Positions 1 through 64,000 of a stretch of 64,000 bases of DNA are shown one piece after another. The notes under the pieces were generated by a model. It was not told the origin of the DNA. It did no database searches and saw only the letters and a list, made by a program, of their open reading frames with translations. The stretch's first letter is position 1; the number at the start of each line of letters is the position of its first letter. The DNA lies in UHGV virus genome UHGV-1558314; one strand, 5' to 3'. The DNA is from a virus. The position numbers were made by a program, and so were the translations under genes.

Positions 1-1457
1 GTTTCTACATCTGCAGACTCTTCGCCGCCAATTGTGACTGTTGAGCCTTGCGGATAGATGAAGTTGCCCTTTGCATCCTGAGGGAATGCAACCTTTGCAC
101 CTGATTCGTCAATGTACATTGGAATGCCGTCTTCCTTGCCAATGACAGGAACTGCGCGATATTCAGCTACAACTGCGCGACTTGTGCAGCGTACTGGTGA
201 ACCATCAGCGCCAATGAAGATGTCGCCAAGTGAAATTGGCAACACTGGTGCAACAAATGAAGTCTTTGAAGCTTCACCTGGCTGCACAAATGGAACCATC
301 ACATTAACAAACTCAGATGACACGAAGTCCTTGAGCTGTTCTTTTGTGATTGCGACATCTGTTGCTGTTGGCGTGCAGTCAATCTTTTCAGGATTGATGT
401 CAGTTGACGGACGAGCCATGCCAAGATATTGATGTGTAGCATCATCAGCAAACAATGGACCCGCAGCTTCATCTACAGAAATGTAGTTCGAACCAAAGAT
501 GTCCACTGCACGTTGGAAACGAGCGTCTTCAATGTCATTTGAATTGTAGAACTCGTCAACCTTGTCAGGGTCAATCTTACACATGATACCTGTCGTGTCT
601 GACACTGCATTCACAGCAGTTTCCAATGACAGTTTGTTGCCATTGATATCAAGCAAGTCAGGAATCAATGAGCCAGATACACGACCCATGTAGCCAGATG
701 CTGCAAGCTTTGACAGTGCCTCAGGACCATACATGCCATCAACTTGTGCACGGATGCCATCCTTTGTGAAGTACTTGCCATATACAGTCGAACCTGCAAG
801 TGATTCATAGTTCGTCAGTTTTTCAGAGAAAAACCAAACATCAACCATATAGTCTGACACAAGGTCATTGCAGTTCACGCCGGGTACATACATTGATGGG
901 AAGCGGTCTTGAACTGACTTGATGTCATAATCATAGCCAGTCAATGTTGTCGGCGTAATGAAGATTGTTGCAGACTTGTTTGTAAGTGTTGAGAAGTTGA
1001 GCAGCTGTACGGGGTCAGCGCCAACAGCATTGAGCAGATTCAATGGCTCAGCTTTCCAGAAGTTTGATGTATCATAGACATCCTTAAATGGAACGTCTAC
1101 AGGTGAGCCATCTTCTCCTGAGCTGTTTGCAGCAAAAGTCACTCGTGACAACACATCGCTATCATTGAATGAGCGCAAGTTCAACACAAGAATTGGGCTT
1201 GTTGCAAGCATTTGCTCTGCAATGAGACCAGCGAAACAGCCGGCACGCTCCAAACGCTTGTCACGTTGACCGAAAATTTCATGCAGCTGGTCTGCATCTT
1301 CAACAAGCACGGCGCGATTGACCGGACCGTTCTTCCACTGGCCTGGCAGCAATCGAAGTGTTTGAGCGGGCAGTGAGTCAAGGTGACTTGCGTCAATGAA
1401 CAGACGATATGTCCCGACTGACTTGAACCGTTCAAATAAAGAAGTGTTATTTGCCAT
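1..1457 (-). CDS. Partial CDS (N-terminal 485 codons; 3' end lies beyond window start); putative major capsid protein by position
   Basis: Hand-translated uninterrupted minus-strand frame from ATG at 1455-1457 to position 1 (MANNTSLFERFKSVGTYRLFIDASHL...); absent from ORF track because no stop in window. Product is positional inference only (downstream of protease/scaffold gene). Confidence 0.5.
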   Translation of the reverse strand, partial: MANNTSLFERFKSVGTYRLFIDASHLDSLPAQTLRLLPGQWKNGPVNRAVLVEDADQLHEIFGQRDKRLERAGCFAGLIAEQMLATSPILVLNLRSFNDSDVLSRVTFAANSSGEDGSPVDVPFKDVYDTSNFWKAEPLNLLNAVGADPVQLLNFSTLTNKSATIFITPTTLTGYDYDIKSVQDRFPSMYVPGVNCNDLVSDYMVDVWFFSEKLTNYESLAGSTVYGKYFTKDGIRAQVDGMYGPEALSKLAASGYMGRVSGSLIPDLLDINGNKLSLETAVNAVSDTTGIMCKIDPDKVDEFYNSNDIEDARFQRAVDIFGSNYISVDEAAGPLFADDATHQYLGMARPSTDINPEKIDCTPTATDVAITKEQLKDFVSSEFVNVMVPFVQPGEASKTSFVAPVLPISLGDIFIGADGSPVRCTSRAVVAEYRAVPVIGKEDGIPMYIDESGAKVAFPQDAKGNFIYPQGSTVTIGGEESADVE

Positions 1458-1555
1458 GTTCGTTATCGTATTTGTAAATTGTGAAATGTTGCTTTGTTTG
1501 ATTATAACTTGATATATGTATGTATATGATGACATCAAACATGTTGTTGACCAAA

Positions 1556-1590
1556 ATCAAAAAGACCAGCTCAATTGAGCTGGTCTTTCA
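1556..1590 (-). terminator. Putative intrinsic terminator after protease/scaffold gene
   Basis: 10-bp perfect stem agaccagctc/gagctggtct with aatt loop (1563-1586), followed on minus strand by T-run (plus-strand caaaaa at 1557-1562). Confidence 0.5.
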
Positions 1591-1611
1591 AATGCTGTTT
1601 AACTATCATCA

Positions 1612-4600
1612 TTAGCCACGAATCAAGTCAACCAAGCGTTGCTGTTCAGGAGTCAATGACGACTTTCCACTGCCATCAACGTTTTCGTTAACGAAACCGA
1701 CTGGCTGCTTAGTCGAATATGACTTGATTGCAGCCCAGTTACGTGAACGATAGAATGCTGCGACATCTGACTCATTTACGAAAGTGCGAACTGCTGCCTG
1801 AGTAGCAATCAATGACTTCTGTTCAGGAGTCAAGCTTTCATAAATGTACTTGTATGCTGTTGGCATGTGCTTCAGATACAATGGCGTATGGTCAATTGGC
1901 TGCAGATTCTCATCCAAGACTGCCACACCTGCAGCATCATAGCGAGTTGCAAGCTGCTTTGTTTGACGACGCAATGCAGCAATTTCATGCTTGATGTTTG
2001 TCAAGCATTCATCTGTTGCTTGCGCGCCAAGATATGTGCGAAGCATATCAGACAGCATCTTCTGATTTGCGTCAGTCAAATCACCTGCGACTTCGATGCC
2101 AGTCAGCTGGTCATCCTTACTGATGACTACAGAAATTGTAGAGCCATCACGCTCAACTGTGCGGAAGTCAAAGTCATCATATGACTTATCCTTAAGAACA
2201 GCTTCACGAATATTGTCATCTACGCCTTCATTGACCATGCTCATGCATTCCTCAACATCTACGTCAAGTCCAAGCTCTTCTGCAGTTTCAGCAATCTTTT
2301 CTGCAAGTTGAGCTTTGTTTTCAACTTTGTCGAGGTCTGCTGCATCTGATACAGCATCGACAAGTTCATCTGCCTGTGCACGAGTAATCGTTGAAGCATC
2401 AACAAGGCCATCAATGATTTGCTCTACATCTGCAGGCGTCGGCTTATTGTCTTCTGTAGCTTCATTGATAAACTTAGCAGTCTTTGGCTTGTAGCTAAGC
2501 TTGCCCTCATTAACCATCTCATCCTGCAATTGTGCAGCGATGTATGCAATCAGCAATGACTTGTTGGCTTCAAGTTCATCGACTGCTTCAGCAGACTTTT
2601 GAGCTTTGATGAGTTCATCGTAAGCTGCTGCAACTTTGTCATCCATCGTAGACTTGTCAGGGTCAATGTTTTTGATGCATGTCTTGACAATGTCATCCTG
2701 ATAGAACTTGTCAATGATTGACTTGTCAGTGTCAGAGTACGTTGCATACAGCTTGTCAGCAACAATTGACTCATTGACAATCTTGCCAGGCTCAGATGCA
2801 GGAACAAGAGTCCACTTACCATCAACTTCTGCAACAATGCCTGATGTCGATTCACCATAAGTGACTGTCAGACGAGTACCAGCTTCATTGTTATCAATTG
2901 TGTTGACGACTGCTTCGAATTCATTGCCATCTGCATCATAGATTTTGATGTTGTCACCGACAGCAGCTTCATCTACTGGTGCTTCGAAGAACTCTTTGAC
3001 AAAGTTCTGAACATCAACGGGCAGACTGTCATATGGCTGTGATGCATAGTACTCTGAGTCAGCGTCAAGGTAGTTCTTTGACAGCAGCCAAGTTTTTCGA
3101 GCAGCAACATCTGCAGCATTCCAAGCATCGACTGACTCATCGCAGTCATCAACAAGTGCAAGATACTCAGGGTCTTTCTTGTCATCAAAACGAAGAGTAA
3201 ACTTTTGCTCGGGCTTGCCAGCAGGCCAAACTTCGACTTCAATTTTTGTAGTGCCTGCAACATTTTTGACTGCGCCTACAACAATCTTGTCGCCTTTGTT
3301 GATGCCATTAGACATGTCGTATGGTGCTTCAATAGATTCATCTGTCGACTGTGCTCGAATTGCAGCTGCAATAGCGTTACGAGATTCATTGTCAAACATC
3401 TCCCATGTAGCATTTGCAGCATCTTCTACGCCAATCTTGTCTTTGCCAATCTGCTCAATTAACTGATTGCGGTCAGCTACTGAAGCATTGTACCACCAGT
3501 CTGCTGCAGGGTCAGAAGCTTCATCAAGCGCTTTGACAGTTTCATATCGACCGTCATACAGCATGTACTTATCACCTTCTTTGATGGCTACAGACTCCTT
3601 GCCATTGTACTTGAATGACACTTTGTCTTCATTGAAGCCAGTCAATTCAGCTGTGATTTTGTCACCGTTCTTGTCATAAACTTCGACAGTTTGTGCTTCA
3701 TCAATGTTCAAGTGCTTCTTGAGTGCATCTACAAGTTCTTTGCCAAGTGCATCTTCATTGTCATGAGCATGTTGGAAGCAATCTTCATCTGACTTATCAG
3801 GCTGAACAGCTTTCAATGCTGTGGCACGATTGAGCATTGACATTGTGCCCCAGATTGATACGAAGCTTTTGCCCTCATTGTCTTGTGCTTTGGCTTCGTC
3901 AATTGCATCAATGTCTTTCTCAAGCATTGCATGATGAGCAATGTCGATGCCAGCCCATTTCGTCTTTGCATTATATGGCAAACCAATATGCTTCGACAAA
4001 ATTGACTGACGCTGGTCATCTGTGAATGAATCCCAAGCTTCGCCAAGTGTTGCATGCTTTGCTTCATCAGCAGCAAATTCAGCTTCAATCTTGAGTTTGT
4101 GGTCCTTGTCAATCAGTTGCCACTTGGCATTTGGACGATAAAACTCAGACAATGACAGCTTGTCAAGAATGACTTTGCGTTCGTCATCTGACAATTCGTC
4201 CCACTTGTTGTCAGCAGATTCATCGATGTTGACGAGTTCTTTCTCAATGAGATTCTTGTCAAGCATTGCATCAATGATTGGCTGCTGGGCTTCTGCTGGA
4301 ATGTCTTTGAACGACTTAATTGCAATGACAGCGTCTTTGTCATCAACTTTAGCAGCTTCAACAATTTCTGTCTTCACTTCATCAGTCAAAGCGCCCCAAG
4401 CAGCATCGAGATAATCAAAGTTGAGAGCTTCATCACATTCAACAATGCCATACTGCTTTGCAATGTCATTGTGCTTGTCAAGATTGCTGTCGAGTTCAGC
4501 TTCAATTGCTGCTTTGATGTCATCAATTGACTTATCTTCAACTTCAAACTCAAGAGCTTTTGCAAATTCAGTCAATGCTGCATCATCAAGCTTGCTAATG

Positions 4601-5562
4601 TCATAAGGCTTAGCATCTTCATTTGTGAAGTCAATGCCAAGCAAAGACATTGCTTGTTTTTTGTTTTCTTCTGAGAGTGCATCGAATGCAGTTGCAAGAC
4701 CGACATCGGTATAGTCACACCCAACTTCGTCAAGCAATGCTTCGACTTTCTGGATGTTTTCTACACCAACTTCATTAGCATCAGCATTGTTGTATGCCTC
4801 AATAAAACGTGATTGGTTTGTCATGGTAGTGAAATCTTCTATTGATTCGTTTATGAGTTGCTGTTTGAGTGCATCCAATGATGCTGAGCCAATCAATGCA
4901 TCAGGGAATAGCTTCTGCAACATGCCTGTACGTGCAAGCTCAATCAATTGGAGCATCAATGAGTTTGGCGAGTCTTCGTCATCTACAGATTCACAAATGA
5001 GAGTGTCTTTTGATTCATTAACTGAACCGACAAGATTGAACTCTGCTTCAGGAAATGACGGCTCGCATACTAAATCGTATGTAATCAACTTTAGTAGAGT
5101 CGTTGCACCTGTAGTAGGATTAACTATACCAAGAGCTCGACTTGATACAAACAATGGTGAGCCTGCAGCCACAACTGCCCATGCAATACGACCTGCTGGC
5201 GTATCAAGAATAGTAATCCAGCCTTCAAATCGTTGCTTATCAGGATTCCATTCAATACTGTCAATGCGGTGTGATACATTCCCATACTTCACAGTACGTC
5301 GCTTAACATGCTCAAGCTCGCCAAATAGACGCTTAGCTTTGATTGCTGATTGCAATGTTTGTACTTGCGCAAAATAATTTTCGAAATTGTATGTTCGACC
5401 ATTACGATTACGCTCGCCAATAGTTGCATATGTACCGAACAATCTACCAAGCGCGCCACTTGGCACATGTTCATCTACAGCTTCAGCAACAAATTGACAA
5501 TCCTGGCGGCTTTCTATAATAAGCTGCGCAGGCTTGCCTTTGTATGTTATTGGTTTTGCCAT
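1612..5562 (-). CDS. Prohead protease (T4 gp21-like N-terminal domain) fused to long acidic coiled-coil scaffold-like region, 1316 aa
   Basis: N-terminal ~170 aa carry motifs matching recalled T4 gp21 (NRNGRTY, GELEHV vs GELNHP, FVSSRALG vs GVSSRGLG); remainder is strongly acidic (D/E-rich) and low complexity. ATG start, TAA stop verified. Confidence 0.6.
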   Translation of the reverse strand: MAKPITYKGKPAQLIIESRQDCQFVAEAVDEHVPSGALGRLFGTYATIGERNRNGRTYNFENYFAQVQTLQSAIKAKRLFGELEHVKRRTVKYGNVSHRIDSIEWNPDKQRFEGWITILDTPAGRIAWAVVAAGSPLFVSSRALGIVNPTTGATTLLKLITYDLVCEPSFPEAEFNLVGSVNESKDTLICESVDDEDSPNSLMLQLIELARTGMLQKLFPDALIGSASLDALKQQLINESIEDFTTMTNQSRFIEAYNNADANEVGVENIQKVEALLDEVGCDYTDVGLATAFDALSEENKKQAMSLLGIDFTNEDAKPYDISKLDDAALTEFAKALEFEVEDKSIDDIKAAIEAELDSNLDKHNDIAKQYGIVECDEALNFDYLDAAWGALTDEVKTEIVEAAKVDDKDAVIAIKSFKDIPAEAQQPIIDAMLDKNLIEKELVNIDESADNKWDELSDDERKVILDKLSLSEFYRPNAKWQLIDKDHKLKIEAEFAADEAKHATLGEAWDSFTDDQRQSILSKHIGLPYNAKTKWAGIDIAHHAMLEKDIDAIDEAKAQDNEGKSFVSIWGTMSMLNRATALKAVQPDKSDEDCFQHAHDNEDALGKELVDALKKHLNIDEAQTVEVYDKNGDKITAELTGFNEDKVSFKYNGKESVAIKEGDKYMLYDGRYETVKALDEASDPAADWWYNASVADRNQLIEQIGKDKIGVEDAANATWEMFDNESRNAIAAAIRAQSTDESIEAPYDMSNGINKGDKIVVGAVKNVAGTTKIEVEVWPAGKPEQKFTLRFDDKKDPEYLALVDDCDESVDAWNAADVAARKTWLLSKNYLDADSEYYASQPYDSLPVDVQNFVKEFFEAPVDEAAVGDNIKIYDADGNEFEAVVNTIDNNEAGTRLTVTYGESTSGIVAEVDGKWTLVPASEPGKIVNESIVADKLYATYSDTDKSIIDKFYQDDIVKTCIKNIDPDKSTMDDKVAAAYDELIKAQKSAEAVDELEANKSLLIAYIAAQLQDEMVNEGKLSYKPKTAKFINEATEDNKPTPADVEQIIDGLVDASTITRAQADELVDAVSDAADLDKVENKAQLAEKIAETAEELGLDVDVEECMSMVNEGVDDNIREAVLKDKSYDDFDFRTVERDGSTISVVISKDDQLTGIEVAGDLTDANQKMLSDMLRTYLGAQATDECLTNIKHEIAALRRQTKQLATRYDAAGVAVLDENLQPIDHTPLYLKHMPTAYKYIYESLTPEQKSLIATQAAVRTFVNESDVAAFYRSRNWAAIKSYSTKQPVGFVNENVDGSGKSSLTPEQQRLVDLIRG

Positions 5563-5663
5563 ATTGTTAAATGTGTTATTTGAAAGTTTGCAACATTTTT
5601 GTTGTTATTGATTATATATGCAAGGCAGACTTGTGTGTTGAAAAATTGCAAATTTTCAGTAAT

Positions 5664-5690
5664 TTGTACATACATAAAATACAAAACCAT
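5664..5690 (+). promoter_or_regulatory. Candidate promoter for plus-strand RuvC-like gene containing TTGTACA box
   Basis: aatttgtacatacataaaatac lies ~40 nt upstream of ATG 5708; same TTGTACA core as the recurrent minus-strand box. Confidence 0.3.
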
Positions 5691-5707
5691 CCAAATCAAT
5701 TCATTGT

Positions 5708-6376
5708 ATGTCAACAAACAATCATGGCAAGCTCAGATTACTTGAGCTCAAAGAAGCACAGCCATATGATACACTCAAAATTGGCATCGACGTATCAGTA
5801 GATGCTACTGGCATGTGCATGATATTTGGCAAGACTGTCGCATTGTTCAAATTTACACCACATTTGCCGCCAGAAGATGACAGTTCAGATGATGTGAACT
5901 TTGTGCAGTTCAACAAAATCTATCTGCAAACATCATCTTCTGCAAGAGAACGCTCAAAAATGCATACTCGACATACGCTTGCAAATAAGATTGTTGATGC
6001 TATTGACATGTTCATGCAGGAAATCTGGCCGAACAGTCCAGCAAACATTCAAATTGTCACAGAAGGGTCTGCATATGGCTATGCTGCGCATAACTCTAAC
6101 AGCTTAGTTGAACTTGCTGAATTTAGAAGCGTGATTTTAGAAAGAGTCTATCATCGTTGGCCTCTTGGTACACATCTAAGTCTTGATGTCATTGCGCCAA
6201 AATCATTGAAGAAACACGCGACTGGTGATGGCAAAGCAGACAAACTAAAGATGATTGAAGCTGCAATCGCTAAGTTGACACGCATTCATTGGGCAGGCAA
6301 AATTGACGATGAATGTGACGCATTGCATCTTTGTATGTATGAGCCATTAAGCAATCCTGAACCACGACTTTGGTGA
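5708..6376 (+). CDS. RuvC-like Holliday junction resolvase
   Basis: RuvC-type motifs: KIGIDVSVDATG, VTEGSAYG, ADKLKMIEAAIAKL, DDECDALHLCMY. One of only two clear plus-strand genes. Confidence 0.7.
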   Translation: MSTNNHGKLRLLELKEAQPYDTLKIGIDVSVDATGMCMIFGKTVALFKFTPHLPPEDDSSDDVNFVQFNKIYLQTSSSARERSKMHTRHTLANKIVDAIDMFMQEIWPNSPANIQIVTEGSAYGYAAHNSNSLVELAEFRSVILERVYHRWPLGTHLSLDVIAPKSLKKHATGDGKADKLKMIEAAIAKLTRIHWAGKIDDECDALHLCMYEPLSNPEPRLW

Positions 6377-6497
6377 CATTACATCATACAACATAAGTTT
6401 CATTTCAAAAACTCAATTCATATGCAAATCCCTCGTAACTGGGGGAGGGGCACAACAAGCCCTCCAAAGCAAGTCAAAGATTCTTGCAAAAGTTGAC

Positions 6498-6773
6498 GTG
6501 TATTTAATGCCAAGCGCAAACATTGACACGCTTATCAAACAAGGCTTTAAGTACATTGTGTATCGCAACACTAATACAATGTCAGCGTATCAATACACGA
6601 ATAGAATGTTTGCTGATTCGTCAACAATGGCAATGCTAACATTGACAGACGTTGAAATTGGCGACATGCATTCGTTTGGCTTGCATAACACAACAAATAA
6701 TACAACAAAGCCTATGCAAATGCGTCAAGTAACAATTACACCAACCTCCACTGTTGTAACTGTGCAATGGTGA
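6498..6773 (+). CDS. Hypothetical protein (91 aa)
   Basis: ORF between RuvC-like gene and bidirectional hairpin at 6801-6827; no recognisable motifs. Confidence 0.25.
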   Translation: MYLMPSANIDTLIKQGFKYIVYRNTNTMSAYQYTNRMFADSSTMAMLTLTDVEIGDMHSFGLHNTTNNTTKPMQMRQVTITPTSTVVTVQW

Positions 6774-6794
6774 GCGCTCATTAGCATATGCATC

Positions 6795-6830
6795 AAAAAA
6801 ACTCCGACAGAATTGTTCTGTCGGAGTTTG
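6795..6830. terminator. Putative bidirectional intrinsic terminator
   Basis: Stem actccgacag/ctgtcggagt with aattgtt loop, flanked by A6 upstream and T-rich downstream on plus strand. Confidence 0.5.
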
Positions 6831-7111
6831 CTGTTGTTATAAACAGTTATCTTAACAACACTGTTATCTCAAAATGTTTTGCAATCTACTGCATGATTCA
6901 ATTTTGTGTGGCACTGTCATCAGATGTTGCAAAGTCAACTTCACCAGTAGACTTTACTGCAGACTTAAATGCATTCAAGCCGCATGTAACAATGCAGATA
7001 ACTACAATTTTTAATGCCAAACAGCTTATAAACTGTTACGACACCATTGTCAATCTTGCGGTTATACGTAATTATTTTCTTAAAAAGTGCATGCTTCGTT
7101 TTCATATGTCA

Positions 7112-8908
7112 TTAGCTTTGTGATGTTTTGGCAGGTTCATCATCAATAGGCTCATCATCAACTGACTCATCATCACCTGTATCAATGCCAGAAGCCGCAG
7201 CAAGTGAAACATCATTAGCGACGCCTTGCTGTTCAAGTTGTTGTTGAGCTTGTTTTGTTTGAATTGCGACAAGTCTTGCAGCTTCCATTGCAAGCTTAAG
7301 ATTCTCTTGAAGTTCGATATCAAGCTGTTCAGCATTAGCTTGCATGTCTTCTTTGCTTAAGCCAAGGTACTTGTTGATAAGCCAATTGCTCGAGAAGAAC
7401 GGGCGTTCAGTGTCAGACATGTTAAGTGAACGAACAAGTGAACTGCGAATATCTTCGATTGTATGTATACGCTTCTGAAGCAATGTGAGCTCCATTTGCG
7501 TTTGGAAGTGATTGTATCGATTGAACTTAAGTTTTAGTGCATTCAACACATCATTGTCACCAATGTAGTTATTGTTTTTGATGCACATCAAAACATACAC
7601 AGGCTTCAATATGATTGCAACGCCAAATCTACGCATCAAAGCTGAAATGAAGATAGCAAAGCGCCGCTCATCACGTTGAATTGACTCTTCAGAAACATTC
7701 CACATGCCACCGCCGTCATCGAATCTGCTTAGAGGCAGCTTTGACAAGCGTTGCAAGTTATTGCGGAAATATGTGACTGCTGAAGTGTCAGATAAGTCAG
7801 GCATGCCTGTGCCAATTGTTTGAATGTTGGGTTTGCCTGCATTAGTATCAGCCAGCCAAAATTCGCTATTGAAGGGCACAGATGCTTCACCGTTAACTTG
7901 GAGTTCGCCGGTTTGATTGTCGAATTCAATTTTTTCGTGGTACTTATTCATTGCTTTACGCAATGTTTCCTGTGCAGCAGCTTTCAGTTTACCGCCAGTA
8001 GGAATTGTGATAAGTGAACGAAAACGAGCAGCTGTCGTAGCATATGCAATGCGGCTTCGCTCCAAAATTCTAAGTAAGTTAAACGCACGAACAAGACGCT
8101 CAAAGTATGACATAGACCCAACCATGTCATCATTCCACTGCAAATATGCTACTTGCGAATCAAGCAAGTTGATTTTTTCTGAATTATTAGACACAAATGC
8201 TGGTGCTTTAACATCAAACATTGTATGTGTCTTAAACATATCTTGTTGAGACTTATCATACTGCCAGAAGAACATGTCGCCCTTCTTCATAGGTGTCAAT
8301 GCAAACGCGTTCAACTTTCTGATGCCAACAACATCAGTTGGCTCATCTGCATTATCAAACACAATCTCATAGCCAAGTCTACCTCGTACAAGATATTCAC
8401 GCAACAATGCTTTGACATCTTGTTTACGAGGTTCTGAGTTCAACCCATTGAATGCATACATCAAATAGACTTGCTTGAATGCATCCATAAAGTCATCTTT
8501 GATTGTCTGCTTTGTTGCGTCATCTATCTCAAGTTTATCGATGTCGCAAAAATCAGGCTCGCAAAAGAAATTGCTATCAGAATTGAACACGATGCACTCA
8601 TCAATCATGCGGTCAAGAATGTCATCGAGTTCCGGTTCTGCACTTAAGATGTCATATTTTTTGGCTCGAAGATAACTTGTCAATCCAAAAAGATTCTTTT
8701 TAGGTGACTCTTTCTGATTGAACACGTCATCAGTAGACAACACAACAACTTCTTGGTCATTGATGTTATGCTCACCTGTATATGCTGCTTTCTCCAAATC
8801 TGCATCAGACCCAGACTTGTGCACGTTCAATTGCTGCAATGGGCTGTCTTTTGGAATTGAGCGCAATGCATCAGTCCCCAGATATGTTCGTTTGGTCTTT
8901 TTAGCCAT
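7112..8908 (-). CDS. Putative portal protein (598 aa), positional assignment
   Basis: Large ORF upstream of protease/scaffold gene in transcription order; acidic C-terminus (DTGDDESVDDEPIDDEP). No motif-level confirmation. Confidence 0.35.
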   Translation of the reverse strand: MAKKTKRTYLGTDALRSIPKDSPLQQLNVHKSGSDADLEKAAYTGEHNINDQEVVVLSTDDVFNQKESPKKNLFGLTSYLRAKKYDILSAEPELDDILDRMIDECIVFNSDSNFFCEPDFCDIDKLEIDDATKQTIKDDFMDAFKQVYLMYAFNGLNSEPRKQDVKALLREYLVRGRLGYEIVFDNADEPTDVVGIRKLNAFALTPMKKGDMFFWQYDKSQQDMFKTHTMFDVKAPAFVSNNSEKINLLDSQVAYLQWNDDMVGSMSYFERLVRAFNLLRILERSRIAYATTAARFRSLITIPTGGKLKAAAQETLRKAMNKYHEKIEFDNQTGELQVNGEASVPFNSEFWLADTNAGKPNIQTIGTGMPDLSDTSAVTYFRNNLQRLSKLPLSRFDDGGGMWNVSEESIQRDERRFAIFISALMRRFGVAIILKPVYVLMCIKNNNYIGDNDVLNALKLKFNRYNHFQTQMELTLLQKRIHTIEDIRSSLVRSLNMSDTERPFFSSNWLINKYLGLSKEDMQANAEQLDIELQENLKLAMEAARLVAIQTKQAQQQLEQQGVANDVSLAAASGIDTGDDESVDDEPIDDEPAKTSQS

Positions 8909-9053
8909 TTTTGTATTGCTTTGAATATCTATACACGTCTTGTCAATTTGACATGACCGCAGTCATCTGCAATTATTTAGTAGTGTGTATATGCGTAATT
9001 TGCGTTGCAATTTGTAGTCAAATCACGAACTTCATATGTTGTAGCAGACTCAT

Positions 9054-10172
9054 TCATAGTAATGATGCTTGTAAAATGTCTATAATGTGCTCATCAGTTT
9101 CACATAAATCTGTATCACTTATTATGCAATATGCAGACAATTCAGTAGATGCATTAACATATGCAGTCATTGCAGCAGCTTTTGCTATGACTATATCATC
9201 ATGCAGCCATTTAGCAGGCTTTATTTCAACAACAATTTGCGCGTTATTAAAATGCACAACAAAATCCGCGATATATACATGTGTAGCACTATTGAACACA
9301 TACTTACACCTTGCAGTTTCTATTGAATAGTGTAACTTATTGCGTTCACAAAAGTGTATAAATTTGCGTTCATTGTTTGAACGAAACGACGCTTTAGCTG
9401 ATAAACAGTATTTTGCAGTTTGAACATAGCCTCTCATGCAGTTCATAAATGGCTGCAATGACATTATGTCTCGACCATTTAACAATGCTCTATGCTGTGC
9501 TTCTGCACGTCTACGTTTAACTTCTGGTTTAGCATCTGTAATTTTGCGAGTAGCACGTATACGTTCTTTAACACCAGGTCGAGCCATGATTGCTTTTGCA
9601 GAAGCACTTCGATGCGCATGTGTTTCAGGCCTTGCGTTAGCAATTAGCATCCCATGCAATTGAGTGTCTTTAACTTCTTGACGCTGCATTGCTATTCGAG
9701 TGCTCTGTGAAATCTTTTGCCTAACTGCAGGATTTGACATTGCACGTTTTGCGCGTTCTGACGCCTTTACACGTAGTTCTGTATTATTTGCATACATGGC
9801 ACGTTGAGTATTACTAATTTTGGTGCCAATGCGTTGTTTATATTCTGCATCTGCAAAGTATTTTGCATTTCTGCATGCATGACTGCAAACATCGCCGTCA
9901 CCATAGCCACGTGTTACACACCACCATGTTAATTGCTTGCCACATATAGAACATGTTGGGATATCTGAGTCATCTTTAATTTCACATAGATATTTGTCAT
10001 ACCATTGCTTCAATGAATAGCCTACAATAGGTTCAGCCTTTCTACTAAAATACGTGCTAAATATCCATGTATCAAGTTCAGGCACGTATAACTGAAACTT
10101 TGTACGTGTTATTTGCTTAACAAATTTGTCCCAATTCTTAGCGGCATTGCGCTTAGCGTCTTCAGCAGTCAT
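9054..10172 (-). CDS. Homing-endonuclease-like protein with basic repeats and C-terminal PD-(D/E)XK-like nuclease motif
   Basis: C-terminal IADFVVHFNNAQIVVEIKP fits D...E-x-K; central lysine/arginine-rich repeat region; CxxC...CxxxC cluster near N-terminus. Confidence 0.45.
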   Translation of the reverse strand: MTAEDAKRNAAKNWDKFVKQITRTKFQLYVPELDTWIFSTYFSRKAEPIVGYSLKQWYDKYLCEIKDDSDIPTCSICGKQLTWWCVTRGYGDGDVCSHACRNAKYFADAEYKQRIGTKISNTQRAMYANNTELRVKASERAKRAMSNPAVRQKISQSTRIAMQRQEVKDTQLHGMLIANARPETHAHRSASAKAIMARPGVKERIRATRKITDAKPEVKRRRAEAQHRALLNGRDIMSLQPFMNCMRGYVQTAKYCLSAKASFRSNNERKFIHFCERNKLHYSIETARCKYVFNSATHVYIADFVVHFNNAQIVVEIKPAKWLHDDIVIAKAAAMTAYVNASTELSAYCIISDTDLCETDEHIIDILQASLL

Positions 10173-10179
10173 TAGAGCA

Positions 10180-10926
10180 TCAAATCATTCTGTTATCACT
10201 AACTGCAAAGTTGATATTGTTGTCTTTCAGATATTGCATGTACATTGCAAATACTTGTTCTGCTGTCATTTTGTTGTACTTTGATGATGGTATGAAAATT
10301 GCTTTCGACCAGTTCTCATAAGTTATTTCAATCAAACCTGTAATGCGTTCTGGAATGTATTCACGAAATGCAAACGCGCCGCCATATGGCTGTACAATTG
10401 GCGCGATTTTGTGCCAATCAACAAACACAGGTGTTTGTTCTGTTCTATAAAGCTCGCCTTTATATTTTGATGCAAATGCTCTAAAAATTGCTTCTGCAAT
10501 CACAAAGCGAACTTCAAGTGGCACAAAGTGTAAGCTTAAGCCAACAGAACGCCATTCACCAGATTGTGTGTAAAAGCCGCCCATACAAAAACATAGGGGC
10601 GTTTCGTCCCACACTGCAAGCCAATCTTTTGTTTTAGGGTCACTGTATACAAACATATACAGCTTCCCAGGCTCCATGTACTTTCTGCGAATCTGCACAT
10701 CAGGATTCGTAGCATATGATTTGAACCATGCAGCAGCTTCTCTACCACCGTTTGGCATTTTGTACCACGGATTGCTTCGAATTTCTTTGCCAAGGTCATA
10801 TTGACCAGACTTTACCAAACGATTGAATAATCGTTGTGCTGCAGTCAATATTGAACGTCCTACTGACTTCGCTTTGTCAATAAAAGACGTTTTTGCTTGT
10901 GTATCTAATGAATTAAACTTTGCCAT
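10180..10926 (-). CDS. Hypothetical protein (248 aa)
   Basis: Intact ORF with ATG start; no recognisable motifs. Confidence 0.4.
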   Translation of the reverse strand: MAKFNSLDTQAKTSFIDKAKSVGRSILTAAQRLFNRLVKSGQYDLGKEIRSNPWYKMPNGGREAAAWFKSYATNPDVQIRRKYMEPGKLYMFVYSDPKTKDWLAVWDETPLCFCMGGFYTQSGEWRSVGLSLHFVPLEVRFVIAEAIFRAFASKYKGELYRTEQTPVFVDWHKIAPIVQPYGGAFAFREYIPERITGLIEITYENWSKAIFIPSSKYNKMTAEQVFAMYMQYLKDNNINFAVSDNRMI

Positions 10927-11073
10927 ATCATCATCGTTTCGGCTTTGTGACTACGTGCCAAGCATTGCATTCTTGACACCACACAGCTCTCTTTGTTTGT
11001 TTAGCATTTAGCACTGCTTGCTTAGCTACTTCTGCATTTGCAGCAATCTTATCATAGCATTTCTTTGTGCAAC

Positions 11074-11514
11074 TCATTTGAAGAATCGTTCAGTTATGAT
11101 TTTGAACTTAACATTTTGTTGTTTGCAATATGCAATTGCGGCATTCCACTTTGCGACATTTTTGCAATATGTTTCTTTCGCATAATTTGACGCAGACCGA
11201 CTTGGGCATTGCGTTTCATGCCATGGTTTCACCTCAACGACATATGTAGAATCTGCGGTTTTGAACAAAAAGTCGGGCCAATATGTGTGCGTTACGCCAT
11301 CAAGCTCATATGCAATTGGCAGTGTCTCAGATGACCAAGCAAGAACCTTTGAACTCATATCGCAAAGCTTGCAAAATCTGAATTCAAGTGAACTGCGGTA
11401 TATGATTGTCTTGTCTGTCGCGTCTTTGCCTTTGTACTTATCTGGGTTCATGCATCTGTAGTAGCCTTGCTTGTAGGGCCCTGATTTGTTTGGCTTAAGT
11501 TGCTTAATGTTCAT
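11074..11514 (-). CDS. Small PD-(D/E)XK-like nuclease family protein
   Basis: WPDFLFKTADSTYVVEVKP resembles the nuclease motif of 9054..10172; ATG at 11512-11514 chosen over GTG at 11523. Confidence 0.4.
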   Translation of the reverse strand: MNIKQLKPNKSGPYKQGYYRCMNPDKYKGKDATDKTIIYRSSLEFRFCKLCDMSSKVLAWSSETLPIAYELDGVTHTYWPDFLFKTADSTYVVEVKPWHETQCPSRSASNYAKETYCKNVAKWNAAIAYCKQQNVKFKIITERFFK

Positions 11515-11519
11515 TGCAG

Positions 11520-11765
11520 TCACTCATTGTCAGGTTTGACGTCTTTGCAGCCAAACTTATGCACAGCGTATTCAAGACCAAGTTGTTGCAATTCTGCAAA
11601 TGTCTTATCTTGCACATATTCTTTTGGAAATCTGCCATGCCATTTACCTATCATAGGCGCACATTCTGAACACATTCGAGGCATATTCTGTAAACGTGCA
11701 GACCAATAATAGCCAAGCGCAGTGTTTTCAATTGCGCCACACTTTTCACATACAAATAAAGGCAT
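11520..11765 (-). CDS. Zinc-ribbon protein (about 81 aa)
   Basis: CEKCG...CSEC Cys pairs; start set to internal ATG at 11763-11765 to avoid 65-nt overlap with upstream gene. Confidence 0.35.
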   Translation of the reverse strand: MPLFVCEKCGAIENTALGYYWSARLQNMPRMCSECAPMIGKWHGRFPKEYVQDKTFAELQQLGLEYAVHKFGCKDVKPDNE

Positions 11766-11769
11766 AATA

Positions 11770-13149
11770 TTAGCTATTAACTTCCCACATATTGTCAATA
11801 TCAAGTACAGGCCACATTCTACGTTGAAGCTCAACTGTTTGTGACAGTTTGCCTGACTTTGTGTAGTTCCATTTCAATGCAGTGCTTATGTATTTGCCGC
11901 TCAATCGCAAATTCTTTGCATTTTGAGATACACTTGGCTGTCGCTTTGGCGAATCTGTAGCCTTTTCATCAGGTTTTGTTGGCTCTTCAAGCTTGTTCTT
12001 GATTGACCATATCTCAACGTTTAGTGTTTTGAATGCATATAGCTGGTTCAGTGTTCGTTGTAATGTGCATGACAAAATTACTCTATCAAGCATGCCTTGA
12101 GACCAATCATACATTGCAGCAGCTTCATAAAAATGCTCATGCACATTTGAGTGGTCTGGGTCTCGTTTAGCAAGTTGAATTGCAGTTTGCTCTGTATAAT
12201 CTGCAAAAGTGTCCCAAATCTTATCTGTAGATTCTTGTTTGATGACAGGCTGAGACGTCTGCACATTTATGCTTTGTTCACCCAAATTATGCTGCATTGA
12301 CACAACATTGACTGCCGATGGCCTACGCATAGACGCTGAATTGTATGTCATGCCATATTTTGTGAATCTTGACATCCAATTTTCACCATTGACATTGTTA
12401 TTCAAGATGAGCTTTTGCGGCTTTGGCAATTCTTTGCCATCAATGTTGTCAATTGTTATTGTGTCATCAAGCGGAGTCTCTTCCATTTCTGCAAACACAT
12501 CAACAATCGTCAAACGATACCAAGGGTCAATGAATGCTTTGACAACTTTGTTTTTGCCAAGCCACATATGTCGTAATACATGACGCCTAATGAAGCTTAG
12601 ATATGTTTCATTGCATTGCAGCCATGTCATTTTGTCATCTGTGCCATCGATATTTGTGACAAGGCCAAGACCTGTATCTTCGCAAATCTTCTTGATGACA
12701 TCAATGCTTGTCATGTCATCAAATGATTGAACCATTGTTTGCTTCAATGCATCATCAACAAACAAATGCGCAGAAATTCGAATGTTGCCATTGTCTTGTT
12801 CTGCATTATCAATCAAAAAGTCAGCTTTGATGACCTTGAATTCTGTGTCAGCAGTATTGCCAATGTAAAGTGTTGCAATGTCGTGTACAAGTGGAAAGTC
12901 ATTGAACATAAAGTTTGCATTGTCATTAAATGACAACTCAAATTGTGGCAAAAAGTCCTTGCCATATGACAGCTCAAAGTACTGAATTGACCCAAAGGGC
13001 ACATTCGTGTTGCACACATACACAAGTGGCACAAGTTTACCTGCAGACTTCAGCACAGATTTTGTCGAGTCTTCATTGACAGGGTCATAATTGACCATTA
13101 TGTCTCGCACTTCATCAATCAAAGTGCCCTTCAGAACTTCTTTGAGCAT
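11770..13149 (-). CDS. Hypothetical protein (459 aa)
   Basis: Long intact ORF, ATG start, TAA stop; no recognisable motifs. Confidence 0.45.
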   Translation of the reverse strand: MLKEVLKGTLIDEVRDIMVNYDPVNEDSTKSVLKSAGKLVPLVYVCNTNVPFGSIQYFELSYGKDFLPQFELSFNDNANFMFNDFPLVHDIATLYIGNTADTEFKVIKADFLIDNAEQDNGNIRISAHLFVDDALKQTMVQSFDDMTSIDVIKKICEDTGLGLVTNIDGTDDKMTWLQCNETYLSFIRRHVLRHMWLGKNKVVKAFIDPWYRLTIVDVFAEMEETPLDDTITIDNIDGKELPKPQKLILNNNVNGENWMSRFTKYGMTYNSASMRRPSAVNVVSMQHNLGEQSINVQTSQPVIKQESTDKIWDTFADYTEQTAIQLAKRDPDHSNVHEHFYEAAAMYDWSQGMLDRVILSCTLQRTLNQLYAFKTLNVEIWSIKNKLEEPTKPDEKATDSPKRQPSVSQNAKNLRLSGKYISTALKWNYTKSGKLSQTVELQRRMWPVLDIDNMWEVNS

Positions 13150-13150
13150 A

Positions 13151-13615
13151 TCAAAAGATGATTTTGCCTGCTTGCTGATTGATAATTACATGTGATGTGC
13201 TTCGCCTGTTTGCAACAATTGATGCATTTGACGCTTGTGCTTCAACTTTATCAGTTGTAGTTTTGTTGACTGTTTGCGGAACCGTTTTTGCATCTGCATT
13301 CTGCTTGTATGTCAGCACTGTTATGGCATCATATACAGAAGTCTCAGGCACAAGTAAGATGTCATCAGGCTCAAAATCAAAGGGCGATTTGCGATTATTG
13401 AATGTCATCAATTGCTCAATGCCACGTTTATGCGCATACACATATTCAGATAAGCCAATGGGATTTGCTGCATACACAGGATGCACAAGAGCAACGCCAC
13501 CAACGCCTACTGTGTCAAATTGTCTTGATTGTGTAGCTGTTATGCGTTCATCTGAGTGCAATGTAACATTGTCAAGCAATGGCATTGCAATATCATCATA
13601 ATTATCTGTGACCAT
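13151..13615 (-). CDS. Hypothetical protein
   Basis: ORF track start at 13639 is TTG; first ATG at 13613-13615 used. Confidence 0.35.
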   Translation of the reverse strand: MVTDNYDDIAMPLLDNVTLHSDERITATQSRQFDTVGVGGVALVHPVYAANPIGLSEYVYAHKRGIEQLMTFNNRKSPFDFEPDDILLVPETSVYDAITVLTYKQNADAKTVPQTVNKTTTDKVEAQASNASIVANRRSTSHVIINQQAGKIIF

Positions 13616-13850
13616 TGTTGTGATGATGTTTATGTTCAATCAAAATGAGTGTGCCTGCTTGCAATTTGAACAACTCTTGCATAACATGCATTTGCAAACC
13701 ATATTGAGTATGATGTTGTCTGTTTGCTTCAATGTCTTTTGCAAGCCATGCTTCTGATTCAGAACTTGTTGTCAAGTAGCATGACAGCGTCATTGTACTG
13801 CAGCCAATGCAACATAGTACACACATAAATGCAACAATGAGCTTTGCCAT
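13602..13850 (-). CDS. Small protein with N-terminal hydrophobic signal-like segment (82 aa)
   Basis: MAKLIVAFMCVLCCIGCS hydrophobic N-terminus; tight spacing after upstream gene stop at 13857. Confidence 0.3.
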   Translation of the reverse strand: MAKLIVAFMCVLCCIGCSTMTLSCYLTTSSESEAWLAKDIEANRQHHTQYGLQMHVMQELFKLQAGTLILIEHKHHHNNGHR

Positions 13851-13856
13851 GACAAT

Positions 13857-14480
13857 TTACGCTTTGTTGATTTCAGATGGCATTCTGAACTTGATGTCAT
13901 TGTACACAAATGTCAATGTGAATGTCATCACGTTCTGGTCTACACGAGTTTTGTCATATGTGAGTTCAGAAATTGCAGAAAACACGACATCAATGAAGTC
14001 GATGCCAAACAATGGTTTCTTTGCACCACCATATGTTGCTACAAATCTGCAAGGCTGAAAGTAGATAGTTTCACGTTTATCATTAGCGTACACAAACAGC
14101 GACTCCAAGCAACAAAAATAATTGAGCCCACCATTCGTCAATCTGCATGTCACTTGGATTCGCTTATCAAGTGCTTGATGAATTGTTTTGCTGCCCTTAT
14201 GAAACTGTGTAATCGACTTCTTCATGCCGCTGTCATCAAGAACTTTATTGACATTTTGAGTGACAATGGGCATTGATATGCCCATCAATGACACAGACTG
14301 AATTGAATCATGCAACAAGTCATTGATGTCATAAATGATTTGTGTTGGTTGTTGCACAAACACTTTATTGTATGTCTCAGCAATGTCTTGCGGAATCAAA
14401 TCAATTGGCAAGTCAAAGCGAAACTGGTCAGAACGTGTATCGAGAATGAGCATATTTTTGATAATTTGTTTATGTACCAT
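13857..14480 (-). CDS. Hypothetical protein (207 aa)
   Basis: Intact ORF; no recognisable motifs. Confidence 0.4.
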   Translation of the reverse strand: MVHKQIIKNMLILDTRSDQFRFDLPIDLIPQDIAETYNKVFVQQPTQIIYDINDLLHDSIQSVSLMGISMPIVTQNVNKVLDDSGMKKSITQFHKGSKTIHQALDKRIQVTCRLTNGGLNYFCCLESLFVYANDKRETIYFQPCRFVATYGGAKKPLFGIDFIDVVFSAISELTYDKTRVDQNVMTFTLTFVYNDIKFRMPSEINKA

Positions 14481-15736
14481 TAACTGTCATACGACCAGTG
14501 ACCACAGTCATACACTGGCACAAATCCAGTGTCAAGCATTTCTTGCTCATTAAAGTCATCATCAAGCAAGTGTTCACCCGATTTTGTATTAACCCAGTGC
14601 TTCTTAATTGTGCATTCATCAACCGCAAAGGGATTAAGTACATTGTCAGTACAGTCAATGAACGCATCATTCAAATGCGCTTCAATGATATGAAGCACAA
14701 TTTCTTGGTCGTGCCAATCAAATATCATGAGTGGCGTGTAGCCACATGCAATTGCAAGTTGTTGCTTCCACCAATGATAGTTTGGCTATTTTGCTTCTGC
14801 AGCATTTCGTTTAAAGCCATACACGCTATTATGAGTATGCGTCGGGTTAACGTCAATTAGCAGATTGCCATAATACAGGTCATATGACGTTATGCCAACA
14901 CCATGTTCAAACTCAAAATGCACACCAAGATGTTCTTCAATGTATGATTGCCACCATCTGTTTGGCGCAGATATGATTTGCCCATTTGCTTGCATACATT
15001 TATTTGTCATGCAAAACCATGGCACACCGTAACGTTCCATACAGGTTTTTGAAATTGCAGCAAGCCATTCATCTTTGTCTCTATGCGGCCATGCATAACC
15101 ATAACGCAGACGGCATGTTTGTTGAGCTTTAGCAACGATTGGCGCTAAACGTTCACCGTATATTTCACGTTTAGTTGCGATGGCTTTGCGTGGATTAGTC
15201 CATCCAGCATCACCCCATCGCTCAAGCTTCGTTTGCTGAGATTTTTCAACAATCAGTTCAAGATTCTCACCATATTTTTGACGACGAGTTTGCATTGCTG
15301 CAACATAATCTGTAATGCATCTATGGCCATACAAACGTTCTTTTGTCGCACATTGAACATCTACTGGACCTTGTGGATAGCCATAGCGTTCCATATTCGT
15401 TTGACGAATATGTGCTTTATCGCCATATGAACTGCCGTAGCGTGCAACTTTAGTGGCAATTGTTTGCTTGATGTTGCCTGCTTTAGAACCATAACGAGCT
15501 TCTTTAGTTGCTACGCATTTTTGTTTGACTTCTGCTCTGTTCCAATTATGCTCAACGCCATGTTTACGAAGATGGCCAATTTTCATGTTGTACACGTTTT
15601 TGATATGACCATGAGATGTCTTACGTGGTGCATATCGTACAAATGGTGTTTCTGCAAGCAACTTATCTCGTTCAGCTTCAAGCTCTTTAATTCGAGCTTC
15701 AAGAGCTTCACCAGTCAAAGGCTCTACATGTTTCAT
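14480..15736 (-). pseudogene. Homing-endonuclease-like repeat protein paralog interrupted by a single in-frame TAG
   Basis: ORFs 14786..15736 and 14480..14728 are in the same frame, separated by an in-frame TAG (plus-strand cta at 14786-14788). The combined product aligns along its length with the intact paralog 22976..24175 (shared N-terminal coiled coil, xRYG repeats, C-terminal FDW...YDCGH). Confidence 0.55.
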
Positions 15737-16221
15737 TCGTGTTTGCCAGTTTGAAATAACGAATCAATTGGGATGTGAATACCAGGTTTGGATTGAATGT
15801 TCCATCCGCGCGCCAAACCATTAAGTACGCAGCTCGTAAGGTAAGAAAACGCGTTTTGAGTTACTGTTGGGTCAAACATTTGCCACTTTGACGCCAAAAT
15901 TAGCATGGCTTCTGCTGCGACATCTGCTTGCAAGTCTTTGTCTCTGTAGTATAAACGTCTCTGCACATGTTTGATAAGCAACTCAAACATGTGTATAAGT
16001 TTATCTGACAGCTGCCCAGATACTTTGCATGCGCATATTTCTGCACAAAGTTCTTTGTTGTTAATGTAATAGTTTGATGGCTGACCACGTTTCTTTGTGT
16101 TTGCTGCTTCTTCACGAAGTTGGTCTTCAAGCTGTGTCAACATGTCATCATCTGACACATATTGAATATGCTTATCTTCTGGCAGTTTAGATTCTATTGG
16201 TTGTAAGTTTTGCAGTGGCAT
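15733..16221 (-). CDS. T4 gp55-like late sigma factor
   Basis: NYYINNKEL and FDPTVTQNAFSYLTSCVLN resemble recalled gp55 (NYVNNKEL; FDETKYKNPHAYITQACFN). Start placed at ATG 16219-16221 downstream of promoter box; stop overlaps start of 14480..15736 (ATGA). Confidence 0.5.
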   Translation of the reverse strand: MPLQNLQPIESKLPEDKHIQYVSDDDMLTQLEDQLREEAANTKKRGQPSNYYINNKELCAEICACKVSGQLSDKLIHMFELLIKHVQRRLYYRDKDLQADVAAEAMLILASKWQMFDPTVTQNAFSYLTSCVLNGLARGWNIQSKPGIHIPIDSLFQTGKHE

Positions 16222-16250
16222 AACAGTGAGCATTAAAATTCCTATATAAA

Positions 16251-16262
16251 TTGTACAACATG
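16251..16262 (-). promoter_or_regulatory. TTGTACAA promoter box upstream of gp55-like gene
   Basis: ttgtacaaca at 16251-16260, about 34 nt upstream of ATG 16221. Confidence 0.4.
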
Positions 16263-16287
16263 CAAAATGTTTTTGCACCATTTTGAT

Positions 16288-16356
16288 ACAACATGCATTG
16301 CATATTTGCAATGATGCAAAGTACGATGTACACAACATGCATTGCATATTTGCAAT
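16288..16356. repeat. Two direct copies of a 25-bp element
   Basis: acaacatgcattgcatatttgcaat at 16288-16312 and 16332-16356, between a terminator and the promoter box. Confidence 0.6.
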
Positions 16357-16357
16357 C

Positions 16358-16392
16358 ATAAAAAAGCTCAGCCAATTACGGCTGAGCTTTCA
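16358..16392 (-). terminator. Putative intrinsic terminator after 16438..17727
   Basis: Stem aagctcagcc/ggctgagctt (16364-16389) preceded on plus strand by A5, giving a T-run on minus strand. Confidence 0.5.
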
Positions 16393-16437
16393 TTGAGATG
16401 CAACTTTTACGTTGACAGCAAACCTAACTATGTTCGG

Positions 16438-17727
16438 TTATTCTTTTGGCAGAAGTTCAGCAATGCGTGACTGCAATTGCTCTTTCTGCTTCAAATAGCT
16501 GTCAAGAATTTGCTGATGAGCTGCATAGCCCTCTGATGTTGGGTCCATACTCTGCATTGTGACTTGAACTGCAGCAATGTCTGATTCGACATTGTTGAGC
16601 ACTGTCTGATATGCGTCGACTTGTGCAGATGCACGAATTGCAGCTTTCATTGCAGTGTCATAATGTTCGCGCCACATTGACTTGATGCATTCGATTTCTG
16701 GTGTGCTTACAGAAATTGACTGCAATGCTGCAATGAGTGCAACAATGCCGCCGTATACTGTAATGACGCCAGACTGAGTGTCAAGCATGTTGAAGTGATT
16801 GCCATCAACTGCGTATACAATGATAGGCGCAGATTGCAGCTTGACTGAATTGTCGAGAACTGCAAGCTTTGTGAACTGCTGCGCTACTGTAATGACTGCA
16901 TTGCAAATTGCCTCTGCAGTCTCAAATTCGCCTGCAACTTGCATGCTAACTTGATTGAGTTGCATATAAGTCTTGACTTTCTCAGCGAATTCAAGTGCAG
17001 TCATAACTTGCGAATCAAGCTCAACTGCATCTTGGCCAACAATGCGAACATGGCCGACAATTGTGTCAGCAAAGAATGCTTCAGTCTTTGGACAATACTG
17101 AACAAGAGACATCGCATCCATCAATGCAACAGATTCTGCAGATGGCTCAGATGCTGTAGCATACAGCAAATTACCATCAGATACAGTGAACCACTTGCCA
17201 ACTACAGGCAGACCCATGATGTCGCCTTCAATAATTGCAAGCACATGCTGGCAATCACCTGTAGCAATGATGTGCTCAGGATTTGCTGCATAGTAGATGT
17301 CTTTTGCCTGCTTAATGAGCGACTTCACCTCAGGGTACATGTCATAATTGTCAAGCACGCCATCAACTGCAATTGCTCGAATGATTGGCTCATCAGTTGA
17401 TGCAACATCTACTGCATCTTCGATTGCTGACGCAGCCCTTTGCATATTTGCAGAGCCATCACTCATCAAATCTTCCATGACAAGTGACGCCTTGAAACCA
17501 AAGCCATCTGCGCCAATTGCTGCTTTCTGTGATTTTGCAAATGCGCGTACAGCAGCATCTTTGCTATTTGCAGCGCTTTCCAAAATCATTGCAGCTTTTC
17601 GAAGAGTCAGACCAGACTTTTTGATTTGTGCAAGTGACTCATTGACAAAGTTTGCACCGCCAAAAGTCAATGCTTTGATGCCTTTGATACCTTGAACAAA
17701 TGCATCAACGTTTACAGTATGTTTCAT
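16438..17727 (-). CDS. Hypothetical protein (429 aa), possibly structural
   Basis: Intact ORF adjacent to Ig-like domain protein; no recognisable motifs. Confidence 0.4.
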   Translation of the reverse strand: MKHTVNVDAFVQGIKGIKALTFGGANFVNESLAQIKKSGLTLRKAAMILESAANSKDAAVRAFAKSQKAAIGADGFGFKASLVMEDLMSDGSANMQRAASAIEDAVDVASTDEPIIRAIAVDGVLDNYDMYPEVKSLIKQAKDIYYAANPEHIIATGDCQHVLAIIEGDIMGLPVVGKWFTVSDGNLLYATASEPSAESVALMDAMSLVQYCPKTEAFFADTIVGHVRIVGQDAVELDSQVMTALEFAEKVKTYMQLNQVSMQVAGEFETAEAICNAVITVAQQFTKLAVLDNSVKLQSAPIIVYAVDGNHFNMLDTQSGVITVYGGIVALIAALQSISVSTPEIECIKSMWREHYDTAMKAAIRASAQVDAYQTVLNNVESDIAAVQVTMQSMDPTSEGYAAHQQILDSYLKQKEQLQSRIAELLPKE

Positions 17728-17734
17728 AGTCTAC

Positions 17735-19225
17735 TTATGCCTTTTTAGATTTACGCTTTGCAGCAACTACGACTTCTGCTACGATAGCTTCTACAGTAGC
17801 TTCAGTTACAACAGACTTGTCTGCAACTTTTACAAGAGCTGCATGCAACTTGTAGTTGCCGACTTTGCTGAAAATGCACTTGAATTCTGTTGTTGCATTG
17901 TATTCTGCAGGTACTGCAAAACCACTGTCAGGACCCCATACACCACTATCTTCGAATGTCCAAGGCTGACCCTGTGAATCTGTTGCAGTGAATGTCACAT
18001 GACCATCTTCAGGTGCTTCTACAATTTCATATTGCAGCTGAACGCCATCAACACCAGCTGTGCCAACTACTTCAGTTGCAAGTGTTGCATTGATTGCAAC
18101 TTCTGTTGCAGGCTGAATGCTTGCAGGGACATCTACAGAAATCTTGTATTCTGATACTTCAGGCTGAACTGGCTCAGCAACAACTACTGTAGACTCTGTT
18201 TCAACAACTACACTGTCATCAGCAACCTTGGCAAGAACTGCATGCAATTTGTATGTGCCTGCCTTGCTAAAGATTACAGTGAACTTTGTAGTTGCATTGT
18301 ATTCTGCTGGAATGTCAAAGCCTACTGCAGGACCCCATGTGCCATTGTCGACAAACGTGTATTCCTCGCCAGTTGTGTCAGTAGCCTTGAATGTCACATG
18401 GCCATCTTCAGGTGCTTCGTCTACACCATAGCGGAACTGAACTTTGTCAACACCGACATCACCAACAGTCTTCGTTTTGAATGTTGCATCAAGCTCAACT
18501 TCAGTGTTTTCGATGATTGTTTCAGGCGCAGACATTTCAAACTCATACTCAGATACTGTTTGCACAGCTTGTTCAAGTTTGATGTTCTTTGTCTTGTTTG
18601 AAATCATAGTTTCACGACCAGCCTGGCTAACGTAGCCCTCTTTAGACACTTCCCAGACAATTTCTTCGCCTGACAAAACAGTCAACGAATTGCGAACTTC
18701 ACCATTCATCTTGACAACTGCATCTGCAGGTTCTACATTGATTGTCAGTGTAGCTTTGCTGAGCTCAACAAGCTCCACTACTTGAATGACATCATGGTTT
18801 GTGAGCGTGATTGTGCCCTCCTGAGATTCATAGCCCTCTTTCGACACTTCCCACTTAATTGGAATGCCTGCAGGCACATTCTCAAGCATCTTTGTAGCCT
18901 CACCATTGATTTCTACGTGAGCATCTTCAGGCACAGGCTGAATTGTGATGCTGAACTTATCTTTGCCAGGTTCAGGGTCTGGTCCTGGTCCTGGGTCATC
19001 ACCAGTAATTGCAGGGATGATAGTGTTTTCGATGACTTTCTGAGCTTCTGCAGTTGTGCCATAGAATTTGAGCGTTTTCTTGGCTTCTTCTACAGACATT
19101 TTCTCAAGATTGTCTGCAAGATATGTCAGACCAGTGACTGCAGCAATTTTCTGCCGCATTTCTGGGCTAATGACTACACCAGTAGATTTGACTACTGGAG
19201 CAGCTTGTTTTTGTTTCTTTGCCAT
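17735..19225 (-). CDS. Protein with tandem Ig-like repeat domains; possible capsid decoration (Hoc-like) protein
   Basis: Two ~85-aa internal repeats (PEDGHVTFKATDTTGEEYTF...YKLHAVLAKVADDSVV and PEDGHVTFTATDSQGQPWTF...YKLHAALVKVADKSVV). Start set to internal ATG (MAKKQKQ); the track start would lie inside the upstream terminator. Confidence 0.45.
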   Translation of the reverse strand: MAKKQKQAAPVVKSTGVVISPEMRQKIAAVTGLTYLADNLEKMSVEEAKKTLKFYGTTAEAQKVIENTIIPAITGDDPGPGPDPEPGKDKFSITIQPVPEDAHVEINGEATKMLENVPAGIPIKWEVSKEGYESQEGTITLTNHDVIQVVELVELSKATLTINVEPADAVVKMNGEVRNSLTVLSGEEIVWEVSKEGYVSQAGRETMISNKTKNIKLEQAVQTVSEYEFEMSAPETIIENTEVELDATFKTKTVGDVGVDKVQFRYGVDEAPEDGHVTFKATDTTGEEYTFVDNGTWGPAVGFDIPAEYNATTKFTVIFSKAGTYKLHAVLAKVADDSVVVETESTVVVAEPVQPEVSEYKISVDVPASIQPATEVAINATLATEVVGTAGVDGVQLQYEIVEAPEDGHVTFTATDSQGQPWTFEDSGVWGPDSGFAVPAEYNATTEFKCIFSKVGNYKLHAALVKVADKSVVTEATVEAIVAEVVVAAKRKSKKA

Positions 19226-19316
19226 AAGATATTGTGAATTTGGTTGTTTATTCTTAACAAAATATGTACATACAGATGCAACAGATGATATGTCAGATAC
19301 ACAAAGCTGCATAAAA

Positions 19317-19354
19317 TGACCAGACTTGCAAATAAATTTAAGCAAGTCTGGTCA
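19317..19354 (-). terminator. Putative intrinsic terminator after DNA polymerase C-terminal gene
   Basis: 13-bp stem tgaccagacttgc/gcaagtctggtca with AT-rich loop; T-run follows on minus strand. Confidence 0.45.
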
Positions 19355-19369
19355 TCAGTTTTGATTGCA

Positions 19370-20662
19370 CTACAACAATGACGGCACTCGTTGAGTTTCA
19401 AGTGGGTCGCTGACATTGATGCCTGTGTATGCAACAAGTCGTTGTATTGGGCCAAGTACGAGTTTTTCGAACATGAGTCGTTTGTTCATTGGCGGCACAT
19501 CTGGCATATACTTCGGTGTCGGCATTTCGCCTGGTGCAAAGCCAAATGCATCGCAATATTGACGAGAGCCAATTGGGATATTTGACAAATCTGACTTTGC
19601 TCTGTCAACAAAGTAGTAGAACACTCGACCGCCTTCAATCAATGGGTATCGTGTTTCCAATCCATGAGCTTTTACAAGACGATTATGCCAACAACATGCC
19701 CTGTACTGAGGCAGTACACCTTTTGCTAACTGCCATTCGCCATCATAGCTTAACACATAGTCATGATACTTGTTTGCATTGACATATGCACAAAGTTTTT
19801 CCAAGTCTTGCTCAGCTTCAAAGCGTTTCCATAATTTCTGTATGAGCTTTGGATATGTCGCAGAAGTCAATTCACCTCTGAACATTTTTTTGAATGCATA
19901 ATCAAGCATTTGCCTAACAAGCATTGATGAGCCTGTTTGAATAAGTTCGATGCCCTTACCTTGAATATGCTCAGTAGGGTCTTCAAATACTCGACCATCT
20001 ACATATATTTGAGACTTCAAATACTTTTTCTTTTGGGCAAATAATGCAGTATCAGAAATCGTCTCAAGGTCGAACATTAGCACAGAATCTCCATGACGCT
20101 TTGCAAGGTCATTTGCATATGACCTATTGAACAGTTCTTCCATACGATATTTGAATATCGCAAGAATCAAGTCATACCAATTTTTGCCTGTGTAACCAAT
20201 TGACTTAACTGTCGGCTCAAAGTGAATGTACAAAGAGTCTGTGTCAATATACAGCACTTTGTCTTCATAGGGTTCTTGCTTTGGCGACACAGACAAATCA
20301 AAATTGCCTTTCAATTTGGGGTCATTGCGCAGCTTTTCATGCAATTCATAATCACACCACCATTTATTGTTGAGATAGTCATTTGCTACTCGTTCGCCAA
20401 AGTGAATGAAGTTACGCCCTTCTGCAGTAATTGATTCTGCAACTGCCATATTGAAGAAGTGATAGAATCGATTACTTGTCGCACCATAAATACTGTTCCT
20501 TAGTGTTTTGAACGTCACCTGCAATGACGCATGTTTAAGCGACTCTTGTATTGCAAAGCCACGTAATTCAAATAGACGCTCAGTAGACAACTGACTCAAA
20601 TCGCCAGTTAAATCTACTCCATCTATTTCAATTTTTGACATGTCTATCTGAGCTTCTGCCAT
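19370..20662 (-). CDS. Family-B DNA polymerase, C-terminal fragment (motifs B and C)
   Basis: KTLRNSIYG (motif B, Kx3NSxYG) and YIDTDSLY (motif C, YxDTDS). ATG start, TAG stop. Confidence 0.8.
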   Translation of the reverse strand: MAEAQIDMSKIEIDGVDLTGDLSQLSTERLFELRGFAIQESLKHASLQVTFKTLRNSIYGATSNRFYHFFNMAVAESITAEGRNFIHFGERVANDYLNNKWWCDYELHEKLRNDPKLKGNFDLSVSPKQEPYEDKVLYIDTDSLYIHFEPTVKSIGYTGKNWYDLILAIFKYRMEELFNRSYANDLAKRHGDSVLMFDLETISDTALFAQKKKYLKSQIYVDGRVFEDPTEHIQGKGIELIQTGSSMLVRQMLDYAFKKMFRGELTSATYPKLIQKLWKRFEAEQDLEKLCAYVNANKYHDYVLSYDGEWQLAKGVLPQYRACCWHNRLVKAHGLETRYPLIEGGRVFYYFVDRAKSDLSNIPIGSRQYCDAFGFAPGEMPTPKYMPDVPPMNKRLMFEKLVLGPIQRLVAYTGINVSDPLETQRVPSLL

Positions 20663-20684
20663 AAGGTATCTTATTTAATTATTA

Positions 20685-20724
20685 TTGTACAACACACATT
20701 GCAATTTTGCAATATGTGTGTTAA
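20685..20724 (-). promoter_or_regulatory. Promoter box plus adjacent palindrome upstream of polymerase C-terminal gene
   Basis: ttgtacaaca at 20685-20694 followed by near-palindrome acacacattgcaa..ttgcaatatgtgtgtt. Confidence 0.35.
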
Positions 20725-20758
20725 ACAAAAATGCAGCAGCAGAACATCTGCTGCTGCA
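20724..20758 (-). terminator. Putative intrinsic terminator after 20802..21629
   Basis: Stem gcagcagcag/ctgctgctgc (20733-20757), loop aacat; A-run on plus strand upstream gives T-run on minus. Confidence 0.5.
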
Positions 20759-20801
20759 TCGGCAGGTATCTTCACATGTATTTGAGTTGATTACGATGTG
20801 A

Positions 20802-21629
20802 TTAGAATGGCAGGTCACCATCGTCACCTGCAGCGCCAAATTCAGCTGCAATGTCATATACCAACGTCATTGCGATTCGCAAATCGCGCTTCTTAGACTT
20901 CAGGCGCATGATATCATGACCAGAATTGTTTGTGATGACTGAACATTCAAACTCTTCATTGCCATCAATAAATGACAACATTGATTTGTGAATTGTGATT
21001 GGCGATAAATCAGATGGGTAATTTGCATCAATCACATATTCAAAGTTGTTGTTCTTGGCAATTAGTCCTCGTTCAGTCGTACGAATCTCAATGCCGGGCA
21101 ATTCCTTATCACCAGTATTCAATGAGCCATACGATGACATGATGCCAAAGTGATTTGACGTCAAATCGAGTTTTCTTAGATTTGTTGTGCTGTCAAACAA
21201 CATTGACATATCATTGTCAGACAGCTCAAAGTAGCCAAGTGATGGCATTGAACAAACCTGATTGATTTTGAGCTGATTGTTTGAGATTACAATGAGCTCT
21301 GCAATTGTATCTGTGCCAATTTGTTTGACATAGATTTCAATCATTGCAGATGAGCCAAATGCAGCAAGTACTCGATTGTTAAACTGTGTGCCGTTGTAAA
21401 TGAGCGCCTTGACTGTGACATCTTTGAGCGTCGACTCATAATGCTCACAAATATCAAGAACATTGAGCGTCTGTGATTTTACAAAGCTGCTGTTGCCAGC
21501 ATCAGTTCTGATTCGCTGGTCATTAAGTGAAAAGCTAAGCTTGCCATCGCACTTTAATGATGATGCAAACAATGCTCGCAGCATATCAATGTTTGCATTG
21601 CGTAACGTAATTTTGTTCAAAGTTTCCAT
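20802..21629 (-). CDS. Hypothetical protein (275 aa); weak resemblance to a sliding-clamp-like processivity factor
   Basis: Sits between polymerase fragments; acidic C-terminus ending DDGDLPF. Function not supported by motifs. Confidence 0.25.
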   Translation of the reverse strand: METLNKITLRNANIDMLRALFASSLKCDGKLSFSLNDQRIRTDAGNSSFVKSQTLNVLDICEHYESTLKDVTVKALIYNGTQFNNRVLAAFGSSAMIEIYVKQIGTDTIAELIVISNNQLKINQVCSMPSLGYFELSDNDMSMLFDSTTNLRKLDLTSNHFGIMSSYGSLNTGDKELPGIEIRTTERGLIAKNNNFEYVIDANYPSDLSPITIHKSMLSFIDGNEEFECSVITNNSGHDIMRLKSKKRDLRIAMTLVYDIAAEFGAAGDDGDLPF

Positions 21630-21697
21630 CTTGTATCTATGTTGTTGATTTTCAATTTAATATATTGAACAACATTTGTTGACATTTTGCAACATTG

Positions 21698-22072
21698 TCA
21701 TCGATTGTCGCCTGACCCATGCAGTACGCCTCGTAATTTTCGAGACTGTAGTTTCTGAATGTTAAGCTGACAAATGTCAGTTAAGCTGTAGCCCAAATCA
21801 TGTGCAAGAGTTGCAGCATACCACATGACATCGCTAAGCTCTTTTGCGATTTCCTTGCGAATGTCTTCATTGTCAAAATCACCATTCTTGTCTCGAATGA
21901 CTTTTTTGACTTTGTCTGCAACTTCGCCTGCTTCACCCGTCAAGCCAAGCGTTGGATAGACAATTGCAGCTGATTTAGGATACACTGCGCTATCAAGTGC
22001 AGCAGTCTGATATTCATCAATGGTTGAAATACAAGTGTGGTCAATTACACCATGTTCATCTCGTTTAAGCAT
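21698..22072 (-). CDS. MazG-like nucleoside triphosphate pyrophosphohydrolase
   Basis: All-alpha NTP-PPase signature (LTGEAGEVADKVKK ... ELSDVMWYAATLAHDLG). Confidence 0.55.
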   Translation of the reverse strand: MLKRDEHGVIDHTCISTIDEYQTAALDSAVYPKSAAIVYPTLGLTGEAGEVADKVKKVIRDKNGDFDNEDIRKEIAKELSDVMWYAATLAHDLGYSLTDICQLNIQKLQSRKLRGVLHGSGDNR

Positions 22073-22073
22073 A

Positions 22074-22565
22074 TCATTTACGTTTTTGTTTGACTCTTAA
22101 TCGTTTTTGCATAAATGCTCTTGTAGCTTCACCAAAAGCCATCTCGTCTCGTTCGCCACCACAAAGCTTTGCAAGCTTATTGAATGTGTCTTGGTCAATC
22201 ATTGTGTACGTTGAGTTGTTGACCACATGCAATGCAAACTGAATCAGCGGTGCGCCTGGCTGCAAGCAGAACGGCTCTTTGCCCGCATTGTACACTGCAA
22301 GATGAATCTCGCCATGATAGTCTGAATCTACAAACTCACTTGTTTTGATGATAAGATGATTTCGTGAAATGCCCGACTTATTGTAGGCAATCAATGCATG
22401 ACAGGCAGGCACAAGTGCTTTGATGCCAGATGGAATTGCAATGCCCTCACCAGGTTGCAGCATTGTTTGCACAAAATCATTGGGTATGCAAAAGTCCCAT
22501 GCGCCAGATTCTGCTGTTGACTTAAAAGGACTTTCTACATTTCTGCATTTTGCAAAGAATAACAT
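22074..22565 (-). CDS. dUTPase / dCTP deaminase family protein
   Basis: VDSDYHGEIHLAVYNAG resembles trimeric dUTPase motif GxIDxDYRGE. Confidence 0.5.
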   Translation of the reverse strand: MLFFAKCRNVESPFKSTAESGAWDFCIPNDFVQTMLQPGEGIAIPSGIKALVPACHALIAYNKSGISRNHLIIKTSEFVDSDYHGEIHLAVYNAGKEPFCLQPGAPLIQFALHVVNNSTYTMIDQDTFNKLAKLCGGERDEMAFGEATRAFMQKRLRVKQKRK

Positions 22566-22588
22566 ATTAAGTATGTGTTTGTATGTTG

Positions 22589-22933
22589 TTAGTACATTTC
22601 TCGTTTAACAAGAGCTTTGCGTTTTGAGCGTAACCCTGCCCTATTACGTAATTCTACTGACCAATCACGAATCATTTGCCATGCAATCCCACCACGTTGA
22701 ATACCACCGTGCTTGAACATTTCATTGCAAATACCTTGAATAAACACCGCATCAGACTTTGTCAATGCGTCAACAATTTGACCATGGTTGTCTTCTGTCT
22801 TGACATCATTACAGAGCTTAAGTTCATCTACTGAAAGTTCGCCAAGCAGCTCATAGTAGTATATGAGAGCTTTGCGTGCGGCAATTGCTTTTCTTGAATT
22901 GCCAGAATAAGACAAAGTTACATGTTTGCTCAT
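22589..22933 (-). CDS. Hypothetical protein (114 aa)
   Basis: Track start at 22939 is TTG; ATG at 22931-22933 used. Confidence 0.35.
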   Translation of the reverse strand: MSKHVTLSYSGNSRKAIAARKALIYYYELLGELSVDELKLCNDVKTEDNHGQIVDALTKSDAVFIQGICNEMFKHGGIQRGGIAWQMIRDWSVELRNRAGLRSKRKALVKREMY

Positions 22934-22949
22934 ATTCAATTATTGTTAT

Positions 22950-22972
22950 TATATGTTGATATTGTACAACAT
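22950..22972 (-). promoter_or_regulatory. Recurrent promoter box (coding-strand ATGTTGTACAATATCAACATATAAT)
   Basis: Plus-strand tatatgttgatattgtacaacat; TATAAT-like element ~10 nt downstream of the box on the minus strand. Confidence 0.45.
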
Positions 22973-22975
22973 GTG

Positions 22976-24175
22976 TTAACTTTTTGCATGACCACAATCA
23001 TACACCGCAACATAGCCAGCATCAATCATCTCTTGCTCATCTTGTCCGCAATCTTCAATATGTTCTTTTGTCTTCAAATGACACCAGTGTTTGCGAATTG
23101 TTGACTTGTCATCTGACAATTGCGGATTGAGTGCGAAGTCAGTTGAGTCTACTGGTTCACCTGCAAGATGCTTTCTAATGACATCAATGACAACATCAAA
23201 TGGCATCCAGTCAAACACTGTAATGCAAGTGTAGCTGTGTTTGATAGCAAGTTGTGTTTTGTTAAAATGGTTGTCATATGGTCGTTGCCAATTATGATTT
23301 GCATTGAACACAATATTTGCAAAACTACGCGTGCTATTATGAGAAATAGTTGGGTTAAGTTCAATTAGCAACTTATGCGATTTGCAAACAATGTCATATG
23401 ACAATGACGTGTTCTCAAATGTAAATTCTTGCTCAAAATGCACATCAAGGTTATCAAATAGCATGTTAAGCCTTGTGCATATTTTTGTATTGTGTGCAGA
23501 CTTTGCTTTAGATTTTGCTCTGCATTGAGGCAATTGGCATGGCCACACTACACCATGACGTGACAATGTTGTTGCACGAATTGCGTCAAGATTCGTTGAT
23601 GGATTGCCATATCGAGCTATTCGAGTTTGCCTTGCTTTGTCTATATTGCCTGGGCCTGCATTGCCCCATCGCTGCAACTTTGTTTGTCGAGCTTGTTCAT
23701 GATTGCTGTAATATGGGTCTCCATATCGTTCAAGCTTTGTTTGCTTTAACTTACTCATGTCGCCAAGCCCATTGCCATACTTAGCACGCTTTGTTTCTAT
23801 GCCTTTCTTTAGATTGCCTCGTTTGTTGCCATATTTTGCAATGTTGTGTGCATTACGTTTTTCAATGTCACCAAACCCATTGCCATATCGTGCAAATTTT
23901 GTTGCTTGCGCTTTTTCAAAATTGACTGCTAATGTGCCATAACGAGCATACTTAGTTGCTTTGCCCTTATCAACGACTTCTTTACGATGCAATGCAGCTT
24001 CAACACCATATTTTCGCAAATTTGTAATTTTTGCATTGTATCGTCGTCTAATTGTTGCATGAGTGTTGTTACGAGACCCTGTTCTGACATATTCAGTTGC
24101 AGCAAGTTCAGCATCACGTAACTGCTCAAGTTCTGCAATTCGTTGTTCAAGTTCAGCGCCTACAAGTGGTTTCAT
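22976..24175 (-). CDS. Homing-endonuclease-like protein with ~18-aa basic tandem repeats (intact paralog)
   Basis: About eight repeats of K-x-x-A-T-K-x-A-R-Y-G-N type; N-terminal coiled coil; C-terminal YDIVCKSHKLLIELNP resembles a PD-(D/E)XK-like core with N in place of K. Located between the two DNA polymerase fragments. Confidence 0.45.
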   Translation of the reverse strand: MKPLVGAELEQRIAELEQLRDAELAATEYVRTGSRNNTHATIRRRYNAKITNLRKYGVEAALHRKEVVDKGKATKYARYGTLAVNFEKAQATKFARYGNGFGDIEKRNAHNIAKYGNKRGNLKKGIETKRAKYGNGLGDMSKLKQTKLERYGDPYYSNHEQARQTKLQRWGNAGPGNIDKARQTRIARYGNPSTNLDAIRATTLSRHGVVWPCQLPQCRAKSKAKSAHNTKICTRLNMLFDNLDVHFEQEFTFENTSLSYDIVCKSHKLLIELNPTISHNSTRSFANIVFNANHNWQRPYDNHFNKTQLAIKHSYTCITVFDWMPFDVVIDVIRKHLAGEPVDSTDFALNPQLSDDKSTIRKHWCHLKTKEHIEDCGQDEQEMIDAGYVAVYDCGHAKS

Positions 24176-24183
24176 GTGTTGTT

Positions 24184-25689
24184 TTACAATTTGATTGCGC
24201 CTCTACGAGCAAGCTCTTCTTCAATCAATCGAACATGATTGTTAGAATACCAGAACTGAATTTTTTTGTGATAATTACGCTTGTCTCCAAGTTCTTCCTG
24301 TACTGCTTTGTACATGCTTTTTTCATGATTGTCATACAAGCAGTCATTAACGGACACAAAGTACTCTGGCAATGACTTGTAATGCGCAATTTCATCAGGA
24401 TTTGTCAGACGTCTGATAAAGTTATCCGGTGATACATTGCATGATTTCATTGAACTTGGATAGAGTGAATTTGCATCAACACAAACAACTTTATGAGCCC
24501 AATGGTTAAATGGTTGCTTCACAAAGCCACCTTCAAATGCATGCACAACATTTTCTGGACCGCCTTGAGCACATACGACTTTGCCACCATATTTGTTGTA
24601 CAAATATGTCATCATGACGCCCTCAGATTGCTTAACTGGGCCTTGACAGTGGTTCATATCAATGTTTGACACATTTGACAAGCCCATCACATTTGATATC
24701 AAGTCAGTTTTTGCAGCAATCATCGCATTGACCATCGTATCGACAGCATTATATGCAATGAACGTGCATGGATGATACAAATACAGCTCTTTAAGTGTAC
24801 AATCATAGGGCAGCTTACCTACACCGAACATACGATGTGCAATATAGTCAAGTCGCAATGACTCTTTTTGCCACACTGAATAGTCGTATGTGTCCATGAG
24901 CTGCATGTAGTCATCAATGTACTTGTGATATGGCATACCATTGCCCCAGACAGTTCTGCCAACTGGAGATGCCAATGCTAAATCAATATTGTGCATTGCG
25001 CATCGATTTTTGACATAGATGTTGTCGAAGCCATTGATGTTCCAGCCTGTCAATGCAGGAATGTTTTTGAAGAGCTTAGTCACCCAAAAATGCAACAATT
25101 CATGCTCATTTGCATGTTGAAAGATTTTGACAGTTGGATGTTCTTTCAAATACGCAGCAAAGCAATGTTGACCCATGTACTCTTGAATGATGCCATTGAC
25201 AAACTCAAATGCATCATCCAGTGTTGGGTTTTGTTTGCCACAGCTTTTGCGCAAATCATCATCATTCAACAAGTCAACAGTAGTCTGAATGACACAATTG
25301 CATTGTTCATCGCATGTACTTATTGCATTAATGGGCATTTCAGCTTTGTCAGGCTTTGGAAAGCCATTGCCAATTTCAGTCTCAATATCGTAAAAGTATA
25401 ACTTTGGTCTACGATAAGCAAACAATTCAACTTTGTCAGCTTCAGGCAATTCAAATAAGAATTGCAGCAAGTCAAATTGATTGAATCGTTTTGCTGTGAC
25501 TCGAGTCACAGGCAATTTGCGCCAATCTTGAATATCTGCATATTGCGGCTCTACATGGTCTGATATTTGCCATACTGGAAATTGATATGGCTGTTCACAG
25601 ACTGGGTATGTTTTGATGTCAATGCCACCTTGCTCATTAACGTATGAAACTTCAATGCCATGTGACAAATATGCTACGTCGACAATCAT
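24184..25689 (-). CDS. Family-B DNA polymerase, N-terminal fragment (3'-5' exonuclease motifs and motif A)
   Basis: Exo I FYDIETE, Exo II NINGFDNIY, Exo III YNAVD, motif A VDANSLYPS. Track start 25725 is TTG; first ATG 25687-25689 used. Confidence 0.8.
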   Translation of the reverse strand: MIVDVAYLSHGIEVSYVNEQGGIDIKTYPVCEQPYQFPVWQISDHVEPQYADIQDWRKLPVTRVTAKRFNQFDLLQFLFELPEADKVELFAYRRPKLYFYDIETEIGNGFPKPDKAEMPINAISTCDEQCNCVIQTTVDLLNDDDLRKSCGKQNPTLDDAFEFVNGIIQEYMGQHCFAAYLKEHPTVKIFQHANEHELLHFWVTKLFKNIPALTGWNINGFDNIYVKNRCAMHNIDLALASPVGRTVWGNGMPYHKYIDDYMQLMDTYDYSVWQKESLRLDYIAHRMFGVGKLPYDCTLKELYLYHPCTFIAYNAVDTMVNAMIAAKTDLISNVMGLSNVSNIDMNHCQGPVKQSEGVMMTYLYNKYGGKVVCAQGGPENVVHAFEGGFVKQPFNHWAHKVVCVDANSLYPSSMKSCNVSPDNFIRRLTNPDEIAHYKSLPEYFVSVNDCLYDNHEKSMYKAVQEELGDKRNYHKKIQFWYSNNHVRLIEEELARRGAIKL

Positions 25690-25700
25690 ATTATTATCTT

Positions 25701-26111
25701 TTAGAATAGAGATATTGTACAACAATTTGATTCAGGTTGCCATTCTACAATATGCGCATCAAAGTGTTTGTTAAGCCAATGTGCAAGTATGTGTCTATGA
25801 CAAAATGCAGATGGTCTGCACCAACATAACAATACAATGTCTCGTTCGCCTGCAAAAATCTTTATGCGATGCAGCATCAAACTTATCTGTGACAATGCAG
25901 CGTCAAGTTTTGCTGCATATTGCTCTGCATATTGTGCATTGTCAAGCAAGCCTGCTTTATGCAAACGAACAAGTGACATGTAATCAGGCATGACGTCAGT
26001 CCATGTAAAATCTGCTATGAAGCCCTTAGGCTTTGTTGCAGACACTTGAACAAGAAATGCGTTATCAGGCAGATGCCTGCATGCATAATATGAAGTCAAG
26101 ATTCTTGTCAT
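25701..26111 (-). CDS. Small protein with C-x-x-x-x-C-H-R motif (DUF488-like?)
   Basis: LLCWCRPSAFCHRHILAHWL; family assignment from memory only. Confidence 0.3.
   Translation of the reverse strand: MTRILTSYYACRHLPDNAFLVQVSATKPKGFIADFTWTDVMPDYMSLVRLHKAGLLDNAQYAEQYAAKLDAALSQISLMLHRIKIFAGERDIVLLCWCRPSAFCHRHILAHWLNKHFDAHIVEWQPESNCCTISLF
25711..25726 (-). promoter_or_regulatory. Promoter box upstream of polymerase N-terminal gene
   Basis: attgtacaaca at 25714-25724, embedded in the 3' end of the upstream gene. Confidence 0.4.
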
Positions 26112-27031
26112 TCTACAGTAATTGTTGCAAGTTTGTTAATTGGCTGTATGAACACATCAAAGCTTTTAACAGTGCCAAACGCATTTCGTTTAACTGCATA
26201 TAACATTGTAGTGTTCACATCATGCTTTGCATAGCGAGTTTCAATGACTTGACTGATGTAGCCTTTTGAATCTCGAATGTATTCTATGCTTGTAGCAATT
26301 TTGTTTGCTTTGATAGAGTTTACTGTAATCAATGCGCCATTCTGACCATATGCATATTGCATTGTTGCTGTAGATGGCTTTGCAGCATTCACACTTAACT
26401 GCTGAATGACTTGCATTTTGCGACCATGCGAATCATAGTAATATGTGAATGTGCATGGAAACTTGCCAACCAAACTGTTCAAATGACGCAACTGCTCATA
26501 ATGATAGCTGAACTGCACTACACTACTATTAGATTCACAAATGCTGCTTGGTCTGTAGTAGCCATTGAAGCACCCATACTGAATTGTGTATGTTTCAAAA
26601 TGACCTCTACGATACAAACTAAGCAAACTAAGCATAGTCGTAGCCTCATCAACATGCAAGAACTTAATGTCTGCGCATGCATTGCTCTTGGCATAATCAG
26701 CTGCATTCCACTTATCAACGACTTTCCAAGAGTAGCATTTGATGCTTTGATTGCGCTCATTGACAAAGTGTATGCCATTTGACTGCACCTTTACAATGTC
26801 ATAGCAATTCAAATGACCATTACTGTCAATGAATTTTTGCAGCCAGTTTAAGGCCATAATATTTGTTGCAAATGTCTGTGCAAATGCAATTTGACCATCT
26901 GCAAATGCTGCTGTGTATGTCTTGTTCTTATCGTAGATTGGCAATGTTGCATCTGCATATGATGCTGCTACAAACGCATAGCCAATCACATTATTCTCAG
27001 AACTTAAATTAGAATGTCTCAACTGTTCCAT
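26108..27031 (-). CDS. Hypothetical protein (307 aa)
   Basis: Intact ORF; no recognisable motifs. Confidence 0.4.
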   Translation of the reverse strand: MEQLRHSNLSSENNVIGYAFVAASYADATLPIYDKNKTYTAAFADGQIAFAQTFATNIMALNWLQKFIDSNGHLNCYDIVKVQSNGIHFVNERNQSIKCYSWKVVDKWNAADYAKSNACADIKFLHVDEATTMLSLLSLYRRGHFETYTIQYGCFNGYYRPSSICESNSSVVQFSYHYEQLRHLNSLVGKFPCTFTYYYDSHGRKMQVIQQLSVNAAKPSTATMQYAYGQNGALITVNSIKANKIATSIEYIRDSKGYISQVIETRYAKHDVNTTMLYAVKRNAFGTVKSFDVFIQPINKLATITVE

Positions 27032-27240
27032 GTGCCATTACGCTTACGACGTTCAATTTCTGCCTCAACGTCATCAATGTCATGATTTATTTGAGCAAGA
27101 CGAATGTCATTGTCATACTCTTTAAGTAGCTGTTCAAACAAATCTTCTTTGAACTGCTTCAAACGTTCATTTGAAAATGCTCTTACGTTCATATCAAAGT
27201 CTACATTCTTTTTCAAGTTTCTTGTCATTGATGACAACAT
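27019..27240 (-). CDS. Hypothetical small protein (73 aa)
   Basis: ATG start verified; charged, likely coiled coil. Confidence 0.3.
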   Translation of the reverse strand: MLSSMTRNLKKNVDFDMNVRAFSNERLKQFKEDLFEQLLKEYDNDIRLAQINHDIDDVEAEIERRKRNGTWNS

Positions 27241-27763
27241 TCAACAAATAGTTGACATGTTTGCATGAATGACGATACATAAAGCCTGGGCAATCACAAT
27301 ACGCTTGCATTGATTCAGGATATAACACAAGTACATGTGAATTGCCTCGTGAGCCAAAGACTTTGTACTTGACCGGTACTGTCGGCAAGCCAATCAAATT
27401 ATTGACGTCTTGTGAATGTCTGATGTTATGCAGCTGTTTAAGTGAAACCCAGTGTTCTGCGGCTTCAGTAGCAGACATCAAATTAATGCCAAATGCTTGT
27501 TTATATTGCTGTTTGCAAAACAACTGCCATTTGTGTGCATATACAGAGTTCTTTTGCAGTATCTCTTTATGCAACAAATACTCTTCAATATATCTTGGTT
27601 GCCAACGAGTCGACCATGACGCAAATTCAGGCACAAACTGAATGTCTTCAAGAGTTGTGCCTGCTGGTACAGAATGCCAAGCATCACCTGTACATGCATA
27701 AGTGCCTGTTGTTGTTACAATTATTGCCGGATTACATTTGCCAATGATTTGAATCTTGTCCAT
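27194..27763 (-). CDS. SWIM zinc-finger protein
   Basis: C-terminal CDCPGFMYRHSCKH matches CxCxnCxH. Confidence 0.45.
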   Translation of the reverse strand: MDKIQIIGKCNPAIIVTTTGTYACTGDAWHSVPAGTTLEDIQFVPEFASWSTRWQPRYIEEYLLHKEILQKNSVYAHKWQLFCKQQYKQAFGINLMSATEAAEHWVSLKQLHNIRHSQDVNNLIGLPTVPVKYKVFGSRGNSHVLVLYPESMQAYCDCPGFMYRHSCKHVNYLLNVVINDKKLEKECRL

Positions 27764-27795
27764 CTTATTTATGATTTGATGTCTTGTATTTATAT

Positions 27796-27816
27796 TATAT
27801 GTTGATATTGTACAAC
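27796..27816 (-). promoter_or_regulatory. Recurrent promoter box
   Basis: Plus-strand tatatgttgatattgtacaac; minus-strand context TTGTACAATATCAACATATAATATAAATAC. Confidence 0.45.
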
Positions 27817-27975
27817 GCTAAGTGTCATTTTGCACTGTCGTCACCAATTGTTATTGATGGTGTTGCAAACAATGCAAGCAAACACCAACCACTTTTAGTA
27901 ACTGCACAAGCAACTGCTATTGCAGCAAAGAAGCTTGCATAAATGATTGCTGCAGCAAGCCAACTTGTTTTATCG

Positions 27976-28266
27976 CTATATTTGTTGTTCGATGAGTTCT
28001 CCATTGATAATGTCTTTTCTGATGTAAACGCCCTTTAATGTTGGATGCTGCTGTACAAACGTCATGTGACCAATAACATGCACTTTGTGATTTTTAGGCA
28101 GTACAATGCCATGCTCAAATATAGCATGAGTATCTGTAAATTGCAACAGTTTCACCGGTGCTGTAATACAATTGACAAAGTACAACTTGCCAACTTGCGC
28201 ATCTGCTGCTTTGATTTTGTCTTTCATTGTTATGCAATTTGAGTACTGGCGTATTTTACAAGCCAT
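27976..28266 (-). CDS. Hypothetical protein (96 aa)
   Basis: ATG start verified. Confidence 0.3.
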   Translation of the reverse strand: MACKIRQYSNCITMKDKIKAADAQVGKLYFVNCITAPVKLLQFTDTHAIFEHGIVLPKNHKVHVIGHMTFVQQHPTLKGVYIRKDIINGELIEQQI

Positions 28267-28508
28267 GCATACACATCATAGTGAAAAATCTTCACATAAT
28301 GCGGCATGCTAAAGCATTCACCACAACTGCAATGCGCATCAATGTTGCCTGTAATAACGTTGTATGTTAGCCGAACAATTTCATATGACTCAGAGCCCAT
28401 TTGACAATGCTGCTTAATGTCAATTGTTCTGCCAAATCGTTTGCGAAACCATATAACAAGTTGTGCATACAAATCATCAATGTTTGATGTCATTGAGCAG
28501 TCTTTCAT
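28230..28508 (-). CDS. Hypothetical protein (92 aa)
   Basis: ATG start verified; contains HCSCGEC. Confidence 0.3.
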   Translation of the reverse strand: MKDCSMTSNIDDLYAQLVIWFRKRFGRTIDIKQHCQMGSESYEIVRLTYNVITGNIDAHCSCGECFSMPHYVKIFHYDVYAWLVKYASTQIA

Positions 28509-28532
28509 ATGCGTAAGGATAGTCGGGATTTG

Positions 28533-28979
28533 TCAGCAAACGCTTAATAAACTGTTGAGCTCAAATTTGCTGTCAAATGATTGAACTGCAGGCCTGCCAA
28601 CAAATTTGAGATATTTGATTGCTTCTTTAGCAAATTTGCCTGCAGAATTACTGTCAAGCATTATGTATGATGTCAAAGTGTCAATCATAAAAATGCTTCG
28701 CCAACTTGGTGCGCCACAAATGACTTCTACTGCATTCCTGTTAGGAATGCGTCGTACACGTACATTAAGAATGGTCATCAAGTCATTCCAAGATGCGTCT
28801 CTGCATGTACATGGCTGCAAATTCCACTGACGTGTCATATGACACCAATATAGAATTGTGTTTGCAGGCAATTCTGCTCGTTCAGCTTTGCTAAGCTTAT
28901 GGCCATCTGCTGCATAGACAGCTTGTCTGCTAATCTGAACAGAGCTAAGCTTGCCTCGTTTGTGTGTAACTGCTACCAT
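28533..28979 (-). CDS. Hypothetical protein (148 aa)
   Basis: ATG start verified. Confidence 0.35.
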   Translation of the reverse strand: MVAVTHKRGKLSSVQISRQAVYAADGHKLSKAERAELPANTILYWCHMTRQWNLQPCTCRDASWNDLMTILNVRVRRIPNRNAVEVICGAPSWRSIFMIDTLTSYIMLDSNSAGKFAKEAIKYLKFVGRPAVQSFDSKFELNSLLSVC

Positions 28980-29371
28980 GTCTTTGCATAGTTAATGAGC
29001 TGCTTAACATCAAAGAATGCAGGATTGTCGTACGTAGACTTGCTGTAGTCAAAGATGACACAAATGTTGTTGCCAAGCAATCTGCAGTTGCCATAGATTT
29101 TTGCAATCTTTGTGTTACGTTTCTTGTCAACGCAAATATTGATTGCTTGTACTTTCATGACATCAAGCCACTGACCAGTGTATTCATTCTGAACTGCAGA
29201 TGGTTCACAAGTTGGCAATGCAAGCACATATGTCTTACCACTGTCAAGTCGTTCAATGACTTCACCATGATATTGAGGTTCAAGAATGTTGACGCCATTG
29301 ACATCAGGATTTGCTGTTCGTAATGCAACTTTCAATTCTTCTGTAGTTGCGTTGTAATTTATTCTGTACAT
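28973..29371 (-). CDS. Hypothetical protein (about 132 aa)
   Basis: Track start 29503 is TTG and overlaps the next gene; internal ATG at 29369-29371 used. Confidence 0.3.
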   Translation of the reverse strand: MYRINYNATTEELKVALRTANPDVNGVNILEPQYHGEVIERLDSGKTYVLALPTCEPSAVQNEYTGQWLDVMKVQAINICVDKKRNTKIAKIYGNCRLLGNNICVIFDYSKSTYDNPAFFDVKQLINYAKTW

Positions 29372-29387
29372 ATCTATTGATATTTTG

Positions 29388-29618
29388 TTATTCGAAATCC
29401 GTGTCATCTGCATTTTCATTAGGGTCATAGATAAGCCATACAAATGCTGCACAGCCAAGTATGAATAAGCCTCCGCCAATGATTGTAGTGAAGATTGAGC
29501 CAATGTAGTGTTTTACAATATCGCCAAGCGGATTCAGTGTTTCGTAACCCATCATAAATGCGACAAATACAACTATTATTGCTGCTATTGCTTTGTTTGT
29601 CGTGTTTCGTTTTATCAT
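29388..29618 (-). CDS. Small membrane protein (about 76 aa)
   Basis: Two hydrophobic segments (AIAAIIVVFVAFMMGY; IIGGGLFILGCAAFVWLIY); start at ATG 29616-29618. Confidence 0.35.
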   Translation of the reverse strand: MIKRNTTNKAIAAIIVVFVAFMMGYETLNPLGDIVKHYIGSIFTTIIGGGLFILGCAAFVWLIYDPNENADDTDFE

Positions 29619-29741
29619 TATTGTAGAGGTTTTAGTGTTCTGTATATTATGTTCGAATATATGGGGGCATATATTATATATAGATATATTACAACACACA
29701 AATCATTTTTGCACACTTTTATAAACCAAAATTTCACAAAA

Positions 29742-30050
29742 ATGCAAACACAAGAAGTTTTAACGGATGTCATTGACATGTCACAATCAGCTCGCAATTA
29801 TGCGCTTGGCACTGTATGTGACGCAGAAGAGCATGAAGATGCTGTTGACGCAGTTATCGAAGATTACATGCAAGGCGCAAGAGAAATGTACGTCAAGTTG
29901 ACTACATTTGTCAATGTCAATGATGCAGTGCCTACAAATAACTACCCAGTCATTGCAAAGCTTGCAAATGATTCATATGCAATTGCAACATTTGAAAATG
30001 ACATGTGGTCAGTTGACCATATTGTTGCGTGGCGCAAGTTGCACATTTAA
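29742..30050 (+). CDS. Hypothetical acidic protein (102 aa), plus strand
   Basis: ATG at 29742 with AT-rich upstream region; ends 12 nt before a strong bidirectional terminator. Confidence 0.4.
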   Translation: MQTQEVLTDVIDMSQSARNYALGTVCDAEEHEDAVDAVIEDYMQGAREMYVKLTTFVNVNDAVPTNNYPVIAKLANDSYAIATFENDMWSVDHIVAWRKLHI

Positions 30051-30061
30051 GATTACAGCAC

Positions 30062-30100
30062 AACAAAAAAGTCCGAGCAATGCTCGGACTTTTTTGTTGT
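30062..30100. terminator. Bidirectional intrinsic terminator between convergent genes
   Basis: aaaaaagtccgagcaatgctcggacttttttg: 10-bp stem flanked by A6 and T6. Confidence 0.7.
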
Positions 30101-30111
30101 GCACTGATTGT

Positions 30112-33100
30112 CTATCGAACAATCGATGTAATTGATGCTACTGGTATCGTACCAATGATTGATGTAGTTGAGCGGAAGTCTGCATAGACTTTAATGTCAA
30201 ATGTGAACTCCTTGCCACCAATGTAGCATATGAAATTCATTGTTTTTGTGTATGACAACTTGTTTTGTTGAGTATTGCTGTCAATGTCAGATGAACCAAC
30301 TGCATCAGTCATACGAGCCTGGAACAACAATGGTATCAGCAATGCATTGTTTTCACCAGGCTTAACTACATAAGCTGCAGAATCAGTACTATTCGAAACT
30401 TGCATTTGATTGACTGTTGTCGGATTCAACAGCAAGAATGCGCCACGACTATTTGCGCCGACTGCATAGACGTCGTTGTCTGTGAATGCGCATTTAGGTG
30501 CGTTTTCTGCAGTAAGTTCAAGTGGCAGAATCTGCTGATACTTTGACTTAATAACAGAATTGAACTTAGCAAGTTCTGCAAATGCAGCAGTCAATGCTGC
30601 TTTTGTTTGTTCATTCTTATTTGCTGAGTATGCAATCCATGCAGGATGCTGAACAGACAGCAGATTATATGCGTCTGGTGATACTGTCGACTTCAATGCA
30701 ATCGCTTCATAATCATCGTCATTCTTATGAACAAATTTGCGATTTGCTGCTTGTGCAGAAGTGTCAATGTTTTGTGTTTCTACAGTAGACGATGATGGTG
30801 TTTCTGCAGCAATGTACAGCTTTTCTGTGCCTGTTACGTTTTTCAAACCAGCATACAATGCTTGTCCCATGTATTGACGAGTGCCATACGGCGCCAAGAT
30901 GTCATTGCTGTCATATGCATCGCTGTTAAGCACTACAGGCACATCATAGACATCTGCAAAATCTTGTAGCTTGTCTGTAATATGCTGTGACAAGTCACCA
31001 TGATATCGTGGGTACAATGAAATGTTTTCTGCACCAATGTTGTAGAACTTCAGCCAATATTGTCGAGTAAGCACTTTACCATAGTTGTCTGCTGAAGTGA
31101 TGTCAAACTTATCTGCATAAGTGCCAGCAAACAAAACATTGCTTGAGCCATTCAGAATTTCTGTTTGATTGCCTTCGTCATCTATGATTGCAACTCGAAG
31201 CATCGAGCCTTGATTCAGAATGATGTCTTTGAGCTGCGCGACTTCATTGCTAAGTGACAACAGTTTTTCGTATGTCGTCACTTTTGCAAGCTCTGATGTA
31301 AAGAAGCCTGATGCGATGTTTTGAGCATTGTGAGCATAGTAGATGTTGTTTTCTGAGAATGCATCTGCAATATGCTTGATAAGACCTTTGTTCTCAAGCA
31401 TATTTTCAAGAGCTACATTTTGCTTATCAATTGCAAGTTCATCTTTAAGTGTGACAAACATTGCAGAAGCTGCAAGACTTTCTGGGAATTGAATGCTAAC
31501 AATATTCGACCACTCAGATTCATTGAGTACATTTGGATAGCCTGCTTCGCCAATCGCTTTAACACGGAACTGAACAATCTCATTAGCAGAAATTGGAATT
31601 TCAAGCTGATTGCATGAGATTGCATCAATGGATTCTGAATTGATTGGTTCCCATTGAATGCTACCATCGACAATGATTTTGCGACGAAGTGGCGTAAATA
31701 CTTCATTCCATGTGCTAAATGCTGCTGTCGTAATTGTGCCTGCTGCGTTTTCGATGTCAAATGTGTCTGCCTTTGCTACTGTGCCATTCAATGATGCATA
31801 TCTGTACTGCACCTTGAATTGCACAATGTTTTGTGCTGCAGTAAACCTACTGATTGCAGGGTCTTGTACCGGTAAGAAGCCTCGAACTCTGAACTTTGGA
31901 TTGTACAATGCGTCATATGCAGCACCATTGATATTCAGCATCTCATCAATGATATTTGTGAGTGTTTGCAGTCGTTCTGCTCTTTGCTGAGTCAATGTAA
32001 CATATTGTGTAGACGCTTTTTGACGTTCAACATCATTCTTGAAATTGTTTGTATTGAGCTTTGACATCACAGATGCAATGTCAGAGTCAAGCACCGACAT
32101 TTCTTGCTGAACTGCTCGTTTTTGATTGTACAATGACAAAATTCGAGATTTGTCAGTGTTGTCAATCAAATGCGTGTTAAGCTGAATGACTTTGAATGCT
32201 TCTGCAGACAATTGCAAACGATTTGGCTTAATTGCATATTGCGATGGCGCAAGCATATCAGTAGTCAATGCGGCAATATAAGTGCCAATTGATGCGTCGC
32301 CATGTGACAACATATACGAGTTTGCATTGACAAGCTCATTTGTTGCAGTACGAATTGTAAGTGTTGCAGTGTCAATCAAAACTGCTGGGCTGTACTGAGC
32401 TACTGTGTTATATGCATCATGCACAGGCGACAAGAACAACACGAATTTTTCAGAATGTCGAAGTGGTACTTCAATGACTTTTCGAACAATGGGCTCTACA
32501 AAGACGAGGTCAGTGACTTCTACATTCAATGCATTCAAGCCTGCAGTACGCTGCAGTATACATGTTTGCGACAGTTTGTCAATCGAAACAATTTGCAGTA
32601 ATACTGAACCAGTTGGGTCTGACAATGTGTCACCGACTTTCAATGTCAGTGAACCAGCAACTTTTGCGTCAATTGCATCATATACAATGCTGTCAAGTTT
32701 GACAGCGATTGTGCCATTGTTCGCATTTTGCTTCTTGAGAATTTTGAAGCTGCCACTTGATGCTGCTCGTCGTGGTCGCAGATTAACTGTGAAGTCTTCA
32801 AGAGTATAGTCATCATCAGTATGCCAGCCATGCGCATCAATTTCAGCAAGCAATGCAGCATGGCTCATTTCAATGCCTGTTTGTGTCACAATTTGCTGCA
32901 ATGCAGCAAACATGACGTCTGAGCATATGTACTTTGTAACTTGACATTGTTTAAGATACGATGATGCTTGACCAGTCACATCAATTTGCACGTGCATACC
33001 AAGCGCTGTTGCGCGTTCAAGCATATCATTGCCAAGTGCGACAACATTGTTATCTTCTGCTATCGTGCCTTGCAAAGTTTTCAAAGTCTCAGGCTGATTC

Positions 33101-33417
33101 AACAAGCTCATATGCACCATTGTACGCATATTGTTGTTTGCATCTACAAGTTGTGCATACAACTGCTCGCCATTATTTAAGCCTATCAAGACTTTCATAT
33201 TTTGCTCAATGACAGTCATGCGACGTTGAATTGACGCAAAGCTTGGCACAGTAATGCTTGTTGTGTTGCCATCGTCATTTGTCAATGTTATTGTGACTGT
33301 ATCTTCTGATGATGACACTGCAGCTTGCAGCACATCAAGGTATTGCAGACTATTGTCATACAGTTGCTTAATGTCTGACAGCAATTGTTGCATTGCATTT
33401 GTTGAAACTTCTGACAT
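30112..33417 (-). CDS. Large virion structural protein (about 1100 aa), putative tail fiber or baseplate component
   Basis: Very long ORF; track start is TTG, ATG at 33415-33417 used; no enzymatic motifs. Confidence 0.4.
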   Translation of the reverse strand: MSEVSTNAMQQLLSDIKQLYDNSLQYLDVLQAAVSSSEDTVTITLTNDDGNTTSITVPSFASIQRRMTVIEQNMKVLIGLNNGEQLYAQLVDANNNMRTMVHMSLLNQPETLKTLQGTIAEDNNVVALGNDMLERATALGMHVQIDVTGQASSYLKQCQVTKYICSDVMFAALQQIVTQTGIEMSHAALLAEIDAHGWHTDDDYTLEDFTVNLRPRRAASSGSFKILKKQNANNGTIAVKLDSIVYDAIDAKVAGSLTLKVGDTLSDPTGSVLLQIVSIDKLSQTCILQRTAGLNALNVEVTDLVFVEPIVRKVIEVPLRHSEKFVLFLSPVHDAYNTVAQYSPAVLIDTATLTIRTATNELVNANSYMLSHGDASIGTYIAALTTDMLAPSQYAIKPNRLQLSAEAFKVIQLNTHLIDNTDKSRILSLYNQKRAVQQEMSVLDSDIASVMSKLNTNNFKNDVERQKASTQYVTLTQQRAERLQTLTNIIDEMLNINGAAYDALYNPKFRVRGFLPVQDPAISRFTAAQNIVQFKVQYRYASLNGTVAKADTFDIENAAGTITTAAFSTWNEVFTPLRRKIIVDGSIQWEPINSESIDAISCNQLEIPISANEIVQFRVKAIGEAGYPNVLNESEWSNIVSIQFPESLAASAMFVTLKDELAIDKQNVALENMLENKGLIKHIADAFSENNIYYAHNAQNIASGFFTSELAKVTTYEKLLSLSNEVAQLKDIILNQGSMLRVAIIDDEGNQTEILNGSSNVLFAGTYADKFDITSADNYGKVLTRQYWLKFYNIGAENISLYPRYHGDLSQHITDKLQDFADVYDVPVVLNSDAYDSNDILAPYGTRQYMGQALYAGLKNVTGTEKLYIAAETPSSSTVETQNIDTSAQAANRKFVHKNDDDYEAIALKSTVSPDAYNLLSVQHPAWIAYSANKNEQTKAALTAAFAELAKFNSVIKSKYQQILPLELTAENAPKCAFTDNDVYAVGANSRGAFLLLNPTTVNQMQVSNSTDSAAYVVKPGENNALLIPLLFQARMTDAVGSSDIDSNTQQNKLSYTKTMNFICYIGGKEFTFDIKVYADFRSTTSIIGTIPVASITSIVR

Positions 33418-33503
33418 ATGCTTAAAATGTGGTGTTTGAATATGTACAAACAAAAAGACTGCTGCAAATTATTGCAGCAGTCTTTGATAATTGCTTGTTT
33501 ATG

Positions 33504-34397
33504 CTATGTCAATGCAATAAAGACATCACCAGATTGCTCAGCCTCAAGCTCTTTTTCAACTGTCTGTTGCATTGTTTGACCTTTTGACGCAAGTCTATCA
33601 AAGTTAATGCGAACATTGCCGGGCAACTTGAAGTCATATGTGCCAATGATATCTGCAAGTTCTTGCATGCATTGACCAGTGCAGTATCTCAAGAAACGCC
33701 TGTCTTCATACAATGATTGCAGTGGCACTCTTACCCAACACATCAACACCAAATCAGACCCTTCATTGTCACCAAGAATGTTCAGCTTATGACTAAATCT
33801 GTTGAAGTTATACGTGATTGTTCGTTGCAGAATGCTTTCATACGTGCCAATTTCATACATTGTCACCCACAAGTCATCTGCAATTGATGCATTTTGAGAA
33901 CCTGCAGGCCCAGCGTAGTTAAATGACACACCATTTGCCTCACTGTAGAAATTGATTGAATTGCTAAGCAGTCGTTCAAGATAGAAATTTGCACGCCGCA
34001 TTGATAACTTATGCTGCGATTCAAGTAGCTGAACATCTGATACAGCCCAGATTTGTGGCGGCAATTTGACAATTTTGTTTGCGCCATCAGTCATGTCAAT
34101 ATCGCGAACAACAAACCAGCGCTCTTCAAGAGCAGACTCAGAATGTTCAAAGAACCATTCTGCACAAGTCTCAATGATTTGTGGCATACGAGTCTTCGGA
34201 ATTGCAAATGGCAATGCACAGCCTCGTGTGACTTCTTGTACAAGTCGCTCAATAAATCGCAAGTCTATGCTGTAGTCATATCGAGAATTGATATTTTCGA
34301 CTTCAGGCTTATTGCACGCAGTTGTTGTAGCACCTTCAACTTTCCAAGAAGTTGCACCATCATTAAATTCTGCTTGTGGTTTACGATTGACTTTCAT
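33504..34397 (-). CDS. Hypothetical structural protein (297 aa)
   Basis: Intact ORF in presumed tail/baseplate block. Confidence 0.35.
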   Translation of the reverse strand: MKVNRKPQAEFNDGATSWKVEGATTTACNKPEVENINSRYDYSIDLRFIERLVQEVTRGCALPFAIPKTRMPQIIETCAEWFFEHSESALEERWFVVRDIDMTDGANKIVKLPPQIWAVSDVQLLESQHKLSMRRANFYLERLLSNSINFYSEANGVSFNYAGPAGSQNASIADDLWVTMYEIGTYESILQRTITYNFNRFSHKLNILGDNEGSDLVLMCWVRVPLQSLYEDRRFLRYCTGQCMQELADIIGTYDFKLPGNVRINFDRLASKGQTMQQTVEKELEAEQSGDVFIALT

Positions 34398-34846
34398 AGA
34401 GTTTGTCTTACAACAAGTTGAATGACCGGCATATTGTACACGTCCATTTTGAATATGTCTTCGCCTTCTGTCATTAGCAATGCATCAAGAACCGCATTGC
34501 CAATGGGTGAATTCATAAACATTGACGTGCTATTAAGTGCCAATTCAGCCAAATATGTAGAAATATCTACATTATCGCCAGGTCGCATTTCCTGACGTAT
34601 ATAATAAGGGTCGTTTGGATTATCCAAGTAATCATTCCAGCCAAAACCATCGGGCTGCTTAGTATAAGCAATATCAGTAAAACCAAGCTGTGCTCTTATC
34701 ATCTTATCATTGTCAAGTAACTTGTACCAAACTTGGCCATCAGCAGATACCATGTAATTTGATGGCACAGTTAAGTTGTACTTTGATTTTGCTTGTGCAG
34801 CAGTTAATACGCCGCTTTCAAATGTGAAGCCAGCTGTTGCATGCAT
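34394..34846 (-). CDS. Hypothetical structural protein (150 aa)
   Basis: Start overlaps stop of upstream gene by 4 nt. Confidence 0.35.
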   Translation of the reverse strand: MHATAGFTFESGVLTAAQAKSKYNLTVPSNYMVSADGQVWYKLLDNDKMIRAQLGFTDIAYTKQPDGFGWNDYLDNPNDPYYIRQEMRPGDNVDISTYLAELALNSTSMFMNSPIGNAVLDALLMTEGEDIFKMDVYNMPVIQLVVRQTL

Positions 34847-34989
34847 AGCATTTTGTGCTCTGTAATGTTATTGAGTTACACGTGACATATGAGTCTCAAT
34901 TTTATTGTGTTTGTTTATCTATCAACTTGTGATTATCTCTATCTATCAACTTATGATTGTCCATCTCTTATCAAAGTTGTGATGTCAAC

Positions 34990-35601
34990 TTATGGTGCAA
35001 CAATCGGTCCGCCACCAGGCAGACTTGAGCATGTTTGCATGTACGAGTACAACAAGTTGCCAATGTTCTGCATAATGTTTGCAAACATAAGTGCAATGCC
35101 TCGCAAATCTGCTTCGCCTTCAAATGTGTTGATAAATGCTTGCTGAGCGCATGCAAACATTACTGGCACAGTCGATGCACTTGTCATTGCTATCACAGGT
35201 CCACCAGGCGACAAGGGCAGCACCGGTGGTGATGCTGGCACAGTTAAGTTTGTTGGAATCCATGCTGCAACTGCTGCAGCATAGGGCTTAAAGCCATTGC
35301 CAAACTTTATTGCAATGTTCTTTGGGTCTGCTTCACCTTGAAAAGTTTCTATAAGTGCTTGTCTGCCTGCTTCAAATAGAGATTGCTCAAGTGTAGCAGT
35401 TGGACCTGCAGCTATTGGACCGCCGACAGGCAAACCTGTGCAAGTTGCAATGTAGCTTGCTACACCTGTAGCAAACAATTGACTGAATTTGTTGGCAAAC
35501 TTTGATGCAATTTGTGGTCTATCAAGCTCACCTTGAAAAGTTGCAGTGTATGCTTGATATGCAATTGGCTGCACAGCAGCTTGCAATGTAGCGCCTGACA
35601 T
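34990..35601 (-). CDS. Protein with three internal ~60-aa repeats
   Basis: Repeats TFQGELDRPQIASKFANKF / TFQGEADPKNIAIKFGNGF / TFEGEADLRGIALMFANIM each followed by PxGGP segments; start at internal ATG 35599-35601. Confidence 0.4.
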   Translation of the reverse strand: MSGATLQAAVQPIAYQAYTATFQGELDRPQIASKFANKFSQLFATGVASYIATCTGLPVGGPIAAGPTATLEQSLFEAGRQALIETFQGEADPKNIAIKFGNGFKPYAAAVAAWIPTNLTVPASPPVLPLSPGGPVIAMTSASTVPVMFACAQQAFINTFEGEADLRGIALMFANIMQNIGNLLYSYMQTCSSLPGGGPIVAP

Positions 35602-35602
35602 A

Positions 35603-35887
35603 TCAATCCAACAATTGAGCAGCAGCAACTGCGCCAAGTGCTGCAGATATGAATGATTGCGCAATGTATGATAAACTCCAGCAACGTTCTATTGCATAGA
35701 GTTTTGACAAGCCACATGCAATAATGTCAAGTGTTACTGAAAGTAACGTAACTACAAGCAAATGTGTTCGCAATGGCACTTCAATTGTGTCGTATGTCAT
35801 TAGTGTTGTTGCAAATGCAATGAATGCGATTATTACGCAGTGCAGCAGTGCAAACATCAAGCGTTCAATGAAATGTTGACTGTTCAT
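35603..35887 (-). CDS. Small membrane protein (94 aa)
   Basis: Three hydrophobic helices. Confidence 0.35.
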   Translation of the reverse strand: MNSQHFIERLMFALLHCVIIAFIAFATTLMTYDTIEVPLRTHLLVVTLLSVTLDIIACGLSKLYAIERCWSLSYIAQSFISAALGAVAAAQLLD

Positions 35888-35889
35888 AT

Positions 35890-36768
35890 TTAGTCTTGGC
35901 CTTTATCAATTGTTGCGATTTTTGATAGTGTCTCAGGCAAAAAGTTTGAGTCTTTCTTATGTGTACTGTTTGATGGCTGCTGCACTTTTGTAGGATATGT
36001 TCCAAACACAGGTGCGAGTGGACTTGTGTATGGATTGCCTTGAGCTGTTGTCTGGAGCTGCTTCATGACTTCTGCAAGATTGTCAACAACTTCTTTCACA
36101 TAGTCAAGAACATTTTGATGCGCAGTTTTGTTGTCATCTCCAACTACACAAGGCTGTTCTGATTTATCTGTGCTGCCAAAGCTCAAATGACCATCAGCAG
36201 TCATATGAATGACTCCATTTTTGTCAGCATCAGTAGTCATATGAATTGACTTGTCCTTGCGCAAATTGATGTCTGTGCCATTGTAGTGAATATGCCAGCC
36301 TTGTTCAGGTGTCCACCAAATGCCAAACTTGCCCTCTGTGCCATATCGTTCAGCATCATCATAGACAACAATCTTTGCTTTGGCGTTTTCATCACCAATG
36401 ACATCTTTTGCGATATCTGAACGAGAATCAAGATGCATCCAAGTCATATTGTAAACACCTCGACTCAAATCAAGCATAACCCAGTCACCCACAATTGGCG
36501 CATCATACATGTTCATCATGCTGCTATCTGCATAGCACCATGGCAGCTTGTCTGTAGCAATTTCATTGTCAGCAAATCGAGTAAAGCCATCAATTTGACA
36601 GCGTATACGACATTGTAACATGTCATCATCAACATCAACAACTTCACCAATGAGCTTAACTGGCATACCCTCTGTCAAAGACCCAATTGATGATGCAGTT
36701 ATTGATGCATTGTATGCTGATATCTTTTCAAACAGCTCTTCTTGAGTAACAAGCAACATATCAGACAT
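35890..36768 (-). CDS. Hypothetical structural protein (292 aa)
   Basis: Start overlaps upstream stop (TAATG). Confidence 0.35.
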   Translation of the reverse strand: MSDMLLVTQEELFEKISAYNASITASSIGSLTEGMPVKLIGEVVDVDDDMLQCRIRCQIDGFTRFADNEIATDKLPWCYADSSMMNMYDAPIVGDWVMLDLSRGVYNMTWMHLDSRSDIAKDVIGDENAKAKIVVYDDAERYGTEGKFGIWWTPEQGWHIHYNGTDINLRKDKSIHMTTDADKNGVIHMTADGHLSFGSTDKSEQPCVVGDDNKTAHQNVLDYVKEVVDNLAEVMKQLQTTAQGNPYTSPLAPVFGTYPTKVQQPSNSTHKKDSNFLPETLSKIATIDKGQD

Positions 36769-38198
36769 TACATTGAATCTTCATACACATTGATACGACC
36801 AAGCTTTGGTAGTTTGCTTTGGTCTGGTTCATACACAGGATTTGCAAGTGCTTTCTGTGATAAGTTGTCATCATACTTTGTTACTGCAGACCCTTTGAGC
36901 AATTGCTTTGCTCTTGAATATGCAAACTGTGGATTTGTCAATGCTGCAATTTCAACAGAATTCAAGCCATAAACATTGCCAACAGTCTTGCCAACAAGTA
37001 TTCGACTTGCTTGCATATTGATTTCAGCCAACGCATTTGCTGCAGTAGACAAAGCAAACTCTTTTGCATATTCAAGCGCTTCTTTAGCCGCTTTATTGAC
37101 TGCGTCTTTGAGCAATTGTTTGACTGATTGACCTTTCATTGTCGACACAACTTGCTGTGTAATCTTGCCGTATTTGCTGTCTTTTGCAAGCTTGACAAAT
37201 TGCTGGCCGTACGTCTCTTTCTTTTTCTCAACTGTTTCTGATGTATCAGTGTCACTAAGAATTTTTTGAGACTGCACTACAAGGCCCTTATGGCTATCTT
37301 TCATTGCTGCAAATGCAGATGAAATTGACAATGTGCCATATGACACTTTGATGTTGTTTGTCGCCATTGTAGGCTCAGCAGTGTTGTCTATGTCTTGTAC
37401 AAAATTTGCGCCAGAATCGGGCATAAATGCACATTGCCCAAAATTGAAGAGCACATACTGACCAGCATTGATTACGACTGCAATGTCATCAGGTCTTGCC
37501 ATTTGAGTTGATGATGACACGCCTTCTATGCGTGCTTGCTGAATTGCTTTGATGTCTTCACCGTAGTTTGCAACTTCTGTTCTCGTATCACCAAAACTGT
37601 GCTCTGACATACCAAGCATTTGCTCAACTTCATTGTCAAGTTTTAATGACTTGTCATCTGCAAGTTCTTCTTGGAATATGCGAACTTCTGTTACATACAC
37701 AAACATATTGAAGCGTTGCAAGTTCAGTGGTAGCACATAGACCATGCGGTCGTAGTCATATAACACTTGCTTGAGCAGTGTGTTAATTGTCGCAAATCGC
37801 CAGTCAACGCTTTCTGTCACAGTAAGCCCAATGGTTTTGTCATTCAAAATGACTTCTTTCATTGTTCGCTTATATGCGTCAGCAAGTCCTTGAATGCCTG
37901 TAAAGCAATGAAACGCAGAGTCCTGAATTGCTTGCAGCATCTTTATGACAATTTCAAGCTGTGCATATCGTGTATCATCACCAATTCGCTTCAAATACGC
38001 CAATGCGCTGTTCTTAAACTTAGCATCTGCAAGTAAACCCATTTCAGAGTCAAAGTTAAAGAACACTCTGAATGTCAAATATGTTGGGTCTTGATATGCA
38101 TTGCACAACACACCATTTATGACCTCTGGGTCAAGTGACATGAACTGGTATACACCATTGAACATGTCTATGCGTGAAGTTGCGTGATTTGATGGCAT
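36768..38198 (-). CDS. Hypothetical structural protein (476 aa)
   Basis: Intact ORF; no recognisable motifs. Confidence 0.4.
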   Translation of the reverse strand: MPSNHATSRIDMFNGVYQFMSLDPEVINGVLCNAYQDPTYLTFRVFFNFDSEMGLLADAKFKNSALAYLKRIGDDTRYAQLEIVIKMLQAIQDSAFHCFTGIQGLADAYKRTMKEVILNDKTIGLTVTESVDWRFATINTLLKQVLYDYDRMVYVLPLNLQRFNMFVYVTEVRIFQEELADDKSLKLDNEVEQMLGMSEHSFGDTRTEVANYGEDIKAIQQARIEGVSSSTQMARPDDIAVVINAGQYVLFNFGQCAFMPDSGANFVQDIDNTAEPTMATNNIKVSYGTLSISSAFAAMKDSHKGLVVQSQKILSDTDTSETVEKKKETYGQQFVKLAKDSKYGKITQQVVSTMKGQSVKQLLKDAVNKAAKEALEYAKEFALSTAANALAEINMQASRILVGKTVGNVYGLNSVEIAALTNPQFAYSRAKQLLKGSAVTKYDDNLSQKALANPVYEPDQSKLPKLGRINVYEDSM

Positions 38199-38304
38199 AT
38201 TGTGTATAGTTTGCTTTCTTAATTTTTGGATATATACACATGCTCAAACTGCACAAAAAACTTCGCATCAATAACTTGATGCGAAGTGTACTCAATGTAA
38301 TATG

Positions 38305-39966
38305 CTAACGACCGTAGCTGTATGCATTTGCTTTATCAGCATTTGCTTTACGTGCATTGTTTCGTTGAGTTTGACTACGAATTGCTTTCTTATTGCCAGA
38401 TGCTGCAAGTGCATCATTGTACTGCTTAACTGCTGCATTGAGCTCGTTCACAAATTGCTGTGTATTGCATTGTTCAAGCAACAGCATGTCAGATGTCAAT
38501 TGCGCTGACTCAGTATTATCATTGAGCTGCTCCAAATCACGACAATTGTAATATGTGGTGACGTCATCATCTGTAATGCTGACACAAGTTGATGCAAATG
38601 CCACTGTAGGCTTAGCAATGTTGCATTCATATTCATAGTATTTGACGTCTTGATAGTCATATCCACCACTCAAGCGCTTAACTTTGACATTATTGCGAAC
38701 TTGTTCTACTTTCTGAATGTTTGCTATCTGTGCAAGCTGTGCATACTTAGACGCATCAATGGTTGCAACTCCAAGTGATTCAGATGCTTTAATGTCTTCA
38801 AGCAATTCATAAATTGCTGCAGCAATGTTTGATTTGATGCCTACATAATTTGCTGTTAGCTGCTGAGGCGTACGAGCTTGTTCAACAATCTTTACATTTT
38901 GACGAAGCTTAGCAAAGTTGTCAGTGCTTGTTAGCAATGCATTGTAGAGCAAAGTGTCATTTGCAGGCTCACCACCGTATTTGGCGCATAATGCATCGTT
39001 GGGCTTGCCAAACACGTCTTCAATACGATTTGCGTAGATACCAGTTGGAATTCGTGCAGCACTTCTGTTTGTCACATAGATTTCATTACCAGATTCATCG
39101 CAAATTGCTAAGTAACTGTTGTCTTCTGTGTATACTCTGCAAGTTTTGCCTTTGATATTTTTGAGCTTATATTTGCGATTGTTACTGTCAAACCATACGC
39201 TGTCGCTTTTAATGACATTGCCATCAGTGTCATAATTTGCAAACCACTGAAAAGTTTTAGAATTGAAACTCTTAGACTGCACTGCATCATTAGGTTCCCA
39301 AGTTGCATTTGGCAGCTGACGAGCATGCGTAGTCAATTCATATCGTCCATCGTCAGCATTCCATGTTTTTGTAATGATATGCGCCTTTGTTTTGTCTGTC
39401 CATACAGTGCAAGTGCCATCAGATGTTCGCTCAGAATACATTTCGCCAATAGGACTGATTTCCCAAAAGATGTCACCAGTTTTGCCAGCAGTCTGTATAA
39501 ACTTGCGATTGTCTTCACCAGTGATTCTATCGATGCGACCAACAAGTTCATATTTGCTTACAGTGTATTCATAGCCATTGTCGTCATATGCAATAGTGTG
39601 TTTGAGTCTGCACTGATATTTGCCATTGTCGGTATACAACTCCTGATAAACTTCACGGCCTTTGCTGTCATATGACCACTTGCCTAACAGTTGACCAAGT
39701 GAATTGTATTCAAGCCAAGTGCCTGACTGCTTGCCATCATTGTCCCAAGTTCGAATCATAGCAAGTTGAGCGTTATCGAACCACTGTTCGTCTTTAATGA
39801 CGACGCCTGCAGCATTCGTAGTAGTTCTACTACGCAAGCATTTGTCTACAAGACTTCCGTCTTTAAGTGTTTGCCAATGCGTCGTCGTGACTTTTTGTGC
39901 GTCTGCGTTTACATGCATAAGCACACTTGCCGCTAATACAAGCAGCAACATTTTTAGTGTTTTCAT
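38305..39966 (-). CDS. Secreted repeat protein with N-terminal signal peptide (553 aa)
   Basis: MKTLKMLLLVLAASVLMHVNADAQ signal-like N-terminus; multiple W/Y-x-x-D/N-G-K repeats resembling MORN/YwqK-type. Confidence 0.45.
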   Translation of the reverse strand: MKTLKMLLLVLAASVLMHVNADAQKVTTTHWQTLKDGSLVDKCLRSRTTTNAAGVVIKDEQWFDNAQLAMIRTWDNDGKQSGTWLEYNSLGQLLGKWSYDSKGREVYQELYTDNGKYQCRLKHTIAYDDNGYEYTVSKYELVGRIDRITGEDNRKFIQTAGKTGDIFWEISPIGEMYSERTSDGTCTVWTDKTKAHIITKTWNADDGRYELTTHARQLPNATWEPNDAVQSKSFNSKTFQWFANYDTDGNVIKSDSVWFDSNNRKYKLKNIKGKTCRVYTEDNSYLAICDESGNEIYVTNRSAARIPTGIYANRIEDVFGKPNDALCAKYGGEPANDTLLYNALLTSTDNFAKLRQNVKIVEQARTPQQLTANYVGIKSNIAAAIYELLEDIKASESLGVATIDASKYAQLAQIANIQKVEQVRNNVKVKRLSGGYDYQDVKYYEYECNIAKPTVAFASTCVSITDDDVTTYYNCRDLEQLNDNTESAQLTSDMLLLEQCNTQQFVNELNAAVKQYNDALAASGNKKAIRSQTQRNNARKANADKANAYSYGR

Positions 39967-40273
39967 TGTTTGTTGTTATTTGAGATGGTTTTGGGCAAGC
40001 TGCAAAGAATGGATTGCATTTGTAGTTGTTCAGTCGCAAATCATCATACTGTGACTTGTCAATGTATTGCACTGTGACTTTGTTAAACGCTAGTTTGACG
40101 CCAAATCGAGCAGCGCATTGGCCATATAACATATAACGATAATTGACGTTCTTACGAGATATGCTGCTGTCCTTATTAAAGGATATTTTTCGTGTGCTTA
40201 TGTATGCAAATGTAACATCGCCGTCAAGACATGTAAACTTGCGTGCATACACATATACTAGAACAGTTTTCAT
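39863..40273 (-). CDS. Cys-rich hypothetical protein
   Basis: Start set to ATG 40271-40273; overlaps start of 38305..39966 by ~100 nt in another frame, so uncertain. Confidence 0.25.
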   Translation of the reverse strand: MKTVLVYVYARKFTCLDGDVTFAYISTRKISFNKDSSISRKNVNYRYMLYGQCAARFGVKLAFNKVTVQYIDKSQYDDLRLNNYKCNPFFAACPKPSQITTNNENTKNVAACISGKCAYACKRRRTKSHDDALANT

Positions 40274-40277
40274 AGCA

Positions 40278-41543
40278 TTACCGATATTTGATGTGCCATG
40301 GCCGCATAAATGCGCATGCATTAATGCAGTTTGCATACACATATCGAAGCATTGCAATTGCATTGCTGACATCACTTACTGCAGCAGGCTCATAATTTGC
40401 ATGGCCGCCAATCTTAGCATTCAAAGCATCACGAGTAATTGGTGCAAGACTCCCATTTCTGAGTTCAGGCCATAACTGTGCTGCAAGTGATGCATTGTTT
40501 ACAATGGCTTGCTTATGAAATATTGCATTTTCTCGTGCGTTCTTTTTGCAATTTGACTGCCATATGCCATACACAAAGTATGGCTGATGCATAACCACAC
40601 AATTGCCAGACAGCTGCAAAATTGCATGCACAAAGTCGATTGCAGTGTCTGCATCAAGACCCTTTGTTTTGCAATCATTGTAATCGATATTGTACAACTT
40701 AAGCCACTCTGCATCGAACATCTCATATGGGTCATTGATGTAAATGTGCTTGAACCATAGCAATTCTGCATCAGAAGACATCACTGCAATGTCTACTTGT
40801 GCAATACGCTGCCAGTTGTCATCAAATATGCTGCTTGGGATGCTGTCATGCTTTACGCCACTGTAGCATGTCATTGCTGCAGTGCAATGCAGCATAGGCC
40901 AAACTTGAAGTCGCTTGCAGCATTCTGCAAAAACATCTGCGCATGCATTGACATCAGCAAGGGCGTCATGAGCAGATTCAAAGTCATGACCGAACAAACC
41001 TCGATATGCATCGACAAGTTTTGCAGACCCATTGCTCAAATGCTTTGCAAAGCCTTTGTACAGAAACTTTGTGTCAATGACGGGATATTGAGTCATGAAG
41101 TTTGCAGTTTTGCAACGCTGACATTCATAATCGAGAATCGTCAAGTCATATGGTGCGTTGTGTGCAATAAGATGCGTTACACCAAAACGCTCCAAGTCAA
41201 GTCTGAACTGGTCAAGCACTTTTTGCATTGGCTCTCCATGTTCATACAACTGCGCCATAGTATGACCATGCACAGCAAGAGCTTCTGCTGGCATATCATC
41301 AAAACTGCTGTTGAATCTGCCAAGTGGCATTACAAGCATGTTGTTTCGATGCAGTTCTATAATGTTGCCCGCATAGTCAAGTCTGAAGATTTTGTATGCA
41401 AGCTGAACTACAAATGACATCTCTTGCAAATCAATGACATCTTGCTTATGCCAGTAATCGACTGCTAACCCTGTTGACTCTACATCAAACGCTGCGCATA
41501 CAAGCTCTGTGATATGCTCTTTGCTTTTATTGATATGTTCCAT
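40278..41543 (-). CDS. DnaQ-like (DEDDh) 3'-5' exonuclease with ~200-aa C-terminal extension
   Basis: Exo motifs AAFDVESTG, HNAPYDL, HDALADV. Confidence 0.6.
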   Translation of the reverse strand: MEHINKSKEHITELVCAAFDVESTGLAVDYWHKQDVIDLQEMSFVVQLAYKIFRLDYAGNIIELHRNNMLVMPLGRFNSSFDDMPAEALAVHGHTMAQLYEHGEPMQKVLDQFRLDLERFGVTHLIAHNAPYDLTILDYECQRCKTANFMTQYPVIDTKFLYKGFAKHLSNGSAKLVDAYRGLFGHDFESAHDALADVNACADVFAECCKRLQVWPMLHCTAAMTCYSGVKHDSIPSSIFDDNWQRIAQVDIAVMSSDAELLWFKHIYINDPYEMFDAEWLKLYNIDYNDCKTKGLDADTAIDFVHAILQLSGNCVVMHQPYFVYGIWQSNCKKNARENAIFHKQAIVNNASLAAQLWPELRNGSLAPITRDALNAKIGGHANYEPAAVSDVSNAIAMLRYVYANCINACAFMRPWHIKYR

Positions 41544-41545
41544 GC

Positions 41546-42178
41546 TTATAAGAATTTTTCTGCAATCAAGCCAGGTGTAAAATCAGGATGGAACTGCAGA
41601 GGCCCATTATCAATGACATTGATTTCGAGATGATTGCCATCGATGTCTATGACAGACGCTTTGTCAAAGCCTACAGGGCTATTGTAGATGTACGCATTGC
41701 CAGATTTGTCAATGACAATATCACCATGAACAAAGTATTCACGCTCAGTTACAGCAAAGCCTCCGCAAGTTGCAGTGTTGTCTGACTCTTGTTTGACATC
41801 GTAGTCAGCTTTCAATGCTTGTGCAAGCGTAATGACATCTTTGCTGTACTTTCTGCGGCCAATAGGCGTGTCAATCATATTGATGAGCGACGTAATTTTG
41901 TCTTGCGGCGACATGTTCATAGCAGCATATTGCAATGCTGACATACAATGTAGCAATTCGCATGTATCAGTTGTAATACGACAAATCTGACAAACGTCAC
42001 CAATTGCAATGTCATCAATGTTGTCGCATTTTATTGATGTCACCAATAACTTTACGTTGTCATGCATGCACGATACTACAATAGAACTGATGCTGTTATC
42101 ATAATAACGTTCAATTTTTGTCACGGTTGCAATGCGGTAATTGCTGCGCTCTATCATGCGATAATTTGTTTTATTCAT
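41546..42178 (-). CDS. Hypothetical protein
   Basis: Start set to ATG 42176-42178, overlapping upstream stop by 8 nt. Confidence 0.3.
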   Translation of the reverse strand: MNKTNYRMIERSNYRIATVTKIERYYDNSISSIVVSCMHDNVKLLVTSIKCDNIDDIAIGDVCQICRITTDTCELLHCMSALQYAAMNMSPQDKITSLINMIDTPIGRRKYSKDVITLAQALKADYDVKQESDNTATCGGFAVTEREYFVHGDIVIDKSGNAYIYNSPVGFDKASVIDIDGNHLEINVIDNGPLQFHPDFTPGLIAEKFL

Positions 42179-42392
42179 ATGTGTAAGTGTGAAGTTGTTC
42201 AAAAAGGTCTTCAATTGAGTTTGTTTCAAATGCAAACTCATCTTTTGATATGCAAGTGACCATATAAATGCCATCAATATTTACAATGCGGCAATCATGG
42301 CCATCTGGGCTGAACTTCTTGTCTTTGTACAGAATTTCAGCCATGATGAGTCGTTGGTTAAGCGTAAGTGGATTGCTATAGAATCGTTTCAT
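42171..42392 (-). CDS. Hypothetical small protein (73 aa)
   Basis: ATG start verified. Confidence 0.3.
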   Translation of the reverse strand: MKRFYSNPLTLNQRLIMAEILYKDKKFSPDGHDCRIVNIDGIYMVTCISKDEFAFETNSIEDLFEQLHTYTYE

Positions 42393-42396
42393 ATCA

Positions 42397-42618
42397 TTAA
42401 GCTTCTTTGAAATTCAAGCAATTATTGAACCAGAGTTCTTCTGCAATCGTAAGCTCCAGTTCAGAGCAGTTATTCTTAATGAAGTCAGTCGGGTCATAAT
42501 TGAAATACACATATTCACCTGAATAGTGAAAAGGCTGTTCCATAGCAATCAATGCGAACATTAAACTGTCGATGTCCCTTTTATTGCCATATGCTACGTA
42601 AACTTTAATCTGTTTCAT
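42397..42618 (-). CDS. Hypothetical small protein (73 aa)
   Basis: ATG start verified; preceded by promoter-box variant. Confidence 0.3.
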   Translation of the reverse strand: MKQIKVYVAYGNKRDIDSLMFALIAMEQPFHYSGEYVYFNYDPTDFIKNNCSELELTIAEELWFNNCLNFKEA

Positions 42619-42636
42619 TGTTGTAGAGGTTTTATA

Positions 42637-42660
42637 TTATATATTGATATATTACAACAT
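42637..42660 (-). promoter_or_regulatory. Promoter-box variant (TTACAACA)
   Basis: tatatattgatatattacaacat immediately upstream of ATG 42618. Confidence 0.3.
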
Positions 42661-42763
42661 TTGTTGTCAATTTGCACAATTGTTGTTAACAAAATGCATT
42701 ACATTGACAAAAAAATAAAGGCTCAGTTTGTATAACTGAGCCTCTTGAAATGACACGAACTTA

Positions 42764-43822
42764 TTACTGCTTCAAGCCTGTGAACAGTTCATACTTGAAT
42801 GCAGGCCCTGCTGTGTAAGCCTCAAAGTAGAAGTCACCAATATTGATGCTTGCAATAGCGTCATCGACAGCTTTCTTGTAGCCTACACGTTCAATTGTCT
42901 GCTTATCGCATTTACGCCAATATGTGCTGTGCATCATAAGCGTGGGTGATGCAGCATAGTCTACTGCAAGCTGTTGTTTTGCAGTGTCAATGTGATGTTC
43001 ATAGATGTGCACATCATTGCCAGTCCAAATGAACTCTCTTGCCGCACAGTTAGTCAATGTTGCAACAATATGTGTAAGCAATGCATATGATGCGATATTG
43101 ATGGGCACACCAAGACACATGTCACAACTACGCTGAGTAAGCGCACAGTCAAGCCACATGCTTGGTACTTGAGCAGAATCAAGGCATTCTGCAGAACAAT
43201 CATGCACAAGCATGCTATCATTAGCAATCTGAATTCGTTCTTCAAGAGTCATTGGCTGACAATTGAACTGAAACAGCATATGACATGGCGGCAATGCCAT
43301 CTGAGACATTTGTGCAGGATTCCATGCAGACACGACTTTGTAGCGGCCAGTTGGATTGATGACAATGTCTTTAATGCAAGTTGCAAGTTGGTCATATCCA
43401 CTGTCATTGAAGTTGCGCCACTGATACCCATAGATAGGTCCGCAATCACCATACTCAGGCTTGCTGAATTTTGTGTTATGCAGTTCTGTGCACCAAGTTT
43501 CAAAGTCGACATCTTCACCTGGATGCAGTTTACGCCAATGACGATATGCATCCTGATGCCAGAACTTTGTAATACCAAGCGTGTCAAGCGTTTTTACATT
43601 TGTATCACCTGACATAAACCACAGAAGTTCTCCAATGACACCCTTGACAAACATTCTCTTGGATGTCAACAGTGGAAAGCCTTTACGCAAATCAAATCGC
43701 ATTGATTCTACAAACAATGACTTTGTGCGAGGCATGTTTTCACGAGCAGGCTCCTTAAATCTGCCATGTTCAATAACATTGTTAAGTACTCTCAAGTACT
43801 CAGTGTCGTGTTTGATATTCAT
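42764..43822 (-). CDS. thyA: Thymidylate synthase (ThyA family, canonical dUMP-type)
   Basis: ELLWFMSGDTN, LPPCHMLFQF (catalytic Cys), GVPINIASYALL with Asn at the base-specifying position. Confidence 0.75.
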   Translation of the reverse strand: MNIKHDTEYLRVLNNVIEHGRFKEPARENMPRTKSLFVESMRFDLRKGFPLLTSKRMFVKGVIGELLWFMSGDTNVKTLDTLGITKFWHQDAYRHWRKLHPGEDVDFETWCTELHNTKFSKPEYGDCGPIYGYQWRNFNDSGYDQLATCIKDIVINPTGRYKVVSAWNPAQMSQMALPPCHMLFQFNCQPMTLEERIQIANDSMLVHDCSAECLDSAQVPSMWLDCALTQRSCDMCLGVPINIASYALLTHIVATLTNCAAREFIWTGNDVHIYEHHIDTAKQQLAVDYAASPTLMMHSTYWRKCDKQTIERVGYKKAVDDAIASINIGDFYFEAYTAGPAFKYELFTGLKQ

Positions 43823-44444
43823 GAATGGGATGTTTATGAGTGTCTAATGATATGTCTGAGAATTCATATGCATACTTTGATATTGCAACACCATTTGCAT
43901 CTTCAAATGCTTCTGTAAAGTTGCTATCAATCCATCGTTTGACAGACTTAACTCCGCCTAAATGACATGCTGCAAGCAATGACGCTTCGGTTATTGTAAA
44001 TGTGTTATCATTGTATGTCGCTTTACGCCCAATTGCGTCATAACAACCGTAGTGCTGCAGCAATTCTTGTTGACGTTCAAGTAGCATATGCTGCACCGCA
44101 ATCTGCTTTGTAGAATCTTTAGCAATTTCTTGCAGTGAACAAGTCAATCCTTTGTATCGTACCAAGTCATCATGAGCAATCTTTGTTAGCTGCCATCGAC
44201 CTGTTGCGCCAAATCGATTTGTGATATGCCAACGATTGCGAGATTCAAGATAGCCCAGCTTATCTAAGTATTCTGCAAAGCTGCAAGTTTCTGGTTCAGT
44301 GACGTCTAACAAGACGTGCACATTTGACAAATTTGCGACTGGCGCATATGTGACATGTTTTGTTGCAGTGCAATCACATAATGTCGGCCATGCAATGATA
44401 AAAGCAACACCAATTTTGATGAGCGATTCACATAATCTTATCAT
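43800..44444 (-). CDS. Lytic transglycosylase (SLT-domain)-like protein with N-terminal hydrophobic segment; candidate endolysin
   Basis: YLESRNRW...GATGRWQL resembles SLT ES...GAxGLMQ; N-terminal SLIKIGVAFIIAWPTL may be a membrane anchor. Track start is TTG; ATG 44442-44444 used. Confidence 0.35.
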   Translation of the reverse strand: MIRLCESLIKIGVAFIIAWPTLCDCTATKHVTYAPVANLSNVHVLLDVTEPETCSFAEYLDKLGYLESRNRWHITNRFGATGRWQLTKIAHDDLVRYKGLTCSLQEIAKDSTKQIAVQHMLLERQQELLQHYGCYDAIGRKATYNDNTFTITEASLLAACHLGGVKSVKRWIDSNFTEAFEDANGVAISKYAYEFSDISLDTHKHPIHEYQTRH

Positions 44445-44488
44445 TTGTTTGAAATTAGTGAAGAGCACTTGCAGGCAGCTCAATCTCC

Positions 44489-44504
44489 TGACAGTACACT
44501 GTCA
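44489..44504. promoter_or_regulatory. Perfect inverted repeat TGACAGT-AC-ACTGTCA
   Basis: Between helicase stop (44510) and SLT-like gene start. Confidence 0.3.
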
Positions 44505-44509
44505 TGCAA

Positions 44510-46387
44510 TCAAAAGCCTGCAAAGAAATCAGCATCAGCAGCATCTTGCTGCGATGTTGACTCTTGTTCAATCACAAATCGACTGTGCAACTTTTGATTA
44601 TGTTTTATGTATGGCATAATGCGCCGGATTGATTCATCAATGACAAACGTTTCACACCAGTCATTTGCATGTCGAATGCCTCGACCAACTGACTGTACGA
44701 AGCTTTGATAGCACTTATTGCGATACCAGCTTTCGTGATTTGCAGCTTTTGTTTTGACTACGATATCACCAAGTGATTGCCAAGGTAATTTTGCAACAAT
44801 TTGACATCTACAACGATTGTCTGGTAAGTCAACGCCTTCAGTAATGCTAAAGCCTACAAGTACGTAGTTAGTGCCATCAGCAAGCATTGCAAGTTTGTTT
44901 TGTTTATCTTCAGCATTGACATATGTCAGCATTCTGCGTTTGTGCTTGCTGTTATTGATGATATAGTTTGCAATGTCTCGTGTTGATGTGTGTATGATAC
45001 AGTTGCAGTCATGCGTGTCAAGAATGCTGTCAATCTTCTCAACAAGTCGAGGCATATTTGCCGCTTTATTCTTGTAGCTCAATGACAACGCAGGCCTGCA
45101 CAGTACAATGGGGGATTTGCTAAAATCCCAATCAGGCTCCATGTAGAATGCTACATAGTTTTTGATGCCATTGAGTGCAGCAAATGTGTCGATGTCACCA
45201 ATTGTCGCTGACATCCACAATTGTGCGTGTGTAGCATCACTGTGATGCACCAGCGTATTTGCAAGAAGCTCATCATTGACACATTTGAATTGCAAGCTGT
45301 TTGTTGCAGCGTCAAGTACTACAAGCATGTCACCAGGTGATTGTTCAGTTGCATCAAGCATTGTAATGATTGAATATGACAACGTATCACAGCTGGCAAC
45401 AAAGCGAATGAACGCTTTCTCAAATTGACCAAGTATTTTACCAGAATCCTGAAGTTCACTTAGCTTGTCATATGCAGTATGCAAAAAGTCTACAAGTTCT
45501 GACAACTGCTGTGCAAGCACTCTTGCTTCTGCTCGCATTGTTGCAATGTCATATTGTGTTGTTGCAAGCTTAATGATTGCTTTGACTTGTGCAAACACAT
45601 TATTGCGAAGTTCTACATATTTATTCTGATTTTCAAGAGTCATGATACCTGCAATCAGTGACTCGGCCTTTGTGCAATTCTGAATGAATCGAGGACCAAT
45701 TGACGTGTAAAGAAAGCCTGACAAAATGTCATCAATCTTATGGCACTCATCGAATATTGTCAATTCACGAGGCCCAAATAAGTTTTTGACGCAATTGACT
45801 TGTATCAACCAGTATGCATAATTGAGCACAGTGCAATTTGCTGCTGCAGCCTTTTGACGAGTCTGCAAATATGCGCATTTAGGTCCGCATGGCAATGCAA
45901 GAGCTTTCTTTGATGACAGCCCGTCTTGCTGGCATTTGCCCATACTGAATGGCAGCCCATTGACATGACAAATGTAGTTGTCTCGACCTTTGAGCATTAC
46001 ACAACTTCTGAATGCTGAAGTAGTTGTATCTGCTTTAGCATTGTTGTCGTACAAATATTGCTGAATGAACTTGTCGTACTGGTCTTGCAGCAGTTTATCA
46101 GAAGTCAGTACATACGACTTAAAGAACGTTGCACAAAACATTGCAACCACAGATTTCCCCGTTCCAGTCGCGCCCTGCAACACAACATTTTGCCCATTTG
46201 CAATGCAACGAATGATGTCAATAATTAGTTGACGTTGAGTTGCGTCAAAACGTGCTTGGTCCCATTTGCATGTCTTTGATTGTGCAAGATATGCTGAGAA
46301 TTTGTCGATATGTGCTACAATGAGCTCATCAAGCTCTTGCTGAGACTGTTCTTCTGTCTTATGTTCTGTTGGTGTTAGTCTACCCAT
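44510..46387 (-). CDS. DinG/XPD-family Fe-S helicase
   Basis: Walker A GATGTGKS, DECH box FDECHKID, four-Cys cluster between them, C-terminal VGRGIRHANDWCETFVIDE. Confidence 0.65.
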   Translation of the reverse strand: MGRLTPTEHKTEEQSQQELDELIVAHIDKFSAYLAQSKTCKWDQARFDATQRQLIIDIIRCIANGQNVVLQGATGTGKSVVAMFCATFFKSYVLTSDKLLQDQYDKFIQQYLYDNNAKADTTTSAFRSCVMLKGRDNYICHVNGLPFSMGKCQQDGLSSKKALALPCGPKCAYLQTRQKAAAANCTVLNYAYWLIQVNCVKNLFGPRELTIFDECHKIDDILSGFLYTSIGPRFIQNCTKAESLIAGIMTLENQNKYVELRNNVFAQVKAIIKLATTQYDIATMRAEARVLAQQLSELVDFLHTAYDKLSELQDSGKILGQFEKAFIRFVASCDTLSYSIITMLDATEQSPGDMLVVLDAATNSLQFKCVNDELLANTLVHHSDATHAQLWMSATIGDIDTFAALNGIKNYVAFYMEPDWDFSKSPIVLCRPALSLSYKNKAANMPRLVEKIDSILDTHDCNCIIHTSTRDIANYIINNSKHKRRMLTYVNAEDKQNKLAMLADGTNYVLVGFSITEGVDLPDNRCRCQIVAKLPWQSLGDIVVKTKAANHESWYRNKCYQSFVQSVGRGIRHANDWCETFVIDESIRRIMPYIKHNQKLHSRFVIEQESTSQQDAADADFFAGF

Positions 46388-46388
46388 T

Positions 46389-46422
46389 CTAAATGAGATT
46401 TAGATTATGTTCGAATATATGA
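46389..46422 (-). promoter_or_regulatory. Conserved 5' leader hairpin plus shared 16-mer upstream of helicase gene
   Basis: Inverted repeat TCTAAAT-gag-ATTTAGA abuts the ATG, identical to the leader of 49413..53339; tatgttcgaatatatg also occurs at 29648-29663. Confidence 0.4.
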
Positions 46423-46631
46423 GAACATATATTATTTGTAAAGATATAATACTACAAACAGCACACATTTGCACTTTGACATAACTGATTGAGTATCAAT
46501 CAATTATGAGTTTATAAAAGTTTTTCAAAAGTAGGGTGTTGTTGTTTGAGTAGAGTGTTGTTAATGCTGTCAGCTGTCTTGTTAGCATTATCGATTGCTT
46601 GCAAACTATCAGCCGTCATAGAACATCACAA

Positions 46632-46665
46632 AAGCAAGCAGACTACAATTGCAGTCTGCTTGCTT
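46632..46665 (-). terminator. Palindromic terminator-like element, copy 1
   Basis: aagcaagcagact acaattgc agtctgcttgctt; 27/28 identical to element at 62977-63004. Confidence 0.45.
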
Positions 46666-46687
46666 TGACATATGTGTAGCATATAGC

Positions 46688-47044
46688 TTATTTGCACATA
46701 AACAATGCAGCAAACCAATTCACTGGCTTGTCAATAAGCTGCTTCCACATAGTCCAATTGTACATGCCATGTGCAAACATTGTAAGAGCAAACAGCAGCA
46801 TACACATTGATACAAGCCAATCAGCAAATGGCATATTGCCCCATCGAATGTACTCGAAAATGCCAACTTTAACAAGCTGAGCAAACAAAATGAGCATTAC
46901 AGCCATTGCAAGTCGCGTCCAGACTACATATTGCTGAGTCTTATCTACAAACTTTGCAATCAATGCTGGCACAAAGTACATAATGTATGCAAACAGCAGC
47001 AAGCAAAAGCCTGCATACAGCAGATTAGAAATAAAAGCTCCCAT
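46688..47044 (-). CDS. Multi-pass membrane protein (118 aa)
   Basis: Four hydrophobic segments. Confidence 0.4.
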   Translation of the reverse strand: MGAFISNLLYAGFCLLLFAYIMYFVPALIAKFVDKTQQYVVWTRLAMAVMLILFAQLVKVGIFEYIRWGNMPFADWLVSMCMLLFALTMFAHGMYNWTMWKQLIDKPVNWFAALFMCK

Positions 47045-47047
47045 ATT

Positions 47048-47929
47048 CTATCGTTTGAATTTGATGAAGTGTTCAGCATCGAGGCCCTCAAATACATACG
47101 GGTCAAGAGTTTCCCAGAAGTTTGAGTATGTCGTTGTCTTTGCAATGCTTGTTTGCTTTGACAAGTTCATATTTGGGTAGCCAAGCATTGCATAGTGTCG
47201 CTCATATATGTGCATTGACGTCGCATTATGCACATATGCGCCAAGCTTAAGACCAAGTTCATTTGCGACAAGTTCTTGCAACAAAGTGAATGCAAACTGG
47301 TCGTTGCAAAAGCCCCAAATGACATCATTGCTTCGCATGTATGTTGTCAAGTACAGCTTATCACCACGAACATTGAAAACAAGATTCAATGTGCATGGCA
47401 TGTCTTTGCCAGTGTAGTTTGCATATTGCGGCTCATAAATGCTAATAACTGCTCGTCTTGTGCATTCATGATTTCGCAAACGTTCAATGACATCTGCAAT
47501 CTGCTTGTGCCAAATTGCGCCATACTGTGAATTGACATTGACACCATCGTCGCTGAATTGCTTCCAACGAGGCAAATAACGTTCAATGCATTCAACTGCA
47601 GGATTGGCTGTCATGTACCACGCAAATTCTGCAGCAGCATTGAGCTTTTTCCATGGTCGTACGTCAATCTTGATTTGCCGCTGTGAAGGGTCCTGAATAA
47701 CTACAGACACATTCAGCAATTCTTTTGTTCGAGTCACTGTTTGTGCATTGTTGCCCTTTGATTCTACAAACTCACCTCTACAATGAAGTTCATACAAAAT
47801 TGAGCGAAATGCTTCTGTTGCAGTGTTTTCAATGATTGTCGTCTGTTGATAACATAAATTTGACGACAATGCTTCAGCATCATTGTACTTTATGCTGTCA
47901 TTGTCATAAGGTGAATTTTTTGTGTGCAT
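47048..47929 (-). CDS. Deoxycytidylate hydroxymethylase-like protein (ThyA-family paralog)
   Basis: RRAVISIY, PCTLNLVF (catalytic Cys), MRSNDVIWGFCNDQFAF with Asp at the base-specifying position, MHIYERH; closely resembles recalled T4 gp42 (MRSNDVVFGFRNDYAW, LHVYSRH). Confidence 0.55.
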   Translation of the reverse strand: MHTKNSPYDNDSIKYNDAEALSSNLCYQQTTIIENTATEAFRSILYELHCRGEFVESKGNNAQTVTRTKELLNVSVVIQDPSQRQIKIDVRPWKKLNAAAEFAWYMTANPAVECIERYLPRWKQFSDDGVNVNSQYGAIWHKQIADVIERLRNHECTRRAVISIYEPQYANYTGKDMPCTLNLVFNVRGDKLYLTTYMRSNDVIWGFCNDQFAFTLLQELVANELGLKLGAYVHNATSMHIYERHYAMLGYPNMNLSKQTSIAKTTTYSNFWETLDPYVFEGLDAEHFIKFKR

Positions 47930-47953
47930 ATTTTGGGATGTTTGTTTTTGTTA

Positions 47954-49048
47954 TCATACAACGACGGTATCTCGTTTGCAATCTGTTCTGTCGAATATCG
48001 AGCAACAATATGATGCAGATTGCTCTTTGATTGCAATAGCTTCGTCATTGTCAAGTGATGAAATACCATCTATGTATGCTTTTGTATTGCCAGCGATGTC
48101 ATCATTTGTTAGCAATGCTGCACGACGTTCAGTACCAAAGAAGCCAAAGCACAATTGACGCTGCAATGCTTCACGAGAAATCTTGTCATCAAACTCGGAT
48201 TTCATGTGTTGCATAAATTCGACAATATCATCAATGTCGCATTGAGTAAAGTCAATGTACAATTTATGCATGTACTTGAATCGTTTGTAGTCTGTTGCAA
48301 GAATTTCTGGGTGCACAATGAACAACGTCTTTTTGCTGTCTATTGGATTTGCAATGACTGACGCTTGAACATAATCAACAAGCACGCCAGATTCACGAAG
48401 TTGCTCAACTGTTTTGCCAAATATATGCCCAAACGTGTCATCAAACCACTTCAAGTATACTTCGTTGTCTTCATCTTTTGATGCGCCAACAATGTAAATC
48501 TCATTGACTCCAAGCGCTTTAAGACGAGTGTCAGATAGCATCGTGTTCAATTGATGCTGCACATACAGCATTGGGCTGCTATGCAAAACTGTTTTGACAA
48601 TCTCACAAGCAATGTCCATATATGCATAGTCAAGCTTTGCAGATTTTGACACATACACTGCACGTTGCTGCAATGGCTCAATTGCTGAGCATGTGGTCAC
48701 AAAGTTGCCAACACATTCTGCTACTGCAATGTCATGCAAGTCATCTGCAATGTACACAATACTTGACAAGTCATCAAATGTTTGAACAAGTTGCTGAAGC
48801 TTTGTTTTGTAATTGCAGAGCATCAATGACTTGATGTTGCAATTGCCAAGCATTGTCTTGATGAGTCGTTGACCTGCTTCAGTGCTGTCACCAGAAATGA
48901 CATGCACATCGCAGTCAAACCAGTTCAACATGTCGATTGCATGCCGAACGCCATATTGCATTTGTTTTGCGAACTTGCCAGATTCATTGAACAGCATTTC
49001 ACCTGACATAATGCCGTCAAAGTCACATACGATTTGAAGTCTGTCCAT
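47954..49048 (-). CDS. HAD-superfamily (KdsC-like) phosphatase domain protein with uncharacterised C-terminal half
   Basis: N-terminal VCDFDGIMSGE ... VHVISGDS ... IADDLHD. Confidence 0.4.
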   Translation of the reverse strand: MDRLQIVCDFDGIMSGEMLFNESGKFAKQMQYGVRHAIDMLNWFDCDVHVISGDSTEAGQRLIKTMLGNCNIKSLMLCNYKTKLQQLVQTFDDLSSIVYIADDLHDIAVAECVGNFVTTCSAIEPLQQRAVYVSKSAKLDYAYMDIACEIVKTVLHSSPMLYVQHQLNTMLSDTRLKALGVNEIYIVGASKDEDNEVYLKWFDDTFGHIFGKTVEQLRESGVLVDYVQASVIANPIDSKKTLFIVHPEILATDYKRFKYMHKLYIDFTQCDIDDIVEFMQHMKSEFDDKISREALQRQLCFGFFGTERRAALLTNDDIAGNTKAYIDGISSLDNDEAIAIKEQSASYCCSIFDRTDCKRDTVVV

Positions 49049-49052
49049 GTTG

Positions 49053-49385
49053 CTACAATTTTGAAGTTAAGTCAATTCGAATTTTGTCTGCGTTGCTTTG
49101 GTCAACAAATCTGTCATCAAAGAAACATTCAACTACGACAAGCTTCTTTGAATTCACAAATTCGATTAGCGATTTTTGCATTGCATCAAGTTGCTTCATG
49201 CATTTACAAAAGCTGCTGTATGACATGATTTGCTTTGGTAACATATCAAATGCGTCTGCAATTCGCTGATGAGCAATCTTTTTTGATGTTGCAATAATGA
49301 CATCTGCTTTGTTGTCATTTGCATGATTGCCAAATATCGCAATATGGTAAACTTTCATTGTATGAGTGATTTTGCTGTTATACAT
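49053..49385 (-). CDS. Hypothetical protein (110 aa)
   Basis: ATG start verified. Confidence 0.3.
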   Translation of the reverse strand: MYNSKITHTMKVYHIAIFGNHANDNKADVIIATSKKIAHQRIADAFDMLPKQIMSYSSFCKCMKQLDAMQKSLIEFVNSKKLVVVECFFDDRFVDQSNADKIRIDLTSKL

Positions 49386-49412
49386 TTATGTTATATATGC
49401 ACATTGTGCCAG

Positions 49413-52400
49413 TTAACAAATTGATGACGTGCCATCAGTATTTGCTACAACTGTCAATGCACTATCAAACTCATCTTGTTGCAATACATGGTCAACTATG
49501 AGTGTTTTGCGAATTGCAGAAAGCTTGGTAAGCAACTGCATCAACACTTGCTGATAATTGATATTGTTGACATCATGCTCAGCGCCAACAATCTGCCCAT
49601 TGCTAAGCTTGCCACTGATTTCGTCAATGAGCAAGATGTTGCCCACTTTGTTTAAGCGTTGAGTCAAAATGAGATGCACGATTGCAAGACCTGCGAAAGT
49701 TCCTTCCATGCCAGACATTTGACTTACACTTCGAATTGACTTCGAGCCCATCAAGTCAATCATCTTCAACACATTGTTGTCATTGATGTCAAAGAACACT
49801 CGGTAGTTCAATGAATCCAGCAAATCATTGAGCTGTGCATTCAGTGATGTTGCAATTGCTGCAAAGACATATGAAACTAAGCCTCGTTTGCTTGTGCACT
49901 GCTTATATGCATTGTACACCAAGTTTGCAATGTTCCACTTTTTCGAAGCTTGCAAATCTTTCTTGAGAGCTTCAATTCGCACATTGTTTGCTGATAAGTC
50001 TGCTTGCATTGTTGCAATTTCTGCATTGATGCTTAGCAGTTTTGAGTTCGCTTCAGTTTCATGCTGCTTAGCATCATCAATGTCGACTTGCAATGCAGCA
50101 TTTGTTGTAATATGCTGCTGAGTTTGCTGTGCATGTTCAAGTGCAAATGCTGCAGCAGTCTTATCAATCTCAAGTTGTTTAAGCGCAGACTCATATGTCG
50201 CTTTCTTATCATACTCTGCTTGAGCAATTTCAAGTTCAGCATTTATTGCAGCCAGTTCTGATTCTACTGTAGATTTTGATTGCAATACATCTTGCTTTGC
50301 TTGTTCAGCTTTACGTTTGATGTCTGCAAGTTGATTTGTGATATCTGCAATTTGCATTTTGACTGCTTCGACTTCAAGCAATGTTGCTGCAGTAGCCATT
50401 GGTTGTGCAATGAATGCATCTAAGTCTCTTTGCGCATTGACTACAGTTCTCTGCAAATCATTGAGCTTTTCTGCATGCATGTCATATGCTGCTTTGTGTG
50501 CTGGATTCAGTGCAGCAATTATTGCATTTGAATCTGTAACATCTATGATTGCTGCTTGCAGTTGCTCAATTTCATACTTCAAATTGCCAATTTTGACAAC
50601 ATTCTCATTGAATTGCTCTGTCTTTTGCGCACATTCTTGACGCAACTTAGCAAGCTCAGTTGACAACCACAGCTTGTATGCTTGTCCTGTGCCAGATGTC
50701 AAGTCATTTGTACATACAGGGCATTTGTCGTTTTCAAGTTGCTTTTGCTTGTCTATAACATTGTCGATGTTTGTTTTTGCAGCAGATATTTCTGTTCTAA
50801 GTGCATTTTGAACAGTGTTGATGTCTTCAATTTGCTTTTGCAAAGCATCTATTTTTGCCCGAGTGTTTGCATTGTACGACTTGCCAAGATTTATCAGCAC
50901 AGAATCAATGTGCTGCTTTGCTGCATCATATGCAAGCTTTGATTCATCAAGCTTTGTTCTGTACAATGACTCTGCATGCGCAACTTCTTTCTGCACTTTT
51001 GCAGATAGCTCATTCTGTTTTGTAAGCAGCTCAGCATATGTATTGTGCAGCTGTGAGCCAGATGCTATGACATTTGTGTATGCTGTATTAGCTTCATTGT
51101 CAATATTAGTGAGTTGCTGCTCAATCTGTGCTTTTGCTGTTTGCAACTTAGACATATCTTGCAATGCAAGTGCAGCAATGTCAAGCTCAACTTTGTGAAT
51201 CTTTGCAATGATGCCATCGATATTTGCTGTTGCATCTTCTATAGTTAAGATGTCTGCAGGAATTTGATGTAGTTTCTTTGAGAGCTCTTCTACTTTTGCA
51301 CGAGCTTTTGTAAGCTTCGCGGACCACTCTTTTTGATTATCTTGTCGTAACTGCAAAGAGTAATTGAGTTCATTGCAAGTTGTATTGAGAGACTCAAGTT
51401 CTGCTTTTATTGCAACATCAGTCAATGCGGGCTTACTAAGGCCATCAAACAATGCAGCCTTTGCAGCATCATTAGAATTGCCAAGCTGTACAAATGTATT
51501 GATGCCAAGAGTATCAAGTAGCCAGTCATTCAATGAATTTGAGTCCATTGCAATGATTTGGTCAAGTAGTGTCTGATTGATACAAACATATCGCGACAAT
51601 TCCCAGATAGAGCCAAAGATTGCATATAGCGTGTCTTTGATTTCATGCTGCGGCACTACGTAGTCATCTGACAATCTTACAAGCTGAACAGTCTCATTGA
51701 CTGCTGACACGTTATCTCGCCATGAGCCATCTGCATTTATTCGAGAACCTCGTTTGAATTTGCGTTCAAGTGTTCGAATCAATTTGTAGTGAACATTTTG
51801 ACCTGCTACTACATGCACAAAGACACAAGAAGCTTCAAGCTTATCATATGACTCATTGTCAATCAATTTGTCATTGAAGTATGTCAAAGCGTTCTGCTTT
51901 GTTGCTGCAGAAGACTGTTCAGCGTCAATAAAGCCAGTCAGCAGCCATTTGATAAGTCTGAAGATTGTAGTCTTGCCATTGCCATTGTTGCCTCTAACTT
52001 GTGTAAGCTGTGCAAGATTGTCAAAGCTGACATCAACATCTTTCAATGCCATGAACTGATTTGCTTTAACATTTTGAATGACATATTTTGCAACTTCAGT
52101 GTCAAAAGACAATTTATCAATTTGTTCATCAATCAATGACTTGAACATGTCAACAAACTGCTGAGCATCTTCAGTAGCAACTATGGCATTGCGTTCAATG
52201 TATGCATTGACCCAGTCAAGTGCAGCGTCTTTAAGCCATTCAGCAGTTTGAACCTTTTGCAGCAAATTGTCGCCATTTGCGTCTACAGCATTGATTGAAT
52301 CAATGACAGCAGAATCATACAGAATGTCAATTGCAGCAACAACATATGAACTTACAAGATTCTGTGCAATGCGCTCAACAATACCAGACAGTTCGGGCTT

Positions 52401-53339
52401 TGTGACCTTTGACTTGATTTTGATTTTATTGATGCGGCCAGGGTTGATGAGTGCAATCTTGTCTGTTTTGACATCATTATCAATTGTGATTGTATGATAA
52501 TGCACAAGCTGCTCAAGTGGATGCCACTCTACCACAATTCGCTTGTTGTCAATATCGATGTCAAGCAAGTTGTAGCCATGTTCTGCAGTACCATGCTGTA
52601 TTGCAGTGTCATTCAACAAATAGTCGCCTTCACCAAAATCTCTGACAATTGGCGAGCCGCAATATGTTAATGTCTTATCACCAGCAACCCATATTGCATG
52701 CTTATGAATGTCACCCATTGCAACAAAGTTGCTATTAAATTGCATTGCATCTATACGACTGTCATTGTCACCACGAACAATACAATCATCAAAGTTGACA
52801 CAATTCTTTACAGGGTCATGGAACAGCTCAATGACACACATTGATGACAATGCTGCAATCTGCGATTCATCAAGTGATGCCCAAGGCGAATATGTGCCAC
52901 CAGACCACTTCTCATTTTGAGCCCATACTGCAGCAGCAAAACCAGGTGCAAGCAGTTCAACTCTTGAACTGTTGATATACTTGATTCGCTTGTCATCAAT
53001 TGCAGTTACAAGCTTGTCAATGCTATCTGTCCACTGCATTTGTGAACCATCACCAGCATCAAATGTGTTATCACGTTGCTTCAAATCATGATTGCCAGCA
53101 GTAATGACAATTTGAAGCTTGTCATTGACTTCAAGCATGCCTTTGAGCAGCTTAACAAACAGCGACTCTTCAAGTGAATTGCTATTCCAATGCTCAAACA
53201 CGTCGCCGACAATGAATACAAACTCAACTGACTTTGCTTTGTCAATTAGTTGTTTGTTGATGTGCTCATATTCTACGAAACGTCGTAAATGACCTTGTCG
53301 AACATTATATTGAATGTCTGCTATGTGAAGTGCTTTCAT
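49413..53339 (-). CDS. Fused Mre11/SbcD-like nuclease and Rad50/SbcC-like ATPase (1308 aa)
   Basis: N-terminal phosphoesterase motifs (LHIADIQ, IVGDVFEH, TAGNHD) resemble recalled T4 gp47; then Walker A GNNGNGKTT, long coiled coil, zinc hook CPVCTNDL, C-terminal LLIDEISGKL. Confidence 0.65.
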   Translation of the reverse strand: MKALHIADIQYNVRQGHLRRFVEYEHINKQLIDKAKSVEFVFIVGDVFEHWNSNSLEESLFVKLLKGMLEVNDKLQIVITAGNHDLKQRDNTFDAGDGSQMQWTDSIDKLVTAIDDKRIKYINSSRVELLAPGFAAAVWAQNEKWSGGTYSPWASLDESQIAALSSMCVIELFHDPVKNCVNFDDCIVRGDNDSRIDAMQFNSNFVAMGDIHKHAIWVAGDKTLTYCGSPIVRDFGEGDYLLNDTAIQHGTAEHGYNLLDIDIDNKRIVVEWHPLEQLVHYHTITIDNDVKTDKIALINPGRINKIKIKSKVTKPELSGIVERIAQNLVSSYVVAAIDILYDSAVIDSINAVDANGDNLLQKVQTAEWLKDAALDWVNAYIERNAIVATEDAQQFVDMFKSLIDEQIDKLSFDTEVAKYVIQNVKANQFMALKDVDVSFDNLAQLTQVRGNNGNGKTTIFRLIKWLLTGFIDAEQSSAATKQNALTYFNDKLIDNESYDKLEASCVFVHVVAGQNVHYKLIRTLERKFKRGSRINADGSWRDNVSAVNETVQLVRLSDDYVVPQHEIKDTLYAIFGSIWELSRYVCINQTLLDQIIAMDSNSLNDWLLDTLGINTFVQLGNSNDAAKAALFDGLSKPALTDVAIKAELESLNTTCNELNYSLQLRQDNQKEWSAKLTKARAKVEELSKKLHQIPADILTIEDATANIDGIIAKIHKVELDIAALALQDMSKLQTAKAQIEQQLTNIDNEANTAYTNVIASGSQLHNTYAELLTKQNELSAKVQKEVAHAESLYRTKLDESKLAYDAAKQHIDSVLINLGKSYNANTRAKIDALQKQIEDINTVQNALRTEISAAKTNIDNVIDKQKQLENDKCPVCTNDLTSGTGQAYKLWLSTELAKLRQECAQKTEQFNENVVKIGNLKYEIEQLQAAIIDVTDSNAIIAALNPAHKAAYDMHAEKLNDLQRTVVNAQRDLDAFIAQPMATAATLLEVEAVKMQIADITNQLADIKRKAEQAKQDVLQSKSTVESELAAINAELEIAQAEYDKKATYESALKQLEIDKTAAAFALEHAQQTQQHITTNAALQVDIDDAKQHETEANSKLLSINAEIATMQADLSANNVRIEALKKDLQASKKWNIANLVYNAYKQCTSKRGLVSYVFAAIATSLNAQLNDLLDSLNYRVFFDINDNNVLKMIDLMGSKSIRSVSQMSGMEGTFAGLAIVHLILTQRLNKVGNILLIDEISGKLSNGQIVGAEHDVNNINYQQVLMQLLTKLSAIRKTLIVDHVLQQDEFDSALTVVANTDGTSSIC

Positions 53340-53341
53340 AT

Positions 53342-53383
53342 TCTAAATGAGATTTAGATTATATGTTGATATTGTACAACATG
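53342..53383 (-). promoter_or_regulatory. Promoter box plus conserved leader hairpin upstream of Mre11-Rad50 fusion gene
   Basis: Minus strand GTTGTACAATATCAACATATAATCTAAATCTCATTTAGAAT then ATG. Confidence 0.45.
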
Positions 53384-53418
53384 CAAAATGCACTTGCATT
53401 TTGATACAACGTATGTCA

Positions 53419-53766
53419 TTATTTTGCAAGCATTTTGCTGATTGCATCTATCACAGTTTCACTGAGCAAGTAGTAGACAACGCTTATCAGCAATGATATC
53501 AGTACTGCAGCTGTGATAAATTGCAACGCATTCACAATTGCACGCACAAATGTTATCTGTGTGTTGTATGCAAGCACTATGCAGCATAGCACAATAATGA
53601 CACACCAGACTACAATTGCATATGCAGGCATCAATGAATTTGTCCATATGCAGTACAATACAGTAGTTAGCATCAAAAATGCTATTGCTCTGATGACTGA
53701 CACAATGATGTCTATGTAGAGCTTCATTACACGTAAATGAACTCTTGGCTTATGCGGTTTCATCAT
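53419..53766 (-). CDS. Small multi-pass membrane protein
   Basis: Start at ATG 53764-53766 overlapping upstream stop (ATGA); three hydrophobic helices. Confidence 0.35.
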   Translation of the reverse strand: MMKPHKPRVHLRVMKLYIDIIVSVIRAIAFLMLTTVLYCIWTNSLMPAYAIVVWCVIIVLCCIVLAYNTQITFVRAIVNALQFITAAVLISLLISVVYYLLSETVIDAISKMLAK

Positions 53767-54995
53767 GACTTTATGTACAATTCTGCAAGTTGTCTGGTGT
53801 ACAATCGTGGATTGTGATATGCTTTCCAATATGCAGTAGACTTTATTGCAGCAAGAATCTCATCATAATGTTTGACTGCTTTTGCTACAACTTCATCAAG
53901 TACATGCAAATCTTCTACACTAACAAGCAGCCATTTTTCTACAATGTCAATGAATTCTTGATTGCAATTAAAGCCATATTTGTAGTTGCAAGTGTCAAGT
54001 ACAAGTGGGATGCAGTCATTTGTCAGTGCTTCAAAAAATCTACGAAGACTGAAACAATTCTCATCATATGATGGAATGCTTAATGTAAACTTGGCAGTCT
54101 TGATGAGTTGCAAATACTCTTCGTATGGAATCAGAGGACCATTGTGCTTCCACTGATTGTTATGTCGTCTTGTTGTGTACTTGAACAAAAACTTTGAACT
54201 GTCAAGCTCACAAAGATGGTCCATGCGTAAAATGTAGTTATAGCGGTCTCTTCTATCAGGCCAACTGTCAGTCATTGCAAACACAAAGTCTCTTTGCTTG
54301 TCACATTTTGCTGACATACCTCTATGCTGACACATGCAGTACCAATATTGCTGCGATGGACTGAACTCGAACTTTGAGTGATGCTCACTGCCATCTTTGC
54401 ATTGTTGAACGTAAATATTGTCAGGCACAAAGTGAAAGTAGAAATGTCGAATTTGCAAGCCGTCAATGTAGTCAAGCTTATGCTGCAATGGGTCCTCACA
54501 GAAATTGTAACACTGAATGCGTTTTGCTGCAGCATACTCAGCAACTATGAATGTGCACACCCATTGCAATGCGATGTCTTCACTCTTCAAAAAGTCAACA
54601 AGTGGCTCATTTGGATGCGCTTTGCATTCATTGAACATTTTGTACCACTTGCATTGCTCCATGTCATACTTGGAGACTGTATTGCCATTAAAAAATGACA
54701 CAGTATCAATTTTGAATGCCTCAAGTTGTTTATGCACAATGTCGATTGCTTGTGCATATGTGACAGTCTCATCAGACATTATTTGTGCAAACTTGATTGG
54801 ATGCGCATGCAAATTTGCAATTGTGTCTGCTGACATTTTGCGCTGTGTATGATAATCGACATACAAAAACTGACACTTGTCTGTAAGCAATTCAAGCATT
54901 GCTACAGATTTCCATCGAATTGCTTGAAAGAAATTGAAGTGCGCAGTTTGAAAAATGAGATGCGTAGGCTTGTCAGAATGAGTCAAAGTTTGCAT
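53763..54995 (-). CDS. Glycosyltransferase-like protein (GT-B-type C-terminal motif), paralog B'
   Basis: IPSYDENCFSLRRFFEALTNDCIPLV resembles GT-B donor-binding motif; paralogous to 58026..59582 (shared EDPLQHKL, PSQQYWY). Track start is TTG; ATG at 54993-54995 used. Confidence 0.45.
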   Translation of the reverse strand: MQTLTHSDKPTHLIFQTAHFNFFQAIRWKSVAMLELLTDKCQFLYVDYHTQRKMSADTIANLHAHPIKFAQIMSDETVTYAQAIDIVHKQLEAFKIDTVSFFNGNTVSKYDMEQCKWYKMFNECKAHPNEPLVDFLKSEDIALQWVCTFIVAEYAAAKRIQCYNFCEDPLQHKLDYIDGLQIRHFYFHFVPDNIYVQQCKDGSEHHSKFEFSPSQQYWYCMCQHRGMSAKCDKQRDFVFAMTDSWPDRRDRYNYILRMDHLCELDSSKFLFKYTTRRHNNQWKHNGPLIPYEEYLQLIKTAKFTLSIPSYDENCFSLRRFFEALTNDCIPLVLDTCNYKYGFNCNQEFIDIVEKWLLVSVEDLHVLDEVVAKAVKHYDEILAAIKSTAYWKAYHNPRLYTRQLAELYIKS

Positions 54996-56158
54996 GGACA
55001 AATGTCGCAGTTATGTTGATGTTTGTGTTTATTTATGAAGTCATATGTCACTGCAAAAAAGTGCTTTGCAATGTCATATCGAGTTTTCAAATATGCTGCT
55101 TGTCGTTCACAAAATGCTGCATAAATATCTGGGTGTTGTTTGAATGCTGCAATGCGTTGCTGTACTTGTTCTGCAGAATGCACATATGACACTTTGCTCA
55201 AATATACATCATCTGCAAATAATCGTTTGTCTTTGTCAACTGCGCAATCAACAAAAGTTGCAATTCGTGCAACAATTGCTTCACCGACACGATTTGGTAT
55301 TAGCCCATATTGCTCATATTGCTGTTCGCCGATAGCAATGTGTGCTGCTGCATATGACATTGCATATGGCACACTATAAAATGGCACACTAAAATCAAAT
55401 GAACAATTTGACTGCAGCAATTGTGTTTGTGCATCAGACAATCTACTTGTCAAGTTGCCTGTATATTTGTGCTCACCAAGAAAACTTGAGCGACAGCCTG
55501 AATCTACATAGTATCGAATGACTTTGTTTATGCGACTGTCAGATAGCATATGCCAATCTCTTGTAGCATATATCAAGTCTACTGTTTTTGCGCCAATATG
55601 ACGAGGCTCTATCGCAACATTGCTGTATGTTGGCAGCATAAACAATGGCAGCCATTTGACATTGTTGAACACTGAATGCTCATTTGACAAATTCATGCAC
55701 TGGCTAAGTTCAAGTACTGGCTCATCATACACGCCATGTAGCTCAACTCTGCCTGCATGCACAAAGTTGACACGCTTAAATGGAAATCGCATATCAGTGC
55801 AAACTGTCATTCTTGCTGCAATAGACATTCGCCACATAGCATGCAGCTTAACAACTGCTTCTGCTTGAGGTCGAGGCAACATATTTAGCAAATCAATCCA
55901 GCCGCCCCACAAAATCCAAACATCATTTGAACAGATGTTGAATTGCAAACTCAATATGTCTTCTACTGTTGTAGCAATAATGTCATGCCCATTGATGCTT
56001 GCAAGGTGTTTTCGTTGATTTGCAATAATAATGACTTGACTGAATGGAGACTCTGGAAATGACACAAGCGCTTTTGCAAACAACACGGGTTCTTGCGACA
56101 CCAAGTTGTTTGAGTATGGGTCGATTATGCAATCAAGCTTGTGTATGAAGAGTCTCAT
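54983..56158 (-). CDS. Hypothetical protein (391 aa), paralog A' of 59579..60745
   Basis: Shared N-terminus MRLFIHKLD vs MSKLFILKFD and TDMRFPF vs TDLRFDF; sits immediately upstream of a GT-like gene. Confidence 0.4.
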   Translation of the reverse strand: MRLFIHKLDCIIDPYSNNLVSQEPVLFAKALVSFPESPFSQVIIIANQRKHLASINGHDIIATTVEDILSLQFNICSNDVWILWGGWIDLLNMLPRPQAEAVVKLHAMWRMSIAARMTVCTDMRFPFKRVNFVHAGRVELHGVYDEPVLELSQCMNLSNEHSVFNNVKWLPLFMLPTYSNVAIEPRHIGAKTVDLIYATRDWHMLSDSRINKVIRYYVDSGCRSSFLGEHKYTGNLTSRLSDAQTQLLQSNCSFDFSVPFYSVPYAMSYAAAHIAIGEQQYEQYGLIPNRVGEAIVARIATFVDCAVDKDKRLFADDVYLSKVSYVHSAEQVQQRIAAFKQHPDIYAAFCERQAAYLKTRYDIAKHFFAVTYDFINKHKHQHNCDICPCKL

Positions 56159-56889
56159 TTTGCAGATGATTCAAAAAATTTGTAGACATCGCAGTTAGCA
56201 ATGTGGTCATTCCAAGCATCTTCAGAGTCTGCAACAAAGCCACAATGACAGCGTTTTGGCTGCCAAACTGGTTCAACTACTGCAGGCATTGCTTCTTCAA
56301 TAGTGTTTGCAGGTTCATTATCTGCTGGCAATACTTCAACGTCTTCAACTTGTGCTGCATCTTGTTGTGCACGCTGCTCAATGACATTGCCCTCAAAGTC
56401 AAACTGAATGCCAGCTTGTTCTGCTTTTGTACGATTATTACGAGCTACGAACAAATACGCAAAGATGAATTCGACAAGCGCTATGGCAAGTGACTTCAGT
56501 GCATTGACAAGAAGCATGATGCCTGTTGATAAATGGCCGTCAAAGCTCAAAAACACGAACACACATGTAAAGCATGACATAAACACTGCAATCAGTGGAA
56601 TGTTCTTGTATTTTGGCAACAAATCAGAGTTGACTGATGTAAGCAACACAACGAATTGATAACCTATTGCAAGCCAATAGTCGCCAAACACTGCATAGAT
56701 ATGCGTAGTGATGCCAATAAGAAATGTGATAGTCACAATCATAATGAGCAACACACTTGTCAGAAAGTCTGCAATAGAATTGCTGAGCTTGTCATACCAG
56801 TGTTTGTTGACAATTGACGTGTTGGCTACGCGCACTTTACTAAGTGCATCTATGCCGCTTTTGATATTTGATTGTGCTTTCATACACAT
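56155..56889 (-). CDS. Multi-pass membrane protein with C-terminal Cys/His-rich soluble domain (244 aa)
   Basis: Several hydrophobic helices; C-terminal CHCGF...HIANCD; ATGA overlap with next gene. Confidence 0.4.
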   Translation of the reverse strand: MCMKAQSNIKSGIDALSKVRVANTSIVNKHWYDKLSNSIADFLTSVLLIMIVTITFLIGITTHIYAVFGDYWLAIGYQFVVLLTSVNSDLLPKYKNIPLIAVFMSCFTCVFVFLSFDGHLSTGIMLLVNALKSLAIALVEFIFAYLFVARNNRTKAEQAGIQFDFEGNVIEQRAQQDAAQVEDVEVLPADNEPANTIEEAMPAVVEPVWQPKRCHCGFVADSEDAWNDHIANCDVYKFFESSAK

Positions 56890-57136
56890 ATAACGTTATA
56901 TCATATCTACACACAAAGCAAATGCTACTGCAAGTGCAGCCATAATTGCATATACGACTATCGATGCAGTATAATCTGATTCAGGATTCCACTTATCAGG
57001 TGTGTTAAGCTTGTGATACTTGTCTCGTCTCATCTTGAGTCAAAAAATGATGGCTGCTGCTACATTTTGTGAAATCATGTGCAGCAGCCATCTGGCAGGT
57101 TTCTTGCTTTGTAAAGCTTGGATAGAGGATGGATTT

Positions 57137-57195
57137 TATATGTTGATATTGTACAACATGCAAAATGTATTTGCATTTTGATACAACATATATTG
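57137..57195 (-). promoter_or_regulatory. Promoter box with adjacent palindrome
   Basis: tatatgttgatattgtacaacatgcaaaatgtatttgcattttgatacaac, near-identical to 53360-53410. Confidence 0.45.
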
Positions 57196-57411
57196 TCATT
57201 TTGCACAGTCTGATGCAATTAAATCTTTGTCAAAGCATTCATCTATAATGTCTTCAATAAGATACGCTTCGACATTGTTAAGCTTCAAGATATCTACGAG
57301 TTTTGCTTTGATATCGCAAGCTAATGCAGATTCGACTGTATGCAATATGACTGATGATACGACATGCTTGTCTGTCATCATTTGTAATTGCTGTGGTGTT
57401 ACTCTACTCAT
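57196..57411 (-). CDS. Small acidic hypothetical protein (71 aa)
   Basis: ATG start overlaps Tmk-like stop (ATGA). Confidence 0.3.
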   Translation of the reverse strand: MSRVTPQQLQMMTDKHVVSSVILHTVESALACDIKAKLVDILKLNNVEAYLIEDIIDECFDKDLIASDCAK

Positions 57412-57980
57412 GCGCCAAGTTCAGCTAAGCATTTCAACACATTGTCTTGCAGACTTGCATTGTTGTCAATTTCGACAATATGCAATGGTGAGTTCTTTCG
57501 CCACTCATCATATGCAGCAATCATTTCATTGCGTTTGCTGACATCAATGTTGACATCACCGCAAAAATTATCGACAAAATCTGGCACAACATCACGCTTG
57601 CATAAGAACACTACGTGCGGCAATGTTGCAAGCTTCTTTTCATATGCTTCAAAGAATGCTTGATGCTTATCAGTGTGCAGCTCTTTGTAAAGCGTTGTGT
57701 TGAAGATTTGATGCGTGATGAATGAACGGTCACACAAAAACGTTGCTTTGCCAAAGCCTTGAGAGTCATTTCCAATGAACTCTAAGAAGAAGCGCCAATC
57801 ATAAAAGAACGCTTCATTGAGGTCCCAAGGTTCGGGCATTGGGTCATCACCTGACTCATGCTGCTGCCACCAAGAACGAGATGTTCGTTTGCAATTGATA
57901 AACCATGGGCGCCACTTCATCAATTCATTGATGAGTGTTGTTTTGCCTGAAGCTTCTACACCTTCAAATATCGCTATCAT
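57408..57980 (-). CDS. Thymidylate-kinase-like P-loop nucleoside monophosphate kinase
   Basis: P-loop FEGVEASGKTT and CDRSFITHQ (DR-Y/H-like). Confidence 0.55.
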   Translation of the reverse strand: MIAIFEGVEASGKTTLINELMKWRPWFINCKRTSRSWWQQHESGDDPMPEPWDLNEAFFYDWRFFLEFIGNDSQGFGKATFLCDRSFITHQIFNTTLYKELHTDKHQAFFEAYEKKLATLPHVVFLCKRDVVPDFVDNFCGDVNIDVSKRNEMIAAYDEWRKNSPLHIVEIDNNASLQDNVLKCLAELGA

Positions 57981-58025
57981 TGTGTATTATGTTTGATTTT
58001 TGATTACAGTACAACGTAGTTATGC

Positions 58026-59582
58026 TCATTGCACTTCTACGAATGGCTCTTTCAACACAAAGCTGTCACCATTGCAACATGCGGCTGAGCCATCGTCTGC
58101 ATCAAGTGCGCATGACATATCAGACTTGCAGAACTTGCAATATGAACATGACCATGCATGACTCATAAAGTTGTTTGCTTCACAAATTACACAGCGCTCA
58201 TGTGAAAGTGTATTGTCGCAATTGTCACAAGACTTCTTGATTGGCACATCTTTATTGATATATGCAAGATGCAATGCAATATCATACACAAAGTCACCCG
58301 TATATTGCTGAATGAAATCAGTGTGCCACAACTCTTTTAACAATTGTGTATGTCTATATGGCTGAACAATGTCTTCAAGATGCTGCAAGTCATCATCGCT
58401 AACCATGAGCTTCTTAATGACAAACTGTTTGAACTGCGGCCATCTGTCAAACATATAGAGTTTGCATGAGTTGTGCACAAGTGGAACACAGCCAAGCACA
58501 ATGCTTTCACAGAATCTACGCAAACTAAAACAGTTTGCATCATATGACGGCACAATCAATGTGAATCTGCTATGCTTGATGAGTTCAAGGTATGTGTCAT
58601 ATGGCAGTAGCTTGTCTGACAATGGCTGCTGTTGCTTGTCCCTGCTGAAAAATCTGAACACAATGCCTTTATCAATTGCATCTTGATTGTGCAGATGCAT
58701 GAGTTTGTTGATGAGTTCTGTGCGTTCAGTTTTGTCTCGCCAAGTATTCGTCAATGCAAATGCAAAATTCAGTCGCTTGTCATCAAACGTCGCTTCAATG
58801 TCATCCCAAGTTTTGTCATGCAAATACCAGTATTGCTGTGATGGGCACCATCCATAATATGCAATAGCGTCTTGTTCTGCTGTAACGTCATACACATATG
58901 CAGAATTGTATTCAAGGCCAAGCCCTTTGACATTGTTGCAGTCATGAAAGTACCAATGCTGCACTTTGAATATCTTTGATGCACTGAATGCGCTTTCATA
59001 TGGCCCTGAATAGCGATAGTCAATGTAATTGAGCTTGTGCTGCAATGGGTCTTCGACAAAGTTGTTTATGACTGTGCCTTGTTGTTTGCCATTAGTCTTG
59101 CGAGCATTCAATGCAATATTGTACTGCATAATGACTGACAGCATCTCATACACTACATACATGAGTGCTTTGTAGACTGAGCCTGCTGCGTCAATTAGCG
59201 GCAAATCACGTTTGACTGATGCAGTACCAAATGTCTTGCAATATGCAGAAAATGTATCAAGTTCTGCCTGTTGAAATGAATTGCATGCGCCATTGAATAT
59301 GTTGAATGTTGCAATGTAGCTCATATTACAAGATGTCATTGACATATCAAGACGCTTCATAATGTCAGCAATGCGACATTGAGCAAAATCTGACACATCA
59401 ACATATTTGACATGATGACCTGATGCAGTCAAGCCAACTGCGACTTCTTTCATTTGTGGCACAAAGCCTACTACAATGAACAAGTCATCTTTGTTTGCTC
59501 GTTCAAACATTGCTGCACTTTTCCAAGTCAATGAATTGAAAAAGTCTATGTAGCCAGTCTGTGTGATGATATGTGTTCTCAT
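58026..59582 (-). CDS. Glycosyltransferase-like protein (GT-B-type C-terminal motif), paralog B
   Basis: VPSYDANCFSLRRFCESIVLGCVPLV; C-terminal Cys-rich extension (CDNCDN...CVICE...CSYCKFC). Confidence 0.45.
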   Translation of the reverse strand: MRTHIITQTGYIDFFNSLTWKSAAMFERANKDDLFIVVGFVPQMKEVAVGLTASGHHVKYVDVSDFAQCRIADIMKRLDMSMTSCNMSYIATFNIFNGACNSFQQAELDTFSAYCKTFGTASVKRDLPLIDAAGSVYKALMYVVYEMLSVIMQYNIALNARKTNGKQQGTVINNFVEDPLQHKLNYIDYRYSGPYESAFSASKIFKVQHWYFHDCNNVKGLGLEYNSAYVYDVTAEQDAIAYYGWCPSQQYWYLHDKTWDDIEATFDDKRLNFAFALTNTWRDKTERTELINKLMHLHNQDAIDKGIVFRFFSRDKQQQPLSDKLLPYDTYLELIKHSRFTLIVPSYDANCFSLRRFCESIVLGCVPLVHNSCKLYMFDRWPQFKQFVIKKLMVSDDDLQHLEDIVQPYRHTQLLKELWHTDFIQQYTGDFVYDIALHLAYINKDVPIKKSCDNCDNTLSHERCVICEANNFMSHAWSCSYCKFCKSDMSCALDADDGSAACCNGDSFVLKEPFVEVQ

Positions 59583-60745
59583 GATTTGAATGTTTGTTCA
59601 AGAATTGTGTAACACTGCACAATCATTACTGCAAGAGCTTTTTGCTGTGCTTGTTTGCAATCATCAAAATTTGTGGGCGCAGTGCGTACGCGTGTTTTGC
59701 TATTAAGTGTCGCAAATGTCGCGTAGTCATCGAAGCCTATAATGTCAGCAAATAGGGCAATTGGCTTATAATCTACAAGTATGTTGCAGCAATTTGCAAG
59801 TACGCCTTCAACCCATCGATTTGGCAGCAAGTCTGCTTGCACATACAATGAATCACCAACTACAAGATTGTATGCCGACTGTGACATTACACGCGGCATT
59901 GCATCGTATGTGACTTTGTATTTAAGTGTAAAGTTTGGTGCTGCTGATTTAATCGCAGACAAAATTGTGTCATCAAGATATGATGTTATGAGACACGTGT
60001 CGCACATATGTATGACAAATTGTTCAATCACACTTCTACGATACTCGTCAAGATATGTGAAACCTGCACAACTTGCACAGCATGCATATTGCTGCTTTAT
60101 GTCAGCAAAGCTACGCACATGAGCTTCAATTGCATTTTGCATCGTTACTTGTAGTTTAAGCAATCTTGGCTCTTTAATGTATTGAAGCTTCAATGCATTG
60201 ACTGCTGCAATGATTTGCAATGGGGCAAACACACATTGAGACTCATCAAGCCAAGCGTATTTGAGATTTTTGTGCTGGCATAGATGCGTAATGTTGTCTT
60301 TTTGTGATTCTAAGTACTCTTTGTAATTGTGCAATCGCTTTGTCAATGTGCATTCTTTATCAAAGTCGAATCGCAAATCAGTTGTTAGTGTAAATTTGCG
60401 AGCGTTTGACAAACACCATGTTTTGAATGCATTCCACAGAACATCTTGCTGAAATTCTGAGCAATGTTCAAGAGCAGCCTTTGAACCTTGCCAGAATATT
60501 GCGCAATCATCTGATTTTGCGCACTTCAGCATATCTTGCCATGCATGTATGTTATTGATAATATGCACATTATCATACACAAGCTCATCAAGTATTGCAT
60601 GCTTGTTCTCAGGGTCGCCAAACACATATACAGCATCAAACATTGTCTGCACAAAACCTGCAAATGCAATAGGTTCTGTATGCTTAAGATGCTGTACGTC
60701 TGAACGCACGCATGTGTCAAATTTCAAAATGAATAGTTTGCTCAT
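59579..60745 (-). CDS. Hypothetical protein (388 aa), paralog A
   Basis: ATGA overlap with downstream GT-like gene; paralogous to 54983..56158. Confidence 0.4.
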   Translation of the reverse strand: MSKLFILKFDTCVRSDVQHLKHTEPIAFAGFVQTMFDAVYVFGDPENKHAILDELVYDNVHIINNIHAWQDMLKCAKSDDCAIFWQGSKAALEHCSEFQQDVLWNAFKTWCLSNARKFTLTTDLRFDFDKECTLTKRLHNYKEYLESQKDNITHLCQHKNLKYAWLDESQCVFAPLQIIAAVNALKLQYIKEPRLLKLQVTMQNAIEAHVRSFADIKQQYACCASCAGFTYLDEYRRSVIEQFVIHMCDTCLITSYLDDTILSAIKSAAPNFTLKYKVTYDAMPRVMSQSAYNLVVGDSLYVQADLLPNRWVEGVLANCCNILVDYKPIALFADIIGFDDYATFATLNSKTRVRTAPTNFDDCKQAQQKALAVMIVQCYTILEQTFKS

Positions 60746-61442
60746 ATACTTTGCAATTATCTATTACATGTTGATATTGTACTTCATCTATGATGTGATT
60801 TGCAATGACACCATATGAGGCGTCATACATTGGCATCTTCTCATATGACAATGCTGCGTCAAGATTGCATATCACATAATTGCAATGCACAATGTCATCT
60901 ACATTGTCACTAACTGCTACGATATTGACACACTTTGCAAGAAATGCATCATCAAAGTCTACTTGATTGCATGCAACCTCATAATCTGCTGCGCTTCTTG
61001 GGTACCAATATAACTCAATGCCAGCACTACTAAGTAGTCGCAAGCCATCTATGTGATGATACAAGTCAACAAAATGCACTTGCTTAACGCCTGCTTGCAA
61101 AATAAGCTTTGCGCAATCAATGCATGGACTGTATGTTACATACAGCACTGCGTCATTTGCGGTCGCATTGCCATATTTGCACAGCTTCATCAATGCGTTT
61201 GATTCTGCATGCAAAACTTCTTTGTTGGTTTTGATACCTGCCGATGTTGCATGCTCACAACAATTTGACATGCCAGTTGGCATGCCATTGTAGCCATCTG
61301 AAATTATGCAACCATTTTTTACAAGCAATGCGCCAACTTTTGCTCGCTGAGCATATGAATTTAATGACCAAAGCTCAGCCATTTTAAGATATATGAGATT
61401 TCGTTGAAACTGCTTTGTTTCAGACCAAGTTAGCCATTTCAT
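60717..61442 (-). CDS. dCMP deaminase (zinc-dependent cytidine/deoxycytidylate deaminase family)
   Basis: HAESNAL ... SPCIDCAKLI zinc-binding motifs. Confidence 0.7.
   Translation of the reverse strand: MKWLTWSETKQFQRNLIYLKMAELWSLNSYAQRAKVGALLVKNGCIISDGYNGMPTGMSNCCEHATSAGIKTNKEVLHAESNALMKLCKYGNATANDAVLYVTYSPCIDCAKLILQAGVKQVHFVDLYHHIDGLRLLSSAGIELYWYPRSAADYEVACNQVDFDDAFLAKCVNIVAVSDNVDDIVHCNYVICNLDAALSYEKMPMYDASYGVIANHIIDEVQYQHVIDNCKVYEQTIHFEI
60766..60785 (-). promoter_or_regulatory. Promoter box embedded in 3' end of dCMP deaminase gene
   Basis: acatgttgatattgtacttc about 25 nt upstream of ATG 60745. Confidence 0.35.
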
Positions 61443-61446
61443 ATGC

Positions 61447-62829
61447 TTACAGTGAGTTTATAATTTTGATAAAGTCTGTTACAATGTTTGTATGCAACTC
61501 AATGAGATAGTTGTCTTGTAATGTCATAAGCTCATCAAGTTCATCTACACTTAATGACTTGAAGACTTCTGCACAATGCTTGGCATTTTTGATGTGTGCG
61601 ACTTTATGATACTTGATAAAGTCAGGACACACACAATTATTCACGTACATACAAGGCAAGCCTGCAAGCATTGATTCAGTTGCTCTGAATGTAATTGCGT
61701 TGCATTGTTTCATATTCTCTTCACACACAATGTATGCAAAGTCGAACTGCGACAAGTATGTTAACATGTCAAAATACTTGATTGTGCCATTATAGACATG
61801 TGGCATATCAATGTCGATATTGCCGACAACATGAGTTTCGATGTCTGCGCAGCCAAGCAAATCAATGACTTCTTGTTTGCGTTCAGCGCACATGTCATTC
61901 CAAGCAACCATCGGCATTGCAGTAGTCAACTTGCCTGATTGCAATTTTGCTAAACGTTTTTCGTTATGTGATGCATACAATGGAATGCCTTCAAGTCTTG
62001 CATGCTGAATTGTGTTGACATTGATTTCTGTCAGCATTGACAACGCATTATGCATGTTCTGTGCTTGTGTGACAACTGTCATCTTTTTGCAGCGCAATCT
62101 AAAGTTTGCAATGTGTGGCACGAGTCGTAAATCATACCACAGCCATACAATGTCACCCTTCCATGACTCAATAAGCTGCTTGTGCTGTTTGTAGATGACT
62201 GACTGACTCATCAAGTCATTCATTGCTGAGCATACAATGTACAACACACCATATTTGTCAATTGAGTGCTGCACATAGTCAACTGAGCAGCATAGCACAT
62301 CTTTGTCGAAAAGTTTTGGGTCATGCACTTCTGCATCATCTACAATAAGATGTGCCTTGTATTGATGCTGCTTTGTTGCATCAATGATGCGAGCAATTGC
62401 AAAGCATTCTCTACTTTGAATGTCTGTCTTATCTTGTCGTGGTTGGTCTTGTGTTCGTACAGGATATGCAGGCTTAAGTATTACAGGCACAAAATGTGTT
62501 TTTGCAGAATATGGTGCATCTACTGCAGCAAACTCCGCGTTGCATCGTTGTGAATGCAGATGTCGTGCATATGATTGCAACAATTCATGAATCATTGCAA
62601 TGTACTCTTTCAATTCAAACAGCTCGTGTACAGTTGCGTTTGTTATGTCGACTACGACAGTTTGTCGCACAATTGGATACACACAAATAACGTAATCATT
62701 ATATGATAGTGGAATGCCTATAAATGCTGAGCATCTGTTTCGAAGCCATGCAATGCAATCAGCGTCAAACACAATTTCATATTGCTGCTGCAAAGCATTT
62801 AATTGCGCTATAATCAAATCATTGTGCAT
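61447..62829 (-). CDS. Hypothetical protein (460 aa), possible third glycosyltransferase-like protein
   Basis: C-terminal FDFAYIVCEENMKQCNAITFRATESMLAGLPCMYV loosely resembles the same GT-B motif. Confidence 0.3.
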   Translation of the reverse strand: MHNDLIIAQLNALQQQYEIVFDADCIAWLRNRCSAFIGIPLSYNDYVICVYPIVRQTVVVDITNATVHELFELKEYIAMIHELLQSYARHLHSQRCNAEFAAVDAPYSAKTHFVPVILKPAYPVRTQDQPRQDKTDIQSRECFAIARIIDATKQHQYKAHLIVDDAEVHDPKLFDKDVLCCSVDYVQHSIDKYGVLYIVCSAMNDLMSQSVIYKQHKQLIESWKGDIVWLWYDLRLVPHIANFRLRCKKMTVVTQAQNMHNALSMLTEINVNTIQHARLEGIPLYASHNEKRLAKLQSGKLTTAMPMVAWNDMCAERKQEVIDLLGCADIETHVVGNIDIDMPHVYNGTIKYFDMLTYLSQFDFAYIVCEENMKQCNAITFRATESMLAGLPCMYVNNCVCPDFIKYHKVAHIKNAKHCAEVFKSLSVDELDELMTLQDNYLIELHTNIVTDFIKIINSL

Positions 62830-62846
62830 ATTCGTATTGTTTTATC

Positions 62847-62975
62847 ATATATGAATATATTGTACAACATGTATTGAGCTTTTGCACAACATATGTTGTT
62901 AAAATATCATCATTGTACAACATAAAGCGCATATTTGCACGTTGTGTTGCTAAAAATATTGTTATTGTACACAAA
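62847..62975 (-). promoter_or_regulatory. Promoter region with three copies of the TTGTACA(A) box
   Basis: atatattgtacaacatg (62857-62872), cattgtacaacat (62911-62923), ttattgtacac (62962-62972). Confidence 0.4.
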
Positions 62976-62976
62976 A

Positions 62977-63004
62977 CAAGCAGACTGCAATTGCAGTCTG
63001 CTTG
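62977..63004 (-). terminator. Palindromic terminator-like element, copy 2
   Basis: Perfect 28-bp palindrome caagcagactgcaa|ttgcagtctgcttg downstream of 63052..63597. Confidence 0.45.
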
Positions 63005-63051
63005 CACTTGTTATTAACCCTTAAAATCAATGACACTATGTCAATGTCATT

Positions 63052-63597
63052 TTAGTTTGCGTCCGCTTCCTGCGATTCAGCTTCAGCAGACTTTTCAGCA
63101 AGTTCTGCTTGCTTGCGTTTGTCAATTTCCTGCAAGCAAGTATCAAGTGCAGTAGCATTTTCACGATACTGCTCGTCGAACTTCTGTACTTCTGCTGCAG
63201 GTGCCTCAAGCAGATTGTTGAGCGAATCCAGTGCTGCAGCAACCTGAGCACCCTTGAACTTCGTTGTAGATACTGCACGAACAATGTACTTGAACTCGAA
63301 GATGCCCATGGTGCTTCGTCCTTTTGCAGCGTCAGTAGCCCATGCAGCAAATGCGACAACATCACGCATAAGTCGCATATCAAACTCAAGCTGCGGCAAA
63401 ACAAGTTCGCACACATTACGTGCAACAGACTTGAGCAATTCGCCATCAGTCGTGACAATCATCTGCATTGACTGCGATTTGTCTTCGAGTTCTTTTCGAG
63501 CTTCACTGAGCAACTTTTCAAGTGCTTTCAGCTGCTCCATTGTCATGTCTTTGAGTTCAGTTGCAGGCTTTGCTGCAACAGCATTTTTCTTTGCCAT
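63052..63597 (-). CDS. Hypothetical coiled-coil protein (181 aa)
   Basis: ATG start verified; acidic C-terminus. Confidence 0.4.
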   Translation of the reverse strand: MAKKNAVAAKPATELKDMTMEQLKALEKLLSEARKELEDKSQSMQMIVTTDGELLKSVARNVCELVLPQLEFDMRLMRDVVAFAAWATDAAKGRSTMGIFEFKYIVRAVSTTKFKGAQVAAALDSLNNLLEAPAAEVQKFDEQYRENATALDTCLQEIDKRKQAELAEKSAEAESQEADAN

Positions 63598-63610
63598 ATG
63601 AATAAATGTG

Positions 63611-64000
63611 TTATGAGATGATTTTGATGATTGCTAATGCTAATGTTGCTAAGCACAATGCGCTTAACAGAATCTTCCATATTGTGGCAGAATATCTTAA
63701 CAATCGTAAGGGCTGTTCTTCTGCATATGCAAGATATTCGAGTTCAGCAACATTTGACATCACTGTTCTAATGATGCCATTGCCAGTGTAGTTATGTCGA
63801 AGTGTTACGACATCAAGCAGATTGTTTTGCACAAGTTGATTGAAGACAGGTTCCATGCGTTCATGCATGATGTGCTCAACAATTGCGACTGAGTCAAGTG
63901 CTTCAAATTCTGTGCCCTGTATTGTTGCAATGACTTCAGCAGGGAGCTGCGTATGCACAATGAGACATCGTTGTTCATTGAACAATGCAAATCCACTGTT
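63611..64000 (-). CDS. Hypothetical protein, 5'-partial (N-terminus beyond window end)
   Basis: Frame stays open from 63985 to 64000; track start at 63985 is TTG; C-terminal hydrophobic segment. Confidence 0.35.
   Translation of the reverse strand, partial: NSGFALFNEQRCLIVHTQLPAEVIATIQGTEFEALDSVAIVEHIMHERMEPVFNQLVQNNLLDVVTLRHNYTGNGIIRTVMSNVAELEYLAYAEEQPLRLLRYSATIWKILLSALCLATLALAIIKIIS

Follow-up and report, generated by a model that had tools for sequence, protein, structure and literature searches.

Genes at the locus

The stretch of viral DNA analysed here (the window; 64,000 nt) contains two genes of the thymidylate synthase (TS) family about 3 kb apart, and all genes described below lie on its minus strand. 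The gene at 47048..47929 starts with ATG and encodes a ThyA-family paralog of 293 residues, for which we predict the activity of a 5-hydroxymethyl-dCMP synthase (dCMP hydroxymethylase). The open reading frame is real, and both segments quoted in the original prediction, DMPCTLN and YMRSNDVIWGFCNDQFAF, are found exactly in its translation.

The protein is a member of the TS superfamily with the ThyA fold (PF00303). It matches Pfam PF00303 with E = 3.7e-24 (85.8 bits, above the cutoff of 24.3) and PHROG 5131, named thymidylate synthase, with E = 6e-49. Using its AF2 model (pLDDT 90.5) as the query, Foldseek returned hundreds of ThyA-family matches with E < 1e-14, the best of which were MilA, TSs, AfhB and T4 dCH. 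All of the superfamily residues that were checked are present: C179, R199, R158, R159, S200, Y136, E101, H240 and Y242, corresponding in E. coli TS (EcTS) to C146, Arg166, Arg126, Arg127, Ser167, Tyr94, Glu58, His207 and Tyr209. The paralog nevertheless scores below the cutoff of all eight NCBIfam TS equivalog models (best 79.3 bits vs a cutoff of 174.55), and residues of canonical TSs are replaced, with Asp210 at Asn177, Asp176 at Leu143 and Thr180 at His147. Compared with T4 gp42 (246 residues) it has ~30 extra residues at the N-terminus and ~45 at the C-terminus. The C-terminal extension (TTYSNFW...) is conserved and well folded (pLDDT up to 98) in the paralog and its closest homologs; most members of its clade are short (~215 residues) and lack the extension, with the active site unchanged.

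The second family member, at 42764..43822, is, as originally predicted, a canonical ThyA, and Asn occupies its base-specifying position. It encodes 352 residues with two insertions, matches Pfam at 4.3e-76 and, with 240.6 bits, exceeds the cutoff (108.35) of the NCBIfam TS equivalog TIGR03284. Its catalytic cysteine is C180, Leu and His occupy EcTS positions 143 and 147, and N242, within GVPINIASYALL, occupies position 177.

Upstream of the paralog, across a gap of 24 nt, 47954..49048 encodes a KdsC/YrbI-type HAD phosphatase domain (residues ~6–150, with invariant DxD, Lys and DD motifs) fused to a C-terminal domain of ~210 residues. The protein matches the NCBIfam KdsC subfamily at 1.9e-9, below the cutoff, and its profile matches KdsC in the PDB at 2.3e-7; the HAD domain is 32% identical to MA9V2_142. 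For the C-terminal half, Pfam, PHROG and NCBIfam gave no match and the PDB no convincing one, profile searches included, and the protein has no BLAST similarity to the RB69 arabinose-pathway proteins gp50–55. Only two homologs were found in a database of 5.8 billion proteins. The same order, with the HAD-fusion gene immediately before the ThyA paralog on its upstream side, is seen in L009, L012, L013 and L014.

Nucleotide-metabolism and glycosyltransferase genes

The original prediction had listed a MazG-like protein, a dUTPase-family protein and a dCMP deaminase as parts of the same pathway, and all three genes are present according to Pfam, and also according to PHROG for the first and last. 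The MazG-like all-alpha NTP pyrophosphatase at 21698..22072 (Pfam MazG 8.1e-9; PHROG 229 1.4e-35), which gave no match in the PDB (phmmer) or NCBIfam, is a candidate dCTPase. Next to it, 22074..22565 encodes a protein of the trimeric dUTPase/dCTP-deaminase superfamily (Pfam dUTPase 3.5e-10, DCD 1.3e-6; NCBIfam dut 1e-12, below the cutoff) that is 37% identical to dut of Bacteroides phage BF486P2. Similarity to T4 gp56 was seen in neither protein. A dCMP deaminase of the ComEB/cd type with a C-terminal extension of ~90 residues is encoded at 60717..61442 (Pfam 5.5e-21; PHROG 174 5.3e-44); this gene and the TS gene at 42764..43822 would be the dTMP supply genes of a T4-type pathway.

The predicted dNMP kinase was borne out less firmly. 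A P-loop nucleotide-kinase-like gene, a candidate (hm)dNMP kinase, is present at 57408..57980, but its matches are at the P-loop level and the assignment is weaker than had been claimed: the Pfam, PHROG and NCBIfam matches are sub-threshold (Pfam E = 0.002–0.03; PHROG thymidylate kinase 9e-6 over residues 1–30), and phmmer found no match in the PDB. The protein shares 35% identity (E = 3e-27) with the kinase MA9V2_145 of Chryseobacterium phage MA9V-2, the gene for which lies directly upstream of a ThyA-like gene in that phage.

Two genes absent from the earlier sequence-only reading resemble the DNA β-glucosyltransferase (β-GT) of T4. The protein encoded at 54983..56158 (391 residues) matches PHROG 7922, β-glucosyltransferase, at 1.4e-7 and T4 β-GT at 4.5e-6 by BLASTP and with a probability of 94.9% by hhalign (E = 4.4e-8 over 220 columns). 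When the family profile was searched against the whole PDB, T4 BGT was the only match (5.1e-8), and the motifs TDMRFPF and NRVGE are invariant in the family. Profile methods (hhalign and hmmsearch) were used here because the AF2 model of this protein, built on a 7-sequence alignment, was too poor for searching (pLDDT 56). A second, paralogous protein at 59579..60745 (388 residues) is 24% identical to the first (E = 6e-13) and belongs to the same profile. Judged by these sequence matches, both are T4 β-GT homologs and the strongest contextual support for hydroxymethylation. The T4 enzyme acts on hydroxymethylcytosine (hmC) in DNA.

Each of these genes adjoins a possible glycosyltransferase of the GT-B type. 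At 53763..54995, in a gene that shares 13 nt with the β-GT-like gene upstream of it, a 410-residue protein has sub-threshold Pfam matches (Exostosin_GT47 1.5e-4; Glyco_trans_1_2 1.7e-4), and its homologs in L009 and L014 give the same faint GT47 match. The protein at 58026..59582 (518 residues, with a Cys-rich C-terminal tail) matches Exostosin_GT47 at 9.7e-6, below the cutoff, and is paralogous to the former (30% identity, E = 3e-46). The profile of this family had no match in the PDB, and the GT-B-type identity of both proteins is tentative.

Active site of the paralog

Residues were compared in alignments made with HMMER against the PDB and with MAFFT, using L-INS-i with anchored references for position-by-position comparison. 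The catalytic cysteine is kept, as predicted, with C179 (codon 47393–47395) aligning with E. coli C146, and Asp is found at the specificity position, where D210 (47300–47302) aligns with E. coli N177, L. casei N229, T4 gp42 D179 and MilA D186. The paralog is identical to T4 gp42 at 19 of 19 EcTS active-site positions (21, 58, 80, 82, 94, 126, 127, 146, 147, 165, 166, 167, 168, 169, 173, 176, 177, 207 and 209) and also at the residue three before C146 (C-3). The latter is D176 (47402–47404) in the motif KDMPC, equivalent to T4 D145 and EcTS L143 and invariant in the family. Two residues before the catalytic-base tyrosine (Y-2), in S134-Q-Y136, the paralog has a serine equivalent to T4 S94 (S134, 47528–47530; Y136, 47522–47524). 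The folate-site residues D202 (47324–47326; EcTS D169, T4 D171), W122 (EcTS W80, T4 W82) and E101 (EcTS E58, T4 E60) are kept, and Ser200 (47330–47332) and Arg158 (EcTS S167 and R126) match the deoxy-specific enzymes, unlike Ala176 and Lys133 of MilA.

This signature extends across the family. D176, C179, T180, S134, Y136, D202 and D210 are invariant in a 40-sequence family alignment, and in the retrieved homologs the three Asp residues at EcTS positions 143, 169 and 177 (120 of 120) and the SxY motif (120 of 120) are likewise without exception. Since Asp177 is invariant both in the 120 homologs and in the 40-sequence alignment, it is not a chance substitution.

Previous work has established that N177D sets cytosine specificity and that L143D/E (T4 D145), together with S94, activates water (PMC6400193, PMC13326640); T4 D145N is inactive (PMC6400193). 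Asp177 is also found, however, in the flavin-using ThyA homologs RB69 gp48, DLP3 gp80, RL38J1 gp216 and HY126 AfhB, which make 5-hydroxy-dCMP and of which D169N is diagnostic (PMC13326640), in homologs of the Xp12/PaMx74 type, which make 5-methyl-dCMP (bioRxiv 2024.12.05.627091), both activities having become known in 2025–26, and in MilA, which prefers CMP as its substrate (PMC5175136). Thus, Asp177 alone shows only that cytosine is the substrate base, and hydroxymethylation is no longer implied by it. The original prediction had treated this Asp as the hallmark of dCMP hydroxymethylases; the call itself is supported, but the residue is insufficient by itself and further determinants are needed. 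Those present in the paralog are Asp at C-3, Ser at Y-2, Asp at EcTS 169, Trp at EcTS 80 and Ser167/Arg126; each of them favors dCMP hydroxymethylation, where the rules for residues 143, 169 and 177 are empirical correlations drawn from a limited set of enzymes.

Relatives and phylogeny

By BLAST, the closest characterised-type phage relative is the dUMP hydroxymethylase of the SPO1/SP8 type (SP8, QPX71701.1; 29% identity, E = 1e-28), and T4 gp42 matches at 27% identity over 186 residues (E = 1e-14). The best solved relative in both sequence and fold is MilA, the CMP 5-hydroxymethylase of Streptomyces rimofaciens (PDB entries 5jnh and 5b6d), with an HMMER E value of 1.5e-22 (~29% identity over residues 59–244) and a Foldseek E value of 6e-20 (TM ≈ 0.69). 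MilA shares Asp at EcTS 177 and 143 with the paralog and hydroxymethylates a cytosine nucleotide. Fold comparison was rejected as a discriminator of products: MilA, TSs, AfhB and T4 dCH all match with E values between 1e-15 and 1e-20. The database names of relatives were also discarded as evidence, as one and the same family is labelled dCMP hydroxymethylase, dUMP hydroxymethylase or TS.

In neighbor-joining (NJ) trees, the only kind built (200 bootstraps, with poorly supported deep nodes), the paralog falls into a large clade of uncharacterised proteins that lies close to MilA and the SPO1-type dUMP hydroxymethylases. No grouping with T4 gp42 was seen; this clade and gp42 are joined in 1% of the 200 bootstraps. 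SP8 lies inside or adjoining the paralog's clade, and its presence means that the Asp177 proteins no longer form a cleanly monophyletic group. The original prediction had named clustering with TSs or dUMP hydroxymethylases as evidence against itself, and in overall similarity the paralog is indeed nearer to SP8/SPO1 than to T4 gp42; the call stands instead on residues. The proximity of SP8 does not overturn it, because Asp177 occurs in 124 of 124 aligned clade members (Asn in SP8) and the active site is identical to that of T4, with about seven active-site positions differing between SP8 and the paralog and none between T4 gp42 and the paralog.

The clade itself comprises Asp177 homologs from metaviromes and from phages of Bacteroidota and Firmicutes (PHROG 5131/3676) with an identical signature. 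Its members from isolated phages include Bacteroides phage BF486P2_00032 and Chryseobacterium phage MA9V2_146, at 37–44% identity to the paralog. In the MetaGPA study, ThyA homologs with Asp177 (and non-His147) were enriched on cytosine-modified viral contigs, and MazG/PRA-PH and dCMP deaminase domains were co-enriched there (PMC8670742). The phage as a whole has its nearest sequenced relatives among the jumbo phages of Bacteroidota, not among Straboviridae. Megablast of the 42–50 kb region against 50,697 phage records gave no match, so no close relative has been sequenced among them. The window contains no tRNA genes.

Taken together, the residues and relatives suggest that 47048..47929 is probably a folate-dependent dCMP hydroxymethylase, functionally equivalent to T4 gp42 (PDB entries 1b49, 1b5d and 6a9a). 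The two proteins share family, fold and an identical active site, with the difference that gp42 has a GMS insertion before the catalytic Cys that the paralog lacks. Further lines of evidence were counted for this assignment: (i) among characterised proteins, those nearest to the paralog in sequence and in fold are without exception hydroxymethylases or members of the family, (ii) the paralog stays below every TS equivalog cutoff, (iii) the window has a separate canonical ThyA, a dCMP deaminase, MazG-like and dUTPase-family proteins and two β-GT homologs, and (iv) the module is conserved in order in relatives. The genomic logic is also that of T4: a canonical TS encoded apart from the hydroxymethylase and a dCMP deaminase, together with an NTP pyrophosphatase and one or more β-glucosyltransferase homologs.

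Alternative activities

It is unlikely that the paralog is a dCMP methyltransferase of the Xp12 or PaMx74 type, which would make 5-methyl-dCMP and give phage DNA carrying 5mC. Asp177 alone would be compatible with this activity: TS N229D is, as cited in later papers, a dCMP methylase, and five metaviromic TS homologs with Asp177 have been shown to make 5mdC (bioRxiv 2024.12.05.627091). A dCMP-deaminase-family gene also lies within the window. PaMx74 gp52, the sequence that represented the 5mdCMP class here, is a ThyA-family protein with Asp177 and 26% identity to the paralog. Against Thr, Met, Asn, Asn, Asp and Ser in the paralog, however, it has P147, L165, S168 and Y176, an Asn at C-3 and an Ala at Y-2, and the two NJ trees in which it was included both place its branch outside all hydroxymethylases. 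Asp at C-3 and Ser at Y-2 are the water-activating pair of hydroxymethylases, although the residue-143 rule is not clean, because C-3 in the PaMx74 enzyme is a polar Asn and not a bulky hydrophobic residue (L-INS-i). Gene content argues against methylation as well. Homologs of T4 β-GT need a hydroxyl acceptor, and a canonical ThyA is kept here, unlike in the proposal for 5mC-type phages, in which dTTP is obtained through deamination of 5mdCTP and a second TS is dispensable (bioRxiv 2024.12.05.627091).

Similarly improbable is an enzyme that uses dCMP and CH2-THF and forms some other C5 product, for example one that arises when the exocyclic methylene reacts with a nucleophile that is not water. 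Favoring it are the uncharacterised state of the clade, the conserved and well-folded C-terminal extension absent from T4 gp42, the strictly conserved pairing with a rare HAD-fusion protein, and the unexpected chemistry recently found in the ThyA superfamily (PMC13326640). However, the first-shell residues are all as in T4 gp42, short clade members (~215 residues) without the extension keep the same active site, and the β-GT homologs imply a hydroxymethyl acceptor. The C-terminal extension, which is specific to the lineage, or the HAD-fusion protein encoded next to the paralog might take part in forming another product.

A flavin-dependent 5-hydroxy-dCMP synthase of the RB69 gp48, DLP3 gp80, RL38J1 gp216 or HY126 AfhB type, with sugars ether-linked directly to 5-hydroxycytosine by the glycosyltransferases encoded nearby, is very unlikely. 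These enzymes (PDB entries 9iqc and 9iqu) share the ThyA fold, Asp177, an acidic C-3 residue, T147 and M165 with the paralog, MilA is the best structural match of both the paralog and RL38J1 gp216 (PMC13326640 Table 1), and AfhB is a good Foldseek match (E ≈ 4e-16). Their clusters also hold DNA glycosyltransferases and a HAD phosphatase, and glycosyltransferase-like genes and a HAD phosphatase lie near the paralog, as in arabinosyl-5hoC clusters. The synthases differ from the paralog in using flavin and O2 and in having Asn169, V/A80, V173 and Q168, where the paralog has D169, W80, G173 and N168; Asn169, V/A80 and V173 are seen in RB69 gp48 and RL38J1 gp216 in the same alignment as the paralog. 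The diagnostic D169N is absent, D202 being invariant in the paralog's family, and the PDB sequence match to the AfhB/RB69 gp48 type (9iqc) is weak (9e-11), far behind that to MilA. The RB69 and RL38J1 enzymes form a group of their own (81% bootstrap) away from the paralog, and the HAD neighbor lacks BLAST similarity to RB69 gp51–53.

The chance that the paralog is specific for dUMP with its Asp tolerated, either as a second TS or as a dUMP hydroxymethylase of the SPO1 type, is minimal. This reading draws on the BLAST match to SP8, which has the C-3 Asp in common with the paralog, on the position of SP8 in or beside the clade, and on relatives named 'deoxyuridylate hydroxymethyltransferase' in databases. 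Those labels come from automated annotation and disagree with one another. Experiments have established that residue 177 switches base specificity; the paralog and all 120 homologs have Asp there but SP8 has Asn (uracil), and SP8 also differs in R21, M80, N147, N165, A176 and Ala at Y-2; the paralog has Lys, Trp, Thr, Met, Asn and Ser there, as does T4 gp42. The failure of all NCBIfam TS equivalog cutoffs and the presence of a bona fide ThyA gene nearby also count against a dUMP enzyme.

A CMP hydroxymethylase like MilA or BcmA, serving RNA modification or a nucleoside metabolite and not DNA, has almost no probability: MilA is the best PDB match by sequence and fold, but the paralog, like the deoxy-specific TS and dCH, has Ser200/Arg158 in place of the residues Ala176/Lys133' behind MilA's preference for CMP, the A176S/K133R double mutant of MilA loses CMP activity (PMC5175136), and MilA is an enzyme of bacterial secondary metabolism whereas the paralog gene lies in a phage module of DNA replication and dNTP metabolism.

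Proposed pathway

With dCMP hydroxymethylation as the preferred activity, the determinants and the gene context support the earlier suggestion of a dCMP hydroxymethylase beside a canonical TS in a plausible T-even-style pathway. Substrate, product and every step below are what we infer; family membership, active-site identity, conservation and synteny are observed. By homology with T4 dCH, C179 would attack C6 of dCMP, and D210 would read and protonate N3/N4 of the cytosine. The methylene group of 5,10-CH2-THF, held by D202, W122 and E101, would be transferred to C5, and Y136 would abstract H5. Without hydride transfer, a water molecule placed by D176 and S134 would then hydrate the exocyclic methylene, giving 5hm-dCMP and THF.

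In the infected cell, dCTP would be converted to dCMP by the MazG-like pyrophosphatase, the dUTPase-family protein or both. The 5hm-dCMP made by the paralog would be converted to 5hm-dCTP by the P-loop kinase and the host NDK, and the phage PolB would put it into DNA. In parallel, dTMP would be supplied by the dCMP deaminase and the canonical ThyA (42764..43822), just as cd and td supply it in T4. After replication, both T4 β-GT homologs would glycosylate hmC in the DNA, possibly joined by the two GT-B-like paralogs. The module is syntenic in relatives, at 39–98% identity.

Possible DNA modification and implications

The ThyA paralog and the two T4-like β-GT genes point to DNA with sugar-decorated hydroxymethylcytosine, a known anti-restriction strategy that would here occur in an unstudied phage lineage. 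If the assignment is correct, cytosine would be replaced by (glycosylated) 5-hydroxymethylcytosine in this phage, its DNA would be protected against many restriction enzymes and some CRISPR effectors, sequencing and bisulfite or enzymatic methylation assays would be biased, and the recovery of such phages in viromes would be affected. To a specialist, a TS and a dCMP hydroxymethylase in one phage is the classic T4 arrangement and unsurprising. The paralog offers a clean test case for a very large Asp177 ThyA clade (120 members retrieved, all with the T4 gp42 active site), one by which the residue code at 143/169/177 could be calibrated for phages other than Straboviridae. The two β-GT homologs, together with the proteins paired with them, represent candidate new DNA glycosyltransferases that may be useful as hmC-labelling reagents.

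More speculatively, and on balance less likely than not, 5hm-dCMP may anchor an undescribed DNA hypermodification, namely a multi-sugar or unusual-sugar glycan on hmC, with the strictly co-conserved HAD-fusion protein helping to make the sugar donor. The glycan would be built by the two diverged T4 β-GT homologs, each with a GT-B-like partner, arranged as two tandem cassettes. If true, glycosylated-hmC DNA would be known from phages other than the T-even ones, here in a lineage of large phages, and new DNA glycosyltransferases would be gained. A KpsF/GutQ isomerase and a GlmU-like nucleotidyltransferase are also among the proteins of Chryseobacterium phage MA9V. Finally, samples carrying the contig include ENA ERZ28658566 and SRR14089581, and a contig nearly identical to it is of metagenomic origin, from the sample labelled ZEEV15, which we take to denote a human-gut cohort.

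Two ThyA-family genes

Judged from its sequence, the 293-aa product of 47048..47929(-), which has an ATG start, is a bona fide ThyA-family protein: it carries the strings DMPCTLN and YMRSNDVIWGFCNDQFAF, exceeds the gathering score of Pfam PF00303 (E=3.7e-24) and matches PHROG 5131 (E=6e-49). HMMER alignment to PDB sequences and MAFFT alignment with anchored references both place its C179 on E. coli C146 and its D210 (codon 47300-47302) on E. coli N177, L. casei N229, T4 gp42 D179 and MilA D186, so that the original prediction of Asp at the Asn177 position was correct. Because the Asp is invariant in 120/120 homologs from a search of 5.8 billion proteins, it is not a chance substitution. The ORF at 42764..43822(-) (Pfam, 4e-76) is a canonical ThyA with Asn, as also anticipated; it passes the NCBIfam thymidylate synthase (TS) equivalog TIGR03284 (240.6 bits, cutoff 108.35) and has Leu143, His147 and Asn177, and the paralog falls below the cutoff in all 8 NCBIfam TS equivalog models. 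At 352 aa, this canonical ThyA is unusually long: two insertions, of ~25 aa and ~35 aa, follow the W80 region and the catalytic Cys strand, respectively. It has Tyr where E. coli TS has Arg127, a phosphate-binding residue.

Active-site residues and product

ThyA homologs with Asp177 (E. coli TS numbering, EcTS) give four different products, and Asp177 by itself is therefore insufficient for a function call. T4 gp42 makes 5hm-dCMP; RB69 gp48, DLP3 gp80, RL38J1 gp216 and HY126 AfhB form 5-hydroxy-dCMP via flavin and O2, and Asn at E. coli position 169 is diagnostic of these synthases (PMC13326640); the Xp12/PaMx74 type and five metaviromic enzymes produce 5-methyl-dCMP (bioRxiv 2024.12.05.627091); and MilA yields hm-CMP, its ribo-preference resting on Ala176 and Lys133' (PMC5175136). 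A study of the T4 gp42 (T4 dCH) ternary complex adds two hydroxymethylase determinants: Asp145, which precedes the Cys by three residues and whose change to Asn (D145N) leaves the enzyme inactive, and Ser94, which lies two positions ahead of the catalytic-base Tyr (PMC6400193).

Using E. coli thyA, T4 gp42, RB69 gp48, RL38J1 gp216, an SP8 dUMP-HMase homolog and PaMx74 gp52, each taken from an annotated record, as anchored references, we compared EcTS positions 21, 58, 80, 82, 94, 126, 127, 146, 147, 165, 166, 167, 168, 169, 173, 176, 177, 207 and 209, together with C146-3. The paralog reads, in order, K E W Q Y R R C T M R S N D G N D H Y / D; T4 gp42 has the same residue at every one of these, and its S94 is matched by S134 of the paralog. 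D176, C179, T180, S134, Y136, D202 and D210 are invariant within the paralog's family; among the retrieved homologs, the D/D/D pattern (C-3/169/177), SxY, T147 and G173 each occur in 120/120 and W80 in 119/120. The match to gp42, S134 included, supports the predicted dCMP hydroxymethylase, and a folate-dependent enzyme of this kind is the best-supported reading. That it belongs to the family, shares these residues and is conserved and syntenic in relatives is shown directly; its substrate, product and pathway we infer.

Five alternatives were weighed; each has no positive evidence behind it or is contradicted by a defining feature that was tested. Asp177 is also found in the enzymes that make 5-methyl-dCMP, but a methyltransferase is improbable: PaMx74, unlike the paralog, has P147, L165, S168, Y176, Asn at C-3 and Ala at Y-2. 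A novel C5 product is no more probable. Somewhat less credible still is a 5-hydroxylase, since the two validated 5-hydroxy-dCMP synthases, RB69 gp48 and RL38J1 gp216, differ from the paralog in N169, V173, V/A80 and Q168.

Fold and phylogeny

A confident AlphaFold2 model of the paralog was built from a 40-sequence alignment (pLDDT 90.5, pTM 0.88), and its first-ranked Foldseek match in the PDB is MilA (E=6e-20, TM about 0.69); TSs, AfhB (about 4e-16) and T4 dCH (6.6e-15, rmsd 3.0 Å) rank below it. At the level of the predicted fold, the family is confirmed and product classes are not separable. Despite MilA's first rank, a CMP hydroxymethylase is highly improbable, as the counterpart of its Ala/Lys pair is Ser200/Arg158.

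The paralog is 29% identical to SP8 dUMP-HMase (E=1e-28) and only 27% identical to T4 gp42 (E=1e-14). In NJ trees it lies inside a large metagenomic clade with Bacteroides phage BF486P2_00032 and Chryseobacterium phage MA9V2_146, with SP8 inside or beside this clade (33% bootstrap) and T4 gp42 farther off. Clustering with dUMP hydroxymethylases had been named as counting against the original prediction, and SP8 is indeed the nearer; we judge this not decisive because SP8 differs at ~7 active-site positions including the base switch (N177, N147, N165, M80, A176 and Ala at Y-2), and T4 gp42 at none. The residue pattern therefore follows function rather than ancestry, and a dUMP enzyme is very unlikely. 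MilA, the SP8 type and gp42, the nearest characterised relatives, are all hydroxymethylases.

The 53-kb BF486P2, a B. fragilis phage, has two Asp177 ThyA-family genes ~2 kb apart (3165-3926 and 5998-6678), both D/D/D at C-3/169/177 and one with Leu in place of EcTS E58. Over the 12.6 kb that we examined, its annotation lists no canonical Asn177 TS.

Nucleotide metabolism and glycosyltransferase-like genes

The MazG-like, dUTPase-family and dCMP deaminase genes that had been predicted are all found in the window. The predicted dNMP kinase is a weak assignment with P-loop-level matches only, but in MA9V-2 a homolog immediately precedes the ThyA-like gene. On cytosine-modified viral contigs, MetaGPA associated a ThyA homolog with MazG/PRA-PH and dCMP deaminase (PMC8670742), and the window combines the same genes. 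The 5hm-dCMP made by a dCMP hydroxymethylase would enter replication as 5hm-dCTP, and the conventional dCMP-deaminase/ThyA route to dTMP would run alongside. The arrangement is that of the T4 td/42 pair in a new lineage, of a kind already known.

The original prediction did not include a pair of genes homologous to T4 DNA β-glucosyltransferase (BGT), at 54983-56158(-) and 59579-60745(-), whose products are 24% identical to each other. They match PHROG 7922 (1.4e-7) and T4 BGT by hhalign (94.9%, E=4.4e-8, 220 columns), and T4 BGT is the sole match of the family profile in the whole PDB (5e-8). TDxRxPF and NRVxE are invariant in the family, which has only 5 homologs in the 5.8-billion-protein database; the former aligns with the T4 segment holding Asp100, the proposed catalytic base. 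Each gene is followed immediately downstream, with overlap, by one of two possible GT-B-like paralogs, 53763-54995(-) and 58026-59582(-) (30% identity), whose Exostosin_GT47 and GT1 C-terminal matches (SLRRFxEAL..C.PLV) are sub-threshold. This layout suggests that a two-gene cassette was duplicated. The 518-aa 58026-59582 product has a Cys-rich C-terminal tail. After replication, the T4 BGT-like enzymes would probably glycosylate hmC.

Immediately upstream of the paralog, 47954-49048(-) fuses a KdsC/YrbI-type HAD phosphatase domain to a ~210-aa C-terminal domain without detectable relatives. This fusion, very rare in databases, directly precedes the paralog in related contigs L009, L012, L013 and L014 and always adjoins it in relatives (39-98% identity). 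More novel would be the possibility that the duplicated cassettes and the HAD fusion together build a new glycan on hmC. In Chryseobacterium phage MA9V-2, gp142 has a related HAD domain and lies close to the ThyA-like gene; the MA9V-1 paper also reports a KpsF/GutQ isomerase and a GlmU-like protein. Small predicted membrane proteins (46688-47044(-), 53419-53766(-), 56155-56889(-)) are interleaved among the nucleotide-metabolism and glycosyltransferase genes; one, of 118 aa, lies 3 nt after the paralog, a position conserved in L009, L012 and L013.

Genome context and possible host

The window forms a one-strand block of phage genes for replication and nucleotide metabolism, the minus strand carrying 64 of its 69 ORFs. 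No close DNA relative was found among deposited phages; a near-identical contig comes from metagenome sample ZEEV15. The window's family-B DNA polymerase best matches Chryseobacterium jumbo phages MA9V-1/2 (36%), then Tenacibaculum jumbo phages. The 40 nt that precede the start codon of the paralog (47930-47969) are A-rich (...AACAAAAACAAACATCCCAAAAT|ATG) with no Shine-Dalgarno-like purine run, which, with the Bacteroidota-phage affinities of the polymerase and the paralog, is compatible with a Bacteroidota host.

The polymerase is apparently split into N-terminal (24184-25689(-), 501 aa) and C-terminal (19370-20662(-), 430 aa) parts. The interval of about 3.5 kb that separates them holds six ORFs, among which are the MazG-like and dUTPase-like genes and 22976-24175(-), whose 399-aa product repeats xRYG/KYG motifs. 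By eye, this ORF resembles the 316-aa 14786-15736(-) in its N-terminus and repeated (A/E)RYG units, and shares a C-terminal KHW..K..EH......QEM.D.G...VYDCGH with the 82-aa 14480-14728(-); the three may represent mobile elements, similar to homing endonucleases, dispersed among the structural and replication modules. The 1308-aa ORF 49413-53339(-) joins a metallophosphoesterase (Mre11/SbcD-like) N-terminus to an SMC/SbcC/Rad50-like ATPase with coiled coil (PHROG 35725, E=7e-113); phages MA9V and PAU conserve it, as do the syntenic contigs.

Follow-up and report, generated by a model that had tools for sequence, protein, structure and literature searches.

What does a HAD phosphatase domain do in a gut phage when it is joined to a domain with no assigned family and is encoded beside a hydroxymethylase gene? 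The question is raised by a gene on the minus strand (47954..49048) of a 64,000-nucleotide stretch of the virus genome UHGV-1558314, hereafter the window, for which the list of open reading frames gives a product of 364 aa, with an ATG start and the stop codon at 47954-47956. Judged from its sequence, this product is a KdsC-type HAD phosphatase joined to an orphan C-terminal domain, encoded by a human-gut T4-like phage. Full-length homologues were recovered at 98% (P0001), 59% (P0002) and 38% (P0003) identity; three homologues begin identically at the start codon, and synteny is kept around those of 59% and 38% identity. Comparison with a 95%-identical IMG/VR ortholog yields a dN/dS of 0.085 overall, 0.02 for the N-terminal domain and 0.11 for the C-terminal domain. 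The overall value and the syntenic homologues together indicate a real gene under purifying selection, while the protein itself gave no significant match against Pfam and PHROGs.

The N-terminal region (residues 1-~154; 48587..49048, minus strand) is a cap-less (C0) HAD phosphatase domain of the KdsC/YrbI type, an assignment supported by profile matches, solved KdsC structures, Foldseek and an alignment to E. coli KdsC. The NCBIfam profile TIGR01670 (KdsC/YrbI) aligns through positions 4-140 of 154 to residues 6-142 of the protein (E=1.9e-9), at a score of 37.7 bits that lies under the curated cut-off of 106.95 bits; NF007019 (KdsC) is also matched, at 30.2 bits against a cut-off of 208 bits, as is the KDN-9-P phosphatase profile NF058599 (E=1.2e-5), at 25.6 bits against an equivalog cut-off of 180 bits. 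These scores are far under the cut-offs for the KdsC and KDN9PP equivalogs. The family profile matched the solved KdsC structures 3ij5 (E=7e-7), 2p9j and 2r8e, and Foldseek with a low-confidence AF2 model (N-domain pLDDT ~50) returned KDN9P phosphatase/YrbI as the top PDB matches (probability 1.00, TM ~0.5), headed by the KDN-9-phosphate phosphatase of Bacteroides thetaiotaomicron (BT1713; PDB 3e81, 4hgo; NF058599). The PNKP-type HAD profile (PF25109) was not matched, nor was any other Pfam model. An earlier note made from the sequence had read KdsC-like HAD motifs in this half and held that failure to find the fold by profile search would speak against the reading; KdsC-family phosphatases came up in profile and in fold searches alike.

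The protein shares its HAD subfamily, its catalytic residues and the want of a cap with KdsC/YrbI (TIGR01670; PDB 2r8e, 1k1e, 3ij5), with which it aligns collinearly over ~150 aa, the indels being only 4 residues and no cap being inserted between the motifs. Motif I, D9-F-D11-G12 (49013..49024, minus strand), provides the nucleophile Asp9 and the acid/base Asp11; it faces D32-V-D34-G of E. coli KdsC and is the same in 7/7 members of the clade described below. Motif III, Lys83 (48800..48802, minus strand), faces K102 and is invariant in the clade, and motif IV, D102-D103-L-H-D106 (48731..48745, minus strand), supplies the Mg2+ ligands opposite D125-D126-L-I-D129, with D103 and D106 invariant. 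With all catalytic motifs intact, a Mg2+-dependent phosphomonoesterase activity is predicted. The differences from KdsC are concentrated around motif II, where alignments to the clade and to KdsC place Ser52 (Thr in homologues) opposite T76, at the head of a clade-specific loop, S-G-D54-S-T-E-A-G-Q (48869..48895, minus strand). Here Arg78 of the KdsC TGR is replaced by Asp54, invariant in 7/7 clade members and followed by a 4-residue insertion that gives rise to the GDSTxxGQ signature; in HMM alignments the "tGr" of four solved KdsC proteins likewise faces the clade's "tGd". Moreover, the KdsC NVRDG hairpin segment is deleted in 7/7 clade members. Also unlike KdsC, the protein is fused to an extra domain, phage-encoded and found outside an LPS (kdsA/kdsB) context.

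The remainder of the protein is an orphan alpha/beta domain (residues 155-364; 47957..48586, minus strand) delineated by sequence searches and the AF2 model. The earlier note had left a C-terminal ~190 aa unassigned; that lack of assignment persists, the length being about 210 aa. Its model (pLDDT 62) has a beta-alpha-beta core of 5-6 strands at residues about 183-330, followed by a disordered Cys-containing tail (331-364). An exhaustive phmmer search of 1.84 billion representatives recovered only its own cluster and a single further protein (E=1e-3), and a profile search found three clusters. No sequence or fold relatives came from a PDB profile search or from Foldseek against BFVD, where the matches were negative or generic, as they were in hhalign comparisons with the C-terminal extensions of PAU gp216, MA9V2_142 and the L100 protein. 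Faint, non-significant SIS-like hints were seen in the domain. A SIS identity was rejected since hhalign against the SIS protein PAU gp212 covered 11 residues (the first SIS strand and loop) at a probability of 0.3%, and a VHPE-like string taken as a SIS hint is absent from homologues as a conserved feature. In the clade at large, the C-terminal extensions are variable and lineage-specific. We infer that the domain is a lineage-specific accessory module, serving oligomerization, capping or the docking of a partner, and not a second conserved enzyme.

Downstream of the gene, 25 nt from its end, lies a 293-aa thymidylate synthase (TS) homologue of the dCMP-hydroxymethylase type (47048..47929, minus strand; PF00303, E=4e-24), in agreement with the hydroxymethylase neighbor named in the earlier note. 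Aligned to E. coli ThyA, this protein shows L143D and N177D and retains D169, the diagnostic residues being those defined in PMC13326640, and its best PDB match is the CMP hydroxymethylase MilA; the retained D169 rules out a 5-hydroxy-dCMP synthase. The two genes adjoin each other in three lineages of the window group, and their co-transcription is probable. On the other flank, a 110-aa ORF (49053..49385, minus strand) stops 4 nt before the ATG of the HAD gene, a spacing that makes co-transcription of this pair probable too; a small ORF occupies the matching position upstream of the homologue in L001 and L002. Further neighbors are an SbcCD fusion and an XPD/DinG-like helicase.

The wider neighborhood, encoded on the same strand, combines nucleotide metabolism with glycosyltransferases (GTs). 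It includes a canonical TS (42764..43822; PF00303, E=4e-76) that retains L143 and N177, and a dCMP deaminase (60717..61442; PF00383, E=5.5e-21); a dUTPase-like enzyme is likewise encoded by the phage. The four GT-like genes, of at least two types, comprise a GT47/GT1-like 412-aa ORF (53763-55001) with weak Exostosin_GT47/Glyco_trans_1_2 Pfam matches; a 391-aa ORF (54983-56158) homologous to PAU gp180 (tblastn, E=9e-11), the pair at 53763..56158 also containing a PHROG beta-glucosyltransferase match (E=1e-7); a GT47-like 518-aa ORF (58026-59582); and a 388-aa ORF (59579-60745) weakly similar to PAU gp179/gp180. Inside this block, as in the DLP3/RB69 and L100 clusters, lies a 190-aa thymidylate-kinase-like (Tmk-like) P-loop kinase (57408..57980; AAA_28, PHROG thymidylate kinase, P-loop motif). 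In its hydroxymethylase, dCMP deaminase, ThyA, dUTPase-like enzyme, kinases and DNA glycosyltransferases this complement resembles the glucosyl-hmC system of T4. However, T4 draws on host UDP-glucose and needs no phosphatase, whereas the window phage has its own sugar-activation genes and unrelated GT families. The block formed by the GTs, Tmk-like kinase, TS homologue and HAD mirrors gp76-81 of phage DLP3 (PMC13326640, Table 1), where the HAD phosphatase of the arabinosyl-5-hydroxycytosine pathway is AfhF (so named in phage HY126; RB69 gp51, DLP3 gp81).

Neither an NTP-transferase motif nor an APH kinase or a SIS domain was found within the window, and the view that the sugar-donor pathway is absent from this phage was overturned by the 95%-identical, collinear IMG/VR contig L131, which encodes an arabinose-5-phosphate isomerase (API; 5004-5720 on that contig, 39% identical to MA9V2_233) as well as a protein resembling AfhE (8604-10259, 31% identity with MA9V2_235, E=3e-56). 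Both genes lie ~12-17 kb before the first base of the window, that is, outside it and ~60 kb from the HAD gene; they are read from this relative, the window's own contig having been followed to L093. Between them the L131 genome encodes a 151-aa stand-alone PNKP-type HAD (PF25109, E=2e-30). In the ~95 kb of the phage inspected, the KdsD-like API is without partners of Kdo synthesis: no ulosonate synthase, CMP-sugar synthetase, KdsA or KdsB was found.

The KdsC-like HAD belongs to a clade that is rare and confined to phages, with [ST][GA]D[SQ][TS]xxG in place of the KdsC TGR and five lineages: the window gut phage, two IMG/VR contigs, Sphingomonas phage PAU and Chryseobacterium phage MA9V. Its members were recovered from only four IMG/VR contigs, MA9V-1/2, PAU and a few metagenome fragments, with the GDSTxxGQ loop common to the window protein, PAU gp216 and the L100 protein. 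Wherever the clade occurs in a complete or nearly complete genome, or in a long contig, that could be inspected, API and an AfhE-like sugar kinase/nucleotidyltransferase are encoded too. The HAD of three contigs lies within the API-AfhE cluster itself, in the slot where T4-like phages keep the unrelated HAD AfhF: L100/L165 show the order GT, GT, TS homologue, Tmk-like kinase, KdsC-like HAD, API, AfhE, dCMP deaminase; L129/L164 show TS homologue, HAD, API, AfhE; and in PAU, where gp212 is a SIS protein, the HAD (gp216) is directly downstream of gp215, an NTP_transferase+APH fusion homologous over its full length to the RB69 ORF052c/AfhE family. Extensive modification of the virion DNA of PAU has been reported (PMC7824862). 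In MA9V and L009 the HAD is near a TS homologue and a Tmk-like kinase, and MA9V has in common with the window phage the order SbcCD ... HAD ... TS ... helicase.

AfhF-type and KdsC-like HADs are mutually exclusive at AfhE loci. Twenty-six of the 28 such loci in IMG/VR have an AfhF-type HAD directly downstream and no KdsC-like one, and the other two have the KdsC-like HAD; the pattern scan behind these counts passed over the sister contig of the window phage, the kinase motifs of which differ from the patterns. In MA9V-2, which has API and AfhE, 98% of the genome yielded no AfhF-type HAD. At several API+AfhE loci neither kind of HAD is nearby, indicating that the phosphatase step is not always clustered. 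Like AfhF, then, the clade is a HAD phosphatase of a phage cytosine-hypermodification block with a TS homologue, GT-B transferases, a Tmk-like kinase, API and AfhE. The two are nonetheless different proteins: compared by hhalign with the ORF051c homologue of phiR1-RT, the clade profile gave a probability of 0.3%, tblastn gave no match, and AfhF-type proteins are single domains of ~120 aa, described as 1xpj/GmhB-like, in contrast to a KdsC/YrbI-like domain with a 210-aa orphan extension. Further, the TS homologue of the AfhF pathway is of the 5-hydroxylase type (D169N) and that of the window phage of the hydroxymethylase type (D169), and in the window phage the HAD is not adjacent to AfhE.

Based on the complementary distribution with AfhF and the clustering and co-occurrence with API and AfhE, we propose, as a tentative reading to which we accord slightly less than an even chance, that the window protein is a non-orthologous stand-in for AfhF (the role of which is set out in PMC13326640, section 27), dephosphorylating an arabinofuranose phosphate on the way to UDP-arabinose for the glycosylation of 5-hydroxymethylcytosine. 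Here we infer what the substrate is, that the phosphate leaves from C5, and which sugar is involved. Under this proposal, the phage API would convert ribulose-5-phosphate to arabinose-5-phosphate and the bifunctional AfhE-like enzyme would phosphorylate C1 to give arabinofuranose-1,5-bisphosphate; the HAD domain would then strip the terminal C5 phosphate through attack by Asp9, an aspartyl-phosphate intermediate and acid/base catalysis by Asp11. The nucleotidyltransferase half of AfhE would turn the resulting arabinofuranose-1-phosphate into UDP-arabinofuranose, with which the four GT-B-like transferases (53.7-60.7 kb) could glycosylate 5-hydroxymethylcytosine, this base presumably reaching DNA by way of the adjacent dCMP hydroxymethylase, a kinase and the polymerase. 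The KdsC substrate Kdo-8-P is itself made from arabinose-5-phosphate and bears its phosphate on the same terminal D-arabino CH2-O-P. The earlier note had suggested a role in making or trimming a modified nucleotide or a sugar-phosphate donor, and the association with API and AfhE-like genes supports the latter half of that suggestion and is neutral toward the former. Several observations pull against the stand-in role: the ~60 kb between the gene and API/AfhE in the window phage, where the adjacency to the hydroxymethylase could be inherited synteny, MA9V having the same gene order; the reading of API and AfhE from a 95%-identical relative; the API+AfhE loci with neither HAD type nearby; the 151-aa PNKP-type HAD between those two genes, which could itself perform the AfhF step; the substitution of Asp54 for a cationic Arg, with no obvious fit to a doubly anionic bisphosphate; the lack of sequence similarity to AfhF; and a C-terminal domain under purifying selection that the stand-in role does not explain. 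In a stronger version, in our estimate distinctly improbable, the fusion is more than a substitute for AfhF, with the orphan domain as a new functional module of a pathway feeding arabinosylated 5-hydroxymethylcytosine; the module could, for example, handle sugar phosphates or dock the enzyme so as to channel arabinose-1-phosphate to AfhE or the GTs.

The immediate neighborhood invites a different explanation, which we hold to be unlikely, in which the HAD domain acts on the nucleotide pool by dephosphorylating dCMP, dUMP, dTMP or hmdCMP beside the hydroxymethylase, dCMP deaminase, ThyA and dUTPase-like enzyme, and the phosphatase step of the sugar pathway falls to a host enzyme or to the 151-aa HAD of the PNKP type. 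Such biasing of the pool has a parallel in hmU, uracil or T5 phages, with their dTMPase and dNMPase activities. The adjacency and probable co-transcription with the hydroxymethylase in three lineages of the window group would fit this role, as would the proximity to a TS homologue and Tmk-like kinase in MA9V and L009, the availability of the second HAD between API and AfhE, and the loss of the carboxylate-binding Arg of KdsC. Yet, removing phosphate from dCMP or hmdCMP would oppose the enzyme encoded next door. Moreover, we know of no dNMP nucleotidase in the KdsC/YrbI subfamily, and a nucleotide-pool function leaves unexplained both the placement inside the API-AfhE sugar cluster in L100, L129 and PAU and the complementary distribution with AfhF.

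If the substrate is a sugar phosphate, it need not be the arabinose intermediate: the enzyme might act on a Kdo/KDN-like ulosonate phosphate, a heptose or hexose bisphosphate, or arabinose-5-phosphate to give free arabinose, providing the multiple GTs with an additional or alternative sugar or boosting a host pathway. In its favor, Kdo-8-P and KDN-9-P phosphatases are the best profile and fold matches, and the acidic residue at position 54 recalls Glu56, which we take to be the specificity residue of KDN9P phosphatase (the title of PDB 4hgr names E56/K67), so that an acidic residue presumably follows motif II in both the window protein and BT1713. The four GT-like genes of at least two types, and the RmlABC-like genes carried by PAU, would also accommodate another sugar. 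However, we consider such a substrate decidedly unlikely: the ~95 kb inspected hold no ulosonate synthase or CMP-sugar synthetase, the scores lie far under the equivalog cut-offs, the NVRDG segment is deleted and Arg78 replaced, and among sugar-activation genes API and AfhE alone accompany the clade consistently; BT1713, for its part, differs in having no C-terminal fusion, and no KDN/sialic-acid synthase was seen in the phage. Cap-less HADs often act on large substrates, which together with the neighboring SbcCD fusion and XPD/DinG-like helicase and the variable, lineage-specific C-terminal extensions could point to a phosphatase of DNA or RNA ends or of a phosphorylated base intermediate, with the C-terminal domain binding nucleic acid or a partner, or to a non-catalytic scaffold in a replication/dNTP-synthesis complex. 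These roles are very improbable, as the genome already has a dedicated PNKP-type 3′-phosphatase, searches of the C-terminal domain showed neither a motif nor a fold for binding nucleic acid, and the clustering with API and AfhE in other phages would go unexplained; the very strong constraint on the catalytic motifs argues further against a pure scaffold.

Whether a phage genome can be cut by restriction enzymes, CRISPR nucleases and type IV systems depends on the hypermodification of its DNA, which also bears on sequencing and on how therapeutic phages are engineered. The arabinosyl-cytosine pathway has been elucidated recently, and only for phages of Proteobacteria that hydroxylate C5. Our observations suggest that PAU-like, MA9V-like and human-gut T4-like phages have recruited a second, unrelated HAD subfamily, the KdsC-like one, for the phosphatase step of sugar-donor synthesis; that two of these lineages couple the pathway to a synthase of the hydroxymethylase rather than the hydroxylase type, from which pentosylated 5-hydroxymethylcytosine is predicted; and that the clade phosphatases carry fast-evolving orphan C-terminal domains. 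If the stronger version of the proposal is true, arabinosylated 5-hydroxymethylcytosine, a modification so far undemonstrated in viruses and distinct from the 5-hydroxycytosine version of RB69/DLP3, would occur in a widespread lineage of human-gut T4-like phages and in Chryseobacterium phage MA9V. The analysis thus provides a short gene list for reconstituting the donor pathway, and the GDSTxxGQ loop serves as a marker motif for finding such phages in metagenomes. As a separate observation, a 333-aa ORF at the end of an IMG/VR contig has metagenome matches at 79 loci, the common part of which is only a 1.3-kb IS-like element of gut bacterial contigs.

The gene under study (47954-49048, (-)) codes for a 364-aa protein; its ATG follows the end of a 110-aa ORF by 4 nt, and 25 nt separate its stop codon from the next gene. 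Full-length homologues are confined to its own lineage, as the protein clusters P0001, P0002 and P0003 (98%, 59% and 38% identity), which lie in one shared arrangement: an SbcCD fusion, a small ORF, the target, a thymidylate synthase (TS) homologue and a helicase. Against the IMG/VR ortholog, the whole gene has a dN/dS of 0.085, with the N-domain at 0.02 and the C-domain at 0.11; its sequence marks it as a real, constrained gene and no chance ORF. The window is contained at 100% identity in a 175,395-bp ENA contig (ERZ27260853 k119_42272), and a collinear sister genome, IMGVR_UViG_3300045988_152288, is 95.4% identical to it. The phage, whose source is human-gut metagenomes, is classified as T4-like and displays T4-like marks in its gp20-type portal, gp21-type prohead protease, gp23 and gp2 homologues and split family-B polymerase. 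Leaders ahead of the target and hydroxymethylase genes (49049-49060 and 47930-47953, (-)) are A-rich and lack a Shine-Dalgarno sequence; this absence, the Chryseobacterium phages MA9V as nearest cultured relatives and the Bacteroides-phage matches of the TS homologue fit a Bacteroidota-type host.

Pfam and PHROGs returned no significant match for the protein. The NCBIfam profile TIGR01670 (KdsC/YrbI) aligns residues 6-142 with its positions 4-140 of 154 (E=1.9e-9), the KdsC and KDN-9-P phosphatase equivalogs match more weakly, and all NCBIfam scores fall far under the curated cut-offs. A four-sequence family profile retrieves eight solved KdsC-family structures, and the first AF2 model, poor in the N-domain (pLDDT ~50), has a KDN9P phosphatase and YrbI as its best PDB Foldseek matches (probability 1.00). 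All catalytic residues of E. coli KdsC are kept: by alignment, D9, D11, S/T52, K83 and D102/D103/D106 of the phage protein correspond to D32, D34, T76, K102 and D125/D126/D129, respectively. In contrast, two KdsC hallmarks are missing from the clade of phage proteins sharing this HAD type: in every member Arg78, from the TGR motif, gives way to an invariant Asp and a 4-residue insertion ([ST][GA]D[SQ][TS]xxG), and the NVRDG segment is deleted throughout. Hence, the N-terminal domain should be a catalytically competent KdsC-like phosphatase, and yet its sequence indicates that it is not a Kdo-8-P phosphatase.

Beyond the same three clusters, residues 155-364 have no relatives among 1.84 billion representatives searched exhaustively with phmmer or among 5.8 billion sequences searched with a profile. 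A domain-only AF2 model (mean pLDDT 62, core 70-89) presents a beta-alpha-beta sandwich of five to six strands with a disordered Cys-containing tail; it had no BFVD structure match at E<=1e-3, and a PDB profile search gave no significant match for the domain. Other clade members carry C-terminal extensions of their own with no detectable kinship to this domain: ~165 aa in gp216 of the Sphingomonas phage PAU, ~180 aa in MA9V2_142 (which also has a 130-aa Cys/His-rich N-terminus), ~380 aa in the protein of contig L100 and ~100 aa in P0005. We take these extensions to be accessory modules specific to individual lineages.

Among cultured phages, tblastn located the HAD domain only in PAU gp216 and MA9V-1/2, and of 2.9 million IMG/VR contigs scanned by pattern, just four contained the clade: the sister genome, PAU, L100/L165 and L129/L164. 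In PAU, the gene directly upstream, gp215, encodes an NTP_transferase and APH-kinase fusion that is a full-length homologue (E ~1e-30) of the RB69 ORF052c family (372 phage records), namely the sugar kinase/nucleotidyltransferase AfhE; gp212 is a SIS isomerase. The PAU TS homologue gp182 (L092 35221-35928) bears L143E, D169N and N177D, the full 5-hydroxy-dCMP-synthase (5hodCMP-synthase) signature, and is flanked by GT-like gp179-181/183 and RmlB/RmlC/RmlA-like genes (gp185-187, L092 37823-40302). Given this signature and these flanking genes, PAU DNA, reportedly extensively modified in the virion (PMC7824862), may contain arabinosylated, possibly also rhamnosylated, 5-hydroxycytosine. L100 has the order GT1, 261-aa ORF, D169N TS homologue, Tmk-like kinase, KdsC-like HAD fusion, arabinose-5-phosphate isomerase (API), AfhE and dCMP deaminase, and L129/L164 the order TS homologue, HAD, API and AfhE. 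MA9V-2 encodes API (MA9V2_233) and an AfhE-like protein (MA9V2_235) away from its HAD locus, and no AfhF-type HAD, i.e., the phosphatase of the arabinosyl-cytosine pathway in T4-like phages, was found in the 98% of its genome inspected. AfhF-type HADs, which have no detectable similarity to the KdsC-like ones, lie directly downstream at 26 of the 28 AfhE loci in IMG/VR, with no KdsC-like HAD; the other two have the KdsC-like HAD.

The target's downstream neighbour is a 293-aa TS homologue (PF00303), the closest solved relative of which is the CMP hydroxymethylase MilA. Relative to E. coli ThyA it has L143D and N177D and keeps D169; D169N marks 5-hydroxy-dCMP synthases among the diagnostic residues (PMC13326640), an identity thereby ruled out, and these residues identify the neighbour as a predicted dCMP hydroxymethylase. 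The same signature recurs in the TS homologues of L001, L002, MA9V-2 and L009. On the same strand lie a canonical ThyA retaining L143 and N177 (42764-43822, (-)), a dCMP deaminase (60717-61442, (-)), a dUTPase/dCTP-deaminase-like protein (22074-22565, (-)), a Tmk-like kinase (57408-57980, (-)) and four GT-like genes (53763-60745, (-)), of which two resemble GT47/GT1 and two are homologues of PAU gp179/gp180. This layout of GTs, Tmk-like kinase, TS homologue and HAD parallels the arabinosyl-5-hydroxycytosine clusters DLP3 gp76-81 and RB69 gp45-51 (PMC13326640, Table 1).

Neither API nor AfhE likeness was found within the window or 10 kb past its high end. An API-alignment scan led to positions 80,097-90,714 of the sister contig (L131), a stretch that overlaps the contig of the window (95% identity) and falls ~7-17 kb ahead of window base 1. 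There, outside the window, an arabinose-activation set (L131 4304-10259) comprises a gp1-like dNMP kinase, a SIS-type API (39% identity to MA9V2_233), a stand-alone 151-aa PNKP-type HAD (PF25109, E=2e-30) and, beyond the latter, an AfhE-like nucleotidyltransferase/kinase (31% identity to MA9V2_235, E=3e-56). Since the API and AfhE-like genes lie on this overlapping stretch, the window phage is predicted to have a pentose-activation pathway, for which it encodes two candidate phosphatases, the target and the PNKP-type HAD. The combination of hydroxymethylase-type synthase, API and AfhE predicts arabinosylated (pentosylated) 5-hmC in its DNA, a modification formerly proposed for RB69 and now reassigned to 5-hydroxycytosine (PMC6024577, PMC13326640).

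Functional statements on the target and its clade draw on sequence and gene context. The most economical reading, which we put forward tentatively, is that the KdsC-like clade might be a non-orthologous replacement of AfhF. Kdo-8-P, the natural KdsC substrate, is formed from arabinose-5-P and carries its scissile phosphate on the terminal D-arabino CH2-O-P. This being the same terminal group as in arabinose-5-P, there is a chemical rationale for an AfhF-like role, in which by analogy the target would act on an arabinose phosphate. As described in section 27 of PMC13326640, citing phage HY126 work, AfhE converts arabinofuranose-5-P to the 1,5-bisphosphate, AfhF removes the 5-phosphate and AfhE then forms UDP-arabinofuranose. 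The target HAD would correspondingly dephosphorylate an arabinofuranose phosphate at its terminal position, and the product would pass via UDP-arabinose to the DNA glycosyltransferases.

For the window phage this assignment is weakened by the PNKP-type HAD sitting between API and AfhE, and by the HAD adjoining the hydroxymethylase rather than AfhE. The latter arrangement is common to the window phage and MA9V, and synteny by inheritance is suggested by the wider order SbcCD ... HAD ... TS ... helicase. With the dCMP hydroxymethylase next door, the target could instead be a nucleotide-pool phosphatase, which we consider unlikely. Action on another phosphosugar seems more doubtful still, and a macromolecular phosphatase or scaffold is improbable. 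Phage pathways for cytosine glycosylation are already known to include HAD phosphatases; what appears undescribed is that the KdsC-like subfamily, with its altered GDSTxxGQ loop, has been recruited, that it is fused to orphan C-terminal domains and that in gut and Chryseobacterium phages it is paired with a hydroxymethylase-type synthase. We found no paper connecting KdsC-like proteins with phage DNA modification.

Several further observations concern these phages. The cultured MA9V-2, for which arabinosyl-hmC DNA is predicted, has a set (L099 13718-16693, L004 8611-14138) made up of a hydroxymethylase-type TS homologue (447 aa, extended at the C-terminus), a Tmk-like kinase, the KdsC-like HAD with a Cys/His-rich region on its N-terminal side, API and an AfhE-like 'GlmU'. 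Several jumbo gut-phage contigs (L153-L158, L160; IMG/VR 3300045988, 167-294 kb) encode API and a shorter AfhE-like gene with neither HAD type <=5 kb away; presumably the phosphatase step is encoded elsewhere, or by yet another enzyme. In the window, the canonical ThyA has a ~30-residue insertion after the catalytic-Cys strand relative to E. coli ThyA, and a 118-aa hydrophobic membrane-like protein directly downstream of the hydroxymethylase (46688-47044, (-)), conserved in L001, holds the slot of T4 imm beside gene 42. The family-B polymerase (19370-25725, (-)) is split, as in MA9V-2, into an exonuclease and N-terminal part (24184-25725) and a polymerase part (19370-20662), with ~3.5 kb of other genes between, including those for a DUF7487 protein (22976-24175) and the dUTPase/dCTP-deaminase-like protein. 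A 1316-aa ORF (1612-5562, (-)), whose sole match is a weak one to the T4 prohead-core protease (Peptidase_S77) near the N-terminus, is on that basis a putative, unusually large protease fusion; in MA9V-2 a comparable protein of 1207 aa is annotated as 'prohead core protein serine protease'. At the sister contig end, a 1.3-kb segment containing a 333-aa ORF (L012 1-1340) recurs at 85-99% identity in ~80 contigs from human-gut metagenomes that show no other resemblance to the phage; the segment resembles a mobile IS-like element or a chimeric assembly. Finally, SbcD (Metallophos) and SbcC/Rad50 (AAA_23, long coiled coil) form one fused 1308-aa protein (49413-53339, (-)), a fusion also seen in L001, L002 and MA9V2_127.

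Follow-up and report, generated by a model that had tools for sequence, protein, structure and literature searches.

A single-chain fusion of an Mre11/SbcD-like nuclease and a Rad50/SbcC-like ATPase in an uncultured phage

The Mre11-type nuclease and the Rad50-type ATPase are separate polypeptides in E. coli (SbcCD) and in phage T4 (gp47/gp46). The window analyzed here, a 64,000-nucleotide stretch of the virus genome UHGV-1558314, contains an open reading frame at 49413..53339 on the minus strand in which the two appear as one polypeptide of 1308 amino acids. Is this a genuine single gene, how is it related to known Mre11/Rad50 systems, and what would such a protein do for the phage?

The open reading frame and its family

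The open reading frame begins with ATG, runs uninterrupted over 1308 codons without an internal stop and ends with a stop codon at 49413-49415. A 3.9-kb open reading frame is not expected by chance at roughly 40% GC, and the observation is therefore far beyond chance. Pfam Metallophos matches residues 1-95 (25.4 bits, cutoff 21.5) and Pfam AAA_23 matches residues 427-690 (41.7 bits, cutoff 27). Other profiles stay below their cutoffs, namely Pfam SMC_N (15.2 bits, cutoff 40) and, by a wide distance, NCBIfam TIGR00619 (sbcd; 36 bits, threshold 77.65) and NCBIfam Rad50_Sulf (52 bits, threshold 1000). The phage profile phrog_35725 covers the protein end to end (E 7.1e-113), with residues 2-1304 aligned to profile positions 8-1366 of 1376. 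Tests at the level of sequence, profile and structure agree, and they confirm the claim of the initial annotation that the product of 49413..53339 is an Mre11/SbcD nuclease and a Rad50/SbcC ATPase on one polypeptide.

Two genes are the prior expectation for such a pair. This expectation is the only point in favor of reading the single open reading frame as an assembly or sequencing artefact, or as a recent pseudo-fusion of two adjacent genes. The reading is refuted by several lines of evidence and its probability is negligible. An open reading frame of identical length occurs in three independent metagenome assemblies. Comparison with an ortholog (L008) of 95% nucleotide identity gives 0 indels, 153 synonymous and 36 non-synonymous codon differences, and a dN/dS of ~0.06; no frameshift that would restore two genes was found. 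At E<=1e-30, an exhaustive profile search across the junction returned 235 cluster representatives. Among the top 150 of these 235, nearly all are full length (1170-1480 aa), and nearly all match profile positions 1-654 in one stretch over the junction. Isolated phages from several laboratories carry the gene in a version of 1301-1326 aa.

These isolates, all members of phrog_35725, are the jumbo phages PAU (gp288), the Tenacibaculum phages PTm1, PTm5 and pT24, and the Chryseobacterium phages MA9V-1/2. Their full-length homologs are collinear with the window protein and share its D-x-Q / G-D-I-H / SGM / CxxC pattern, at an identity of only about 25% (tblastn 25-27% over 98-100% of the query). 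Their public labels, 'metallo-phosphoesterase' and 'DNA repair exonuclease', do not mention the Rad50 half. The nearest relatives are metagenomic, at 97%, 51% and 34-39% identity, and no DNA-level match of the window phage to phage records was found. The first-pass homologs (n=15) are all 1284-1401 aa long, and the related clusters number at least 7168. In hhalign comparisons the family alignment (A1) is collinear with 1050-aa marine fusions over 1032 columns (probability 100%, E 7e-61), and a 1262-aa group aligns at E 3e-25 with the junction included.

A paper of 2011 (Yoshida, Claverie & Ogata, Virol J 8:427, PMC3175470) described Mre11/Rad50 fusions, among them Mimivirus R555 and viral homologs that are abundant in aquatic environments. 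This kind of protein was thus already known, and databases already contain the large phage family of which the present fusion is a member; the finding is sound, if fairly ordinary. The one-gene state that the initial annotation presented as unusual is real, and its rarity was overstated. The same holds for the nuclease-before-ATPase order, which mirrors the sbcD to sbcC operon of E. coli and the 47 to 46 operon of T4. The window protein has the domain order of the R555 type (Mre11-like N-terminal part, capping/helix-loop-helix segment, short linker, Rad50-like C-terminal part) and a similar size (1308 aa against 1351 aa for R555). Both the R555-type fusions and the group of the window protein are reported to be abundant in aquatic viral metagenomes. 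When the nuclease module was searched against structures in BFVD, the nearest matches outside its own family were Mimiviridae fusions of Harvfovirus, Tupanvirus, Klosneuvirus, Yasminevirus and Tetraselmis virus (E 1e-18 to 1e-15), ranking above most unfused phage SbcD/gp47 proteins.

The nuclease half and the junction

Motif positions along the protein were set by regular expression, and its structure was predicted with AF2 as two monomer fragments, residues 1-430 and 281-1308. The phosphoesterase motifs, Walker A, coiled coil, CPVC hook and Walker B of the initial annotation were all located in one frame in this way. The gene lies on the minus strand, as do all features below, and several motifs depart from their canonical form.

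The Mre11/SbcD-like metallophosphoesterase domain occupies approximately residues 1-250 (52590..53339), and its motifs show invariant columns in alignment A1. It is followed by a predicted beta-rich capping domain with approximate boundaries at residues 251-345 (52305..52589). The model of residues 1-430 has a pLDDT of 88.5. Its best 50 Foldseek matches in the PDB are all Mre11/SbcD chains (probability 1.00, E 1e-12 to 6e-8). Target-normalized TM-scores are 0.41-0.69 over these 50 and ~0.55-0.69 for chains with nuclease and capping domains, and alignments to structures of the latter kind, such as 7dog, 4lu9 and 1ii7, span 365-390 columns. The model thus places in the window protein the nuclease-plus-capping fold that is also found in SbcCD and T4 gp47/gp46.

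Motif I is HIADIQ (residues 5-10; 53310-53327). The canonical D-x-H is absent here, as Asp8 is kept and the His is replaced by Gln10. Across the family this second ligand position is Gln in 137 of 150 members and His in the other 13. Motif II, sought as G-D-x-x-[D/H], and motif III, sought as G-N-H-[D/E], were both found, the catalytic His included. Motif II reads GDVFEH (residues 45-50, with G45, D46 and E49; 53190-53207) and motif III GNHD (G82 N83 H84 D85; 53085-53096). D46, N83 and H84 do not vary across the family, and position 49 is E, Q or D. It co-varies with position 10: H goes with D, and Q with E or Q. Motif IV is LFHD (residues 172-175; 52815-52826) and motif V is GDIH (G209 D210 I211 H212; 52704-52715). 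Their H174 and H212 are invariant across the family, whereas the first His of the canonical motif V G-H-x-H is Asp210 in the window protein (D in 141 of 151 members, H in 10). R555 shares this Asp in place of P. furiosus His206 and differs in motif I (D-x-H) and motif II (GDxxH, against GDxFE in the window protein). The motif I D-x-Q and motif V G-D-x-H are features that, on alignment, set this clade apart from canonical enzymes.

Two of eight canonical metal or catalytic positions are therefore changed (His10 to Gln, and the P. furiosus His206 equivalent to Asp210), and nuclease activity of the window protein is for this reason an assumption. Could the module be catalytically dead, so that the protein, driven by ATP like an SMC, only tethers DNA or bridges ends, for example to keep genome ends or concatemers together? 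The two family-wide substitutions speak for it, as do the TIGR00619 score under cutoff and the finding that no family member has both canonical histidines together. We consider it very unlikely. The remaining metal ligands and His84 are invariant down to family members with only ~18-25% identity, which is not expected of a decayed site. Metals can be ligated by Gln as well as by Asp side chains, and E. coli 5'-nucleotidase, of the same superfamily, has Gln as a metal ligand. The same His-to-Asp change is present in R555 and in all distant fusions examined, and the co-variation of positions 10 and 49 suggests a site that was remodeled and is still maintained.

The capping domain leads into a flexible linker (residues 346-355, pLDDT <50) and two helices (52116..52304), predicted at residues 366-383 and 389-407. 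In the model their position matches the helix-loop-helix Rad50-binding domain of Mre11, and in the window protein they probably bind the base of the coiled coil. A non-helical linker of ~8 residues (409-416; 52092..52115) then joins the last of these helices to the first beta-strand of the Rad50 head, and this is the fusion junction in the predicted secondary structure. A junction linker of 9-12 residues was predicted for Mre11/Rad50 fusions (PMC3175470). In the T. maritima MR structure ~28 A separate the Mre11 C-terminus from the Rad50 N-terminus, so a fusion in the order nuclease-ATPase is geometrically compatible with it (PMC3175470).

The ATPase half, coiled coil and putative hook

The model of residues 281-1308 (pLDDT ~81) returns Rad50, SbcC and SMC-type ATPases in Foldseek. 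Together with the Mre11/SbcD matches of the first fragment, it bears out the two-part structure. The ABC ATPase is split between the two ends of this region, with Walker A in the N-terminal part and Walker B and the H-loop in the C-terminal part.

The N-lobe (approximately residues 417-640; 51420..52091), supported by the AAA_23 match and family statistics, carries Walker A as GNNGNGKT (residues 450-457; 51969-51992), with K456 in 152 of 152 members. A putative Q-loop, INQTLLD (51561-51581), contains Q589, which is invariant in alignment A4. When the wider family is aligned, where alignment uncertainty is possible, only 86 of 152 members have it. The C-lobe (approximately residues 1149-1308; 49416..49895) is supported by family statistics and by an alignment that includes distant fusions as well as E. 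coli SbcC and T4 gp46. It contains the signature MSGMEG (residues 1208-1213; 49701-49718), Walker B as ILLIDE (residues 1235-1240; 49620-49637; D1239 and E1240 in 151 of 151 members) and the H-loop IVDH (residues 1281-1284, with DH at 1283-1284; 49488-49499; H1284 in 145 members).

The initial annotation had singled out the Rad50 signature and D-loop as the motifs to check, and the first of them was found. S1209 G1210 M1211 E1212 aligns with LSGGE of E. coli SbcC, the second Gly being Met, and the family form is SGM[E/Q], with SGM in at least 146 of 152 members. The D-loop lacks its Asp: in SGKLS (49602-49616) Ser1246 stands opposite the Asp of E. coli SbcC (GTLD) and T4 gp46, and the family has N at this position in 112 members, S in 25 and D in 5. 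It is followed by an insertion of ~9-20 residues. The replaced Asp and the insertion probably also distinguish the clade from the R555 type. By alignment, the Asn/Ser D-loop and the insertion are specific to the clade. Since the substitution is clade-specific and the ABC ATPase is otherwise intact, it does not refute a Rad50-type ATPase. Given the changed D-loop and the insertion, ATPase kinetics or communication between heads may be different.

Between the lobes, AF2 predicts an ascending helical arm (approximately residues 641-867; 50739..51419), which also has an SbcC-like phrog_77 match and predicted interruptions near residues 689-699 and 715-739, and a descending arm (approximately residues 884-1148; 49896..50690). 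The arms are each roughly 230-265 residues long, for which T4 gp46, at 560 aa in all, would be too short. The apex (residues 868-883; 50691..50738) contains CPVC (residues 873-876; 50712-50723), which BLASTP places opposite the hook CPTC of T4 gp46. The Pfam Rad50_zn_hook match at residues 862-883 is weak (E 0.12), and all 152 of 152 full-length relatives have both C873 and C876. The prediction is thus of an antiparallel coiled coil with a putative CxxC zinc hook at its apex, where SMC proteins have a hinge. The window protein shares the ABC head, the coiled coil and the CxxC hook with SbcCD and T4 gp47/gp46, although pairwise similarity is at noise level except at Walker A and the hook.

Over the whole protein, D8, D46, N83, H84, H174, H212, K456, C873, C876, D1239 and E1240 are essentially invariant in 152 full-length members. 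Strong purifying selection thus acts on residues for catalysis and nucleotide binding.

Proposed function and genomic setting

We put a probability of about three in four on the reading that an uncultured relative of the PAU/PTm1/pT24/MA9V jumbo phages makes, in the window protein, a naturally occurring Mre11-Rad50 (SbcD-SbcC) enzyme on one chain. By analogy, it is most likely a homodimeric, ATP-driven nuclease of DNA ends and hairpins that would replace the two-gene gp47/gp46 (SbcDC) system. The steps proposed here are modeled on SbcCD, T4 gp46/47 and archaeal and eukaryotic MR; a literature search for biochemical or genetic work on fused Mre11/Rad50 or on family members returned only the bioinformatic paper of 2011. 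Two chains would pair through their Mre11 domains into a homodimer that corresponds to the M2R2 head, and each helix-loop-helix would grip a coiled-coil base, either in cis or swapped. ATP binding would engage the two ATPase heads, hooks would join the coiled-coil tips via a shared Zn2+, and DNA ends, hairpins or blocked ends would be clamped between the coils. ATP hydrolysis would then shift the nuclease to a cutting state with 3'-5' exonuclease activity and endonuclease cuts. For the phage, the resected ends would serve recombination-dependent replication and repair, and degradation of host DNA might be aided, as by T4 gp46/47. The fusion most likely arose by loss of the stop codon that separated an sbcD-type gene from an adjacent or overlapping gene of the sbcC type. 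It fixes a 1:1 stoichiometry, and it is probably ancestral to a very large group of fused viral proteins that includes the Mimiviridae R555 type.

The gene is shown to sit in a conserved replication and nucleotide-metabolism module. Its conserved neighbors are thymidylate-synthase homologs, a DinG-like helicase, a DEDD exonuclease, an NAD-dependent ligase and glycosyltransferases, and the same window carries a split family-B DNA polymerase. A role in replication and recombination is expected for the window protein as for SbcCD and gp47/gp46. An apparent DNA-hypermodification module adjoins the fusion gene.

This neighborhood bears on whether the protein is primarily a conflict weapon, that is, a defence, counter-defence or host-DNA-destruction nuclease like SMC-type Lamassu or the OLD/Gabija ATPase-nucleases. 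PADLOC matches residues 435-1295 to LmuB, the Lamassu SMC protein (E 7e-16), the adjoining hypermodification could permit discrimination of self from host DNA, and T4 gp46/47 is annotated as needed for host-DNA degradation. LmuB and Wadjet JetC do share ABC ATPase heads and a long antiparallel coiled coil with the window protein. However, the LmuB match reflects generic SMC/Rad50 homology, as Foldseek also returns all SMC-type proteins. LmuB and JetC have no fused Mre11 nuclease, differ in apex and partner proteins and lie in bacterial defence islands, whereas the window protein has a putative zinc hook, a fused module that is specifically Mre11/SbcD, and a phage replication-module context. 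It is accompanied by neither an LmuA-type effector nor a kleisin-like partner. Lamassu proper (LmuB with its LmuA effector) was rejected, given the generic profile match, the Mre11-type nuclease and the replication and nucleotide-metabolism neighbors. The gene and its replication-module neighbors are kept in every relative found. We regard a primary role in conflict as unlikely.

Copy number fits the single-chain repair enzyme as well. Practically all jumbo phages carry SbcC/SbcD, which is counted as part of their core apparatus for recombination (PMC7824862). In the complete PAU genome (219,372 bp), gp288 is the only match at E<=1 to E. coli SbcC/SbcD, T4 gp46/gp47 and our profiles A1 and A7, in a search with a handful of sequence queries that a very divergent second nuclease could escape. 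No second Mre11/Rad50 match was found among the open reading frames of the window. PAU gp163 carries the annotation of a calcineurin-like phosphoesterase, yet it has no Pfam match. That PAU has a sole homolog agrees with a core role better than with an accessory one.

Reading frame and predicted fold of the fused protein

The fusion gene runs from 53339 to 49413 on the minus strand, starts with ATG and encodes 1308 residues. The initial annotation described it as a Mre11/SbcD-like nuclease and a Rad50/SbcC-like ATPase in one polypeptide, and the observation of such a fused ORF is confirmed: the frame has no internal stop, and every motif named there was found and could be given a position. The nuclease comes first, with the phosphoesterase motifs HIADIQ (residues 5-10), GDVFEH (45-50), GNHD (82-85), LFHD (172-175), and GDIH (209-212). 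The ATPase N-lobe carries a Walker A motif, GNNGNGKT (450-457), the hook is CPVC (873-876), and the C-lobe contains the signature MSGMEG (1208-1213), the Walker B motif ILLIDE (1235-1240), and the H-loop IVDH (1281-1284). Domain annotation agrees with this arrangement, with Metallophos (1-95) and AAA_23 (427-690) both above their Pfam gathering scores and weak matches to Rad50_zn_hook and SMC_N.

Structure prediction, which the initial annotation had suggested as a check, recovered both halves. Residues 1-430 were modelled with AlphaFold2 from an alignment of 28 sequences (mean pLDDT 88.5). The model contains a phosphoesterase sandwich and a capping domain rich in beta-strands, followed by a linker of low confidence (346-355) and two helices (366-383 and 389-407). 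When this model was compared with the PDB by Foldseek, all 50 best matches were Mre11 or SbcD chains (probability 1.00, E 1e-12 to 6e-8) from E. coli, S. aureus, P. furiosus, M. jannaschii, T. maritima, human, and Chaetomium. In a model of residues 281-1308 (pLDDT 81.2), the first ATPase beta-strand begins at residue 417, about 8 residues past the second helix; long helices, broken in a few places, lead to and from the CPVC turn, and an ABC C-lobe lies at the end. Its structural matches are Rad50, SbcC, and the wider SMC superfamily (condensin, Smc5/6, MukB, JetC, LmuB). Taken alone, the predicted fold of this part would be called SMC-like, and it is the invariant CxxC apex together with the fused Mre11 module that makes the assignment Rad50/SbcC-like. 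The LmuB match is also what bears on a Lamassu-like defence system, a poorly supported reading that was rejected because generic SMC homology explains the match. The interpretation as Mre11/SbcD plus Rad50/SbcC is supported.

Sequence similarity to the usual two-gene pairs is low. Direct sequence comparison with the PDB gave no more than marginal SbcD/Rad50 matches (E 0.03-0.5), and predicted structures were required. Alignment with T4 gp47 and gp46 held in part: BLASTP detected Walker A and the hook, and in a C-lobe alignment the signature, Walker B, and H-loop line up with those of gp46 and of E. coli SbcC, while the remaining BLASTP similarity is at noise level. The fusion protein is therefore not a close relative of gp46/47.

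The alternative that two separate genes have been joined by a sequencing or assembly error was rejected. An ORF of identical length is present on three independently assembled metagenome contigs. Compared with one of them (L008), the gene has 94.9% nucleotide identity and no indels, and its 153 synonymous and 36 non-synonymous codon differences (dN/dS ~0.06) reveal purifying selection, with the replacements mostly in the coiled coil. Homologs that span the junction also speak against an artefact. A first search returned 15 proteins of 1284-1401 aa, all collinear with the fusion protein. An exhaustive HMMER search was then made with a profile of residues 1-650, long enough to take in the junction and the ATPase N-lobe as well as the nuclease. 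At E<=1e-3 it matched 6190 representatives, of which 235 reach E<=1e-30; among the top 150 of these 235, nearly all are 1170-1480 aa long and match profile positions 1-654, and hence the junction, in a single stretch.

Relatives of the fusion protein and their annotation

When the fusion gene was compared by megablast with 50,697 phage records, none matched, so the source phage is absent from those records. Full-length homologs of 25-27% identity are encoded by cultured jumbo phages, namely PAU (gp288), Tenacibaculum phages PTm1, PTm5, and pT24, and Chryseobacterium phages MA9V-1/2. PAU is named a Sphingomonas phage and its host is really Sphingobacterium. The PHROGs family phrog_35725 matches the fusion protein end to end (E 7e-113), and homologs of 1301-1326 aa are present in the public records OR513085, OR050627, NC_049340, NC_049383, and NC_019521. 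In these records and in PHROGs they are labelled only "metallo-phosphoesterase", "DNA repair" or DNA repair exonuclease, or "gp288", and the Rad50/SbcC half goes unmentioned. These labels can now be corrected to a complete Mre11-Rad50 end-processing machine.

More distant fused proteins are abundant. Profile-profile comparison matched the family to an aquatic group of ~1050 aa (E 7e-61, 1032 collinear columns) and to another of ~1262 aa (E 3e-25, from the nuclease through the junction to the ATPase N-lobe). A profile of both aquatic groups recovered at least 7168 clusters. When the nuclease module was searched against BFVD, pT24, PTm1, and PAU came first. They were followed by fused proteins of Mimiviridae (Harvfovirus, Pyramimonas orientalis virus, Tupanvirus, Klosneuvirus, Yasminevirus, Bodo saltans virus, Tetraselmis virus, and Catovirus), which ranked ahead of most unfused phage SbcD/gp47 proteins. 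A7KV18 of Bacillus phage 0305phi8-36, a fusion named in 2011, was also among the matches. The link between R555 and the family studied here rests on its published description, the profile-profile matches, and the structural matches in BFVD.

The first description of fusions between Mre11 and Rad50 is that of Yoshida, Claverie and Ogata (2011; PMC3175470). Besides R555 of Mimivirus, their work dealt with fusions in a Bacillus phage, in plasmids, and in several eukaryotes, and homologs were reported to be abundant in virus-fraction metagenomes. In our search of the literature on fused Mre11-Rad50, this was the only paper found, and no biochemical or structural study of any fused form was found. 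The family itself already has a PHROGs entry (phrog_35725) and occurs in published phage genomes, and its architecture has been known since 2011. Because the architecture and likely role were set out then, no new question is opened, and a specialist aware of that work would not be surprised. The family comprises hundreds of clusters at 50% identity, and the wider fused group, which connects jumbo phages with Mimiviridae, comprises thousands at 90% identity. Across these very many viral lineages, fusion is the rule and not an oddity. A natural single-chain MR enzyme whose stoichiometry is fixed and whose active site is a variant one could serve specialists as a convenient model for structural and biochemical work.

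Variation in the catalytic centres

Motif statistics were collected from 152 full-length family members. D8, D46, N83, H84, H174, H212, K456, C873, C876, D1239, and E1240 are essentially invariant. Position 10 (nt 53310-53312), the His of the canonical D-x-H, is Gln in 137 members and His in 13; position 210 (nt 52710-52712), the first His of G-H-x-H, is Asp in 141 and His in 10. No member has both canonical histidines (His10 and His210). Position 49 (nt 53193-53195) co-varies with position 10, such that members with His10 have Asp49 (or His49) and those with Gln10 have Glu or Gln at 49. The motif V change of His to Asp is found in every more distant fused protein examined, and the same change was reported as Asp242 of Mimivirus R555 (PMC3175470). 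In the ATPase, the initial annotation had looked to the Rad50 signature and the D-loop. The signature aligned; the canonical D-loop Asp (position 1246) is Asn in 112 members, Ser in 25, and Asp in only 5. An insertion of 9-20 residues after the D-loop is seen in this clade only.

A dead nuclease module is one way to read such changes, and it is poorly supported. The substitutions are maintained variants and not decay, and the clade is marked by a D-x-Q / GDxFE / G-D-x-H nuclease site and by an Asn/Ser D-loop with its insertion. A further proposal goes beyond maintained variation. The D-x-Q and GDxFE changes, the exclusion of paired histidines, and the altered D-loop with its insertion might together define a mechanistically distinct Mre11-Rad50 machine with altered metal use and head communication, one that could be tuned to act on the phage's own hypermodified DNA or to tell it apart from that of the host. 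The proposal draws on the thymidylate-synthase-like and glycosyltransferase genes beside the fusion gene and on the heavy modification reported for PAU DNA. We consider it quite unlikely.

Genomic setting, sole copy and proposed role

The window is phage DNA, with 59 of its 64 long ORFs on one strand and a portal, a prohead protease, and a baseplate protein present. The fusion gene lies in a replication module, among genes for a DinG-like helicase, two thymidylate-synthase homologs, a DEDD exonuclease, and a dCMP deaminase; GT47-like and beta-glucosyltransferase-like proteins and an apparently split family-B DNA polymerase are further neighbours. This neighbourhood is preserved in relatives of 34% and 25% identity, and in the latter an NAD-dependent ligase adjoins the fusion gene. 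The region 42764-62829 (minus strand) is likely a DNA-hypermodification and nucleotide module. It contains, all on the minus strand, a canonical thymidylate-synthase homolog (42764-43822), a divergent one that is possibly a hydroxymethylase (47048-47929), GT47-like glycosyltransferases (53763-55001 and 58026-59582), a beta-glucosyltransferase-like ORF (54983-56158), and the dCMP deaminase (60717-61442). The arrangement is conserved in two metagenomic contigs that carry relatives of the fusion gene (L006 and L008), and heavy DNA modification has been reported for PAU, a related phage.

No second Mre11/Rad50-like ORF was detectable within the window. The complete PAU genome (219,372 bp) was reassembled and searched with E. 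coli SbcC/SbcD, T4 gp46/gp47, and two fused-family profiles (A1, the family itself, and A7, the aquatic groups). At E<=1, gp288 was the only match. In GenBank, PAU gp163 (L013:19017-20267) is labelled "calcineurin-like phosphoesterase" and gp123 (L012:45952-46641) "ser/thr phosphoesterase". Both were rejected as separate Mre11 proteins, since neither has a Pfam match at E<=0.01 or a match with the SbcD, gp47, A1, or A7 queries, and gp163 has no sequence match in the PDB. The most economical reading is that a single fused protein does the work of the usual two-protein pair.

The mechanism can be sketched from SbcCD, gp46/47, and MR structures and genetics. A homodimer of the fusion protein would form the equivalent of the M2R2 head. 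ATP would drive head engagement and the zinc hooks would pair, and DNA ends or hairpins would be clamped before a switch to the cutting state. Resection would serve repair and recombination-dependent replication, and the enzyme may also help to break down host DNA. As for origin, sbcD lies ahead of sbcC in the E. coli operon, the two overlapping by 4 nt, and T4 likewise has gene 47 before gene 46. The domain order of the fusion protein is the same, and loss of a stop codon is therefore its simplest origin. In the T. maritima complex, the Mre11 C-terminus lies ~28 A from the Rad50 N-terminus, a distance compatible with a short linker (PMC3175470).

Some other ORFs of the window deserve mention. 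Just downstream of the fusion gene, a 364-aa ORF (47954-49048, minus strand) starts with MDRLQIVCDFDGIM, which resembles the DxDG motif of HAD phosphatases; neither Pfam nor PHROG gave a match, and the ORF is conserved at this position in L006 and L008. The family-B DNA polymerase (19370-25725, minus strand) is apparently split into two ORFs, 24184-25725 and 19370-20662 (both minus), which match positions 111-490 and 505-842 of phrog_262 (856 positions). Between them lie several small ORFs and a homing-endonuclease-like ORF (22976-24175, minus strand; phrog_3339), and a second phrog_3339-like ORF is found at 14786-15736. In a 1316-aa ORF (1612-5562, minus strand), the match to the phrog_207 head maturation protease is confined to the first ~240 residues, with ~1000 more beyond.
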